A stretch of 64,000 bases of DNA, from NCBI RefSeq assembly GCF_037042905.1, contig NC_087250.1, positions 6,388,001 to 6,452,000 on the forward strand, in the 5' to 3' direction. A model generated the notes under the pieces. It was not told where the DNA came from and did not search any database. It was given only the letters and a program-made list of their open reading frames with translations. This stretch comes from Lytechinus pictus (taxonomy: Eukaryota). The translations under genes and the position numbers were made by a program. Within the stretch, counting starts at the first letter, position 1. Each line of letters opens with the position of its first letter. Below, in pieces: positions 1 to 64,000 of the stretch.

Positions 1-429
1 CAGTCCGACGAGACCACTTCCACTCAAATTGAATTTTATCACAAATTAGCACAAGAACATTCGGCGGGTAAATTCATCGCTAGTGCAACACGGCGCTTAC
101 TATTACGGTTAAGAGTATCTAAGTTGGACCGAATCTTGTGGAAGATTAATTCAAACATCGGAGACTATGAGGAACTCATCCGATTTGCTGCTGGCACAAA
201 CAGGCATCTAGGAATACGAATAATGGAAGCACTCCTTGCAAACGAGCATTTGGAAGGGAAGGAACGGTACCGCATTCTACTTGACTGTTCATCAGAGTCC
301 AAGGATAGTGGAGGAAACATGTCTTCGTTGGTTCAAAGATGCGTCACTGCACAGAGTATCATTCTGAAGTCACCAACTATGTATACTGTCGTTGGGCTTA
401 AAAACCTTCCGAAGCAACTGCAACATGAG
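1..429 (+). CDS. NLR-like (NACHT-LRR) gene: 3' part of the NACHT/winged-helix exon (starts upstream of window)
   Basis: Frame 1 is open from base 1: QSDETTSTQIEFYHKLAQEHSAGKF..., containing the FxHxxxQE winged-helix motif of NACHT proteins. Ends at a phase-0 donor, GAG|GTATCT (429/430). Confidence 0.75.
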
Positions 430-768
430 GTATCTAAAGCCAAAATGTACATTCCTCTTTTCAACAAAGAAAAACAAACCTGAATGTCATTTAATTTCAC
501 ATTTTCTTTTCCCTTAACTCTTTGCACGTTGAATATGATTTTGGGGGAATTATAATGAAATTGTTTCCATGTTATTTTCTTTAATTTAAAATTTTCATAT
601 TGCACCATTGATAGTTATTATTATCATATAGATATTATGAAAGAAGTATTGCCTTTTATTAACTCATCTAATTTGAAAGTAGGGGAGAAAACTAATCATT
701 GCGATTGTTGGAATTTAATTATACGAATGTGCAAGATTGCAGCATCAGGGCACAAAGGGTTAATACTA

Positions 769-970
769 CACTCTAAAAAAGGTTTACCCAATACTGAGTA
801 AAATGGGAACATGCATGTTGGTTGAGTAAAAAGATACCAAATATTTTGTAAATTTTACGCAATTTTGCGTTGAAATAGCCCAATGTGGGGTAAAAAAAAA
901 TACTCAGCAAACATGCATGTTCCCTTAATACCCAATATTGGGTAAAATTCTACTCAGTGTTTTTAGAGTG
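769..970. mobile_element. MITE in NLR intron
   Basis: TIRs CACTCTAAAAA / TTTTTAGAGTG with TA on both sides; internal inverted motif GGGAACATGCATGTT / AACATGCATGTTCCC. Confidence 0.75.
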
Positions 971-1020
971 TACCATGTTCATAATGTATGTTTTTCTCAC
1001 TCACCCCCATCTCATACTAG

Positions 1021-1556
1021 GTGAGGACAATGAGGTTCGTGGAGTCTGTGCTTACGGCTGACGTGACCAGACGAATGTGGTCCTGTCTCAAAACATTTCC
1101 TAACTTACATACCATCAGCATCAGAGACACTTCTTTAAGTGTTCCATCACCTCTTCCTAAGCTCTCGTCATTTACTAAGCTGTCAGCCGACAAAATGACG
1201 CCTAGCTGTTACCAAAACGTACTCGCGTCTCTACCTAATGCAAGGGGCCTTAATGTATCAATCGCGATCGAAGATACGAGCAACACTTTCGAGATAACAA
1301 CCGATACCAAGCGTATGCAACAAATTGTATATCGTCAACACGATATCAACACGATCAATGTGACACTTCAACAATGCGTGTCACAGTCATTGGGTGAAGT
1401 CAATTTGGGATTGAAATCTAGAGGGCTCGCCCTTCTATTTGGGGGACAATCTCGGAATCAGCACCTACTATCTGTTTCTGGTGATATGGGCAGATACGGA
1501 GAAACCCTGGTTGACCTGTTGGCCAAGACGACACAACTTACCAACTTGAATTCTCC
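1021..1556 (+). CDS. NLR-like gene: LRR-like exon
   Basis: Pyrimidine tract and TAG acceptor at 1018-1020, in phase 0 with exon 1-429. Leucine-periodic translation (WSCLKTFPNLHTISIRDTSLS...). GTAAGT donor at 1557 (phase 2). Confidence 0.75.
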
Positions 1557-2399
1557 GTAAGTATTTTTTCTCTTATTAAAAAAACCAGATCACTTTTCTA
1601 TTCTCGCCTACCCCTTTCCTCATCTACATTAATTTTCCAATTCAGATCTTAGTTTACTCCATGCGTGAAATGTAGCCAAACAGACTAAGAGAAAGCTTCT
1701 GTGGGTGTCGTGGACTCTCTTTATGTATTTCTATTAATTTGCTTTGTTCAGTATTCGTTTTCGTTTGTTTTTTAACAGATATAGATATTGTCTTTGATAA
1801 AGTCGTTGTTTCATCTTTCAGATATAATTATGAAGGGCTAACATGCAAAAGGGACTAAATCCATTTTTATCATTTGGCATTTTATTGCATGTTTTAATGG
1901 ACATTCACCATGTTCATCATACTGATTATAATCCAACTCCCAAATTTTTCAAGAATTTTATTAAAAATGGACGTGAAATATACGTTTTCATGCAAAAGTA
2001 AAACAATCTCCCTTTGCCCAATCTTCATAAAACGCTGCCTTTTATTATTTCACCTAAATCAATGTTTCCTTTCAGAAAGCATTTCCTTTGCTTAAAATCA
2101 TGATTATACGTTTCAAAAATGCCAGTTAAAAAGGTCCTTCAGACTGTTTTTATTTTATATGAATTTTATATACTTTTGGATTAAGTTCCTTTGCATTAAA
2201 AGTCCAGAGTGGTAATGGATCTCTAAAACATGTAAAAGGTTTGATATTAATATGATAGTCCCTTTCGTTTCCCCTACCCTTCATATTGCCAGTTAAGATA
2301 TTGAAAAAGGTTTACTGGTTTGTTATTAGCTACATGTATAGGTTTTGCCTGACATAACAACTTGAAATCAGTTTTTATGCAAAATGGACTAAATCCATA

Positions 2400-3272
2400 A
2401 ACAAGTGGAACGCCTCTGGCAGTCTCGCCTGCATTACGCAATTCGATATAGCAGCAGTGCCGCCTTTGAAAACAGTTAATGAATAATTATTTACCGAGGA
2501 AAAAACTAATATGATAATAAATTATTATTTCCATTGACCCAAAATGACCTTTGACCCATGATCATGTGACCTAAAACATGTGCAAAAATCATTCATACTT
2601 GATTACCCTTATGTTTTTAATGAGCAAGATCAATTAACTTTTTACGTTATGATGCAAATTCAACACATATTCCAAACACGACCAGAGTTCATTAACCTTT
2701 AAATGACCTTTGATCTACAACAAATTCCTGAAACGCACACAGGGTATTCAGGAATACATTGCTGCTCTTTTGTCCAAGTTTTATGAACTAGATCCATAAA
2801 CTTTTAAAGTTATGATGACATTACCTAAAAATAAAATAAAAACATGACCGAAGTTCGTTGACCCAAATTGACCTTTTACCTAAAGTATGTAACCTGAATC
2901 TCGCACGGGATCTTTCGTGATACAGCTTTACCCTTATGTCCAAGTTTTATGAACTAGGTCTATATACTTTTGTAGTTATGACAACATTTCAAAAACTTAA
3001 CCTTGGTTAAAATTTCAATATTGATTCCCCCAACAAGGTCTAAGTTCATAGACACTAAATGACCTTTGACCTTAGTCATGTGCCCTATAACTCAGGCAGG
3101 ATGTTTAATAATACTTGGTTAACCTTATGTCCAAGTTTCATGAACTAGGTCCATATATTTGTTAAGTTATGATGACATTTAAAAACTTAACCTTGGTTAA
3201 GATTTCAATGTTGACGACGCCGTAGGAAAAGCGGCGCCTATAGTTTCGCTCTGCTATGCAGGCGAGACAAAA
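2400..3272 (-). mobile_element. Helentron-associated (HINE/DINE-1-like) non-autonomous element, family A, copy 1
   Basis: Subterminal inverted repeats GTCTCGCCTGCAT / ATGCAGGCGAGAC; small GCCTCTGGC hairpin near one end; A-run flanks; internal tandem units with TGACCTTTGACC. Confidence 0.65.
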
Positions 3273-3914
3273 TGATAAATATAAAGGAGTCATCTGAAAT
3301 AAGCTACATTTTTGTTACGTATTTTAATGATTCTTGAACATAGTATAATAACTTCCTGAAAGGAAACATAGATTTGGGTGAACTCAAAAGTAAATTCCCT
3401 GCAAACTCGTCCACTCACCACATTAGTCTGGTCTGCTAGTGAAATTATTTGGACACGGTGGAAAAAAGCAAGATTTTTTTCTCCAGACCTTTGAAAACAG
3501 AGGATGTAAAACAAAAAATCTGACAGCAGGAACAGTGAAAAAATAGGTGAAAATGAAAAAAAAATTAAAGTGGTCTGATAGAATAGTGCAATACAAAACT
3601 TAATACCAGTGCATTATTTTGTATTCGCTTAGTTCTTAAATTAAAACAAATCTTGAGGTTTAAACTATTTCCTCTTTTTTGACGGGGATTCAGTTCCTAA
3701 CTTTTATTCTTTTGTGGTCATTTTATAAAAGAGCCCCCCCCCCCTCAAAAAAAAAAAGTGGCAGGGTGTTTATTGTAAGAGTGTTCACATGTAAGTTCCT
3801 AATGGTCATGGGCTTTAGCCTTCTATATGTTGTCAGTTTTAAGGACCTCCTCCTCCCTCAAAAGAATTTAGAAATATCACTGAAGAGAATTAATACACTG
3901 CCTAAAGACGTTAA

Positions 3915-4654
3915 AGGGGAATTCAACCAAAATAAAAACTTGTTTTTAGAGGAAAAAGAAAAATCAGACAAGTTTGTAGGTTAAAGTTCAACACAATATT
4001 GGACAAAAAGAAGAAAGTTGTGAATATTTAAAAGTTGTAAATGATAGTCATCGCTATTCCCATGGAGACTTCAAATTGGCTGCATATGTGATATCATAGT
4101 CATGTAAGGCAAGAACTACATAAGCAAGATTTTTTTTTTTCCAGAATCTACCAGGAGGAACAGTGAAAAATGGTTTAAAATGTAAGAATTTATAAGTTTA
4201 AAGTTGTCTCATAGACTAGTGCAATACAAAACTTAATAGCAGTGCACTATTTTGTGTATGTTATATCGTAGTGATGTAAGGCAAAGACTACTCTACTAAA
4301 TACTTGAATGCATAAAAAAATGCAAAATGTCCTGTTTCAGTAGTTTTACTTCAAATTGTATTTTTTTCGTGAGGATATACAACAATATGCTACTTGGTTT
4401 TTATTAAGGCCTGAATGGAATGGGTACTTAGGAGAATACCTCAAATTTTGATATGGTAAAGTTGTTCTTGCCCCCTTGTCATAATTTACTTACTCAGTTG
4501 CCAATTTGAAATGTACATAGCATTTATGATCTTAATTTTAAAGCAGCCATAACTTTAGTTTGCTTCTCTGATTTCTTCTAAATTTCCATTATTCTGTTTT
4601 ACTTATTTTTCCCCTTTCCAACACAACATTTTATGACAAAGGCTGATTTCCCCT
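3915..4654. mobile_element. Kolobok-like MITE
   Basis: TTAA|AGGGGAATTCAACC ... GGCTGATTTCCCCT|TTAA: RR..YY termini with TTAA TSD. Confidence 0.7.
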
Positions 4655-5274
4655 TTAACATTGAATATGAATCTTTACCCAAAATGAATATTTGTGCCAT
4701 ATTTGAACTTTTAAGAGCACTTGCTAAAACTGAGAAATGGTTCTTGCATATCTTTACCTCAAGGCCAATGTGTGAGCCACAATTCATGAGTTCAAATCGC
4801 AAGGTTTTAACCTAAATTTTGCCATGTAATATGAGGTTACCATGGCAACACAATTTCTGAAACACGCACAAAAACTGTGTCGTGCACATCGTCACCTGAA
4901 GCCCAATGTGTGTGCACAATTTCAAGGAAATAGTTAAAAACAGAGGAAGGAGTTCTAACTGCACGATTTTTACCGATTTTGTGTCATAATTTACTGTTAC
5001 CATGGCAACATAATGTCCAACACATGCAAAAAAAATGTGTCTTGCACATCTTTACCCAAATAACAATACACACACACACACACACACACACCAACATCCA
5101 CCCCCTCCACCACCCCTTCAGCTTGTTTATGAATCTGCATTCAGATTTTTGGTGCATTGAGATTATAGGACATAGAGAACATCTGTTCAAAAAACGTCTG
5201 AATTCAAGAATTAACCCTTTGCGTGCGGACCCGCGAAACCGGATACCTCTCTCTGCCCTTATAAAAAAAATTGA

Positions 5275-6310
5275 ATGGTATACCATTGAAATACCATACA
5301 CCATACACCATTGATATACCATTGGAATACCATTCGCACAGCACCCATCATACACCAATGGTATACCATTCAAGCCCCAATGGTATACCATTCAAACTAA
5401 TTTAAATAATTGGGACGTTACTATTACCATATTCATGAGCACCATTTACCATTCATATACCATTGATCAAACACCATTCACCATTGATCTATTATGGCCA
5501 CTATAGACAGGTTTACCATTGACCACCATTCAGCCACCATTCACTGGCCTACCATTTACCATTCAGCCACCGTTCACTGGACACCATTGGTCTACCATTC
5601 ACCTTACACCATTCACCATACACCATTCGCCTACCATTCACCATACACCGTTGACCTACCATTCACCGTACACCATTCGCGTACCATTCACCGTACACCA
5701 TTCACGTACCATTCACCATACACCATTCGCCTACCATTCACCATACACCGTACACCTACAATTCACCGTTCACCATTCGCGTACCATTCACCGTACACCA
5801 TTCGCGTACCATTCACCATAAACCATTCGCCTACCATTCACCATACACCGTACACCTACCATTCACCGTACACCATTCGCGTACCATTCACCATACACCG
5901 TTCACCATTGCCCTACCATTCACCATACACCATTGACCTACCATACATTGTACACCATTGGCCTACCATTTACAGTTCACCATTGGCCTACCATACACCA
6001 TTGACCTACCAATCACCGTACACCATTGGCTTACCATACACCGTTGACCTACCATTTACCGTACACCATTGGCCTACCGTTCACTGTACACCATTGTCAT
6101 AACATACACTCTTTACCATTGGTCAACCATTCAATTTACACCATTGGCCATACATTATAGACCACAAGTGTACTGTGAATGGTAGACCAATGGTTTACAC
6201 TGAATGATAGACAGTAGACCAAAGGTGTACAATGTATAGTAGGCCAATAAAGTACAGTGAATGGTAGACCAATGGTGAACAGCATATATAGCTCGGGTTA
6301 ATGGTAGGTT
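5275..6310. repeat. ACCATT/CACCATAC degenerate satellite (left arm of the CMC-like element)
   Basis: Dense ACCATTCACCATACACCATTCGC-type repeats, switching to the AATGGT orientation after ~6175. Confidence 0.9.
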
Positions 6311-8261
6311 TGATAATGGATTAAGTATGCACAAGAAAAAAATGATGAAAACAAGTTATTTCAAGAACGTCAAATGTTTTTACTATAAGAAGTTTAAGTA
6401 CAGCATAAATGGAACACAGTATTCACAAGTATAGACTTTATAATTAAAGCACATAAGTTATGAATATATATGACTTTGCTCCTCGTTGACATCTATACTC
6501 TGTCAATCTTGGTATCTAAAATAAACATGTATCAAGACAGAGTTTAATTGAAAAACACAACAAATTAATAACATTTCCAAGAATAAACATGTTCTCTCTG
6601 ATGGCTTTTTACGTGGATTGAGTACTTGGCAAAACCACTGTTCTGCAAACAAACCTGATACTTGTAATACAATAACCTTGATTTTAAATCTGTTGTGTGT
6701 AATTGCTTTCACACAGCTACTTCAATGACATTAATAAAATATTTTTTTTACTAATAAGTTCAAGTACAAAAGAGTGGAACCCAGTATTGACAAGTACATG
6801 TATGGCATAAAAGCACCAGCATTATGAATACATGTGACTGCACGACTCTGCAAGAGGTCAATGATTGCACTCCACATAGATATTATGTTAATCTTCCTAT
6901 AAACAAATCTACATGTAAGACAGAGTTTGGACAACAAACTGATGAACACCAAATTTCGAAGATTAAACTCAAAATGTGTGATAGCCTTCACATGGCCAAA
7001 TGATTCATTAAAGGTAAAGAGTACCAAACTTAGAGGAAATAAATATCCCCAAAAGGGGGGAAAATAGTACCCCCATAAAAATAGAACCTCCTAATATTTC
7101 TCTATTTTCTTTTCACCTAAAAGATATATCAAACGGCTTGTTTCTACATAGAATCGTTAAAAGGTATTACCCGCGTAAGTATCCAGAATCCTGGAAAACT
7201 TTCCTGTAGAATTTTGTAGAAACAGACGCGATGCGGTTTATTGATAAACTGCTTCAAGCAAAATATGGTTTCTCATAACCATCTCTGAGAGGTGGTTATT
7301 GCCATGTTAATCCGTTTAACTTTTCTGTAAAAACACACGGCAAAATAGCGTATCGTGTCTGGCGGACGTGCTTAATCCCGGAAGTGCAATTTCGCAGTAC
7401 ATATATTTGTACATTCTGGCCTTTTCGATCTCGCCAGCTGATCGTGCAACACGTATACCTGCTACATTGAGTGAGATCTACCACAAATTTTGAAAATTTT
7501 CCTAAGAAGATGCAATTTTGGACATATGTACAATGCAACGTGAGGTTATAGGTTGAATTTTCCTATTTCCGCCGTATTTGCTACGCGAAAAGTGAATTAA
7601 TCAGATTATTCGGTTTGTAGAAGCAGGTTGGTTTAAGGGCGATAAGGTTTTTCGAGTCCGGAAAAGATAAATCGTTTTTATTGATTTTCTGTAGAAACAT
7701 GCCAAAAGTTTATCATAAATACATTAAAGATACATAAAGAAATAAATAATATCATTATCAAAAATAGAATATATAGAATAGAATAATAAAGAATATATCA
7801 TGAAAATAGAAAAAAAAAAAATAGCGACATCTTTTTTTAATATTTTGCAAATCATATAGAAAATAATTCTTAGTAGCACATCTATTTTTTAACTATTTCC
7901 CATAGTTCAAATATACAAGATTCCCACTTTTTTCTTTTTTGTCTATTTTTGTTGTGTTGAATCAGATGAATAACTCAACTATGTGTGAGAAATAATATAA
8001 TTTTTGTCTTACACAGTAAATCAGTAGTCAATCGTAATTTTTTACAACCTAGCTTGGACAAAATTTGAATTCATATAAGTCAAAAAAATATATAAATTGG
8101 GATCTTGTATATTCATGAGGACATTTTACATATAACATATTTACATTAAATAAATCTTCACTCCACTTTTTAGTTCTTGGAGGTCAAAATGTGAATAAAC
8201 ATGACTTCTTGTTATAAAATACAAAAGAACAAGTGGGGGTATGACATCAGCTTGTTAATTG

Positions 8262-8710
8262 TGGGTGCGTCGTGGTCTAGTGGTTCTGACTCTCACCTTT
8301 CAACAGAGTGTCGTGGGTTTGAATCCTAGCAATGGTGTTTTCATTCAGCAACACATTTCAGGGGCGGATCCAGCTTTTTATAAAGGGGGGGGGGTTGGGG
8401 TGGTATGCGAAGGAGCGTAGCGACCGAGTCCAAGCGAGCGGAGCGAGCGAGGGGGGAGGGTGTGGGAGGGGGGTGTCCCCCCTCCCACAGTAGGGAAAAT
8501 TTTTGAAAATCTGTGTGTGAAAATGGCGTTTTCTAAAATTACAAGTTTAAAAAAAAAGATAAGATTTAAAAAAATGGTCCCCGGATTTTTTTTTTTTGGG
8601 GGGGTTGCAACCCCCCCAACCCCCCCTCTAGATCCGCTTCTGCATTTATCCACTGTGCTGCACTCGACCAAGGTGAAGTGAATGCGTACCCGGCAAGATT
8701 AATTTCTTGC
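8262..8710 (+). mobile_element. tRNA-derived SINE, split by MITE 8359-8642
   Basis: A-box-like GTGGTCTAGTGG and B-box-like GGTTTGAATCC; the body resumes after the MITE (CATTTATCCACTGTGCTGCACTCGACC). Homologous to the minus-strand copy at 34353-36285. Confidence 0.7.
8359..8642. mobile_element. MITE (CAGGGGCGGATCC family)
   Basis: CAGGGGCGGATCCAG ... CTAGATCCGCTTCTG, flanked by a CATTT direct duplication (8354-8358, 8643-8647). Confidence 0.75.
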
Positions 8711-9883
8711 AGCTGTAATAAGGAATATGGGATGAAAACAATGCAAAGGACAGTATGTCAGCTACGGGTTCAAAACATCAATGCTTGTCGTGCGTGCAAG
8801 CTTTCTTGAGAAATTGATATACTTTTCTAAAATATCGAGAAATTTGCATAATACACTACCCTTCAATTGAATAGAACCAATTAACAAATATCAACAAAAC
8901 ATTTCGTACAATATGATAAAGAAATTCATGTTTAACCATAGATTAGCAGAAAATAACCCGTTATATTAATGGGAGGTTGCCCAAATGATGACAAATACCA
9001 TACCACATGCATACCTGGGGCCAAAGTGTCCACCCCCCCCCCCCCCCGCCAGCATTTTGATTTTTTTTCCAGGGGGGTGTTAGAAAGGACGTGTAATCCT
9101 ATAAATGGGGATGACATTTGGCCTTTTTCAGTATTTTTACCATTCCTCACAATTTTTTTTTTCAGCTATGCCACTGCAGGAGTACAATCTGTTTTATTTA
9201 TAGGAAGCTTTGCAATTTTTTCCACTGAAGTGAATTCTTACACAATTACCTTTCACAAACTCCAGTTGTTTTCTTGTAAACGGTTTTCTGTGTTCAACAC
9301 CTGTAGTTTCCTTCCCAGATAATCCTGGACCATCTACATTATCATCCAGTGTATCCGTCGTCCAATCTTAAATGAAATAGAATCAATTTGAGTGTTGGAA
9401 AATATGCATGTGCAGATAAAAACAAAAATATAATACTAATATAGTAAAACTTTCTTTAAGCTCCAAAATGCAATGATTCACTCATATACAGCATCATGAT
9501 CATTTTTATTTCAACATATGCAGCAAATTCACTTGAAAATATGTTTGAAATTGATGTCACAGAAATAAAATTCCCCCACCAAAGATTTTCTGTGTGTGCA
9601 TGCTGGAAATATATAGATCAATATAACACAGTTACTCTGCTGCGTAACGTGTTTTGATCAGCAATCATGTAGATATGCAAGAGAAAATTATCTAATAGAA
9701 AAAGAATGATCTGAAGTCATATTTCCAGAGCAGCAGTTTTCAAAAGGTAGGCCTAATCAATTAATTGATAACATTCAATATGATTTTCTTTTCTTGGTAT
9801 TGACAATCTCAGTAGCGGATCCAGATGGGCACAATTGACCTGTGCCCCCCCCCCCCCCCCCCCCCTTGAGAGCAATAGTCAAT

Positions 9884-10307
9884 GGCCCGAATTAAAAAAG
9901 GTGGTTTTGAAAACTCCGGTTGAGTCCATGCTTTATGGAGATTTCCTGTATAAATTACGCTTATTTACAGCGTATATCAAAATATGTCCAATGCTGATGC
10001 GCGCTTTTGTCACAGTGCGCCAAATTGACGCCTGTTACCGTGGTTATCCACGGTATTTTAATCACGAGTCCACTGTTTTGAATTAATGAGTCCACTCTTC
10101 AAACAGTGGACTCATGAATAAAATAGCGTATCTAACCATGGTAACAGGCGTCAATTTGGCGAACTGCGACAAAAGCGCGCATCAGAATTGGAAATTTTTT
10201 ATACACGCGCCAGATACGTGCTAAATTAAGCGTAATTTATACAGGAAATCTGCATACACCATGGACTCAACCGTGGGTTTTCAAAACCACCTTTGTGAAT
10301 TTGGGCC
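9884..10307. mobile_element. Palindromic MITE (possibly PIF/Harbinger type) nested in another GCGGATCC-type MITE (~9810-10908)
   Basis: GGCCCGAATT...AGGTGGTTTTGAAAAC / GTTTTCAAAACCACCT...AATTTGGGCC, a near full-length foldback with a 3-bp AAT duplication. Confidence 0.75.
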
Positions 10308-13300
10308 AATGTGTTTAATGTAAATATGGCGTCTTTACACAAGTGTGTCCCTCCTTTTGAAAGTTACAGCAAATATTTCTAACGGAAATATATACCGTGT
10401 TTACACTTAATCGGCTTTTTCATAGCGTGTAAAACACAATTAATTTGCATCGGCTCGCGGTTCAGAATCAGCAATTTGCACCACCAAAGTAGTAGGTTCA
10501 GAACCGCGAGCCGATGCAGAATCGGCTTTTTTACTACGTGTAAACAGAAAGCCGATTCTGCATCGGCAATTGGTGCGCATTTCATTTACTTTACCATTGT
10601 GGCATAATTGTAAGCGCACGGATCCAGCGTTGTCTTTATTATGACGTATATTGTTGGTGAGCGTATCAATTGAGGTTTTTGACACGCGAGCCGATTCTGC
10701 ACCGCAAGCTGTAACAGCGTGTAAATGCAGTGCAAGGTAAACCAAAAGCCGATTCTGCATCGGCTTTTGGTTCTGAACCAAAAGCTGATCAAGTGTAAAC
10801 ACGGTAATTGTCTCATACACAAGTAAAGATCTCTTTTTTTGTGCTTGTTAAAGTTTCCTGGGAAAATGTGCCCCCCCCCCCCCTTGAGAAATCCAGGATC
10901 CGTTCCTGGACAATCATATGCCAGTGGGTGAATTCTAGACATTATTTTGGGCAAGTTTTTGATCAGTAAATAAATAAACACAGATAAAAAGTGATCACAG
11001 GACAAACTTAATTTAAAAGAATATAATTAACTTTTAAAATAGATATGCCTAGCCCTATGAAAGGATCTCAGATTATTCTCCCGCACTAATGCAGTTTCAC
11101 ACCAGCCAACTTCGAGCAAAATTTTCCACCAGAAATTGTCTACACAAATGTTGAGGTCAATACACAGTATGCCCACCATTTTTCCAAACATCACGATCGG
11201 GAACGGCGGTATTTTGGCTCCATTCCCGATGTTATCGTAATGGTGGGAGCCATGCCGGGGTGGAATTCAGAGACCAGTGAGTTGGGGGGATTTTCCCCAG
11301 GCCAAGCCGGTCCGGGTTGAGAGCCAAAACAGCGAAGATCAGAAGCTATTATGTCTCTGAAAAATACCAAATAAACACCAAGATAATGTGACCATTTACC
11401 ACTATTCATGAACCAAGCTCATCTATTTTCTCGAATAATCTAACTTAATTTATCCTTTACATGAATTTCAGCCACTTTGAGCAGTTGAAACAGCATTATT
11501 TTAGCTTTGATCTTGACGTCTTAGTTAAAATTCTTAGTCAGATTTTGCCAAACGAACGCAGAGGGCAGCAACACTGTTGACTTCGTGTTTGCGCGTTGTA
11601 ATCGCTAACTTCAGCAAATATCCAAATAAATATACGGTGGAGTGAGACCCTAAATCTGATAACTCGAATGATGAAATCATGGTGGAAGCCGGAATAAAGA
11701 TGTTCCTGATGCTCAGTGAATTGATTCGGACAAATATTTAGGTTAAATTAGTTCGCTAACATCGCAGGGTACGAAAGTGCATTCGGGATTAGCGGGGCAA
11801 GGTTTTTCTTAGGGCTGCAGCAGCGGTGTTGAGCGGTGGCTCCGAGTTCCGGGCCGATCCAGGACCCAGAATTTTTTTTGCTAAACCTTCCGGTCCGGGC
11901 TCAAGCCAGGCTATCTTTGCGGGCCCCAACATTAAACATTACGTTATCTTTCAAATTCTCAGTCAGACATCACTTTGCTTGGCTTTGCCATTATTGATAA
12001 GGACTGAAGTTAGCGACCAAAAAATTTGCCTGCGGCAGTTTGCATGATTTGGTTACGAACTTCAGTCCATATCAAACTTACGGCAAAGCAACGCATGAGG
12101 ATTCAAACAATGACGTAGAGATCGAAGCCGATATAGAGCTGTTCCCAATATTCGGAAAAGCGATGGGCATATGGACATTCAAATGCAATTCAGACTTGAT
12201 ATGACATTTGAGAACAACATTTGGTGGTGAATTTTGCTCGAAGTTGGTCGGTGCGAAATTAGCGCCCAATCCCACGGAAAAATCCCAAGGAAAAAATTCA
12301 GAAATTGTGATATTAGTCAGCTGGCATGGCTGAGTTCAGATTAGTATAGGCCCTTTTTGGGGGGATACATTTACATATAATGTAAACTACGAATTTTGTT
12401 TACAAACGTCGAAAACTATGCCAATTTTTATATTTGAACAAATTATATCGTATTCATATGTAATAAATATTCTAAAAAAACCTTAGACCTAACCAAGAAG
12501 AAAATATCACATAACTCACTAATACCAAAATCCCGCCATGTTTTCAGAACACTTCTTGATTTATCATGGAATATTTCTCTGCCTCAATTTCTAAAATATT
12601 TTAATTCCAAACAGTTGTAGGTTTTCTCTGAATAATTATCGCAGTCTCTCTAGAAAAATTGAATAGGAATCGTTTGTCACTCTCTCCAGTCACAGTTCCG
12701 CACACAAAGTGCACATTTTACCATTGAAATTGCATGCACAATAAGTGGTGCGTAGCTTTTTAGGGCCTGCGTAGCCTTTAAGGCTTTACTTTATGTTTTA
12801 AGATTTAGGACACCTTACCATGTTTCACCTGAATACTACCATGTCCATGTCATCTTAATTTACCAACATTATCTACCAACAACAACAAATTATAGGCCTC
12901 ATTCCAGAGCAATATTTTTCGGCAAGGTTTCCATTTCAGTGAAACAATGTCAATGTTGTGCAGTAACCAATGGCCTAATTGACACTTTGACAGTCAATGT
13001 CATGACAGTACTGCACTGTACAGCATTAATTTAAGTTTAACAAGTCATTCATTCATTAATTCATACCGGTATTCAGAGATGGTTTTGTAATTAAAACATT
13101 GACAATAGATATCAGGCCATACGAGCGAATTTCTACTCAATGACAATGCTCGGCTCAGCTCACCTCATCCAATACAAAGCATATTAACGCACCCCATAAT
13201 CCATTTCGCCAGAGACAGGCGCGTCCCGGCCCGCGCCAACGGGGCAGTGGCGGTGGCAGTGAATCCCCGTGGCAGTACAACGACATCTAACAGTTACACT

Positions 13301-14429
13301 AACAGTAACATTCTAGAAGATCAGGCCGAGCCACTAACTACGAAAACAATATCAAAGAAAATTGTTATATAACTTACTGTTTAGCGTATTCTGCGAATGA
13401 ATTTGAAGTCGTTGTCCGAATCTGACCTGTGTTCCTTTAGTTTATGATGAATTATAGACGGACTTCTGAACAGCAAAACAGTGGTTGATCGGGTTCTTTT
13501 TTCAAATATTGCAATTGGCGGTTACATGCGTACGTGCGCGCGCGCGTGCGAGAACAACATGCACTTACATACATAGAGCGAGCTAGCTAGCAGCGCAGCC
13601 AACACATCCCGATATTGGGGGGGGGGGGGTAAATCAAGACCAAATCAGGGGGAGGGGGCTTCTTAGCCAAGATACATCCCGATATGGGGGAGGAGTGAAT
13701 TGCATGTAAGACCAAATCAGGGGTGTCTTTTTCTTGATTGGTTCTGGGTTGGCAATTAACCATGCAGTCAATTTTTGCCACTGCTTATCCTTTGAAAGGA
13801 TCTATGAAAAAAATCATTTAGCTCAATTTTTTTTCTGTTCTATAATTCCATGTCTTTCTTTTTTTTCTTTCCATTGTCTTTTTTTCTTTTTCCTTCTTTT
13901 TTTCTGTTCAGTCTTTCTTCTTTCTTTGTCTTAGTCTTTTTATTTTCTTTTTTAAAATTTATTTTTCTGTTTTTCGATATATATATTTTTTACTTATTTA
14001 TTTTTTCCTTTTCTCTCTTTGTTTAATTTCGCTTTTGTTTTGATTGCATTTGAGAATTTCGTTCATTAGATTTTTTTCTGTTACATATTGTACTAGCCTG
14101 GCGGCAGGGAATTTTGATACGGGGGGGGGGGGGCAATAACAATAACAGACAAATCATTTCAATTAAGCATGTAATGAACGGCCTAGAATAGCTCTCCTCT
14201 TTATAAACACCATCCATGAGTGAGAAAAAATAATTAAAACACAATTTGTAAAGAAAAAAAAAGAGGAACGTTTTATGATCAAAAGCAGTAGTAGCGATAT
14301 ATAAATTGGCCGGGAGGGGGCTTTGGTCGTTGCAGACCAACATCAGGGTTTGCCGATGGGAATTTCAATAGGGGTTGGGGGAGGAAGACAACCAATAGTA
14401 AATTCATTTTAAGCAAAATAATGACCTAT

Positions 14430-14643
14430 GGGGCATTGCAAGAAACTGGCAATTGAACGCAAGTCAATTTCAAACTCCAAAATCAATTGAAAGTCTTACT
14501 TTTCATTGCAAACTTGCAACTGATTTATTGTTTCTTCCATCAATAAATCTATAAACTGGTTTACTTTAGATGAAATTAGTCTATCACTTGTAATTTGCAA
14601 CCGAATTTTGGGATTGACTGCAAATATTTTCTTGCAACACCCC
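14430..14643. mobile_element. MITE (GGGG..TTGCAAGAAA family); second copy at ~27582-27794
   Basis: GGGGCATTGCAAGAAA ... TTTCTTGCAACACCCC inverted termini; the same ends recur near 27.6-27.8 kb. Confidence 0.6.
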
Positions 14644-15344
14644 ATAGCTCTCTTTATAAAAAGTGGCCATAATTAAATAAGAAAATTAATTTAAAAATAG
14701 AACAAAACTTTCAAGAAGGGGGGGGGGGGTGTTACATAAAAAAACTGTATACCGTACAGATAGGAGAGGTGGTGTGCCGTTCAAATTATACCAAGAAACA
14801 AAAAGAGAAAAGAAAGGATGGTGAAATGTACAATTTTCTATTTAGTACGATACACATCTTGTTCATGCTCTTTAAAACTTGCATGTTTTAATTTCAAGAT
14901 TTTTACGGTAAATGATGATTATATTCTTCCCTTTCGGGAGCGGCTGCGAAATAATTTGTCCGTTGATATTAAGGTACAATAAAAACCCTTTTTATCAAAT
15001 AAGATTTCATTGACTCCTTTTATTTTTGCACTCAATGCATCAGATATAAATTTAGAAGGTAATATGTACAATTGTAAAATATAACAAATTAATAATATTG
15101 TATTTTAAGCACTGGTTCAATAATATTTAAACACATATAGGCCTTTTACTTAATAAAGACAAAGACAATTTAAAAGAATGCAACAGACCATGTTTGCCAT
15201 CATGAGCGAATGGGCCTGATTTGCATGGGGAAGCTGCTCGCATAAAAGTCACAACTCAAAATTTTAATAATTCTAATTTTTAATCTTTGATCTTTTTTTT
15301 CTTTAAATCTTCGGAATTATGTTATTGGGTAATGCAATTGGGCA

Positions 15345-16460
15345 TACCATTCACCATTAACATAAATAGCATTCATTAGGCACACACCACTAAGCCACAA
15401 TTGCGTTACAATTATCCAACAACTATCCATTAATTATACCACTATATAGGTACATACTACTGAGACACCATATTGGGCATATGGTATACCATTGATACAA
15501 ATCATACAATTACACATATACCACTGAGACTATTGGATACCACTGAGACACCATTGGGTATATGGTATACCATTCACCATACCAATCATATCATTATAGA
15601 GGCACATACTACTGAGACACCATTGGTATATGGTATACCATTCATCATACCAATCATACCATTAGAGGCACATACTACTGAGAGTCTGATACACCATTGT
15701 ATACCACTGAGACACCATTGGGTATGGTATACCATTCACCATACAAATCATACCATTAGAGGCACATACTACTGAAACACCATTGAATACCACTGAGACA
15801 CCATTGGGTATATGGTATATCATTCATCATACCAATCATACCATTAGAGGCACATACTACTGAGACACCATTGTATACCACTGAGACACCATTGGGTATG
15901 GTATACCATTAATCATACCAATCATACCATTAGAGGCACATACTACTGAGATACCATTGTATACCACTGAGACACCATTGGTATATGGTATACCATTCAC
16001 CATACAAATCATACCATTAGAGGCACATACTACTGAAACACCATTGAATACCACTGAGACACCATTGGGTATATGGTATACCATTCATCATACCAATCAT
16101 ACCATTAGAGGCACATACTACTGAGACACCATTGTATACCACTGAGACACCATTGGGTATGGTATACCATTCATCATACCAATCATACCATTAGACACAT
16201 ACCACTGAGACACCATTGGGTATATGGTATACCATTTACCATTAAATAAACTACCACTTACCATTAAGAACTTACCATTGAAACACCACTTAAATACCAT
16301 TCGCGTACCATTTACCATTCAGATCACCATTCAACTACCATAAACTACCACTTACCATTAAGAACTTACCATTGAAACACCACTTAAATACCATTCGCGT
16401 ACCATTTACCATTCAGATCACCATTCAACTACCATTCGCCACCATTCAAATACCATTGGC
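15345..16460. repeat. ACCATT-based satellite with ~85-90 bp higher-order unit (right arm of the CMC-like element)
   Basis: Repeated TAGAGGCACATACTACTGAGACACCATTG...GGTATACCATT units. Confidence 0.9.
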
Positions 16461-19400
16461 GATTTTTATAAGGGTGCGGCGGAGCCGTTTTGCTACATTG
16501 CTGATATTTGGATCTGTGGTGGTGCTTTTTGTATTGCTAAATATGAAAAGCATTCAGTAGGTCATCTTGACGAAATACACTAATATTCCTTTTATTCAGG
16601 GCGTTGGCTAAAAGCCAGTTCGTAGTTCCATTCTGCGCATGATCAGAAGATTCTGCGCATGATCAGAGAAAGGTCATTTGTACTAAAGTGGCATGGTTGT
16701 TTTAAATTTAATGAGATAAGCACCAACTTTGGTGTCTTGATTATTCATATATTCTTTTCAATTGTGTTTTTCATTTGCACCCACAAAGAACAAAAATGCG
16801 TCCACGACTGGTATTTCACTGCAGTTTGCCAAGTACATTGTACAACATGCAATAATATGCATTCAAAGTATAAATGCAACAAATACCTTCATGGAGTCTT
16901 CAATGGTGTGCTATTCTAGTCACCTGGTATAATTCAATTTCTTCACCCTGCTATGTAAGACATGCATATGTTATATCATGCTTTGAAATCTGCCTATCAT
17001 AATGAAATAAATAAAGGTCATTTGACCAAAATTGTCCCTGATTTAACTACGAACTGGTCTATTTGTCTCCTGCTCTGTTTATAATGAATTTGTTTGAGCG
17101 TCCGCCATGACTTTCTTTTGTTTGGGGAGTGCCGAGATTAAAAACTGCGTGGACGTTTTCACTTTCAAAAGAGCAGAGGATAAACGGTGTTCTAAATTGC
17201 TTTATTTTCTGTTTATTTCCTTTAAGATAGAAGAAAAAAGAGCAATAAGATGAGAGAACGAGAGAAAGCGGGGGGGGGGGGGTCAAAAGTGTACCAAGGG
17301 CCCGTTTAAAAAGCTGCGGAATTGGTAGGAAGTTTCAGTCCTCACCCCTTTCAGCAAACATACAAAAAAATCCAAAGTCTACATAAATTTGTGATTTTTT
17401 TTTGGCCAGTCCACTCCCTCCCACATTCAGCTCAACCCTTCATTATCAAAACGCTCAGCGGCCCCTGTTTTTTATTTTGAAATTAAGATAATTTGGTTTT
17501 GATGCTAACCAGGTTAAGTGCCCAAAATGTTTGCAGTAACGGGAACATTTTTTTTTCTATATGAATCTCTCCTACCACGCTAATCGCCGGTAAAAAAAAA
17601 AAAAAAAAAAAATTCGCGGAAATGTAGAAAAATCAATAAAATTGGGTTCGGTATATTTTTTTTTTTTTTTTTTTTGGGGGGGGGGGGGTGTATGTCAGGA
17701 TGGTCTTTATTCTTATCTTTTCTACCGCGTTACTATAGCAATTAAAACAGAAAATAAGAGAGAGGGGACAAATAAGCAATATGGGAGTGTAGGTCAGAAC
17801 ATTTATATCGGGGAGGAGGGGGCTAGGTGAAAAACAAGAATAATAATACAAATTCATCAGTTTGACAAGGGTCTTAGGACCGAGCTGCGACAAACAAACA
17901 TTTTGGGACTTTTAAAAAAAGTAATATAACAAAAAAAATAAATAAAGTCATGTTGTTATTCGTTTAAGTAGATATTTATGGAATGTTAGCAAAAGCGCAC
18001 TTGTCTATTCCCTCTGTTATCTCTCCCTCTCTCATTCTCTCTCGTTCTCCGTGACATCTGAACATTTTTGTTTCTATAATTTCCCTAAATGACTTTTCTT
18101 TCATCCTTATATGCATCATCACCCAGGGGAAGCACTTTTATGCAATATGAATCACAGACCAATGTCATAAGCACCTGTGTTGTCGGTATTTGAAACCTTT
18201 TTTTTTCTCTTTTTTTTTTTTTAGATACGGTATGTTGGTCGAAAAAAAAGGTATTCATAAAAACTTTTTGTATTGCTAAGTACGAAGAGCATTCAATAGG
18301 TAATCCTGCCGATAAACATTCATCTTCCTTTTGTTCGGGGCGTTGACCATCTGTATCCTGCTCTTTTCGGAAGGAATTTGTTTGAGTGGCCGCCCAGACA
18401 TTCTTTTGTTTGGGTAGTGCCGATATCATGAACTACATGGACGTTTCCCTTTTGAAAAGAGCATAAGATGAATGGTGCGCTTAACTGCTTTCTTTTCTCT
18501 TTTTTTCAGAAAAGTAGACAAAAATAATGAGAAGATGGATGATGGGGAGGGAAAAAGTTCAAAAGTGCACCGAGATAAGCTCAAAGTACTAAGACATTAC
18601 AAGCTTTTAGTTTTTTTCTGAAACTTTTTGTTTTTCTGAAAATACAATCGATCGATGAAACCAAGGCGATATCATTCTATCTAGAGTGATATTTCCTTGA
18701 TGAAACAAATAAGACGAGAATGGTGAATAAACGCGTAGCTTATTACGAGACGATCTTGCAGAAAAGATTTTTATCTATCACAACGATATGGATCAAATCA
18801 CCTGATCACAACAAATCACGTGATCAGAACAAATCACGTGATCAGGTCTAATGCGCGCGCGTACGTCCACGTCACAAAATTTTTCCTCCCCGTCTGACTC
18901 CAACAATAAATTCGGGTAAATTTGAAATGATTTCCTATTTTGGGAATTTTTCCCCACGTAGCTGTATATATTTTTAATTTGGTCATCGAAATAGGTTTAT
19001 AAAGGAAATAGTGGCAGAGGTTTTAGTACATAACAATTACGAAAAAGCTGAAAAACTTCATCGAATTAAACCAAACAAATCTCGGCTTCTGTAGAAGCCC
19101 GTCGTAGCTAAGTGAAGGACTCGCTGGGCTTATGTGGAAGCCCGTCGCACGCAAATGGTTAAGCGAGAACAGAACAATGCACTGCTATTGAGTTTTGCAC
19201 TGGCACTAGTCTATAAATCAAACCAATTAGAAATCACAACTTTTGACATTTCACCCATATTAGTTTTGTTCCTGCAGCCAGATTTTTTGAGCATATCCTA
19301 GTTTTAATTCTTAATCATAAACAGGGGTCTGGAGAAAAAAAAATCATGCTTTTGTCCACGTTGTTTACAAGTAGGGTATTTTTGACAGACCAGACTACAT

Positions 19401-20150
19401 GGTCTACCTTCATTTAGTCTTATGCCATTCCGTCCGTCAACATTTTGTCTAACAACCGTTTGGTCCAATAACCATTGTTGGTCCAATCATCACTTCGTCT
19501 AATCACTTGATCATCTAGTACCATTTCGACAAAAAAAAATAACCAGTTGGTCTGATACCCATTTTCTTTGCATTCATTTTGAGCAATTAACACTTTAAGT
19601 TTAATTGGATAAAATGGTATATGAATTAAATAGCTATTGGACCAGACAGAATGACATTATACTAAAAGAAAGTAAACTATGTGGTCAGTGGACGAACTGA
19701 CGGTAGACCAAATGATAGTAGACGAGATGGACGAATTGGCATTAGACGAATTGGAAATAAACCAATAAAATATGATTCCTGAATAATTAAAGGAGAGATA
19801 TATTGATTATGAACAAATGTCCTTATTATATATCAATGAAAATTATGTTATGATTCGGGGATTTATCATTAGGTCATTTGAAAATAATTCATAAGGTGGA
19901 AATCGCCAATTAAAAAGCGCTAAAATGGCCCTCCGAAATATGCCTCGCAATTGACTTGAATTTGATGACGTGTATGATGGTACCAGAGACGTGATTGGCT
20001 CTCCCACATCAAGCTCCACCTATTGCGAATGCTAGTGAACGTGCGATTTCTCTACACTTTCACTTAGTAGTTCGACCATGAAATGGAAGAAAACCCGGAA
20101 GTAACATCTAGATTTGAATTTCGAAACAAATGTTGTCGAAGAAGAAGTTA

Positions 20151-20823
20151 TTAGTGGGTTTTCGCCCAGCGTCGTACGACGCTATCTACGACGTAGAACG
20201 ATCTCTTTGTTCGTGCGTCCGTCGCGCTCAACTCTCGCTTGTAAGCAGTTTCGCAAATCGCTGAACGCGGCCGGATCGACCGGCTGGCATGGTTGGCATG
20301 TAATGTTGACACGCCAACATGTGCATTGTATATGTTCCTACTATGTGCACACAACTGGCAGTGCCATGTGTCTTGCAGTCGCGTCGTCGACCGAGCCATG
20401 CAACGGCTTTTCAATCATATTTCAATAATCATACTCGTTTAAACTTCTACTGTAACATTTTGAAATTATACTTAGCTTGATTTTAGTATAATTGAAATGG
20501 TACTCACCGAAAAACTCGCATTCGAGTCCATGTTTTGAAGCTTTCAGCTATCAGTGTAGTCAGAGTAGAGTACAACATGTGCATGCACGCGATGGGCGAA
20601 TGTGTTTACATCGATCGGCTCAGCTTGCTCGCTCTACAAGCGATCTGATTGGCTGTTGACGGCTGTTGACAAATCCTACGTTCTAATGCGGACGCCCGCT
20701 AATTTGCGGAAGAACCGTCCGTGATTTGAGCTCAAGAACGCTCGGGCCTCTGTTTCCATGAAAGTTGGCGATTTTTGCACACGTACGTTCTACGTCGTAC
20801 GACGCTGGGCGAAAACCCACTAA
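20151..20823. mobile_element. GC-rich MITE with long TIRs
   Basis: TTAGTGGGTTTTCGCCCAGCGTCGTACGACG ... CGTCGTACGACGCTGGGCGAAAACCCACTAA (31-bp perfect inverted repeat). Confidence 0.8.
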
Positions 20824-21807
20824 TGATGACGAAGTTTCTAGCTCTAGTGAAAAACAAAGCGACATGGAAGAATGGAAATTAGGGTAATTGCGCCTGTGAT
20901 GGGGAGTGGAACGAACCCCTTTTGTATCTAGTCAACTTGCATTCATTTGCACCTGCACGGTGCAACACTCGAGTCAGAGGCCAAACATTGTAAAAAAATC
21001 CATGACAGAGTCACATTTTTTTTCTTCAAAAACTGCCAAAAGGACAAGCCAATGATTATTTTGTTGTTGTTTTCTTTCCTTTTTAATGTAGCTCACTTGC
21101 TTCAACGCATCTTGTCAGTTGTGTAAGTATGCTTTGTTTGCTCAGACTATCTACATCAAAAGGTTACTGTAAATAACCCTATGAAAACAACATTTAAAAA
21201 CACCTCTCCAGAAAATTACAATTGGTCTAGCTTAAAATGCCAGTGTGAACAAGGGGTGGGAGTACTGAGACAGGATTCTGGGGGCCTTGTCGCAATCTGG
21301 CAAGGTGTGAAGTGTATGTGTTAGGATCAAGCCTGGGGTTTTGCTTACCTACTGCACAATAATCATTCCCGTTTAAAGTTGTTTATTACAACTATATCAT
21401 TTCGCTCCAAGTGCGATTAATTTCCATGAAAATTTCAACAATAAATATATACATAAATTCACATATACATGATATTGACTTTTAAAAGATCTTTAAAAAA
21501 ATTAAGTTTGATTTTATCAATTTAGAATTTCAGATTTAGAATATAAAAATATATATCAGTAGTGGATGGGAGACATAATAATTTGTCCGGACAATATTAA
21601 GGGTTTATTGAATTAAAGGACTTCACTGATTAACCATGGATGCAGTCCGAAAGGTGTCGATGAAAAAATGACACGTTGACCGAAATAACGGTTATCCGAT
21701 GACCTTGAAGACCGATGACGTAAAATGACTTGTGTCGAAGGTTATCGGAGAACCACGAAGTCTGCTGAAGAATGGTGTCACCGAAGTATAGGCGCTTTCG
21801 ACCTGTC

Positions 21808-22776
21808 GCGTGACGTCGAGAAGAACTTAGCTGAAATCAGGGTTGAATACTCAGGTTATACCATCTTGGTTCATTTTGGTTCGCCTACTCAAGCGGTTAT
21901 AGACCCCAAAACCTTGGTAGTGCACAAAGGGGCTAGAGCAATTTTCGATGTTGATACAAAATACAATGGAGATGGTAAGTCGTTATCCCCATACATGTAC
22001 GTGAGAGACTATATTGATGTGCCTAACCAGGTAATCCCCGGCCTCCTGGCTCAAAAAAATATTTATAAATATCAAGCGGGGGAAAGGAGGGGGGGGGGTG
22101 TTGCATAGCGACCGAAAAAGAGAAACACATTTTTAAATATACTACTCATTTTGACAATACCAGAAGAAATTCCCTTAATAAGTTGTACAATAATTCCGTG
22201 TGTAATACATTTCATTATTTATTTAATTTCATATTAGCTTAATTATCATTTCCATAATTTTCATTTTCATTTTGTCATTTATTAGATTAATAAATATAAG
22301 CTTTCTGAAGAGATGACTACCAGGTTGTGGTCCTGTCTGAGATCCTTCAACTCACTGAACCATCTATGCATCTCAGACTCATCTCTCAGTTTCCCTTCAT
22401 CTTCGATTGAACTGTTATCCGTCACAAAGCTATCAACTGAGAAAGTGACGTCACAATGCTATGAAGGTCTGATCTCATCTCTCCCTGGTTTGGTAATTAT
22501 CGAAATCACTATTGATGATGCAGAGGGAGACATACATCAGATTACGGCCGTTCTCCGTCGGACAGGAGGACAGAGACTCGAAGGCATCATTCTTCGCAGT
22601 ATTCCGCTATCACTCCCGACGCGGAATATGATAAGACCAGGTCTGCTGTTCGAAAAACATACCGATAGCATGAAAATTATTAAATTGGATGGATCTGGAG
22701 AAATGAATGCAGAAGGATGCGTTGAACTCCTCGAGTCGTTGGTATTTTTGGCATCACTGGCTTATCTTCAACTGGA
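21808..22776 (+). pseudogene. Second, 5'-truncated NLR-like paralog: exon remnant ~21808-22030 plus LRR-like exon 22286-22776
   Basis: The 22286-22776 translation (LSEEMTTRLWSCLRSFNSLNHLCISDSSLSFPSS...TKLS) aligns with exon 1021-1556 and has the same phases (0 in, 2 out; TTAG acceptor, GTGAGT donor). The upstream remnant (SRDVEKNL...SPT) weakly resembles the end of exon 1-429 and ends at phase-0 CAG|GTAATC. Confidence 0.6.
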
Positions 22777-23617
22777 GTGAGTTGTTATTTTCTAGACAAT
22801 AAAATCCAAACAAATCATTGTAAATTCCAAGCATCCAGGTGGTAGGAAAACGAATAGTTGGTTTCTTAAGTGAAGTGGAGATTGAATTAAATTTAGTCAG
22901 CTATTAAGAATAGGCAAATTATGAAATCGTTATGCCAAGTTCCAATAGTACTAGCTTACATAGCGATTGCAGGAGAAAACCGCGGACTTAGAAAAGTATA
23001 GCGTATTATGCACCATTCTGTGTCATCATTACGATTGAAACGTTTGTTAAGGTCTTAAACTGTAAACTCCTGCTATAGAGTAACTCGCTCCCTAGCTTAT
23101 TGAAAATGTGTCCAGTGTGTGCGCGTACTACCTCTGTGGTGCTTGGTACAATTTGTTTGTACACCAACGCATCGGATGCACGCATAGGATCCACTGCATG
23201 CACACGTACACGATCGCCAATGATTTGCTCTAAATGAAAAATATGCTGCACTTTTTTGTCTTAAATCTATTTTATTTTGTGATGAGAAAGATATTTTTTT
23301 AGAATGGACTACAACCCCCACCCCAAAAAGAAAAACTTAACCAGTTGAAAAAACAAACAGAGTGTTAGTGCGTGAATATTTTACAAATTAGAATAACATG
23401 GATATAAAAATTTAAAACAGGGAAACAGGGGCAGCGTTGAACATTTTCATTTGGAGAGGGAAGGGGGGGGGGACAAAAAGAGTACTTAGTATGTCAAGAT
23501 TTGAATTTTGGTGCAAACGTATACATGTCACCATATACCATCTGCGTGAAAAAGTAGGGTGTTTTGTAGTAATTTATAGGTTGAGGAGAGTCTTATTGAA
23601 CTGATTTATGAGATATA

Positions 23618-24437
23618 CAGTGCGTCCCAGAAAAACGAAACCGATATTTAGCGATGATTTATCATAACTTAATCATAAATAAAATAGACAAATGACCTAC
23701 CAATGTAAAGCTTAGAATCTCCCCTTTCATCTGCTATTACTTAGATAATTCCTCATTCACGCATGAGTGAGCAAAAATAATTTGAAGAAAGGATACAAAA
23801 AAAACTAATTTGGCGGGGGGTATCTGGATTTCAAAAAGAAAATCACATGACTAAAAAGTTCAATATCAGCTCTTTTCTTTGAATTCTTAATCACAGAAAA
23901 TGGTCAAGAAGTAAAAAAGTTATGATCCCTCGAAACAATGCTTGTATTTCCATAGTTTCATTAAATAAACGTGTTTTCACCGGTTTCCCACAGAAGCTAT
24001 CGCACGGTAACAAAAGACTTAATGCATGGCTGATCGTCAACAAAACGGAGTGTCGAGTGAGTTTGAACGCTAGCCTGTAAAACCTCTTCATTTTATGAAA
24101 TTATTAAAATTCAAGCCTTATTTCAAATAACCAGAACTTTGTTATTTCTTGACCATTTTCTGTAATTGAGGTATCAAATTAAAGAACAGATATTGCACTT
24201 TTTAGTCATGCGGTTTTCTTTTTAAAACCCAGATACGGCCCGCCAAATGAGTTTTTTGTATCCTTTCTTCAAATTGTTTTTGCTCACTCATGCGTGAATG
24301 AGGAATTACATAAGTAATACCAGATGAAAGAGGAGATTCTAAGCATTAAAATGGTAGGTCATTTGTCTATTGTATTTGTGATTAAGTTATGATAAATCAT
24401 CGATAAATCTCGGTGTCGTTTTTAGTGGGACGCACTG
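23618..24437. mobile_element. Tc1/mariner-type foldback MITE
   Basis: TA|CAGTGCGTCCCA ... TGGGACGCACTG|TA with long inverted arms. A partial copy lies at ~55425-55955. Confidence 0.8.
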
Positions 24438-24697
24438 TATATAGGTTCTTTTCCGCGAGAGAGTATCTGCAAGCGCTTTGGAAATTTTCAAATCTGAAGT
24501 AAACCCGCTTCATGATGCTAATTACTGTTAAAATAAAAGGGCATTGTTTCGAGTTAAGTGCGAATCGCGACCTCAAACATTCGGACATTTCTTGTAATAA
24601 GATATGGAAATTAAACATTCCGAACATTTTTTTGTAATCATGGAAAAACATGTGTACCTAACTCAGGAATTAATGCAAGCTCAGAGTATACGAGCTG

Positions 24698-24698
<1 letters not shown>

Positions 24699-24794
<96 letters not shown>

Positions 24795-24815
24795 TGCGTG
24801 TGTGTGTGTATATAT
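24699..24815. repeat. (TA)n(TG)n microsatellite
   Basis: Direct reading. Confidence 0.95.
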
Positions 24816-27800
24816 AGAGAGAGGGCCTTCGATCAGAAAAGGAACCTGTTATGGACTGCATTCAGTGACTTATGAATAGGATAGGCCTACACATCTCGCC
24901 AATCGAATAATGCTTACCTGAGGCTCGAGCAGAATTTTTGTGATATTCCAACCTGAAAACTGAACATTCTAACATTTTTTGTCGCCATAAATATGAATAC
25001 TTTTGTAAATAATAATTGATGCTAGCGCGGAACGCGAGAAATTTTTTGTAACATTCCACACTTAGATACTGGACATTCTGGATATTTTGAAATCCATAAT
25101 CATATGATAAGTACTAGCTTAATGAATAATAAGTGATGAAGCGGGAAGCACAAGCCAAAAAATTAGTGATTTTCGTGTATTATTTTACTTCTAAAAAAGT
25201 ATATTTGTTAGAAAAAGACATATTTCATTTTGAAAAAGGTCTCCAATTTGGAAAAAACATTTCCTTTTTCCTACGGTTATTTTTTTTTTTGAGGGGATGG
25301 GGACAAGGGGGCACTTGGGGGCATGTGCCTCCTGCCTCCCTGTGATATAGTGATTTCTCAAAGTGGAACTAAAAAGATCAACATAAACCCTAAATTATCA
25401 ATGAAAATATGTATTTGTTTATAGATTATTTTATGGAAATAACAAATGATAAGGATAATGAAGTATTAAAGAGGAGAAAGTTATCCAATTATTTTCTTTG
25501 TGTATCTAAACGATGAAATGACAATATTTTTTGCAAATAAGATATTTCCGTTTATTAGGATTAAACTCTGGATTTCATTAGATGACAGCTTAAAGGTTCC
25601 CCAAAGCTTGCAAAGCTTTAAACAAAATATAAAAAAACACATTGTTTTCCAAATACATAAACCTCAACAGTGACTGACTTGAAGAATATTTTTTTTCTCT
25701 CCCCCTCTCTCTTTCTTTTACTTTAACATAAGCTTTTACATTTTATTTAGTTTTGCACTGGTAATTGTTGGCACATTAACAAAAATTTTAATTTGTGCGT
25801 TACATTTGTATTTGCACCCTATATGTAACATTGTAATTGTTCAATGTATGCAGTCATCAAAACAGTGTTGGGCTAATTTTGCATTTTACTTTATGAAAAA
25901 CAAATTATAATTATAGGCCTACTATTCGTATTTTCGGGATCTAGGAACCTTCTCCGATTTACTGCTCTTAGTTATTCAATACTTTGTTAAGTTTCTATAC
26001 ACATTTACTTTTTCAAATTAACATTTGAATAAAATTGTTCTTTGTTTATCATGTATGTATGTATGTATAATGTATGCATTATTGTAAATTATAATTATTT
26101 TCTAGTTATTACTATGAATTGTAAATCAAATGAAAAAAATGCACTTAAATCAAATCAACGTGTGGTACCAAGAAAGAGATTGTACATCTTTCCTCGTTCG
26201 TTGTGCTCGCTTGTATTATTTTAAGAAACAGACAAGTTCTGTAAAGAAAATAAATTGGCACATCTGGCGAGTACGATGACAAGATTCTTGGATTCGCACT
26301 CTAGTCTATAACTTGTTACAAAATTGAAAGTGCCCTTTTTTGCAAAATAAAATATGCAGCCATTTTCTGTTCTCTTGTTTTCGCAAAATTTACAAGATAT
26401 TTTGAGGTATCAAATGTATATTTCAGAAAGCAAATACCACTCCTTACTGATAATAATAATAACTGCATTTACGAGTGCCTATATAAAAGATACAAAACAT
26501 TTGAAAAAAAAAATACAAAATGGCCTCGAAATGGAGGAGTCGCCTTAATTTTCTGAAATTCAGAGCAGATAACCTCTCACCAAGTTATGTTGCTACCTTG
26601 GGCAGGTTAACATTTCATCATTAACAAAACCTACATCCAGTCACAGCAAAGTGTCAAATCAAGTGGTGGAAGGGATGGCTCCATCAACCGGTGCTTTTAT
26701 TATATAAAAAATATTCAATTTCATTTCATAACATTATTTAAAATATTACTAACAGGAAAAGTAGGTCTGTACATGAAATGCAATCACCATGATCACCATC
26801 ATCAATATTTTGTTAATAAAATCACTTATATTCACATCGTCATGAATATTCATTGGGTGGGCTGATGATGTCACATCCCGCTTCCCTTTTTCTTATGTTA
26901 TAACATGAAATCAGAAATGTTTCATTTTGTCGTACATATGTAAATAATGTGTCTCCATTATGAGGAAATAAGTTGCGGCAGTAAATAACTGATGCACTGA
27001 TCAGTTGTCAATCCAATTGTTCTAGTTCTTGGTATAATTTTTTTTTAATAGACCCAATTTAATATAATGAAATACAAAATAATAATTGGAGATATGACAT
27101 CATCGGCCCGCCTAATGAATATTCATGAAGACATGCCTAGAACTGTTTCACCGGCACATTGCAAATCTTTAAAATTCAATAACTTCGTTGTTATTCGATT
27201 TTGATCAAACTTTCAGCATTTTGCTTAGTGAATTTTACTCTATTTATTGAGATATAAATATCTCTAGCCTGGACCATCCCTTTCAGGGAAACTCTTTGGG
27301 GAAACTTGTTTATTTGCAAAAGAAGAAAAGCGAGATCTGCAAAGATATCGTTCTCGTAATTTCTTTTGATTTTTGGCCCCGGAAAATTGTCAGCTCAGTG
27401 AATAGCATTTCTCTATAAATTAGCTAAATCGCCGTCCTGGTTAAAAGATAATTTTAGATGTTTCTAAGTGTTCTCATGCTCATCTTTCCTCATATTCGCA
27501 ACATCTTTTCATTTCCACAATAATTGTACTTGCCCCATATCAGTGCTCACACACATTATTCATATATTCTGTACTCTTATGGAATGTCACAAGAAACTTG
27601 CAATTGATCGCAAATCAATTTCAGGTCCCCGAATTAATTGAAATCCATGCATTTCATTGCCTTGTAATTGATTGATGGTCAGCTTCTTGCATCAACAAGT
27701 ATAAATTGATTAGCTTTAGTTTACATTGATCAATCACTTGTAAATTTGCATCATAAATTTGCAATTGATCGCAAATATTTTCTTGCAACACCCCAACATC

Positions 27801-29149
27801 AATTTTAAGGTATCTATGAATTTGACATACATTAACTACTGAAGCATCACCAGGCTTAAACATTATAAAATGAACAAATTAAGTCATTATGATTAAGCTT
27901 AAACTACAGTACATACCATAAGCACTCGAGAAACACATGTGCATATAAAATGCCGATGTAACTTTATTGAAGCAAATCAAGTGGTCAATATACTTCATAA
28001 AACTCTTAGGTTAAGAAATACAAAAGTCATGTTAACTGTATGGGCAACAAATACTATACTCTACAAAACTCTTCAACTAATGGTTTAAATTAAACTCCAT
28101 ATATCTCATGTAATAAGGAACACCAAACAATTTTGATTAGAAAGCCACGATCCGAGGTGTACAAGACAATTTTTAACTTGAGGTGGAGTGGGCCTGTTTA
28201 TATAAGATATATGTAATAAAAGAAAGAGCAATCAAAAGAAACAAAAGTACTAGCAAAACGATGCTATATCTTGTTAAGGAGAACAAAACAGCAAAATAAA
28301 GCAAACTATAGAGCAAATGAATACTCCATGAAACTCCCAAAAACAAAACTAGACAAAAGCATAATATCCCTGATGTAAAGGAAAATATGTATGAAATAAA
28401 ATTATTTCAATAAGAAAAAAACATATACCCGAGTTGTTTAATTACAATATTAATATGGCAAGTCAGCATTATATTTTTGTTTGTGGGTGGGGTGGGGTGG
28501 GATGCAAACCCAAATGCTCGATCACTAAGCCAGAACCCAACGGGAACCCAATCCTGATACATACAGAAACCTGAAATTAAAGATTATGGATCTAAATAGC
28601 CAAAATAACAGTTACAGACTTAAAGTTTCATGTCTTCTGACTCCATAATTACCACAGGAATACCATATATTGGATATATACAAATTTGATCAATAAAACT
28701 GTAAAAGAGATATTCTAATAAACAGCTTTTGATTTGAGATTCAACGCGCAATATTCACTTTCCAACAATGAGCAGCTCGCGGCCAACAGGAGATAGGTAC
28801 CAGTGACGCCCTGGAATTGATCATTTTTTAAAATTCATCAATAAGAAATCATGTAAATTGCATGAAAACTATATACACCATTAATTTTTGGAGGAAGTTT
28901 TATATATGACAGGACCCTTTCATATAATTCGAAATATGTATGTTGCAGAGGGTTTATTCTTTATTGTATTCCTTTGCAGAAAAAGTCATGAAATGATGCA
29001 GCGTGATGTTTTAGTATTAACAAAATTATAAAAAATAAGAGTGAGAAAAAAAAATCCTCAGTCACAAATGGCTTTTTAGGTATAAAATTGCGCATAAGTC
29101 CGAGACAGTTTTATCACCAGACTTTAAATACAAGAACAAAGTCTGATTT

Positions 29150-30070
29150 AGAAGTAGCTTCTGGGATGAATGTGCAACATGGCCTGATAATGTAGCCTGG
29201 CATCGTAATATGAGCTAGCATTAAAAAATAACTTGGCTTAAAATTGAAACATCTAATAGTGTAACCAGACCTTACAATGTAACATGGCTTTATAACGTAA
29301 CCTGAAAATAACAAAGTAATCTAGCTTTAGTAGGCTTTAAAGTTGTAACCTGGCCTTAAAGTTAAACCTGCTTTAGAGAGCTACCTTACTAAACAGTAAC
29401 CTTGCTTTAAAATGTAACCTTCCTTAAAAATGTATCCTAATGTTTTAGCATAATCTGGGCCTAGTTGCCTGCAGTATAAGACATCACCGCATTGGTAAGA
29501 TCACACTGAGAGGACGCGCACTACTGTGTACGGTATTGATCAATGATATTGCTCGTTGCATATCATGTATGAGTCAAACTTAAATCTTTGTGAAACACCC
29601 CTTGAACCCATTGTGTAACCTTTCTCGTGGTGTAACATGGCCTGATATTGTAGCCCGGCCCTCTAATGTATGCTAGCATTAAAGAGCAACTTGGCTTAAA
29701 ATTGAAACATCTTATAGTGTATTACTGTAACCTGACCTTATAATGTAACCTGAAATTAAAAAGTAATCTTGCTTTAATCTAGGCTTTAGAGTTTGATACC
29801 CGTGTTTATTGTGTAACCTGGCCTTAAAGTTTAACATGCTTTAGAGTGTTACCTTCTTAAAACAGTAACCTGGCTTTAAAAAAATGTATCCTGACCTTTC
29901 AGTGTAATCTGGGCCTAGTTGCCTGCAGTATGAAAGACATCACCGCATTGGTTAGATCATGCCAAGAGGACGCAAACTATATGTACGGTAGGCCTATTGA
30001 TAAAAAAGATTATGCGTTACATTCCAGTGAGAGTTGCTATCATAACAACTTCTTTATGAAATGGGCCCTA
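29150..30070. repeat. Two ~470-bp tandem units built from TGTAACCTGG-like subrepeats
   Basis: GCTAGCATTAAA..ACTTGGCTTAAAATTGAAACATC and TAATCTGGGCCTAGTTGCCTGCAGTAT each occur twice, about 460-470 bp apart. Confidence 0.75.
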
Positions 30071-30099
30071 ATTTGTTCCTTGTAGAGAGTAGTCATCTT

Positions 30100-31973
30100 A
30101 AACAAGTAGATTGCCTCTGGCGGTCTCACCTGAATCATGCAATTCAATATAGCAGCAATGCTGACTTTGAAAACTACTATAACTCGCACAAGATGTTCAG
30201 TGATACCTGGTTATTCGTATTTTCATGTTTTATGAACTAGACCAATACACTTACAGAGATATGGTGGTAATTCAACAAATACCCCCAACGTGGCCAAATT
30301 TCATTGACCTTACATGACCTTTGACCTTGATGTTCCACAGTTAAAGTGAAATCCATGTCATTTTCACCAAACTTTGCACATAGATAATTTAGAACTTTAA
30401 TATTCGAAATGTGCAAAAATTAACATAGGTCCATGTGCTTGATTTTTTGTTACAGAGCTTCAAAGTTCACCCAAACTGGTGTTCTTAAGAATTGCACATT
30501 CAAAAGAATTTGGCATTTTAAGAGCGCCCAAGACTACTACAATGAGTTTAAACCTCTATTACTCAGTCAAAATACATGAAAAAGTCATCAAATTTCACAA
30601 GAGAGTTAATACTTGTATCATTAGAATGGATAATCTACTTATAGTGCTATTTGTTTGCAATTTTAAGTTTAAAAGCACTGTCAGTTCTTAAAAATGGCGT
30701 AAAAGATAACAAAATCCCAATCTAAAATATGTGAAATTTCAGTAACAAACTACACACGTACAATAAATGCTGCACTTTATTCAAAATCCATGCCCTTTTC
30801 ACAAAAAATTGCAGTTGTAGAGGAAGGTATAGCTAAGAGGTACACTCATTAAAAAATGGGGGTTCATGTGCTTGTTTTTAAACTATCAGCATTTTTATTA
30901 GAGCAAATGTGTTTTTTAAAACACAAAAAATGCGCCGAATGCTTTGTATGTGAAGAAAAAATCAAAACCACTCTACCATTTATTCAAACTCGGGGTAATA
31001 TTCGTGATTCTTGGGAGCACTGCAGAGTAAAGTATTTTGAAATTGTAGAGAATTATTTTTTGAATGGTCCATGGACTAATTCCATTTTTTAGCTTCATGA
31101 AATAACGCATCGGATCTGCAGTTAAGGTGCAGAAGATGAGAAAAATCAGCTCATACCCGTAGCTAATTAATCACCTGTTCATCCATTGTGACGTCGGCGC
31201 ACAGAGTGTAAACTATGCGCAGATCATAATGCGCACAAACATATTGAGGAACGTCCTTAAAGGGCCCAGCAACTGACAAATCAAGGGGAAATACGAAATT
31301 TGCAAAAGGCCAATTGACTTGCATAATATAATCCGTCCGTCGTTAGCGCCCGTTGGACTAATGCGATAAAAGTTCGGACAGCACGAATTTGACCGAACTG
31401 GTGATGGTTTTTACTTCGGATCATCGCAGTTCCAGTTTCCAACAATCCCAATTCCTAGACTCATGGCAGGTCTCTTGATTGCTAAACCAAAATAAATAAC
31501 CACTGTGAAGTTACATGATTCAAAGTGAAGACAGTTTACATCCGGTTGGTTAGTCTATTGCTCTCAAGATCTCCCAGACATGCCGGCGTCTATTACGTAA
31601 CACCACCAGGCATGCAGCCGAGTGAAAGATTAGAATCCCTTCTCTGTTCTGAAATAAGCCTTGATTTACCCATGATATGTGAATAAAAGGTCGCTTTAAC
31701 ATTCGGTTAAGATTTTTATGTTGATTCCTCCAACATGGTCTAAGTTCATTGATCCTAAATGACCTTTGACCTTGGTCATGTGGCATAAAACTCAAGCAGG
31801 ATGTTCAGTAATACTTGATTAAGCTTATGGCCTTTCATGAACTAGTCCATATGCTTTCTAAGTTATGCTGTCATTTCAAGAACTTAACCTTCGATTAAGA
31901 TTTCGTGTTGACGCCACCGCCGTCGGAATAGCGGCGCCTATAGTCTTACTCTGCTATGCAGGTGAGACAAAAA
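30100..31973 (-). mobile_element. HINE-like family A, copy 2, interrupted by an insertion starting ~30331
   Basis: Same ends as 2400-3272 (GCCTCTGGCGGTCTCACCTG ... ATGCAGGTGAGACAAAAA). Confidence 0.65.
30331..31257. mobile_element. Kolobok-like TIR element; inverted partial copy at ~42964-43490
   Basis: GTTCCACAGTTA at left, GAGGAACGTCC|TTAA at right. 30730-31257 is the reverse complement of 42964-43490, which begins TTAA|GGACGTTCCACAGTTA. Confidence 0.6.
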
Positions 31974-32871
31974 CTTCACAAATGGCTGCCAATCATCTGA
32001 ACAACTGAAATATTATGCTTTCATATATCTTTTTCGTGACTATATTTAAAAAGAAGAAAAATCTAAGTGCCTAAAAACTTGGTTCCACATTTTAAAACGA
32101 CAGGCAATATAACTAACAAATATCACAAAGACACTGGGATCTGATCTCACTAATACATATGTTTGGTGGCAATGAGTTGTAAACATCATATGCTTCAATA
32201 AAAAAATACCAGTCAGAGTTTAACTCTAGATACATGTACAAAAGGGATCAAAATTGACTCTCTTCTACACAGCAATTTCAGCAAAAGTCAGAGATGTGAA
32301 TAGCTATTTGCTTTTTAAATTTTACTTAAATGGATATATACCACACATTTCCTTTTGGGTTTTTGCCTTTAACACACAATTTGATAAAGCAGCAACTTTT
32401 CCACAATACGATGACATCATTCTCATGGCTCAGCGAACGATAATAAGTTAAAGTTAATTTTTTTTAAACAATTCTTTGATTTTCTCCATTCAATCAGGAA
32501 CAATACATGTATTTGGTGTTCCATTTCCTCCCACAATCAGGAAGGCCGTAGTGCTGAAAGATCTGCCTTTTCTTCATCAAAGAATGGGTGGATATCTTTC
32601 CATAGGTCCTCTTCCCTTTCCTTGGAATGTTCAATTGTTGACTTAACTAGGGGCATCTGAAAAGTATTAGGATGTCCAAAGAGTTCACAATGAGGGATAA
32701 TTTTTCTTCCTCTGCATTGCTTGCCTTCTTCATGTTCCAGTCATAAACAATGCCTTGTTCCGATAACTTAAATCTGCAAGTTGGATGAAAGGATATGAAA
32801 AGTGTTATAAAAATACTTACATTGCTCACTAATTTCTTCATGATTTGGAGAGCACTATCGAGATTAGAGTA

Positions 32872-34137
32872 AAAGAAGTGGAGCGCCTCTGGCAGTCTCA
32901 CCTGCATCACGCGATTCAAGAAAGCAGCAGCGCTGACTTTGAATACTACTGTCTATAACATAATCATTCACAAAAAACAAAATTCATGTAATACAATAAT
33001 ATGTTCATTGACAATAGATGACATTTGACCTTGATCATCCAACCTAAGACTTGTCAGTGATACTTGATTACCCCTGTATTCACATTGTATAAACGCAATT
33101 TATAAACTTTGAATGTTATGACAGCAACCAATAATTACCTAAAAATGGCAAGTTCATTGACTTTATATTACCTTTGACTTTGGTCATGTGACCTGAAACT
33201 AGCATGGGATGTTCAGTGATACTTGATTACTCCTATGTTCAAGTAATATGAATCAGATCCATAAACTTTTAAAGTTATGGTACTTTAACAAATACCCCCA
33301 AATTGGTCAAAGTTCATTGACCCTAAATGACCTTTGACCTAGGTCATATGACCTGAAACTCCCACAGGATGTTCAGTAATATAAATGATTACTCTCATGT
33401 CCAAGGTTTATGAATAATATCCATAAAGTTTTGAAGTTATAATGGTAATTCAACAAATACCCCCAACTTGGCCAAGGTTCATTGACCTTAAATGACATTT
33501 GACCTTGGTCATGTGACCTGAAACTCGCACAGGATGTTCAGTGATATCTGATTACTCTTGTGTTTAAGGTTTATGAATAATTTCCATAAAGTTTCAAAGT
33601 TATGATGGTAACTCAACAAATACCCCCAACTTGGCCAAAGTTCATTGACCTTCAATGAGCACTGACCTTAGTCATGTGACCCGAAACTCGCACAGGATGT
33701 TTGGTGATACTTTATTACTCTCATGTCCAAGTTTTATGAATCATATCTATAAACTTTCAAAGTTATCATGGCAATTCAACAAATACCCCCAACTTGGTAA
33801 AAGTTTATTGACCCTAAAAGACTATTGACCTTGGTCATGCGACCTGAAACTCAGGCAGGATGTTCAGTAATACTTGATTAACCTTATGGGCATTTTCACG
33901 GTAACTGACGTTACTTGACACAATTTTACACACTTTTCATTGTGTGTATGATTATCTCTAAAACAACAAATGAAAACAGTGTAAAATTGTGCCATGTAAC
34001 ATCAGTTACCGGGAAAGTGCCCTTATGCCCAAGTTTCATGAAATAGGCCCATATACTTTTTAAGTTATGCTGTCATTTCAAAAACGCCATCGGAAAAGCG
34101 GCGCCTATATTCTCACTCTGCTATGCAGGTGAAACAA
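32872..34137 (-). mobile_element. HINE-like family A, copy 3, with ~163-bp tandem array and a small nested MITE (~33888-34022)
   Basis: Family A ends; AAATACCCCC recurs at ~33291, 33456, 33618 and 33781; GGGCATTTTCACGGTAACTGA / TCAGTTACCGGGAAAGTGCCC nested TIRs. Confidence 0.7.
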
Positions 34138-34352
34138 TGGCCTTAATAGAGTCTATTGAAGCCAGTTTGTGACTGTTATCGCAATAGCGCACAGTGCTCT
34201 CCACAAGAGGTTTTGAAAAAAAAAATGTCTATCTAGACCAACTTTAACTTTTAATTTGTTCATAGATTCAATTGTGTATTGTATATGTATTCAAAATATA
34301 AACAATAATAGTAATATATGATCTGATTCTGGTGCGCACAAATTTGTGAGGA

Positions 34353-36285
34353 ATTAATCCTGCAGGTACCCATTTACCTCACCTAGGTTAAATGCAGCAA
34401 TGTGGGTACATTTCTTGCAAAAGGAAAACATTCCATGGCTTGGAATAGAATCCACGTCCTTCAGATTGTAAGACAAGAGTCTTAATCCTGAAAAGGCTGG
34501 GGGTCCTGATTCAGCCCCCCCCCCCTCGAATTTTGTTGCAATAAATCTGCCGCGCAAAATTTTTTAGAGCGCTTCACTCACTGACAATTTGCTCTTTCTT
34601 TTTTGTCAAGTCCCACACAACTTTTAAAACCAAAATTGTTCCACTCACATACATAGCTCCGAAATTATGCAACATATCGTAAGTGAATGCAGACCCCAAC
34701 TTGCTCAAAAACATGAATTTGTGTGCAAACCCAATGCAAATAGTGTTTAAAGACAAAATTCATCAATGTGTCATTATTTCTCCTTTTACTGATAAAATTC
34801 AATTAATTTCAACTTACTAATGGCAAAAATAAACTCCCCAACAATTTTCATTGACAATTTTTTTTTTTAAGTTGAAAAACTATGTTTAGAAAACAATAGA
34901 ATACATAACAAACTATATGTGTAGTTGAATTTAAAAAAAAATACTTTTGATCAGATTCCTATAAAGAGTCTGTGAAACAAAAAGAAAACAAAATCAGCTT
35001 TTACGGGCATTATTCAGTTAATTACAGCAAATATTTGATTTCATGCATAAATTAGCTTACTTAATTAGCAATGTGATTTTTAGCAGAATTTGACTTAATA
35101 GTTTTGTACATTATGCCATGGGTAATATGCGGTTCTAGAACAATTACCCCCTGGATAATTCCCCCCCCCCCCCCCAGACAACTACCCCTTGACAATTACC
35201 CCCAAGGTTACCTACTGAGGACAACTACCCCCCCCCCGGACAATTACCCCCAGGACAATCAAAACCCAGACAATTACCCCCCGGACAATCCCCCCCCCCC
35301 GACAATTACCCCCTGAGGGCAATTACCTTCCGGACAATTACCCCCAAACAATTACCTCATGGACATATACCCCAGGACAATTACCCCCGGAAAATCCCCC
35401 CTTCTCTCCGGCATCGATGTTAGAATCAAGCAGGACCCATTTAAGTCTTGGTCAGTGGTATAGGTTTTCGAAATATCTTCTACTTTATCTTATGTAAATA
35501 ACTTTCTCTTTCTCTTTTATATTAATCTTTCTCCTTCTCTCTCTCTCTCTCTCACACTCTCTTTTTTCTGTGCTTTTTCCCTTTTTCTTCCTTTTCCAAC
35601 TTTTATCTTCCTTTTCTTTTTGTTTAGCGGTGCCTTCTGCATCATGGAAAATGGAGGGGGGGGGGGGGCTTGCGCCCCAAACGCATATATGCATAACAAA
35701 ATATGTAAACTGGCCCTCATACTAAGTTTTCATGAAACAATTGAATATTCATGAAAGGACACGAGTAGACATAACAATCACAAATGCTGAGAATCTCTGA
35801 TTCCTACTGATCTGATTTTTTTTTTTGGGGGGGGGGTTTATTTCAGGAAAAAATCAGGCAAATAGATAAAACGTTAAAAAGACACCTTAACAGGTGGAAA
35901 TTGGGTAATTGTTCCCTTAGGTAATTGTCCTCGGGGGTGGGGGTTATTGTCCTCAGGGGGTAACTGTATGTGGGTAATTGCCCAGTGGGTATTTATCTGG
36001 GAGGTAATTGTCCGGGGTCTTTGTCCGGGGAGTAATGGTCCGGGGGGTAATTTTCCAAGGGGGTAATTGTCCAAGGGGTAGTTGTCCAGGGATAATTGTC
36101 ATCGGGGAGTAATTGCTCGGGGGTAGTTGTCCTGATACAGTAACATGCATGCCAATTTTCGTCAAAATCGCACGATTGATGGCCGAGATCATAAAGGGGG
36201 GCTGAATAAGCCCCCCCCCCCTCGTCTTCTTGGTCATTGAAATAGCCCAGTCTATTTTGGGTTAACCACTAGACCATGACGCCCC
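34353..36285 (-). mobile_element. tRNA-derived SINE split at TTAA by insertion 34486-36261
   Basis: Removing 34486-36261 and one TTAA rejoins GGGGCGTCATGGTCTAGTGGTTAAGACTCTTGTCTTACAATCTGAAGGACGTGG (minus strand), a tRNA-like head. Confidence 0.75.
34486..36261. mobile_element. TTAA-specific (piggyBac-like) non-autonomous element containing a foldback insertion (~35131-36137)
   Basis: TTAA at both ends and degenerate TIRs. Inside are GGACAATTACCCC arrays (35135-35400) with inverted GGGGTAATTGTCC arrays (35900-36135). Confidence 0.65.
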
Positions 36286-36985
36286 GACGCATAGTCTCAT
36301 GGACCCTCTTGCTTGGGCGTCAGGGTGAGGGTAGCCGATTGGAAGTTAAAAAATTGGAAGCACAGTGGATCATGGGAAAGATCAAAGATTTCATAGTGGG
36401 ATGACCTTAAAACAGAAGCGACCTTATCAGCTAAGTTTATTAATGCTGATAATGGGGGGGGGGGGGGTGAAAAGCAAATAAGAAATAAAGGGGTTTTCCT
36501 TGGCAACAATGTGTTTCATAATCGTATTACCAACAATTAAATCGAAAAAAAAAGCTCAGTTGGTAATTAAATCTAGACTTTCCAAAAACTTTCATGAAAA
36601 TTATATGTTCCATTTTCAGTTAATTTATGGTGAATTTAAGGGGAATATATTTTTAATGCTATTATAAAAGAAGTTTCAAGCTCAAGTCTCTGTTTCCAAT
36701 TTTTAGTAATATGGTTCAAAGATATCCAAGTAACAAAAAAAATAAATAAATGACATACCTAGCAATATGGAATGGCAATTGAAACTTAACTTTCATGACA
36801 TTGCTAATCCCTAATTTGGAGGTAATTTTTTTTACGGTGACTTGTACGAGAGATCTTTATTTGAAAGTGTGCATCACTATGAATAGGGATGTTTAAAAAC
36901 AAATTAAAAAAAATTATATCACAGTACAGTTTGCTTGTATACAAGTAGCTTGTTAAAAAACACAACTTTATATATAACAACTCAC

Positions 36986-37124
36986 CCTGGTACTAGAAAC
37001 ATGATCCCCAAATCAAAAGAGAGATTTCTTGTTCAATGCTGCAAATAAGCAGAGTGCCTGGACTTCTGCCTCCTTCCAGTTTGTTCTTCTTTCTTTATCT
37101 CTTCTCACAATCTGTATGATTTAC
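36986..37124 (-). pseudogene. Degenerate Myb/SANT-like (trihelix/Harbinger-accessory type) exon
   Basis: AG/GT-bounded minus-strand segment reading IVRRDKERRTNWKEAEVQALCLFAALNKKSLF*FGDHVSSTR (RxxNWxxxExxxL pattern) with one in-frame stop. Confidence 0.4.
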
Positions 37125-37692
37125 CTGTAGTGTAAGTAAAACCAAACTTTCATAGTTAACAGATTAAGAGTTTCATTTTTTTTGTATAAACTACCACAGA
37201 ACCCCCTTCTTTAAAAATCCTTAATATTGGTTAACATTTGTAGTAGTTTCATTGGCTCTATACAGAAGTGTGTGAAAATGAATTGTATCCATGTACATCA
37301 AATGTCATTCTCCAAGGCCACGATGGTAATTTATTATGCAAAAATGATAATAGTAACATTTTCGTAGCCCTAATAAGACATTTTCGAGAGTAATCTGCTG
37401 CACAATTTTTTTTTACCGCATCGCTCACTGACTCTTTACTTTCTTTTAATTGTCACGTCTCACGCAGCTTTTGAGACAAAGATTGAGACCCCGAATACAC
37501 GGCAATAATTTCTAAACGCAGACCCAAAATTGCAAATTAAATGTGAATTTGTGTACCAATCCATTGCAAGTAGGTTTTTTTACCCAAAAATCATAAATGT
37601 ATAATAATTTTATTTTACTAATTTAAATCAATTAATTTCGTCTTGTTTAAGGTCAAAATAAAGTCCCCGACAATTTCCTTTGAAAAAACAAT

Positions 37693-38028
37693 AAACGAGT
37701 GGAATGCACTTGCATTACGCGATTCGATATAGCAGCAGTGCTGACTTAGAAAACAGCTATTGAATAATTTTTCACAAAAAAATACACATTCGTTTACCGT
37801 CTTGTCAGAGATATTTGACCTTGGTCATGTGACCTGAAACTCAGGCAGGATGTTCAGTAATACTTGATTGACCTATGTCTAAGTTCCATGAACTTGGTCC
37901 ATATACTACAAGTTATGCTGTCATTTAAACAAAATTAACCTTTGGTTTAATAAGATTTGGTGTTGACACCGCTGCCGTCGGAAAAGTGGCGCCTGTAGTC
38001 TCACTCTGCAATGCAGGTGAGACAAAAA
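37693..38028 (-). mobile_element. HINE-like family A, copy 4 (short)
   Basis: GCATTACGCGATTCGATATAGCAGCAGTG ... GGCGCCTGTAGTCTCACTCTGCAATGCAGGTGAGACAAAAA. Confidence 0.65.
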
Positions 38029-38286
38029 TGGAAAAAAAAGGAAAACAACACCCTCTTCAAATAAAAGTTTGGGATGTTGTCATGCTCACGACACTAGAGT
38101 GCTATAAGAGATTAACTTACATTATTCATATATACTGACATAGCTATACCAAACTCGGAAACAGCCTAGATACAGGTTTATCTTCAGAAAACGAAGCTCA
38201 AGAAAATTAAACTAGAAATTTGATATGTCCAAAGGACACAAATGCCCCTGCTTAACGCGATCAGAAATTCATTGAATATGATATGT

Positions 38287-38442
38287 GGAGGTGCCGTGAC
38301 CGAGTGGTCTAAGGTGCCGACTATACATTGAAAGTCTGGGGTTCGATCCCCGGCCACGGCACCTATGTCCGTGAGCAAAGCAATTAATCGACACTGCTCT
38401 TTTATCCTGTATTCAAATAAACAGAAAATGCTATATGCATTC
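38287..38442 (+). mobile_element. tRNA-derived SINE, 5' part (3' remainder at ~41867-41905)
   Basis: GGTGCCGTGACCGAGTGGTCTAAGG (A box) ... GGTTCGATCCCCGGCCACGGCACC (B box and acceptor-like stem), followed by a non-tRNA tail. Confidence 0.8.
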
Positions 38443-38447
38443 CGTAT

Positions 38448-41400
38448 GTGCATTCTCTCGATATTAAACCAGTATTAAAGTGTGATCATAATGCTGTTTC
38501 GATGAAACTTCAGGTGACAACAAAAAAGAGAGGAAAGGGTTTTTGGAAATTGAACAATTCCTTACTTGGTGATGAAATGTATAAAAAAGGCATAACAAAT
38601 GTTATTAAAAAGATCAAAATGGAATATAACAATTTTGATAATCAATTGAAGTGGGAGATGTGTAAAGTTAAAATAAAGGAGTTCAGCATTAAATATGCTT
38701 CTGATGTGTCAAGGAAGAAGAGGGAACAGATAACACACATTGAAAAAAGATATAATCAACTTTGTGAAAAACTTGATAAAGATCAACGTAGCAAAGATGT
38801 AGACGAAATTAGTCGTTTAAAACGTGAGATCAATAAATGGTATGAATATCAATGTAAAGGTGCGTATGTTCGCTCAAGAGCAAGGTGGCTAGAGTTTGGA
38901 GAGAAATCGTCTAAATATTTCTTCCAGCTTGAAAAAGCAAAAGGCAAAAAGAAAGAAATAGACTGTATCGATATAAATGGAAAGATTATTAAGGAAGATG
39001 GGAAAATTTTGTCAAATATACATGAATTCTATACTAAACTGTATCAAAAAGTTGATGTAAGATCTGATTTTAAAGAATATATAGGTAACTTAAAGTTATA
39101 TGTTTTGAATGATGAAGAAGGAAATATATGTGAGGGAAAGCTTACAGAAAATGAATGCTGGCTCGCACTAAAGTCAATGAATCTGAACAAGTCTCCGGGT
39201 AGTGACGGCCTAAGTGTTGAATTTTATAAATGCTTTTGGGAGGATTTGAAACAGATGGTAGTTGCCAGCCTGAATCAGGGATATGACAAAACACAATTGT
39301 CCTCAACTCAAAGTCAAGCCATCCTTACTCTTTTGTATAAAAAGGGCAACAAAAATCTTCTAGATAATTGGCGGCCCATATCACTTCTTAATATAGACTA
39401 CAAATTAGCAGCTCGTGTTTTGACTGTTAGATTGAAGAAAATTATTCATTGCATTGTATCTGAAGATCAGTTTGGTTTTATGAAAAATCGTTCTGCACCT
39501 GAATGCATTAGACTTGTACAGGACACAATTGATTTTTGTCAAAGTACTGAGACACCTGGTATCATTATGTCATTAGACTTTAAGAAAGCCTTTGACACCG
39601 TTAATCATAATTTCTTATTCACCTTACTAGAAGAACTTGGTTTTAAAAATTCGTTTATTAAATGGATTAAGACTTTGTATAATAACGCCAGTGGTAAAAT
39701 AATTAATTATGGTTGGATATCTAAAAGGTTTTCGATTAACAGGGGTGTAAGACAAGGATGTCCATTGTCTGCCCTTTTGTTTATTATTTTGGCAGAAGTT
39801 TTAGCAGCAAAAGTTAAACAGAATTCAAAAATTAGAGGTATTCAAGTACCTAGCCCTGAATCAGATTGTCCAGATTTCATAGATATTCGCATAGTTCAGT
39901 TTGCAGATGATACTACAATTTTTTGCAGATTCTGTCAACTCTGTTAAAGAATAAGGAGAGAAGTAGAAAATTTTGGTAGAAATGCCGGTCCCAAAATTAA
40001 TTGGTCAAAATCTAAGTTCATGAGATTTAATATCAATGTCCAAAACACCGAGGATTTAGAATTTACAGAAAATGCTATAAAATGTTTCGGGGTTTATGTT
40101 GGAAAATTTCATAGAGAAGTTGAAAACTTAAATTGGGAAGGAAAAGAGAACAAAATAAAAAGTACTTTAGATTTATGGAAAATGCGAAAACTAACTTTGT
40201 ATGGGAAGGTTACGGTCATAAAGCATCTAGTCACTTCTCAATTAGTATATACAGCAATAGCAGTCCCAGTACCATTGAAAATAATCAAATTGATTATTAG
40301 ATTAATATACTCTTTTTTATGGAATTCCAAAGTTGAAAAGGTCAAGCGAAATGTATGCTGTAATTCTGAAATAGAAGGAGGCCTCAGAATGGTCAATTTA
40401 CTTTACAAATTTTCTTCTCTTCGTTTATCATGGATTCAAAAGTATATCTCAGGTGAAAAAAAACCATGGAAAATTTTATTCAATTGTTGGATCAGTAAAA
40501 TTTCTGACATTCCTATGTGTTTGAAATTTAATTGCCAAAAAAATGATATAATAAGAATATGCAAAAGAAAACAATTACCAGTGTTTTACATTGACCTTTT
40601 TAGATCGTGGTCTGAAATAAAGTATATGCACATGTTTAATGTTTGCAATGTAAACCAAGAAATTATCTGGTATAATAGTAATATAAAACATGAGAAAGAA
40701 ACGTTATTTTTTCAAAACTGGATCAAAGAGGGGATTTATACAGTGGGACAGGTTATAGAAGATGGGAATTGGAAAGATTTTTCATTTATTAGCAACTATT
40801 TTAACCGCAGACAATTGCTTACTTCTTTCGAATTGTCAAAACTCAAAAAGGCATTTCCACACTTCTGGTTAGAGAAATTACGTAATACAAGAATCCCACC
40901 ACGGCTACAAAAAGAAGAACCCAATGTGATTGAGTTAGCAACAGGTGACTTAATAAATGTCGAGAAAATGTCAGCTAAACACTATTATAGTTTGTTAGTG
41001 GATAAATATAAAGAAGAACCCGTTTGTTTACATTTTTGGCAAGACCGTTTAGACTTGTCAAACGAATTTGATTGGAGTGAAGTATTTAAATTCAAATTTC
41101 AGCAAATTAATGACAATAAAATAAAACAATTTAATTTTAAACTTTTTCACAGAATATTGCCCAGTAAAGACAATTTATGCAAATGGGGAATTTCGAATGA
41201 TAATTTATGTCGTACTTGCAATTGCAAGGAAACTATATGTCATTTTTTATTGACGTGCAAAAAACTGAGGTTATTTTGGAAAATAGTTTCGTGTCTTATT
41301 CGGAATATTTTTGGCCTTGATATTGACATTAATGAAAAAATTATTATTATAGGATATGATATAGGCAACCGAAAAACAAAACTCGTCAATTTCATCCTTA

Positions 41401-41588
41401 ATTATGCCCAATATACTGTATATAAGAATTATGTCAAAGAATGTAATGATCAAAAGAAACATGTGTTACATGGAAACTATCTATTGAAAGATTTGAAAGC
41501 AGAAATAAGATTTCACCTAAGTTTAAAGTATAATCAGAAAAGATTTAATGAAACTGAGTTGCGGAAGATACGTTTTTACTTTGAGTGA
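38448..41588 (+). pseudogene. LINE ORF2 (end of endonuclease, RT, C-terminal CCHC), one frameshift near 39920
   Basis: DH..GFWKLNNSLL, KSPGSDG, NWRPISLLN, LDFKKAFD, GVRQGCPLS, QFADDT, and CRTC...ETICHFLLTC. Confidence 0.9.
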
Positions 41589-41589
41589 A

Positions 41590-41711
41590 TACACTACCAG
41601 TCGCGGTTTTTTGGTCCGCTGTTGGCTGTCTTGTTGGAGCCGGAGAACAGTGCATTGTTCTCTGGTTCTCGACGGGTGACAGCGGCCCGAGGAATTGTGA
41701 CTGGTAGTGTA
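41590..41711 (+). other. Long G-U-rich RNA hairpin at the start of the LINE 3' UTR
   Basis: TACACTACCAGTCGCGG... pairs with ...TTGTGACTGGTAGTGTA over ~55 bp with about a dozen G-U pairs and almost no true mismatches. Confidence 0.75.
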
Positions 41712-42653
41712 AGTACCATATTTTATTGTATTTTTTTGTATTTCTTGTAAAATAGTGTTGTGTGATATGATGTGATTTTGTTAATGTAAAAACCTGTATC
41801 TTTTGATATTTTATGAATGATAAAGTACCTCAATTGAGGATAAATAGAAAAAAAAAATATGCATTCTGGGAAACTAGGTGTGGACTTAAAAAAAAAATAA
41901 AATAATATATATGATTGAACTTAATATCGTGCAGAAACCAATGAACAGATTGAAATCTCTGAACCAACTCACATATTGATGAGCTGTGACCTTTGGACTC
42001 AGAATTCAAACTCAGCCTGTATTTTGGTGTCATCTACCTACATACCAAATTTGTTAACATCCATTAAAAATTTTTTTGTTATTGCACAGAAACCAACTTG
42101 CATATTTAATGAGCTGTGACCTTTGACCTGCGGACTCAGAATTCGAACTTAGCCTGTATGTTGTTGTCATCTGATTACACACCAATTTTTTTCAAATCCA
42201 ATAAACATTTTTGGAGCTAGTGCGAGGATACAAACTTGCATAGTTAATAATGAGCTGTGACCTTTGACCTACGGACTGCGAATTCGAACTTAACCTGTAT
42301 TTTGGTGCTATGTACCTACACACCAAACATTTTTTTAAATCTATTAAATATTTTCAAGTTATTGCATGGAAACCAACTCACATATCTAATGAGCTGTAAC
42401 CTTTGACTTGCAGACTCTGAATTCGAACTTAGCCTGTATTTTGGTGTCTTGTACCTATTCACCAAAAATTGTTTTAATCCATTAAACATTTTTCAAGTTA
42501 TTGCTCGGAAACCAAGTGGGGAACGGACGGACATGGGCAATTAACGCTCAATGCCCCCTCTGGACTTCGTCTGCAGGGGGCATAAAAAGCCTGAATTGTC
42601 ATGTAAGTATCACTGGTGCCATCTCACTATTACTTTTCTACTTTCAACTTGCT

Positions 42654-42892
42654 ACATTGTAAAAACTGTGGTGTTAAAACTGACACCAGTAGGTGTCTAT
42701 AGAGGACCACACTCTGAAGTGTTAAAATTACACACTAGAAATTGAATACAACACCAAAGGGTATAAATATAACAACCAAGGTGTTGCAATAACACCTATA
42801 GGGGTCAAACTAACACTGCCAATTTAACACTGGTGTAAAATAACTGGTGTGGTCCTCTATGTATGCCAATTAACACCACAGTTTTTGCTGTG
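42654..42892. mobile_element. MITE
   Basis: TA|CATTGTAAAAACTGTGGTGTTAA ... TTAACACCACAGTTTTTGCTGTG|TA. Confidence 0.7.
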
Positions 42893-45260
42893 TAACAACC
42901 CCCCCCCCCACCCTCAGGTCCACCATAAATGTTCCAGAATCTACTTAAAGATTCCACATTTAAGGACGTTCCACAGTTATGCTTGTGCGGATATGATCTG
43001 CGCATAATTTACACTCTGCGCGCTGACGTCACAATGGATGAACAGGTGATTAACTAGCTGCGGGTACGAGCTGATTTTTCTCATCTTCTGCACTTTAAAT
43101 GCAGATCCGCTGCGTTATTTCATGAAGCTAAAAAATTGAATTATTCCATGGACCATTCAAAAAAAAATCTATACAATTTCAAAATACTTTACTCTGTAGT
43201 GCTGCCAAGAATCACGAATATTACCCCGAGTTTGAATAAATGGTAGTGATTTTGATTTTTTCTCACATAGATACAAAGAATTCGGCGCATTTTTGGTGTT
43301 TTAAAAAGCACATTTGCTCTAATAAAAATGCTGATAGTTTAAAAACAAGCACATGAACCCCCATTTTTTAATGTTTGTACCTCTTAGGCATACCTTCTTC
43401 TACAACTCTGCAAATTTTGGTGAAAATGACATGGATTTTGAATAAAGTGCAGCATTTATTATACGTTTGTAGTTTCTTACTGAAATTTCAAATTTTTTTG
43501 CACAGTTTACGATCGCATGCAGCTTCAAAATGATAGTATACCCCAAAGAAATGTTTATTTGTATGTTGACAGTCATCTTGTTTCATGCAGTCCTGTTATC
43601 CCCATATTCTGTAAGATCTTGCTTAATGGTAATAATATTTCACTATTATGCCCCACTCTAAAATTATGGATCTAAAATTATGTACTTTTAATTGTCGAGG
43701 GATTCAAGATTATGTGAAAAGACGTAAAGTGTTTCATTATTTAAGATCCATCCAAAGTGACATTACTTTTCTTCAAGAAACCCACTCGTTAAAAGCAGAT
43801 GAAATATTTTGGAAACAGCAATGGGGTGAAAAAGCATGGTTTTCTAGCTATGCATCAAATAGTCGAGGGGTAGCCATTTTGATCCGGAACCATGTATCCA
43901 TGGAAATAGAATTACTTTACTCTGATCCTAATGGGAGATACCTGATAATATCTGCAAAAGTAAATGGGTTGCCCCTTATTTTAGTCAATTTATACGGTCC
44001 GAATAATGATGACCCTGACTTTTTTCTTCAAGTTTTTAGTAAGATAGAACAATTTAACTACACTTCAATGATTTGTGCTGGCGATTTTAATGCGGTCTTA
44101 GGTTCTCTGGATTATCAAGGGGGTAAGGTCACCAAATCAAACAAGAAAGCAAGTGATATGTTATTATTATTGATAGAAGAGTTTAATCTTTGTGATATTT
44201 GGCGTAATTTTCACCCAAACCTTAAGCAGTATACGAGGCATCAAAAATCCCCTAAAGTTTTATCAAGACTTGATTTCATTCTTGTTTCAGATAATTTTGT
44301 CACTAATTGTGTGTAATCTAAAATAGTTCCAGGAATTCAATCTTATCATTCTCTTGTTATTCTAAAATTTAAAGACGCTCAGCCAGTAAGGGGTCCAAGC
44401 TTCTGGAAACTGAATTGCAAGTACTTGCACAATGATGTAAATTTTATCGAAAGTGTTAAAGAGAAAATTGAAGAGTTTAAATTAGTTCATTCTGCAAGTG
44501 ATTGTAACCCCAATATTTTATGGGACTCTCTTAAATGTACAATTACCGGTGCATGTATAGAATACTGTGCACGCAAAAAGAAAGAAAAGAATTTAGCGAA
44601 AAGACATCTTTTGAAAGAAATAGAGGATAAAGATAATAAATTAAGTATTGATGTAGACAATGATGAGCTTTTTTTAAAAAAAAAGAGTTTTTACTGCAAG
44701 CATTAAATGACATCTTAGATGAAGAAACTCAAGGTTTAATTGTTCGGTCTCGAATCCGATGGGCTGAAGAAGGAGAAAAGAGTTCCAAATATTTTTTGTA
44801 ATCTTGAAAAACGAATGGGAGAGAAGAAAAGTATTTTTAAATTAAAAAACGAAAACGATGATATTATTGTCAATCAACCCATTATATTGAAAGAAATTCA
44901 TTCATTTTACGACACATTGTATAGGAAGCCATGCAATGCTGATAATTCAGATGAATCAAGTAATGTAATTAATCATTTTTTGCAATCTATTGAAATTCCA
45001 CAGCTAAGTGATGTCGATAAGGATTTTCTTGAGAAGCCTATTTCTAAAAAGGAACTATATGATACACTGACATCAATGAAGCACAACAAATCACCAGGTC
45101 TTGATGGCTTACCGGCAGAATTTTATATTGTATTTTGGAAGGATCTGTCTGATATGCTATTAGACTCATTCAATTTTTCCTTACAAAATGGGTTAATGTC
45201 GACCTCTCTAAGAAATGGCGTTGTTACTTTGATCCCCAAGAAGGATAAGGACACTTCCTA

Positions 45261-45447
45261 CGAAAGAACAAACAAGTCGACAGACAAGGCGTACAATTGA
45301 ACTCTTCATTTAACACGAACCGCAGCAGGTAGGAGATGCTACCGAAGTGCATACAAAGCACGCAAAAACAGTGAAAACACTTCAACAAGCCAAAGCGACC
45401 ACAAGGTGGCGCTATCACATAAAATACGCAACACACAATTAATGGCG
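45261..45447 (-). repeat. 3' LTR
   Basis: Direct repeat of 51432-51615, preceded on the minus strand by AGAAGGAGTGAAGAAGGGAAAG-TGATCA. Confidence 0.95.
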
Positions 45448-45894
45448 TGATCACTTTCCCTTCTTCACTCCTTCTGGGGGGGGGGGGGTATGATATAACA
45501 GAGATTGCGGAGACACAGATAAACCGAAAAAATGAAAACCTGTAAGAGTGAGTTATAGCCGGTACAAGCATGAGGTACAATCATGACCACAATATTGAAA
45601 GGGAATATGACATAATTGAAAAACAGTTTGTCCATGATAACCACCAGATAGGTACATCACCTATAGAGCTGGCGAAGAAGGGAATGCTTCACACAAAATG
45701 TTCGTTGGAAACACAAGCAAAAAGAACGGGTGAATGACGGAAAGGCAACAATAACCGTCATACTGGAAAATAACGCGACAACCAACTGTGACATCCTAAG
45801 CGTAAGTCCAAAAAGGTAAACGTCACATATAAACGGGGCAAAGGGAGGGGGAGGGGGGGGGTCGATTAGTCACAAATAAAGTCCTCGAAACGAG

Positions 45895-48800
45895 CTAGCA
45901 TGCGTCGACGACGCTGGGGGCGTTGCAGGACAGGGGGGCTACTGGGCGGTGAGGGGGGAGCGTTGTCACAGGTGGAGAACCAGTGGCAACCTCATCATCG
46001 TCGCTCTGTTGGGGATCCGCGGAGTCCAATCGAGGCCGGGAAGGGAAACCAGGCACCTTCAGACAGTCTGACGTCTTCACACGATAAGATGAGTCACGGA
46101 GCTGGGAGCCAACAAATTTCCGTCAACAGAGCCGACAAGGTAGCGGGGGCGTGCCTGAGACTTGGTGCGATCACCACGAAGATTGACCAGGTCGCCGACC
46201 TCAATACTTACATCACCCGGAAGGAGGCCGGATGGGGTCTTCGCACGTTCACTGTGGGGGTGGTTAGCCATACGCTGGTGATGCTGACTGGCGATGAGTT
46301 CTTCGTCAGAAATGGGAATCTGGGCATGGGAGAATCGGTCGCATTGAGTCCATATCTCACGCGCTGACAGGCCTCGCGAACGAAGACCGCTGTTTAAGCG
46401 GGCTGTGGCCAGAGACAACGTCAAAGGAGAGAGGGGCTCGCCGCGAGGAGCATGGCGGAGCAGCTCGTCCTGAAGCTCGCGTATGGCCTTCTCAGCAACC
46501 TGGTTCTTATTGGCATTCTTGGGGCGGCCGAGCTCGATGGATATGCCAAGTGAAGCAAGCTGGTGGTCATCCCGTAAGGAGGAAAAACCAGGGGCAGTAT
46601 CAGTTCGAATGACAGCATGGGGGCCATCGAGTGGATGGAGCTCAACACATAGACGAATGAGAGCTTCACGAAGAGTATCCCGGCGCTCATCAGCAATGAG
46701 GCAAGTAGCTGTGTATGAGGATACAGATTCACGGAGCACAAGGATCAACTGCTTTGCCCGCTTAAGAACATCTGCTGCGAAGTTAACGCCGACAACTTCG
46801 GGGGGATCGCCAGAGGACTGAGAGGCAATTGTAAAGGGAGCAGTGCGGAGAGAAGCACACTGGTGGCATCGATCAGTGACTTGCTTGATGGCATGATCCA
46901 TATCCAGGGCGAAGAAGTGCCTGTTGACAACAGATTTGAGCTGGCTCTGTGTTGGGTGATCAGGTTGGAGGTGAATGGATGTGAGGATACCAGCAAGGAC
47001 GTTCCGAGGCACAATAATGCATTCACGTGGGGGAAAGGAGGGGAACTTCTCTACGCACCACAAGGAGACCGTCACGTGCTATTGTGGCGACGCGAAGATA
47101 TCGCTTGACATCCTTGATGTCAGTCAATTTCTTGGATGGACGCGTCCCCTGATGGAGGTGGGCATGAGTGCGTCGAAGATCAGAACATTCGACCTGGATG
47201 CTGTGCCAGGCCGACCGGGACGTGAAGGGTAGTTTCTCTCGGCCAGCAAGGACTTCACTCGGTGTGATCCGGTGGACAACGGAATCTTCGGTTGTGTGGA
47301 TGAACAAGCAAATCTGACACGAGGGATCAGTGCAAGGAGTAGCATTGCGACTGGCAAAGTCAGAAGGGATGTTAACAGCACCAGCCAGGTGCTGGATAGA
47401 ACACTGATACCTACTGACATTAGAGAGGAAGGTATATACCCGAGGACTTGCAGAGAATGCACCACGACACAGCTTCTCAAAGGCTTGGACGCAGGGTTTG
47501 CTACCCGTGAGAATACACGAGCGGTGACGGGATTGGACCATATATGGGCCGAAATGAGTACAAGCAGCCGTGATGGACAGGGCTTCGACTTCACAGGGCA
47601 ACCATGTGATCTGTCGCCCGCGCAGTTTTGCACTGTAAAAGCCAGCCAGATGATGTTTGCCAGCTCTGGTAACATACATAGTAGAGCTAATTCCATGGTT
47701 CCGGACAGCGCCATCCGTGACGATCCAAATCTGATCAGCTGGATGGGGGAGTGTAATGGTACGAGGAGAGGAAAGGGCATCTCGACAAGCCTGTAAGGCA
47801 TCGTGTAAGTCATCAGACCAGTCAATGCGGTCAGAAGAAGAACGGCCAGCAACAACAGCATCTAAGGGACTGAGCAACACAGCACAATGAGGAACAACTC
47901 GTGAAATCATCTTGTAGGCACCAATGAATGACCTCAGACCCTTGACAGTTTTGGGTAGGTCGCAAGAGGCCAGGGCTGCGACACGATGGGGGCTAGAGCG
48001 ACGAGTGCCCTGAGACCAGATCCAACCAAGAACGCCAGTCGACTTGGGGCAAACGACTGTCTTCTTTGGGGAAAGGCGAAGTCCAGCAGAACGGAGAGCA
48101 TGTAAGACACGAGTCCAATTATCCAATAGCTCATCGGGGGTATTTCTCCCACAAAACAAGTCATCGGCTAATTTGACAACAACACCTTCATGTAACAAAT
48201 CACCAAGAACACGACACATCAGATCCTCAAGAGCTGTTTCTGATCCAGGCATTCCCACAGCCGACCTAGTGTAAACCCTTACTCCGCGAAACGGGGTTAC
48301 CACACCACAATATTTCATTGAGACCTTCGCAAGGGGTATCTGGTAGAAGGCACTGACAAGGTCTGAGGTAATAAGGTATCGTCATTGACCAATATGGCGA
48401 AGGGTTGAGTCAACGTCAGGTAAGAGGGATGGTTGGGGCTTTGAGTAACGTCCAACATCGGCAAAGGCTGTTACGAGTCTAAAACCACCATTGGGTTTCT
48501 TCACCAAGAAAGAGGGATTGAGATACTCTACAGTAATGCCTACATCTTCTGGGTGGGCAAACACACCACACCGACCGAAGTTCAACGAGGGATGGGCGGG
48601 CATACATGGGCAAGCGACCCTTCCGCTGAGGAGGCTGGACCGGCCCCATGTTCACCACTGCCTCAAATGGACCAGCAGAACCGTAGTAACCTGTGAAAGC
48701 AGGATCGAACACGTCATCAAACTCAGAATGGAGCATGACAAAGTACTGCCGTAAGCTAGGAGAGAGGACGCTATCCGGATCTAAAGAGATAGCATCAGAG

Positions 48801-51221
48801 TGTTTAGTTACTCTAGGCACAGAGGGCTGTGGCTTGACCGGCTCAGGTACAAGTGTGCCAGATTTAGTTGGCTCATTAACATACACAGGCCTAACTTGAC
48901 AAAAATGCTCGTTCTTGCGGAGAAGGCGAGGCTCATCCGAGAGGTTTGGGATACGAACTTTTCCTGCCACGCTTGATACGATAAAGGGATTGGGCCATGA
49001 CTGGCGAGCGCTAGAAGGAACTTTCGAACTGACAACACGGGGTTCGAGGGCAACAGTCTCATGGGATAACAAATCAGCAGGAACTGTCAATTCAACAAAA
49101 TCACCAGGCCACAGGACGGTGGACTGCGGAGGGGCACGAAGGACATGTGCCCGACGAACAGAATGTGACTTCTTGTTAGACAAGGGTTTTGAGCCATAAG
49201 TAATCACTAAGTCATCGCCAATGCATATTTGGCGCTTAGCAGGCCGAACGCAGACGTCATTGAATTCCATGAAAGGAGTCCCAGCGAGAACTTCAACATC
49301 CAACTCATGAACAAAAAGGCCCTCAAACACAAGTTGCCGAGATTCACGTGAGAAGGTGAGACATGTTTCCCCTACTACATTGTAATTCCAAGGGAGATAC
49401 ACCATCCGCCTGATGTGCAGATTGCGAACTAGGTTTTATTTCGCCGCCAAGGGCTTGCACAGTTGCGGCACGAATCATGTTACCTGTGGCACCACTGTCT
49501 ACCGTAATACGGGTGGCATGGTGTCCAAAAAACGCATCAAAATACGGAGACTGGCGAATCTGTACTCGCAGGGCAGAAGTTTGAGACTGCTGAGGATTCT
49601 CGTCTGTGGGGCTGACGGTTGATGGAGATCGTTCAGGCTCCCTGGCATCACTGTCGTCGTCAAAGTCCTCGTCTCCAAAGATATTGGCGACTTGACGGGC
49701 TTTGGCTATGAAGCGACGATCTTGTTCAGGCAAATATGTGCAATCGCTAAGGTAATGAGTATCGGGCCAGCGCGCCTCGCGGCAAAGAGGGCGGTATTTG
49801 TTATGACGTGGTTTATTCGAATACTGTGATTTCGTTGTGCGGCGTGGTTGAGCCTGAGTGGGAAACTTGCTCATGCGTCCCTTCCGCTGAGGGAAAGAGG
49901 CAGTAGCACGCATAGCACGAGAGTTTTCGGTGGAGTAAATCTCACCGAGCAGGCTGTTGAGGGCTTGAGAAATCTCTGGCTTGAGAGACGAGAGAGATCG
50001 AGCACGCAGCTCAGTGCCATACCTCTGCTTTACCAGACGAGGGAGATCAGAATGGATCAATTGTAACCATTGGAGGACTAAAAAATTATCAAGTGTAGGA
50101 GTCAACTCTTCATCTTCTGAAATAAATTCACCATGGTGAGATATACCAGCATTAACCTTAAAGGAGAATGAAACTCTTGGAGCAAGTTAGCTTTTGTGAA
50201 AGCAGAAAAATCAAAGAATAAGATCAACAAAAGTTTGAGTAAAATAGGACTAGCAATAGAAGAGTTAGGAGCATTTGAATGTCGAGATCACTAATGCTAT
50301 GGAGATCCTCCCATTGGCAACGCAACCAAGATCTATGATATCACAGATGAACAACTCTCCCCTTTTGGACACTGAAAATACACCCCAAAACATCTATTTT
50401 TGCTCATTCTTATCATATGACAAACGATTCATCAATGATATAATGTTGTGAAACCTCTGTACTTGTCCTCTCATAAAGAGAACACCTCACCTTGTGATAG
50501 ATTCTATAATAAGTGAGAATATAAGTGAAATAAGTACTAAGCAATGAGGGAGTTGTACGTGTGTGACATCACAGATCTTGGTCGCATTGCCAATGGGAGG
50601 ATCTACATGGCATTAGTGATCTCAATATTTAAATGCTCATAACTTTCTTATTATTCATTCAATCTTCCTTAAACTTTCAACAATATGTTTCTTTGAATTT
50701 TTTCTTTGATATGGATTCAGCTGGTTTCAAGGGTTTCATTCTCCTTTAAGGAGATTATCATCAACAAAGGCAAGAATCCTTTGATACAAATCTTCTGGGC
50801 GTTCATCCGCCTCTAGCTTGATAACGCAAAAATCAAGGAAGTGGGCACCACTACTTTGAAAGCCATAATGTAGCCTGATCTTGCCCCAAATGTCACCCAG
50901 TGAAGTAGAATCACGGATTATAGAATTACGTGATATTATCGGGCAGTAATTCGCAATTTGCCCAACCATTAGCTCCAACATGCTCGCTTTCTGTTGGGCA
51001 GACCGCTTTGTCTCTGGCGGCTCGGAAATGGGGTCATTTGACATACCACGTAGTGGGTCACGTTTGGTTTTCTTATGCCATGTAAAATCGGTGCCTAAGA
51101 ATATTGCAAAGTTGGGATCGAGGGTGAGGATGTAAATCAAATTCTGCTTCCAATTCTCAAAAGATGTGACTGATTCGTTTTTGGTGAGACACCATTGTTT
51201 GGGTGCTCTGGGGGTAGCCAT
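45895..51221 (-). pseudogene. gag-pol: gag-pol polyprotein (frameshifted; gag split by MITE)
   Basis: Start [10 protein letters not shown]. Protease [27 protein letters not shown]...GMPGS...KLADDL; RNase H WIVTDGA...EVEAL...SDFASR; integrase H..H..C..C, FAAD, RTD, KNANKNQVAEKA. Confidence 0.9.
50162..50745. mobile_element. Kolobok-like MITE inserted in gag
   Basis: TTAA|AGGAGAATGAAAC ... GTTTCATTCTCCT|TTAA. Removing it restores DNLLKVNAGISHHGEFISEDEELTPTLDN in frame. Confidence 0.9.
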
Positions 51222-51421
51222 AGTTTACTTTTATTATTAGTGACACGAAATTGGATAGATGGGACTATGATACTTGATAGATATACCGTACCGTTATGCC
51301 GAGCCGTGTATGTGAGTGAAGGTTAGTACACTTACCCCCAACCAGCTAGAGTTGGATGCCTGACTGCTAAGCCAGCACGAAGACCGTTTGGGCAGTGAAA
51401 AGGCTAGGATCCGTTTCTGAA

Positions 51422-51431
51422 GCTGCCACCA
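51422..51431 (-). promoter_or_regulatory. Primer-binding site (probably tRNA-Leu)
   Basis: TGGTGGCAGC directly follows the 5' LTR and is complementary to the ...GCTGCCACCA 3' end of eukaryotic tRNA-Leu. Confidence 0.7.
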
Positions 51432-51615
51432 CGAAAGAACAAACAAGTCGACAGACAAGGCGTACAATTTGAACTATTTATTTAACACGAACCGCAGCAG
51501 GTAGGAGATGCTACCGAAGTGCATACAAAGCAAAAACAGTGAAAACACTTCAAAAAGCCAAAGCGACCACAAGGTGGCGCTATCACATAAAATACGCAAC
51601 ACACAATTAATGGCG
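51432..51615 (-). repeat. 5' LTR
   Basis: Direct repeat of 45261-45447; minus-strand ends CGCCATT...CTTTCG. Confidence 0.95.
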
Positions 51616-51841
51616 CTATTTGAAAAATGTTAGACCTATATCTTTGCTCACAGTAGATTATAACATTTTAGCCAAAACTCTTGCAAATCGTTTGAAAAAA
51701 TGTCTCACATATTTGATTCACCCTGACCAATCCGGATTCCTAAAGGGCAGGAATATTTGGGACAATATCAGGTTAATTAATTATATAATAGAAAATACAG
51801 AATTTAACCAAACTGCAGGTACAATTCTCCTTTTGGATATT

Positions 51842-52385
51842 GGATTGGATTGAAAATCACATTTATTTTCTTCAAACAGATACAAAATAATATTTGACAT
51901 AGTAACGAATACAGTATATATTTCGACACAATTTTGAAGGAGGCGAAAACCCGGAAAGCAGAGCTTGAGTTGGGGTCGCCAGATACAAATAAATAACAAG
52001 TTATGTACTGTAATGACATAATATGTAATTGCATATAAATAAGAAAGTTAAGAGTAGAAAAAGAAACACAGATGGAGAAAAGGGAGAGGAAATGTAGGCA
52101 TTAGAAGATAAGTTCATTTGAATAACAGAGTAAACTGGTCGCAATTACGTAACATTGGTACATGTATAAAGAGCTTGAGTGACATTTGTCTAGCAGAGCA
52201 ACAGGTAAGGCATGTGCATTAATTAACATTAGAAATGGAAGGTAGTTCAAGCATGTCAACATGTCGATTATCTCTGTCAGTGCTAGCATTTAAATAAAGT
52301 TTCATTTTATAAGAGAAAGATTGCAAAGAACGAGAGTTTTGTAGGCGGGCTGGTAAACTGTTCCAAAATTTTGGCCCAGAGTAGC
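51842..52385 (-). mobile_element. Strongly 5'-truncated L2/CR1-group LINE 3' end inserted in the L1 RT
   Basis: GGATATT duplicated at 51835-51841 and 52386-52392. Encodes RYSGPKFWNSLP...SF..KMK and ends in a short (CAATC)n tail. Removing it restores LLLDIQKAFDSV. Confidence 0.8.
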
Positions 52386-55300
52386 GGATATTCAAAAAGC
52401 TTTTGATAGTGTTTCCCATGATTTTCTTTTCCATGTATTAAAACAGTTTAATTTTAGCGACAAATTCATTAAATGGATGAAAGTATTCTACTGTTCCAGG
52501 AGAAGCTATGTCACTAATTATGGACATTTGACTAACCCCATAAACATGGAAAGAGGAATTTTTCAAGGGTGTCCCATTTCCCCTTACTTGTTTTTATTAG
52601 TGATCGAAACAATGGCTCTTGCTATTAGACAAAATAAAAACATCAATGGAATTCCTATTGAAAGTACATCTACTGAACTGAAAATTTCTTTGCTAGCTGA
52701 TGATTCTACATGTTTTATTGATGGCTCTGAAAAATCCTTTAAATCATTATTTGAAACAATTGATAATTTTTCTGAATGTTCTGGGTGTAAACTCAATATT
52801 TCCAAATCAGAAGCAATATGGATCGGATCTAAAAAGGGTTCACATTTAGCTCCATTTTCTGAGAATGGTTTGAAATGGAACAAATATTATTTTAAAACTT
52901 TGGGTATACATTTTTCATTGAACACAAAACAATTATATGATCTTAATCATAAGGTGAAACTTAAATCCATTGATAGTACTTTAAACTGTTGGCGCGCTAG
53001 AAATGTATCTCTAGCTGGGAAGATCTGTGTCATAAAGACCCTATTGCTGCCACAACTTCTTTATTTTTTTCAGTATTGTGTATCAAAATACCCAATAAAT
53101 TGTTTAGACAATTGAATGCAATTTTGTTTAGATTTATATGGGGTGTAGGCAGTGATAGGGTCAGAAGACAATTTATATGGAATGATTTTAGTGGAGGTGG
53201 CTTAAAAATGATTGATCCATATGCTTTCTCTGTGGCACAAAAAATGTCATGGGTCAAAAAGCTCCTGGATGATAATTATGAAAGCTTGTGGAAATCAATT
53301 GAAATGTCTGCTTTAAGTCATTTTAATGATAAAAGTGATATTTTATGGAAATCCTATGCTCCTCTCAGTATTTTGAATAAATTAACATCCTTTCAATTGG
53401 CTGAATCACTCCATACATGGTATATATTCAGAGAATATTTTGTCAAAACTGAATTCAATGTAACATTTTCTTCAATAGGTTTTTGCCAGTGCATTTGGTT
53501 TAATAAAAATATCTGTTCAAAATCAAAGCATTATTTTTTGTACCAAGACTGGCTTGACAATGGAATAGTTTATAATAGTGATTTGCTTAACCCTCCCCAT
53601 CCTGGCCATAAACTCTTTGAAGAACTTGTATTAGATTATGATATCAGTAAACACGATAGGAGGAAATGCAATTTTCTATTGAAAAATATACCATCTGATT
53701 GGTTGGTCACATCCGACCTGACCACGGATAAGATATTTGACAAAATAAGAAACCAACTATTGAAAACTCACAAGGTCCCCAAATTTGCATATAGAGTTAT
53801 ATTAGAACCATGTCTTTCAGAAAAACAAATGACTTTTTAAAAAGACCTTGATGATACTGGTCAGGTCAGTTGGGAAAAAAATCATCTAAATAATTTCAAA
53901 TGTACTATTAGTATGCGCATTCGTTCTTTTTATTTTAAGTTATTTCACAGAGCAATAGGTTTAAATGATTTTTTGTATAAAATTAAAAGAAAAGACTCCC
54001 CTAACTGTTCTCTTTGTAAAGCTGCTCCTGAAACGTATGTCCATCTGTTTATAGAGTGTCCTGTTGTTAAACCCATTTGGGTTGAAGCTATTAAGGCTAT
54101 TGCTAAGAAAAGTGATAAACTACAAACTATCTCTATATTTGAAAAAAATGTTTGGTTTTGAGTCCGACAAATTCGTAACTTTTTGGTTTCTCTTACTTAA
54201 ATATTATATTTATATATGCAAATTTCAAAATAAGCCACTAAGTTTTGAAGGTTATAAAGCCTTTATTGCTGTTAACAAAAAACTTGAATATGGTATTGCC
54301 AAAAAAAAATAATAAACTTAGCATGCATTTTCGGAAATGGAGATTTAACATATGACCACTGATATTGCTATTTAGCACATGAAATTTATACATGTACCAT
54401 GTGTACATTTCCATCTTCATTTAAATGTACTTTATCATGTTTATGGGAGTATTTTTGTCTTCTTTTTTTAATGATTGACTTTTCTTTGGGTTTTGCTTTA
54501 CAAGTGGTGTGTAATGCTTATTTGGTATATTATGCTGCAGTATTTATGTTTTGGTGTTTTATATATCTTATTATTATTCTTATCATTATTGTTATTTTTT
54601 TTTGCTGCTTAACTTTTTTTTATTACATGTATATTGATTCGATGATTGTAAACCTTTGAAAATCAATAAAACATATTTAAAAAAATGAAGAAAAAAAATG
54701 AAGAAAAAAAAATTGTATAATTCACGCCAATTATAATTATTCCCTAACAATACATAACTGATAAAGTACGATTCTATCAATAATACTCACGTATTTTATG
54801 GAAAATTGGTGCCGTGTACTGAAGTGATTTTCTCGCATAAACTCCCCATTCAGTGTGCGCGCGTACGTTATATTTGCAATAGGACACTTTTTCGCGAACT
54901 TACCCGTCGAGTTGCGTTATAAGCCAAGGTCGCTTTTAAGACCTTAACAAACGTTTGACCACAAGGTTTTAATGGGGTTTGAATTAAAGGGGCCAACGGG
55001 CCATCTTTTCCTTGATATTATACATGCTATGGGATCTATTAAAACAGTAACTCTTTGAAGTGGGGGATTTGTATTGGATATTCTTTGTTAGCACAATTAA
55101 AACAGCTTTAAACGTTATGAGGCTATCGTTACGTTTCCAGCGGCAGGTATTTTCATCATAATGTTGTCATCAATCGCCCTTTCCCTTTTATTCAAAGATT
55201 TCTCGATGGCTGGTCTTTCGACTTCAAAACAACGTCTGGTGTTGAGGTGAGCATGAGTTGTGTCTAGTATCGAAGAAGTATAGTTTCACTCTAAATTGAA

Positions 55301-55975
55301 GGTCATTTGACAAGGAAAAAAGGTCACTTATAAAGTAAAGATGATTGGGGGTCGGCTCCTAAATGTAGGTCATCATTTTATTTATTTTTTTTGCTTGGCA
55401 GTCCAAGAAGAAAAGGAAATATTAAAAAGTTTAATATCTGCTCTTTCATTTGATACCTTAATAAAAAAAAATGGTCAAGAACTAAAAAGTTATGTTCCCT
55501 CAAAATAATGCTTGTATTTCCATAATTGCATTAAACAAACGTGTTTTCATCGGTTTCCCACAGAAGCTATTACACGGTTAAAAAAAGACTTAAGGAATGA
55601 CTGATCGTCATCAAAGTGTAGAGTAAGCCTGAACGCTAGCTTGAAAAACTTGAAATTCAAGCCTTACATGTTTTTCAAACAACCATAAACTTTGGTTTTT
55701 ATAGCCCATTTTTTGTAATTGAGGTATCAAATTAAAGAGCAGATGTTCAACTTTTTAAACATGTGGTTTTCTTTTTAAAAACCCAGATACAGCCCGCCAA
55801 GTGACTTTTTGGTATCCCTTCTTCAAATTGTTTTGCTCACTCATGCGTAAATGAGTATTAATGTAAATAACTTCAGGGGAAAGTGGAGATTATAAGCTTC
55901 ACAGTGGTAAGTTATTAGTTTATTGTATTTGTGATGAAGTTATGATAAATCATCCACGGTTACAGCCCGATCGTG

Positions 55976-56056
55976 GGTCCGATAGACCGCGGGCCTGATA
56001 GACCGCGGGCCCGATAGACCGCGGGTCCGATAGTCCGCGGGTCCGATAGTCCGTGG
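55976..56056. repeat. 16-bp minisatellite (GGGTCCGATAGACCGC) x ~5
   Basis: Direct reading. Confidence 0.9.
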
Positions 56057-56133
56057 TGTGTGTAAAATTATGATCAGGATATAGTGAGATCCAATGTCAT
56101 CAAGAAGTCAAAAGGTCAATGATACGAGTCCAT

Positions 56134-56799
56134 GGGGTTCTATAACGATGACCCAAAGGACAACCCCCCCCCCCCCGACAACTACTTCAAGGAAAATATT
56201 ATCCCCATATTTGTATCGTCGGGGACGGTTACCCTCCCCCCCCCCCCGGAAATTTACCCTCTAGACGCCAATTACCCCTAGTACGGAGCCTTTCAAATGC
56301 CATTGACTTGACGACATGGCGAGATACTTTATCTTGCCATGTCGACTAAATAAGCTTATTATGTCCGCATGGCGAGATACATTATCCTGCCAAGTCCACA
56401 TATAAAAAGTTATACGTCAACATGGTGAGATATGTTATCTTGCCAAGTCGACTTGTAACAAGTTATATGTCAACATGGCGATATATCGGGATTCTCGCCA
56501 GGACTTGAACACTTCATATCTCGCCATGTCGACATATCGACTTGACAAGATAGAATATATCGCCATGTCGAAATAATAAGCTTATTAATTATACATGGCA
56601 AGATAAAGTATCACGCCATTTCGTCACGTCGATGGCATTTTAAAGGCTCAGTACTAAAGGTACTGAGCCGGGGTAATTGTCTGGAGGATAAATTTCCGGG
56701 GGTAACAGTCCCCGGCGGTAAAAATATGGGGATCATATTTTCCTTGAAGTAGTTGTCAGGGGATGATTGTCCTAATTGGGTTATTGTGTTATAGAACCC
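56134..56799. mobile_element. Foldback MITE with nested inner MITE (~56280-56655)
   Basis: GGGTTCTATAAC / GTTATAGAACCC and CAACTACTTCAAGGAAAATAT / ATATTTTCCTTGAAGTAGTTG inverted pairs; inner AGTACGGAGCCTTT / AAAGGCTCAGTACT with ACATGGCGA subrepeats. Confidence 0.75.
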
Positions 56800-57295
56800 T
56801 GGCGCGGATCCAAGAATTCGTGAGAAGGCGGCCCAAATTTGACCTGATTCTTGACGCCCATGTGTACCTTTCGAAAAATGGCGCCCACTCCCTACCAGCC
56901 AGGCTCACTTAAGTGCCTTAAATGGATTTTGAATTATCTTATAATCACATTTTAAAAAAGGCAATTAAAGACCACTCTTTTAATGTGTTCTTGAAAAAAA
57001 ATCCATGAATATATAATGAAATATCAATGGGAGCGCGAAGCGCGAGCGATTTGGGGGGAGGGGGGGGGGGTTCAATTTGGTTTAACTTCTCACCAGTGAG
57101 AGTAGGCCCTACTAGAATATTGTGTGAACGGGAGCTGTAGTTTCTTTACTAGTTGTTTTAGAATAGCCTTCAATAATATTAATGATAACTTCTTGGGAAT
57201 AATGCAATTTCGAAGCACTCGACTCATTCTCCTCATTAGTGGCGTATCAATTCAGCATGGGTGCACCGGGGGTGGGGGGGGGGGGGGTTCTGTTA

Positions 57296-58252
57296 CACCC
57301 ACAAATGTAATAATCACACACAAATGTAATAACGCCCACAAATGTAATAACGCCCACAAATGTAATAACACTTTACCCACAAATGTAATAATTTCACCCA
57401 CAAATGTAATAACGCACTTTACCCACAAATGTAATAATTTTTGATCGCCCACAAATGTAATAATGACTTTACCCACAAATGTAATAAATTTGAAAGGATT
57501 TTTGGCGAATCCATTCTAAACTAAAATCCTGTAGTAATTGCGTTCATATAGCATAAAAGTGCAGTCTTTCATCCAGACCCGGTTAATAAAACATTTTAGT
57601 ACAAGTCCAAAGTCTTTTTCCAGACCCGGTTGTTTCAAAATTATAATATAGTCTTTTTTTCCAGACTCGGTTAATTCAAAAATTATAATGCAGGTCCAAA
57701 GTCTTTTTTCCAGACCCGGTTGTTTCAAAAATTATAATATACGTCCAAAGTCTTTTTCCAGACCCGGTTAATTCCAAAATTATGATATACATCCAAAGTC
57801 TTTTTTCCAGACCAGGTTTATTCAAAAATTATAATGCAAGACCAAAGTCTTTTTTTCAGACCCGGTCGTTTCACAAATTATAATATCAGTCCAAAGTCTT
57901 TTTTCCAGACCCGGTTGTTTAAAAAATTATAATAAACATCCAAAGTCTTTTTTTTAGACCCAGTCGTTTCAAATATTATAATATAAGTCCAAAGTCTTTT
58001 TTCCAGACCCGGTTGTTTCAAAAATTATAATATGCGTCCAAAGTCTTTTTCCAGACCCGGTTGTTTCAAAAATTATTATATAAGTCCAAACTAAGATACG
58101 ATAATGATATCTAGTGGAATAAAAATGAGAATCGAGCTTAGTCTTTTCTCCAGACCCAGTTAATTAAAACTGGTGGAAAAGTAACAAGGACCCCAACTCC
58201 CTTATTTATGTTAAATAACATGGAAATACAGCATAGTCTTTCATCCAGACCC
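57296..58252. repeat. Two adjacent minisatellites: (CCCACAAATGTAATAA..)n at 57296-57488 and ~48-bp (CCAGACCCGGTT...CCAAAGTCTTTTT)n at ~57560-58252
   Basis: Direct reading. Confidence 0.9.
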
Positions 58253-58332
58253 ATAACAAATGAATATTAATAATAATAATAAGTTAGTAATAATAAAAAA
58301 GCAAACAAAGACCCACGATCCTAATTATGTTG

Positions 58333-59488
58333 AATAATAATAATAATAATAATAATGAGACTTGTAAAGCGCCAAATCCACTCTGTAGAGTGCTAAAGGC
58401 GCATAAAGAGCTAAGAGTTAAATAGCAAAGTTTTTAGAAGATTTTTGAAAGTTTCGATAGAGGTACATTTTTTATGTCTTCAGGAAGGCTATTCCACAAA
58501 GTGGGGCATGCAAAAGCAAATGATCTTCCCCCCCCCCCAACTTTTTGAAACTTTCGGAATGACAAGGAAGCCAGAGGTGGATGAATTCAAAGATCTGCCT
58601 GGTCTGTAGTGATTGGTAAGTGAAAGACTGTATTGTGGTGCTGATCCACGAATACTATGAAAGGCAAGCAACAAAATCTTAAAGATAATCCGGTTTTTGA
58701 TAGGGAGCCAGTGCAGCGAATACAAGATGGGGGTGATATGTGAGTGTTTACTTGACAGAGTGACAATGCGAGCGGCTGCATTTTGAAGCTTCTGAAGCTT
58801 ATGTAACTGAGCCTGTGGTAAATTAAACAAAAGGGCATTACAAAAATCAAGGAGGGAGGAAATCAAGGCATGTACTATCTTTGCGGTCGTGGACTTAGAT
58901 AAATATTTCCGGATAAATCCGAGATTGCGAAGATGATACCGAACTGATTTGCAGATATTTGAAATTTGGGAAGACATTGTCATATGTGAATCAAAAGTTA
59001 CTTCAAGATTACGGCAAGTTTGAGACAAATAAATTGTGTGGCCAGAAAATGAAAAGGAATTGACATCAATTTTGTTGAGCTGCACTTTAGAGCCAAACAA
59101 AAGAAATTCGCACTTATCTAAGTTTAGTTTCAAGGAATGGGTTTGCATCCAGTCGTGAACATCAATCATACTTGATTGAAGACGACGAATAGCATTATCA
59201 GCTGCTTGCTGAGTTGAATCAAAAGAAACATGACGAAAAACCTCCGTTTGAGAACACTATATCCCAGTTTCTTTTTCACCAATTCTCTTCTCCAAGTACT
59301 ATAAGCCCTAAGTATCAAAACACCTGTTTCTTGACTTCGGTCCGAAGATAACACGACAGTCCAGCACACACAGCAGGGGGCCACACACGATGGATTGCAA
59401 CGTGTCTATAAGAGCCTGCTATGGAGTTCCGTGTATACACGCGGTGAAGTGCAACTTTTTTCTTCTTTCGTCCTTTCTTTCTTCCTTC

Positions 59489-59531
<43 letters not shown>

Positions 59532-60321
59532 TCCTTCTTTCTTTCTGTCTGGCAGTTGTTTTTTTTTTCGAACGTTAGGACTGTATCAATGCGCGAGTGA
59601 ACGGCATGCATACCATATTTTCTTGCTGGACGGACAGAAACTATGGGATGCATCGCAGCGCTGAGGGCAGTCCCTGCATGCAAAGCATACCCTAATTTTT
59701 ATTCGCTTATTTTCCTTATTTCGAGGTCGATTTTCTTCGTTCGAAATTGAAAAACGACTAATATTGGATGTTTGAATACAATATGCCTTTGAAAACGTGA
59801 TTAAATATCGAAGACAATAATTTCATTCCGAAGTTCCTTCTACAGGCAGAGAAGTCTTACGTAATAGCACAGCTGTTGTTTATCATTTCGTCCTTGGCTT
59901 TACTGGCCTGTGGAGGTGAAATTGAGACAACAGGGATTACCTGGCCAAGACGGGTTTATCGGGGCTCGGAAATGTTCAAATGAGAAATGAGAGTTTCAAA
60001 TGAAAAATGGGGTCTAATACCGCAGTTTGCGATCCCAACTGCGGTGAAACCTCAAACGGGGTATTTTCGTAATGATAATAAGTTGAATGTCATTCGCATA
60101 AATATGGTAGTCAATTCCGTGACGGAGCATCACTTGCCGCAATCCAATCATGTACATTGAGAAAAGGGTCGGTCCGCCCACAGAGCCCTGCGGTACGCCA
60201 TGGGTCAGAGGTGAATCAGCTGATTGACAGCCATTTATACACACAATCTGTGAATGGGAAGAAAGATAGGATTCAAACCACTTGAATGCTTCACCTCTGA
60301 CACCAAACGAACTTAAAGTAT
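58333..60321 (-). mobile_element. L2-like LINE 3' portion, interrupted by a TIR element and cut at 60321 by a Gypsy LTR
   Basis: GVPQGSV.GPTLF..YANDIQL (60080-60244), then VSFDST...DVHDWM...LKLNLDKCE...LQNAAAR...LHWLP. Ends in GCGCTTTACAAGT..(ATT)n. Confidence 0.85.
59229..60074. mobile_element. TIR element inside the L2 RT, containing (CTTT)n
   Basis: CATGACGAAAAACCTCCGTTTGAG vs reverse-complemented right end CATTACGAAAATACCCCGTTTGAG; the L2 frame continues on both sides. Confidence 0.65.
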
Positions 60322-61017
60322 TGTGGCGGCCCCCCGTCTTAGAACGGGTCCTGGATGCTGGGGGCCGGCTTGTCCCTTGCCTCTATCACCTTCATCTGTT
60401 GATGAATTATTAGCCATCCTTAATACGAGCGTTTCCGTATATATGGCCTTATGTAGAGACCCGGGCGTGTTCCGTTTTCCCAAAATATATGGGGTGGAGT
60501 GTTGAGAGGTAGTCTGAACAGGTGAAATATAGAATAACAGGGGGTTTCTATTGGAGCTGTATAATCTCTATGGGTAGGCTTATATTGTAGTAGTCAATTG
60601 GATTCCATAGATCACACAGGTTGGAGACGATGATTACATTTGGTTTATGACAACGGTCATAATTTAATTATACATCATTGTTCAGCATTTGTACAGGTTA
60701 TCACCATTAACACCGTCACCAATTATCCAGAATTGTATTTGCAGTAGTAGAAATTAGGCGAGCAATGTTCATTTCCAAACCTTTCCTTGATTCAGCCCAG
60801 TTGGAGAGGAGCGCAGGGAGTTATTCGTCCGACTCCGACCTCCGCCAGCGTCGAAGTGACGAGATCACTGCGAAACTCCGCAATTTATAGTCTCCGAGAG
60901 CTGCCTTACGCAGTGCGTTGCGTAAGTCGATAATTGAGTTCTAACGCACCAAAAGCTATAGCGCCATCTACGTTTACTGCATTATAACCAAAAACTGTAG
61001 CGGACTGGTTCGCTACA
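60322..61017 (-). repeat. 3' LTR of canonical Ty3/Gypsy element
   Basis: TGTGGCG...CGCTACA termini (TG...CA); minus-strand PPT AAGAGGGGGGCTG abuts 61017. Confidence 0.8.
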
Positions 61018-61681
61018 CAGCCCCCCTCTTCAAGGAATGTGTCCTCACATTTGTTTTATCCTCACATTAGCAGAGGGATTCCAAACAATTTGACAAAGCC
61101 ACCAAAATGTATTGAATTATATGCATCGCTGTATTAATCATACTGAGAGTTATGTCCTCTTGTATACACTCCTTATATGGATACTATGTACAATCGGTCT
61201 CTCTGCATCTTCCATAACTTATTTCTGTAAACTCTCATTGATAGCAACATAATCATCATTCTCATTAGCTGAATGAATTCACTCTGTGGACATTAACTCT
61301 GAATATAAACATTACAGCGAGTGCTTTCCATGTTAAATCATTTTCATAAGCATTTTTACAACTAGGACACCTCCTTGAACAATATTATCCGAAAAGATAA
61401 TGGTGTGGTGTTTCACAAAACAAATAAATGACTTACACTACGACATAAATATGGCGAAAAATGTATATATATACAAGTCCAGTAGAAATTGAGTTTGTTT
61501 CCACATTGGTTCAACAGTTCGTGTGGATTAGTGCTTCTATCTGAATAGTTCATTCTTTAACAGTCAGAATCCTTGCGTCTTCTGTTATGCCACGCAGTAG
61601 ATCCATAGATAGATTTATATTAACAGTTCAACATCTAGAATACAGTTCCACATCTATCTGCAAATGGAAAGTTATGAGTGT

Positions 61682-64000
61682 TCAATAGAAATAGTCTGGA
61701 GGTCTTCTCTGCCTTCTTGGATAGCGTGAAGTGTTGACGTCTGAGTCACTGGAATCATCAGGTAATGGAATTCCTGGTTCTACTGTAGTCTCAGTAGAAG
61801 CCTGAGTAGGTTGTCCATCATTCACTACATCTGGTTCACAATCGATATTCACCTCGTCTGTTAGGTCGGCTGGCTGAGTCCTCCAGGCCTCTGGTACATC
61901 ATATCCATTGTAGAGCTTCAGGCGGTCGAAGTGGACCACTCTTAGTTTGCTCCTGGGGGATCTCTGGATACGATAGGTCACGTCGGAAAGTCTAGACACC
62001 ACTTGGTAGCGACCTTCCCATTTGGGTGCTAATTTGGGGCTGACTCTCTTCTTCCTGGCGTTGTTGCGGAGCCATACGAACTGTCCAGCTTCATAGAGTT
62101 TCCCATCTGATTTCCGATCATAGTTCCTCTTCTGGCGTCTCAGTTCAACACCCTTACGTTCCTGGGCCCTTTGGTACGTCTCGTCCATTCTTTCCCTCAG
62201 CTGCTGAGCATAATCAGTCCACTCACTTCCATCCTGTTTGGAGAATTGCAAATCGATAGGCAGTGAAACCTCTCGGCCAAACATCATCATGTTTGGAGCC
62301 TCCTTGATTGTGTCGTGCGTGGAGCTTCTGTATGCAGCTGCGGCATAGGGTATGTACCTGTCCGAGTCCCGCTGGTGCTTCTCTGGATCCAGTAGAATAG
62401 CAAGAATGTTGATCAGTGTCCGGTTGAACCTTTCAACCATCCCATCACTATTTGGGTTGTACGGTGTCATCCTTGTCTTTCTGACACCCAGTAATAACAC
62501 ACTTCTTGGAAGATGTTGGACTCGAAGTTCCTGCCCTGGTCACTATGCATCTCATTAGGAACTCCATAGCGGCAGATGAATTCGTCCACAAGCTTCCGTG
62601 CCACTGTTTCAGCTCTTTCATCTGGTATTGCATATGCCTCGACATGCTTGGTATAATAGTCAGCTACCACAATAATGTATTTGTTTCCATCATCAGTAAC
62701 TGGCAATGGTCCCATAATGTCCAGGGCAATCCTCTCCATCGGATATCCACTCTGCCTCTGCTGTAGCGGAGCTCTTTTCCCTGGTCCTGCCTTCTGTCGG
62801 CGAGCGCAGTCTGGACATTGCCTAATGAAGGATCTGACATCTTCCTTCATTCCTACCCAGTAGAAACGTTCCTGTACTTTGTGTAGAGTCTTCGTCAAAC
62901 CAAGATGTCCTGCCATGGAAGAGGAGTGAAGGTCCTGTAGCACCTCCGGTATCAGAGCTTTAGGAAGTACATAACGCCACCTGACATCTCGTCCTCTCTT
63001 GATTCCCACCTCCTATAGAGAACACCATCTTTGACCTGTAGCTGGTCCCAGTGATCCAGAAGAACCTTGACCTTAAAAGGATATGCCGTCGTCTCTTCCC
63101 GGGATGGCTTCCTCCCTTCCACCAGTGCATTCCTGACCGGATTTATGTTAGGATCTTCCTGTTGGGCCTCTTGGATGTCAGCTAGGTTGTCATTCCTCAA
63201 CGTGATGACGTTGATATTCCCAGTGTCTCCTCCATAGATGCAGCCTTCTTCTCGCTTACACTGCCTGCATGGTCTTCGAGATAGAGCGTCAGCGTTGCTG
63301 TGAATCCTTCCAGCTCTGTGTATAATCTCAATGTCGTAGCTTGATATGACTTCCAGCCATCGTGCCAACTGACCTTCAGGTTGCCGGAAATTCACCAGCC
63401 ATCTCAGAGCTCCATGATCAGTCCTCACCTGGACGTGGCGACCATACAAATACTGCTTGTAGTGTTTGAGGTACACTACTACAGCAAGTAGTTCCTTACG
63501 GGTTACACAGTAGTTCATTTCTGGTTTGCTTAGGACTCGGCTTCCATAGACAATGACCCGTTCCTAGCCATTCTGTATCTGGGAGAGTACACCGCCGATA
63601 CCATCATTGCTGGCGTCTGTGTCCAGAATGAACCTTCCCTCCACAGTAGGGTACACCAGTATTGGAGCCGTGACTAGTCTGTGCTTCAGTTCCTCGAAGG
63701 CTTCTTGGCACTCCTGGTTCCACTCGAACTTCCGTCCCTTCTCTGTCAGTTGGTGCAGAGGTCTAGCAATTCTGGCAAAGCCTTCAACGAAGCGACGGTA
63801 ATAAGATGCAAGGCCTAAGAATCCACGGACCTCCCTCACTGACTCGGGTCTGGGCCATGTCCTGATTGTTTCTGTTTTGTCCTTCTCTGTCGATATGCCT
63901 TCTGCAGAGACGACGTGCCCGAGGTATGAAACAGAAGTCTTGAACAAGTTGCACTTCTTTGGCTTCAGTTTCAGCCCTGTCTGTCTTAGGCGTTCGAACA
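61682..64000 (-). pseudogene. pol: Ty3/Gypsy pol (RT C-terminus, RNase H, integrase), frameshifted, continuing past the window
   Basis: YLGHVVS, GFLGLASYYRRF, LDTDAS, TRKELLAVV, RTDH, NADALSR, H..GH..C..C, DIMGP, SDQGRNF, GMVERFN, WEGRY...VHFDRLK. Confidence 0.92.

Follow-up and report, generated by a model that had tools for sequence, protein, structure and literature searches.

We analysed a 64,000-nt stretch of Lytechinus pictus DNA (the window), in which a non-LTR retrotransposon of the L1 group carries a long hairpin, rich in G-U pairs, directly after its stop codon. The ORF2 of this element occupies 38443-41588 on the + strand and encodes reverse transcriptase (PF00078) and zf-RVT (PF13966) domains. 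This copy is truncated on its 5' side at the end of the endonuclease domain, contains an in-frame stop at 39945-39947 and reaches its true stop, TGA, at 41586-41588. Full-length ORF2 homologues (39-61% identity) carry PF03372 and PF00078 and have their C-terminal end at the same position, and the best PDB match of one of them, P0001, is L1 ORF2p (E 4e-82), with R2 reaching only 1e-15. An APE endonuclease, a reverse transcriptase nearest to L1 ORF2p, a poly(A) tail (41847-41856, +), 5' truncation and a 10-bp target-site duplication (copies at 38433-38442 and 41857-41866, both +) define its membership of the L1 group. The window element is a dead, 5'-truncated, APE-type LINE copy, whose motifs suggest that it may be Tx1-like. 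Contigs of other copies part into unrelated flanks at 41855-41857, and these differing flanks do not suggest one fixed target. The LINE is nested in a short element (38277-38442 and 41857-41915) with an A-rich tail and a tRNA-like head at 38293-38361, which scores 16 bits against the Rfam tRNA family, below threshold. This short element is flanked by an ATATGAT duplication and lies inside a high-depth host repeat, giving a three-level nested insertion.

The hairpin of the window copy lies at 41590-41711 (+), separated from the TGA by a single A, exactly where an earlier note on this DNA had placed it. Folding yields 53 pairs, in agreement with the roughly 55-bp stem of that note, and 12 of them are wobbles (7 G-U and 5 U-G), with a possible thirteenth as loop closer; the earlier figure of 13-14 is slightly high for this copy and fits the family form described below. 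A-C oppositions had been called essentially absent, and we counted none. The one T-C mismatch that had been noticed is present (U-C, 41615/41686), while a G-G mismatch (41625/41676) had been overlooked; the window copy also has a 5x1 internal loop and a 6-nt loop. When both strands are folded, the minimum free energy is -84.3 kcal/mol for the + strand versus -50.6 for the - strand. The fold has a z score of -12.4, with 0/200 shuffles equally good, and none of the 492 tiles of 130 nt across the window matches the hairpin in energy or in strand difference, the top tile being the one that overlaps it. The hairpin is real and strand-specific. It is also compositionally distinct, with a G+C content of 52%, compared with 23% in the 3' UTR beyond it and 38% in the window. 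A strand-asymmetric fold at 24701-24830, in an (AT)n-(GT)n microsatellite, is a low-complexity artefact and illustrates that G-T-rich repeats can mimic such a hairpin signal.

The mismatch spectrum sets this hairpin apart from palindromes that decay as DNA. As controls we used 11 of the 25 listed inverted repeats of the window, chosen as long and non-tandem; these include long, palindromic, MITE-like repeats with symmetric, ordinary decay at 23631-24423, 50206-50701 (inside a Gypsy-type element), 56172-56762 and 9896-10294. Together the controls contain 34 G-T, 51 A-C and 106 transversion mismatches, so that the premise of the earlier note, that a decaying DNA palindrome should accumulate G-T and A-C about equally, is borne out by these repeats and the hairpin departs from their spectrum. 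The 12:0 ratio of G-U to A-C in the window hairpin has a binomial p of 5e-4, and 14 G-U pairs without any other mismatch, set against the control spectrum, give a Fisher p of 3e-10. Neutral DNA decay therefore fails for the hairpin, because the other palindromes of the window decay in proportions of 34:51:106. The core inference of the earlier note, an RNA-level process, holds up against this comparison of a wobble-only, sense-strand duplex with the control spectrum. The wobbles are not spaced along the stem more evenly than at random (p 0.69).

Twenty listed runs from nine studies contain part of the stretch, and four of them, from four studies and under two organism labels (A and B), were examined; run X1 is possibly the window's own source, and the RNA nature of X2 and X12 is a guess. 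In all four runs a single contig runs from the end of ORF2 into the hairpin, and in organism B a 5587-nt contig passes through the hairpin to the poly(A). Folding of the contig sequences gives a family form of 141 nt with 65 pairs, 13-14 of them G-U, a 4-nt loop and bulges of 1, 5 and 1 nt, at -102 to -104 kcal/mol. This form has no non-wobble mismatch, and its G-U pairs are divided evenly between the arms (7 and 7). The four contigs differ alike from the window in one extra base, five hairpin substitutions and 18 additional apex letters, and the U-C of the window copy is U-G in the family form. Judged by these contigs, the U-C and G-G mismatches and the short apex are private to the window copy. 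That copy is about 3% divergent from the contigs, assembly error possibly being part of this figure, and the copies of organisms A and B differ by about 1%; derivation of all four contigs from one locus is opposed by their differing flanks and by the 3% divergence. Because the family-form contigs already carry 13-14 G-U pairs, the wobbles would predate the window insertion and belong to the amplified form. In X1 the contig depth is 835 at the hairpin, compared with 13-29 in minor contigs, depth being no copy number, and the overlap of contig ends is the best explanation for a rise in depth at 41668-41719. In the same run, three contigs join the hairpin at 41654, in the apex, after unrelated letters (agreement 0.63), weakly suggesting that 5' truncation occurred at the loop.

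Variation among the contigs, which omit rare variants, is sparse. We found four variants: in organism B, A-U in place of G-U at 41603 and an altered 5-nt bulge; in X12, a register shift at 41670; and in two X1 contigs, loss of the 3' bulge. Two of these come from minor contigs and one lies inside a bulge. All four retain 65 pairs, with a ddG of -0.9 to +2.0, compared with a median of +3.8 for random substitution. Two of the five substitutions private to the window copy break a pair, and 18 nt are missing at its apex; deletion of a bulged A improved folding there, so that not every private change is harmful. Compensatory changes on both sides of a pair did not appear among the contigs, which are too alike to reveal them. 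This variant pattern leans to constraint on the fold without proving it.

The likeliest origin of the hairpin is a captured MITE-like palindrome. Its ends read TA-CACTA...TAGTG-TA, with the CACTA...TAGTG termini at 41592-41709 (no strand assigned) and TA on either side, and may mark a captured CACTA/CMCT-type MITE. Elements of the CMCT clade have CA..TG ends and duplications of 2-5 bp, and ESTA uses TA, as described in the cited part of PMC12730594. The window termini thus agree weakly with CAC...GTG ends and a short duplication: the flanking TA is self-complementary and may be a mere part of the stem, which makes it a weak terminal criterion, and a 3-bp duplication is absent. A sister contig (X1, record 4) shows about 85% identity to the family over 41268-41569 and matches it again from 41823 for 30 letters. 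Between the two matches it would hold 128 letters, compared with 269 in the family, and 269 - 141 = 128; this sum assumes that the 30-nt match ends the contig, as the 30-letter overlaps of contigs suggest. Together with the terminal motifs, a sister contig that appears 141 nt shorter suggests that the palindrome was captured.

These ends and the foreign base composition would also be expected if a separate MITE had inserted into this dead copy alone and then undergone decay at the DNA level, but we find that reading hardly credible. The hairpin is at the same place in 4/4 runs under two organism labels, its mismatch spectrum is unlike that of DNA palindromes in the same window, and no examined contig fits both arms. 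The earlier note had set against its own reading a segment that is missing from other LINE copies and present elsewhere as a free MITE with symmetric divergence. What we found is a hairpin in the LINE of all four runs and no free copy of the palindrome, either in the 64-kb window or among the contigs of these runs. The MITE and cis-element ideas are compatible: the segment has MITE-like ends and now moves within the LINE.

How, then, did the palindrome come to contain only wobbles? Our best explanation, which we hold with not quite even confidence, is that a captured palindrome has been retained as an RNA duplex by selection, with wobbles tolerated. The insert would have been a short palindrome rich in G+C, probably a MITE of the CACTA/CMCT type, that landed one base past the ORF2 stop of the family's active master; it has since been copied along with the LINE, as its presence in the contigs of all four runs shows. 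Each new copy goes through RNA, which would expose the sense-strand fold to selection. Changes that open the duplex (A-C oppositions and transversions) would be purged, and changes from A-U or G-C to G-U kept, which is the pattern seen in the hairpin. The folded insert may preserve the old spacing from the stop codon to the U-rich region and poly(A) tail. Wobbles would cost the DNA palindrome much more stability than they cost the RNA helix. The calculated RNA energy of the family form is -103, compared with -107 if all wobbles were A-U or -134 if all were G-C, and the corresponding DNA hairpin energies are -45, compared with -71 and -85. A long RNA duplex could in this way be kept while a perfect inverted repeat, prone to deletion or silencing, is avoided. 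In plants, according to the cited portion of PMC9263138, G:U hairpin transgenes escape inverted-repeat methylation, a result that may not transfer to an animal; the small number of variants (n=4) and the lack of a double-sided change among them also weigh against the selection reading.

In a rival account, which needs no function, ADAR would have hyper-edited a perfect palindrome in the RNA of the LINE, the inosines being read as G by reverse transcription and the products fixed in the master lineage. We regard this as possible though doubtful. It accounts for the one-strand, G-U-only pattern without selection, and the conversion that it requires, 14 of about 38 paired A (37%), compares with near 50% in an inverted repeat of avian retroviruses, as given in the cited text of PMC12925331. 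Reverting the wobbles to A-U would give a parental G+C of 42%, and reverting them to G-C 62%; the A-U reversion suits editing, since 42% is nearer the 38% of the window. The earlier note had also considered that the G-U positions might be A in the family. The contigs are already G-U at 13-14 sites and 41603 alone is A, in organism B; this A/G difference is the sole paired-site difference between organisms A and B, and is of the kind that editing predicts. Sequence context is less favourable. A 5' G precedes 2/14 changed sites versus 6/23 unchanged ones, which is the expected direction, but with 14 sites and low power neither this depletion (p 0.34) nor 3' G enrichment (p 0.66) nor 5' U/A enrichment (p 0.81) stands out, unlike the ADAR motif as described in the cited passage of PMC4365171. 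A 5' C precedes 6/14 changed sites. A model in the other direction, with C at CpG decaying to U and selection acting as a filter, is at least as good a fit (8/16 CpG versus 6/25 other C, p 0.085, again with low power). Whichever of the two routes applied, we tentatively suggest, as a possible rather than a probable outcome, that an active LINE family made a captured palindrome from a DNA transposon into a natural G:U hairpin, by fixed ADAR edits or by selection, and in doing so shed the perfect DNA inverted repeat while retaining the 65-bp RNA duplex.

Among the relatives examined, the hairpin has not been found beyond this family. Scans for related loci returned 54 from metagenomes, one from GTDB and none from viral contigs; 27 of these 55 were kept, and 28 were excluded for a frame short of the expected C-terminal stop or for a contig end. 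The 27 are 22-43% alike in their best segment, near-duplicates included. None of these distant relatives has a comparable fold within 160 nt past the stop, the lowest z being -2.7 versus -10.8 for the window, and when all 55 loci were scanned for stems with G-U pairs allowed, nine had stems, none of them both G-U-only and long. The nearest metagenomic relative, L001 (53%), was considered as a hairpin-bearing locus and set aside, with a tRNA-like insert (L001:938-1012) that interrupts its ORF2 and cuts the locus, and a z of 0.02. DNA patterns for the arms and for the tail had no match in viral or GTDB contigs, as expected of an animal repeat. The seven Rfam matches up to E 10, miRNA hits included, were all far below their gathering scores. 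We found no description of such a hairpin in the open-access literature searched, Repbase and Dfam entries and subscription papers lying outside that search.

This distribution bears on whether the hairpin is a specific signal, bound by a protein or cut to small RNAs, for instance as a recognition site for ORF2p, as a transport signal like that of the I factor, or as a substrate through which Dicer would adjust expression of the element itself. Such a role seems unlikely to us. A duplex of 65 bp is long enough for Dicer, and the three bulges are kept in the family form. Bulged stem-loops act as ORF2p sites in L2 LINEs (PMC4176376, in the part cited) and as a dynein transport signal in the I factor (PMC13186709, likewise). 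Against these points, the relatives lack the hairpin, the sister contig with the terminal 30 nt has no room for it, the 3'-strand bulge is lost in two minor contigs and no Rfam family reaches threshold. The top 22-mer duplex between an arm and ORF2 is an interrupted match to the antisense strand, an uncontrolled comparison. Of the cis-element roles raised in the earlier note, recognition by the reverse transcriptase is accordingly the weaker proposal, since in the sister contig the last 30 nt are retained and space for the hairpin is lacking. We propose that the hairpin is a family-specific acquisition and not an ancient RT-recognition signal.

A better candidate for ORF2p recognition is the terminal tail. 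Beyond the U-rich remainder of the 3' UTR (41712-41811, +), the last 35-45 nt (41812-41846, +) are common to many contigs with unrelated upstream letters and contain both a signal of the polyadenylation type and, at 41828-41839, a stem of 4 bp capped by a 4-nt loop. Their candidacy rests on analogy with the stringent LINEs, as those are described in the cited parts of PMC4176376 and PMC3747384. Very short truncated copies could explain the shared tail in all contigs except X1 record 4. The tail at 41812-41857 recurs in many contigs of both organisms, with joints from 41569, 41733 and 41769, and several families or SINEs may possibly share it.

A stop-codon readthrough or selenocysteine recoding element, which a strong stem directly after a UGA brings to mind, is in our view very improbable. 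In the family form the reading frame continues for 45 open codons past the UGA, but such a run has a chance probability of 0.12, the stop stands in a UGA-A context, the RTGA words fall within the paired helix, on its 3' arm, and homologues terminate at the same position. The candidate was rejected on finding neither a SECIS quartet core nor a leaky context with a conserved extension.

Among known systems, the hairpin is a LINE 3' UTR structure that is unusual in length, position and likely origin. Stringent LINEs (UnaL2, ZfL2-1/2 and the monocot L1 lineage) likewise carry a bulged 3'-UTR stem-loop, which the cited parts of PMC4176376 and PMC3747384 describe as short (a region of about 50 nt in plants), near the 3' end and with conserved compensatory changes. 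The hairpin studied here is 141 nt long with 65 bp, abuts the stop codon and lies 135 nt from the poly(A). The stringent type is marked by a position close to the 3' end and by conservation among related families or in partner SINEs, which contrasts with 0/27 relatives and no room in the sister contig; the separate 4-bp terminal stem is the closer analogue. CACTA/EnSpm (CMCT clade) MITEs share the CAC...GTG ends, palindromic body and flanking TA (PMC12730594, in the portion cited), whereas the hairpin spreads within a LINE, with no free copies found, and its arms diverge by G-U alone. The Egl-BicD signals (the ILS of the I factor and the K10 TLS) are also bulged stem-loops, in the I factor within LINE RNA, but by the account in the cited section of PMC13186709 they are short and depend on U-A pairs and 3'-strand bulges, the ILS lying in the coding sequence of an insect element.

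Two further parallels concern the wobbles. ADAR-hypermutated inverted repeats of avian retroviruses show A-to-G changes that are likewise confined to an inverted repeat in a reverse-transcribed element; in the text cited (PMC12925331) their unedited parent is identified, whereas the hairpin lacks the neighbour signature and is fixed across a multi-copy family. Engineered G:U hairpin-RNA transgenes in plants keep the RNA duplex while wobbles break the DNA inverted repeat, but these are artificial, with all changes being C-to-T on one arm in the constructs described there (PMC9263138), and the LINE hairpin is natural, with wobbles on both arms. For a transposon, long stretches of double-stranded RNA are normally a burden, yet this family carries 65 bp of it beside its stop codon, apparently in recently amplified copies of two organisms. 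If the selection account is true, the hairpin would represent a type of LINE cis-element that has not been reported, and a natural counterpart of G:U hairpin design; if the editing account is true, it would be a clean case of RNA edits made heritable through retrotransposition. In the event of either a fixed-edit or a selected G:U hairpin, the 65-bp duplex could be a substrate for Dicer, ADAR or transport, and copies of different age would form a dated record of RNA-level changes written into an animal genome.

The window also holds other mobile elements. A second, unrelated L1-group copy (43636-54680) has endonuclease and RT parts with frameshifts and is split by an LTR-type element. Its 3' UTR is T-rich and without a hairpin; the z score after its ORF2 end is -0.9, in line with the earlier note, which had seen no obvious equivalent there. 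Two broken Gypsy-type LTR retroelements with RT, RNase H and integrase domains lie at about 45270-52390 (-) and 61682-63563 (-), the former within the second L1. Two similar-looking, Pfam-negative open frames with leucine-rich spacing, at 1021-1560 and 22286-22780, are perhaps exons of duplicated host genes.

Follow-up and report, generated by a model that had tools for sequence, protein, structure and literature searches.

Within the window, a 64,000-nucleotide stretch of the Lytechinus pictus genome, a non-LTR retrotransposon on the plus strand is split by an LTR element of 6,355 bp. The element occupies 45261-51615 in minus-strand orientation, as read directly from the sequence and from the alignment of its two LTRs, and measures about 5.8 kb when a nested MITE is left out. 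The host parts, the target-site duplication (TSD) and the terminal and priming signals of the element are arranged as follows.

43636..45257, plus strand: upstream part of the host non-LTR retrotransposon, with an APE-type endonuclease (43636-44316; Pfam Exo_endo_phos, E 1e-16) and the pre-RT region
45258..45260, no strand: left copy of the TSD, CTA on the plus strand and TAG on the element strand
45261..45447, minus strand: 3' LTR, 187 bp, CGCCA...TTTCG on the element strand
45448..45453, minus strand: TGATCA linking the purine tract to the 3' LTR; its LTR-adjacent bases are TCA on the element strand
45454..45475, minus strand: polypurine tract AGAAGGAGTGAAGAAGGGAAAG, interrupted by a single T, with a C13 run before it (45476-45488)
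51422..51431, minus strand: primer-binding site (PBS) TGGTGGCAGC, directly abutting the 5' LTR (51431 down to 51422)
51432..51615, minus strand: 5' LTR, 184 bp
51616..51618, no strand: right copy of the TSD, CTA on the plus strand, identical to 45258..45260
51619..53115, plus strand: downstream part of the host non-LTR retrotransposon, reverse transcriptase (Pfam RVT_1)

The original prediction placed here LTRs of about 185 bp with CG...CG termini, some three substitutions and two indels apart, within a TSD of 3 bp, and each of these points is borne out. On the element strand both LTRs start with CGCCATTAA and end with TTCTTTCG, and their alignment gives exactly 3 substitutions over 183 aligned positions plus two indels (4 bp and 1 bp), a divergence of 1.6%. 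CTA flanks the element on both sides, and the duplication in the window is exactly 3 bp because the fourth base mismatches. The host LINE agrees with this length, as had also been claimed from its reading frame: the left flank (ORF 44740-45300) reads ...KKDKDTS followed by 'ta', the right flank (ORF 51611-51853) reads 't' followed by LKNVRPISL, and the frame is restored only when the element and three bases are taken out. Deletion of the element plus one CTA would leave the predicted empty site ...TCCTATTTG... Elsewhere in the window, at 38421-39947, a paralogous LINE aligns with the left flank to residue 308 and with the right flank from residue 314, and is therefore uninterrupted across the insertion point. 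In the right part of the host LINE, RVT_1 positions 7-75 are matched at 51620-51853 and positions 73-203 at 52357-53115.

The coding region of the element is distributed over several frames, interrupted in gag by the MITE.

50742..51221, minus strand: N-terminal part of Gag, start codon at 51219-51221
50162..50745, no strand: nested MITE, 584 bp, interrupting gag, delimited by comparison with an uninterrupted copy (L053) and by genome search
49383..50162, minus strand: C-terminal part of Gag and protease active site, with the zinc finger at 49740-49793 and DSGA at 49488-49499
48575..49381, minus strand: C-terminal part of the protease and linker to the reverse transcriptase, in a frame different from both neighbours
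47029..48567, minus strand: reverse transcriptase and RNase H (Pfam RVT_1, RT_RNaseH_2, RT_RNaseH)
46119..47048, minus strand: integrase (Pfam Integrase_H2C2, E 1e-05; weak rve)
45869..46161, minus strand: C-terminal tail of integrase/Pol, two further frames with one in-frame stop, located by tblastn against the protein P0001

These parts form a single Gag-Pol unit in the order zinc finger, protease, reverse transcriptase, RNase H and integrase, collinear in tblastn with residues 2-1619 of the 1,619-aa P0001. The reverse transcriptase carries LADD (48160-48171) in place of Y-x-DD, and the integrase carries KNANKNQVAE (46491-46520) at its catalytic Glu, matching the predicted motif KNxNKNxVAE. 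An HHCC finger precedes the catalytic core of the integrase (H...H at 46956-46973, CHQC at 46857-46868), with the catalytic D, D and E spaced by 57 and 36 residues. RNase H is marked by TDGA at 47707-47718. The ORF list contains no env-sized or other long frame between the integrase and the purine tract. The element had been described as complete, which is true only of its structure (both LTRs, PBS and purine tract): five frame changes and two in-frame stops break the coding region, one of the stops lying at 48382-48384 in the reverse transcriptase-RNase H region. The Gag zinc finger reads R-X2-C-X8-H-X4-C, with Arg in place of the first Cys. With the MITE in gag and its frames broken, the window copy is dead and unable to move alone.

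The unusual termini recur throughout the genome. The LTR search of the genome returns 38 matches, and the full-length set comprises the window copy and nine fetched copies, ten in all. The 5' LTR starts with CG in nine copies (AG in one) and ends with CG in eight (CT and CA in one each), while the 3' LTR starts with CG in 10/10 and ends with CG in 9/9; CG thus stands at 36 of the 39 scorable outer LTR ends, the three exceptions (AG, CT, CA) being single-base changes. The base following ...TTTCG of the 3' LTR is T, C, C, C, T, C, C, T and A in nine copies, and because it varies the LTR ends in CG and not in CGT. An LTR ending in CGT with a 2-bp duplication is ruled out by these other copies. 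All nine full-length copies that keep both outer LTR ends have a perfect 3-bp TSD (TAG, CTG, CAG, CAA, TAG, CTG, CAT, TTG and ATG); the tenth, whose 3' LTR is truncated, stands outside this score. Perfect 3-bp TSDs also flank two solo LTRs (ATT, TTG) and a split element (CTA), and none of the full-length, solo or split copies shows TG...CA ends or a TSD of 4-6 bp. Only two metagenomic contigs have both LTR ends clean, and their flanking trinucleotides mismatch (CAA/CAG and CTT/CAA), which may reflect assemblies collapsed across copies; metagenomic contigs are kept out of the TSD counts.

Of 8,000 scored candidate proteins, 1,046 match at E <= 1e-3. The named relatives come from Lytechinus, Haliotis, Nematostella, Actinostola, Gigantopelta, Ptychodera, Mytilus, Crassostrea, Oculina, Pocillopora and Synaphobranchus, all inside the host range given by Kojima 2025 (PMC12440569; J Gen Virol 106:002143) for Troyka. 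Public proteins of about 1,620 aa are 63-87% identical in the reverse transcriptase-RNase H region. Motif C of the reverse transcriptase is LADD in 40, IADD in 19 and MADD in one of 60 aligned full-length homologues, and the last 350 aa lack GP[FY] in 53 of 60. The zinc finger CX2CX8-10HX4C occurs in 97/120 homologues, with spacers of 8, 9 or 10, and KNxNKNPVAE surrounds the catalytic Glu of the integrase family-wide.

These features support the Troyka identity that was originally proposed. Troyka elements have CG...CG ends and 3-bp TSDs (Kojima 2025, PMC12440569), both already given by Kapitonov & Jurka 2008 (Repbase Reports 8:510-516). Their 5' terminus is CGCCA in 573/603 LTRs and their 3' terminus TGGCG in 522/603; the LTRs measure 100-400 bp, the gag zinc finger is CX2CX8-10HX4C and the integrase lacks GPF/Y (Kojima 2025, PMC12440569). 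The "Kuafuorterviruses" of Gong & Han 2024 (PMC11673190, Virus Evol 10:veae110) are the same group, with IADD, VADD or LADD in place of YXDD. The window element shares the CG...CG ends, the 5' CGCCA, the 3-bp TSD, LTRs within this size range, the single Gag-Pol with its domain order, [I/L]ADD, the missing GPF/Y module and relatives restricted to aquatic animals; the zinc finger is shared at the level of the family. It differs in its 3' terminus, TTTCG instead of TGGCG, a rare variant recorded only twice among 603 LTRs, in a sea-urchin lineage (Kojima 2025, PMC12440569), and in being broken, with a nested MITE and the altered zinc-finger Cys. The feature is, with very high confidence, a structurally complete, coding-dead Troyka copy inserted in a LINE reverse-transcriptase gene. 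The original prediction called the group little studied; its traits are indeed all published hallmarks, but two dedicated papers from 2024 and 2025 now cover distribution, termini, TSDs, reverse transcriptase motif and phylogeny (PMC11673190; PMC12440569), so Troyka is no longer little studied. As a dead member with published hallmarks, the window copy teaches nothing new about the group.

In the reverse transcriptase tree, whose Gypsy and BEL rows include loci L062, L066, L069 and L079-L085, the window sequence falls in a clade of 20 Troyka-like rows (19 of them public proteins) with support 99/95; "Troyka-like" is defined here by similarity, motifs and named hosts, the tree holding no labelled Repbase or GyDB reference and no Copia rows. 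A PF07727 search for Copia found no candidate at E <= 1e-30 in the genome; the control genomes likewise gave no match. The clade stands apart from seven Gypsy and four BEL rows of the same genome. Of the proposed placement by trees with reference groups, this gives a clustering of the element with Troyka-like proteins. The claim that the reverse transcriptase does not nest within Gypsy holds in the best tree for the same-genome Gypsy rows, while AU tests leave such nesting unrejected.

An unlikely alternative is that the element is a derived branch inside Ty3/Gypsy, where Repbase first filed Troyka, with the CG ends, the 3-bp TSD and xADD arising as innovations within Gypsy. Domain content and order, RNase H type and an integrase with HHCC and DD35E are common to both (Pfam; Kojima 2025, PMC12440569), and the best solved-structure matches of the element are to Ty3 reverse transcriptase (4ol8, E 2.8e-20; 7q5b, E 8.4e-20). 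The AU tests reject neither a grouping of Troyka-like rows with canonical Gypsy (p 0.072) nor one with Gmr1-like Gypsy (p 0.151), and the seven Gypsy rows group together with support of only 75/86. Against this, the best tree groups these rows apart from the Troyka-like clade, which sits on a stem of 3.8 substitutions/site. Gypsy elements have TG...CA ends and TSDs of 4-6 bp, whereas the window element has CG...CG and 3 bp, and the seven same-genome Gypsy reverse transcriptases carry YLDD or YIDD where the element has LADD. SH3_Tf2-1, present in the three same-genome Gypsy integrases scanned, and Integrase_p58_C, also carried by same-genome Gypsy, are Pfam models of the integrase C-terminal region; neither matches the window integrase at E <= 0.1. 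Of the genome's 134 PF24626 matches, none falls in a Troyka copy. A GPY/F-type module is optional in some Gypsy lineages (Kojima 2025, PMC12440569). With four data sets and many more references, Kojima 2025 (PMC12440569) recovers Troyka as sister to Gypsy+Retroviridae+Caulimoviridae+Loki-Odin and finds its inclusion in Gypsy unsupported; Gong & Han 2024 (PMC11673190) conclude the same. In three same-genome Gypsy elements the integrase lies upstream of the reverse transcriptase.

That the element is an ordinary Gypsy, BEL/Pao or endogenous retrovirus whose LTR boundaries are off by 1-2 bases, so that the CG ends and the 3-bp TSD are artefacts, has a negligible probability: the window copy has T after both LTRs on the element strand and by itself leaves CG or CGT, and 2 or 3 bp, open, but the TSDs and ends of the other full-length, solo and split copies refute this reading, the host LINE frame and the missing env-sized frame speak against it, and the BEL rows separate at 100/100. 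BEL/Pao (Belpaoviridae) shares with the element the LTR retrotransposon structure and the order PR-RT-RH-IN; it differs in YMDD or YVDD in the same-genome copies and in DUF5641, which all four scanned BEL integrase regions contain (L075-L078; three of four sampled families), while neither DUF5641 nor Peptidase_A17 has a Pfam match in the window ORFs.

The Troyka reading extends to the replication signals. The PBS directly follows ...TTTCG, as predicted, and a match to the tRNA set of the species, which had been suggested, pairs it with the 3' end of tRNA-Leu. Its complement consists of the added CCA and the final seven encoded bases of a tRNA-Leu(TAG) gene in this genome; ARAGORN finds this gene at L043, ending in ...CCCACCGCTGCCA. 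The tRNA-Leu genes emerged when only the 3' end was used as the query. Requiring a fully paired acceptor stem based on the PBS gave 35 genome places, none of them tRNA-like, and ARAGORN finds no tRNA in the window or in L042. In metagenomic Troyka-like loci the same 10-nt PBS abuts the LTR exactly in 31/44 and with at most one base off in 39/44.

At the other end, the TGATCA claimed as a spacer is present in nine of the ten genomic copies, with TGATCT in one. Comparison with other Troyka-like loci favours a different division of these letters, namely a purine tract broken by a single pyrimidine and then a TCA spacer of 3 nt. CGCCA follows the purine tract in 21/37 metagenomic Troyka-like loci, and the spacer is 3 nt or 6 nt in 20 of the 21 loci having the motif. 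The 3-nt spacers before CGCCA are TCA (most), CCA, TTG and TGA; every 6-nt form has TCA as its last three bases. The main texts of both Troyka papers (PMC12440569, PMC11673190) are silent on the conserved tRNA-Leu PBS and on the spacer, and contain none of the words PBS, tRNA and polypurine. The tRNA-Leu match of the PBS, its conservation abutting the LTR and the 3-nt purine-tract spacer are the small additions made here.

By analogy with the general cycle of LTR retrotransposons, an active relative would be transcribed from its 5' LTR, minus-strand DNA would be primed by tRNA-Leu at the PBS, and the plus strand would be primed by the purine tract. The DD35E integrase would then join the CG-3'OH ends to target phosphates spaced by 3 bp, producing the 3-bp duplication. 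Insertion into the LINE reverse transcriptase gene was followed by LTR divergence, arrival of the MITE in gag, frame changes and stops. The data are compatible with the predicted integrase, one whose end recognition and cut stagger would be altered.

Retroviral linear cDNA usually carries two extra bases per end. Across Troyka the left junction consists of the purine tract, a 3-nt spacer and CGCCA, and the right junction of the terminal CG followed by TGG of the conserved 10-nt tRNA-Leu PBS; viewed as inverted repeats, the junctions are YCA|CGCCA... and ...TGGCG|TGG. Should the tRNA CCA be left on the minus strand by RNase H, CG-TGR would stand at both 3' ends. This arrangement tentatively suggests that linear cDNA throughout Troyka could carry three extra bases per end, with the integrase removing a trinucleotide and joining with a 3-bp stagger, an idea judged less likely than not. 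Alternatively, the ends would be blunt and unprocessed, like those of Ty1, and the cut that makes the plus-strand primer would lie 3 nt past the purine run. The tRNA-Leu PBS, the 3-nt spacer and the 3-bp TSD together suggest the way in which the unusual integrase treats DNA ends. Standard LTR finders, which require TG...CA and TSDs of 4-6 bp, will miss or mis-trim such elements, and the unusual features of Troyka should aid better repeat-annotation tools (Kojima 2025, PMC12440569).

The MITE nested in gag is flanked by TTAA at 50158-50161 and 50746-50749. Its terminal inverted repeat comprises 13 perfect bp, AGGAGAATGAAAC, within arms of about 196 bp that are 75-77% complementary. RNA read ends fall at 50157/50158 and 50749/50750, at the outer borders of the two TTAA flanks.

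The LTR retroelement lies on the minus strand at 45258-51618, target-site duplications (TSDs) included, as delimited by sequence reading and LTR alignment, and its flanks are the halves of one LINE gene.

43636-44316, plus strand: LINE APE-type endonuclease
45261-45447, minus strand: 3' LTR, 187 bp
51432-51615, minus strand: 5' LTR, 184 bp

On the element strand, both LTRs start with CGCCATTAA and end with TTCTTTCG. The primer-binding site (PBS), TGGTGGCAGC, directly abuts the 5' LTR, with no gap, and upstream of the 3' LTR a purine tract, AGAAGGAGTGAAGAAGGGAAAG, is followed by TGATCA. The two LTRs differ by 3 substitutions over 183 aligned positions and by two indels (4 bp and 1 bp), matching the roughly 3 substitutions and 2 indels first proposed. 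Both flanks of the element are CTA on the plus strand. The left LINE frame, ...KKDKDTS plus 'ta', extends to 45260, and the right frame consists of 't' plus LKNVRPISL, covering RVT_1 positions 7-75 and, farther along, positions 73-203 (Pfam). A paralogous LINE in the window matches the left half to residue 308 and the right half from residue 314; since this alignment spans both halves, only the element and 3 bases lie between them. The factual statements of the original prediction all hold, among them the CG...CG LTRs, the abutting PBS and the LINE frame restored without the element and one CTA, as seen in sequence and alignments.

In the window copy, each LTR is followed by T when read on the element strand, which fits either CG ends with a 3-bp duplication or CGT ends with a 2-bp duplication. 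The LTR search of the genome (812 Mb, 368 contigs) returns 38 matches, and termini and TSDs were tabulated for 10 full-length copies, the window copy and nine others. The base 3' of the 3' LTR differs between copies, so the LTR terminus is CG, and a CGT end with a 2-bp duplication is ruled out. Outer LTR ends are CG in 36 of the 39 scorable, the other three being single-base changes (AG, CT and CA), and TG...CA termini are absent from all 39 (10 copies). The three outer bases are identical on both sides in 9/9 copies that keep both outer ends (TAG, CTG, CAG, CAA, TAG, CTG, CAT, TTG and ATG); the remaining copy, with a truncated 3' LTR, is unscorable. A 3-bp TSD is also seen at two solo LTRs (ATT, TTG) and at an element that later insertions have split (CTA). 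With a three-base match expected at 1/64 per element, chance is excluded. The proposed 3-bp TSD is thus perfect in every scorable case in this genome, and duplications of 4-6 bp do not occur among the other copies. In both metagenomic contigs with clean LTR ends (n=2), the flanking trinucleotides mismatch (CAA/CAG and CTT/CAA), likely through collapsed assembly of multi-copy elements.

The centre base is A or T in all 12 TSDs of this family, which in so small a sample (n=12) may reflect a symmetric target preference. Two family 3' LTRs, L017 (C6:19233471) and L023 (C6:19349034) on contig C6 of the same genome, are followed by an identical 15-base flank, suggesting a segmental duplication that carried a Troyka copy, at a spacing of ~115 kb.

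The protein motifs were compared in an alignment of 60 full-length homologues and the window fragments. All 60 homologues have [L/I/M]ADD as RT motif C (LADD in 40, IADD in 19, MADD in 1), so that the predicted LADD, present in the window copy, is a family trait and not decay. The gag finger C-X2-C-X8-10-H-X4-C occurs in 97 of 120 proteins, and its first Cys is lost in the window copy. The integrase contains an HHCC finger and D, D and E with 57- and 36-residue spacing. The KNxNKNxVAE claimed around the catalytic Glu is found as KNxNKNPVAE in the homologues, with P replaced by Q in the window copy. The window integrase has no Pfam match to SH3_Tf2-1 or Integrase_p58_C, and 53/60 homologues lack GP[FY] in their last 350 residues.

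These traits are the published hallmarks of Troyka, and the proposed membership is supported. Kojima 2025 (PMC12440569) describes Troyka as having CG...CG ends, 3-bp TSDs, LTRs of 100-400 bp, a CX2CX8-10HX4C finger and no GPF/Y motif, with 5' CGCCA in 573/603 LTRs, 3' TGGCG in 522/603, and TTTCG twice, in a sea-urchin lineage with relaxed 3' ends. The window element thus carries the rare TTTCG terminus, unlike the TGGCG majority. In Gong & Han 2024 (PMC11673190), the same elements are named Kuafuorterviruses and YXDD is replaced by IADD, VADD or LADD; the original description is credited to Kapitonov & Jurka 2008. Troyka hosts are aquatic animals only, from 11 phyla (PMC12440569), and the named hosts of our protein matches (sea urchin, abalone, mussels, oyster, sea anemones, corals, acorn worm and the eel Synaphobranchus) all fall within that host table. 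All unusual traits of the window element are already in print, and the only new matter is a conserved tRNA-Leu PBS and a 3-nt spacer.

The words PBS, tRNA and polypurine are absent from the main texts of PMC12440569 and PMC11673190. The window PBS is complementary to the 3' end plus added CCA of a tRNA-Leu(TAG) gene ending ...CCCACCGCTGCCA in the same genome, over 10 contiguous bases in the window family and 14 in the diverged relative L028. A metagenome contig scan provides 79 Troyka-like loci, 44 of which include the start of gag with 150 bp or more of sequence before it. In 34 of these 44, ...GGCG or a close variant is directly followed by the PBS (TGGTGGCAGC in 31, a T variant in 3), 111-220 bp before gag, and five further loci are one base off TGGTGGCAGC; many of the loci are near-duplicates, with about 24 distinct forms by the 8 bases after the PBS. 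At the other end, 37 loci include the end of Pol with 250 bp or more beyond it. In 21 of them, representing about 10 distinct families, a run of purines leads through a short spacer to CGCCA, and the pattern used does not find this arrangement in the other 16. Seventeen loci have a 3-nt spacer (TCA 9, CCA 3, TTG 3, TGA 2), three a 6-nt spacer (TGGTCA 2, CGATCA 1) and one, doubtful, a 1-nt spacer. The 6-nt spacers and the window TGATCA share the form pyrimidine, two purines, TCA. The TGATCA spacer is thus present as claimed, but it and the 6-nt forms read as a purine tract with one interruption, then TCA.

Written as inverted repeats, with a slash at the junction, the element ends are YCA/CGCCA... 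and ...TGGCG/TGG. Their sequence suggests that each end of the cDNA may carry three additional bases and that 3' processing may remove a trinucleotide, which would match the 3-bp stagger; blunt cDNA ends as in Ty1 would be an equally simple explanation. Matches to the tRNA-like 3' end TTCAAATCCCACTGCTGCCA also form clusters 65-500 bp apart on contig C2 (C2:19992026-19993083 and C2:20805499-20806046), which may represent either an array of tRNA genes or tandem repeats derived from tRNA.

For comparison, the RT tree (IQ-TREE, 31 rows, 275 columns) includes 7 Gypsy RTs of the same genome, 4 of them canonical and 3 Gmr1-like, and 4 BEL/Pao RTs, with no Copia rows. The window RT groups with 19 public proteins classed as Troyka-like by similarity, motifs and named hosts (support 99/95) on a stem of 3.8 substitutions per site; the BEL rows split off with 100/100 support, and the 7 Gypsy rows form one group (75/86). 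The best tree therefore places the RT outside ordinary Gypsy, but a union of Troyka with canonical (p 0.072) or Gmr1-like Gypsy (p 0.151) is not rejected by AU tests. What places Troyka firmly outside Gypsy is PMC12440569 and PMC11673190, not this tree. The nearest solved structure is Ty3 RT (E 2.8e-20).

Among Gypsy elements of this genome, L062 (C6:7.56 Mb), L066 (C2:38.05 Mb) and L069 (C6:10.58 Mb) encode an integrase (H2C2, rve, SH3_Tf2-1) ahead of RT-RNase H in one open frame, an order we take to be Gmr1-like. Several integrase-before-RT elements have open frames of about 1,490-1,530 codons. Genome-wide, PF05380 (BEL/Pao) is matched 145 times and the Gypsy SH3 model 134 times; no candidate for PF07727 (Copia RT) reaches E <= 1e-30, which does not imply absence.

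Pfam matches in the element run from a weak aspartic protease through RVT_1 and two RNase H models to the integrase H2C2 finger. Of 8,000 candidate proteins scored, 1,046 match its RT-RNase H frame at E <= 1e-3. The top ones are 63-87% identical and about 1,620-1,650 aa long, the nearest named one being from sea urchin (69%). The best of all, the public Gag-Pol P0001 (1,619 aa), is collinear with the element over residues 2-1619, in seven pieces (tblastn). A 584-bp insertion cuts gag, and the coding region has five frame changes and two in-frame stops, one at 48382-48384. The element, predicted to be complete, is so in structure but unable to encode its proteins, and is a dead member of its group. 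It is 88-93% identical to the other genomic copies, which are 96-99% identical to each other; LTR pairs within full-length copies differ by 1-6 substitutions. In the 8 other full-length copies with intact LTR pairs, the longest open frames span 591 to 1,636 codons; one matches the public Gag-Pol in length and the others are interrupted. In three RNA runs labelled as the same species, each sampled to about 6%, the Troyka body is almost without coverage, at depth 0-3.4 in a few bins. All reads over its best-covered stretch, X5 (48446-49540), carry fixed differences and therefore derive from other copies.

The insertion in gag is a MITE at 50162-50745 (50158-50749 with its TTAA flanks), with a 13-bp perfect TIR and arms of about 196 bp that are 75-77% complementary. 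The genome search gives 1,423 first-look candidates, and 40/40 scored are full length at 98-99% identity, indicating that the family expanded recently, after the window Troyka copy inserted. The TTAA duplication suggests a piggyBac-type mobiliser. RNA depth over the MITE is about 230-640 in the three runs, in both orientations, with reads from many copies. A>G changes at 50273, 50335, 50615 and 50624 are confined to reads whose first mate lies on the minus strand, and T>C changes at 50280, 50292, 50298 and 50626 to the opposite orientation. Per run, A>G affects 20-29 places and T>C 21-27, versus at most 8 for any other kind. This strand-specific pattern is that expected of A-to-I editing of hairpin RNA, for which the MITE is a candidate.

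The window as a whole is a transposable-element nest. The host LINE RT is broken a second time at 51854-52356, a gap of ~500 bp between RVT_1 positions 75 and 73-203. A second LINE at 38421-41588 (plus strand) matches RVT_1 and zf-RVT, and a single stop separates its two long frames; the minus strand carries a C-terminal piece of a Gypsy integrase (Integrase_p58_C, SH3_Tf2-1) at 61682-62539.
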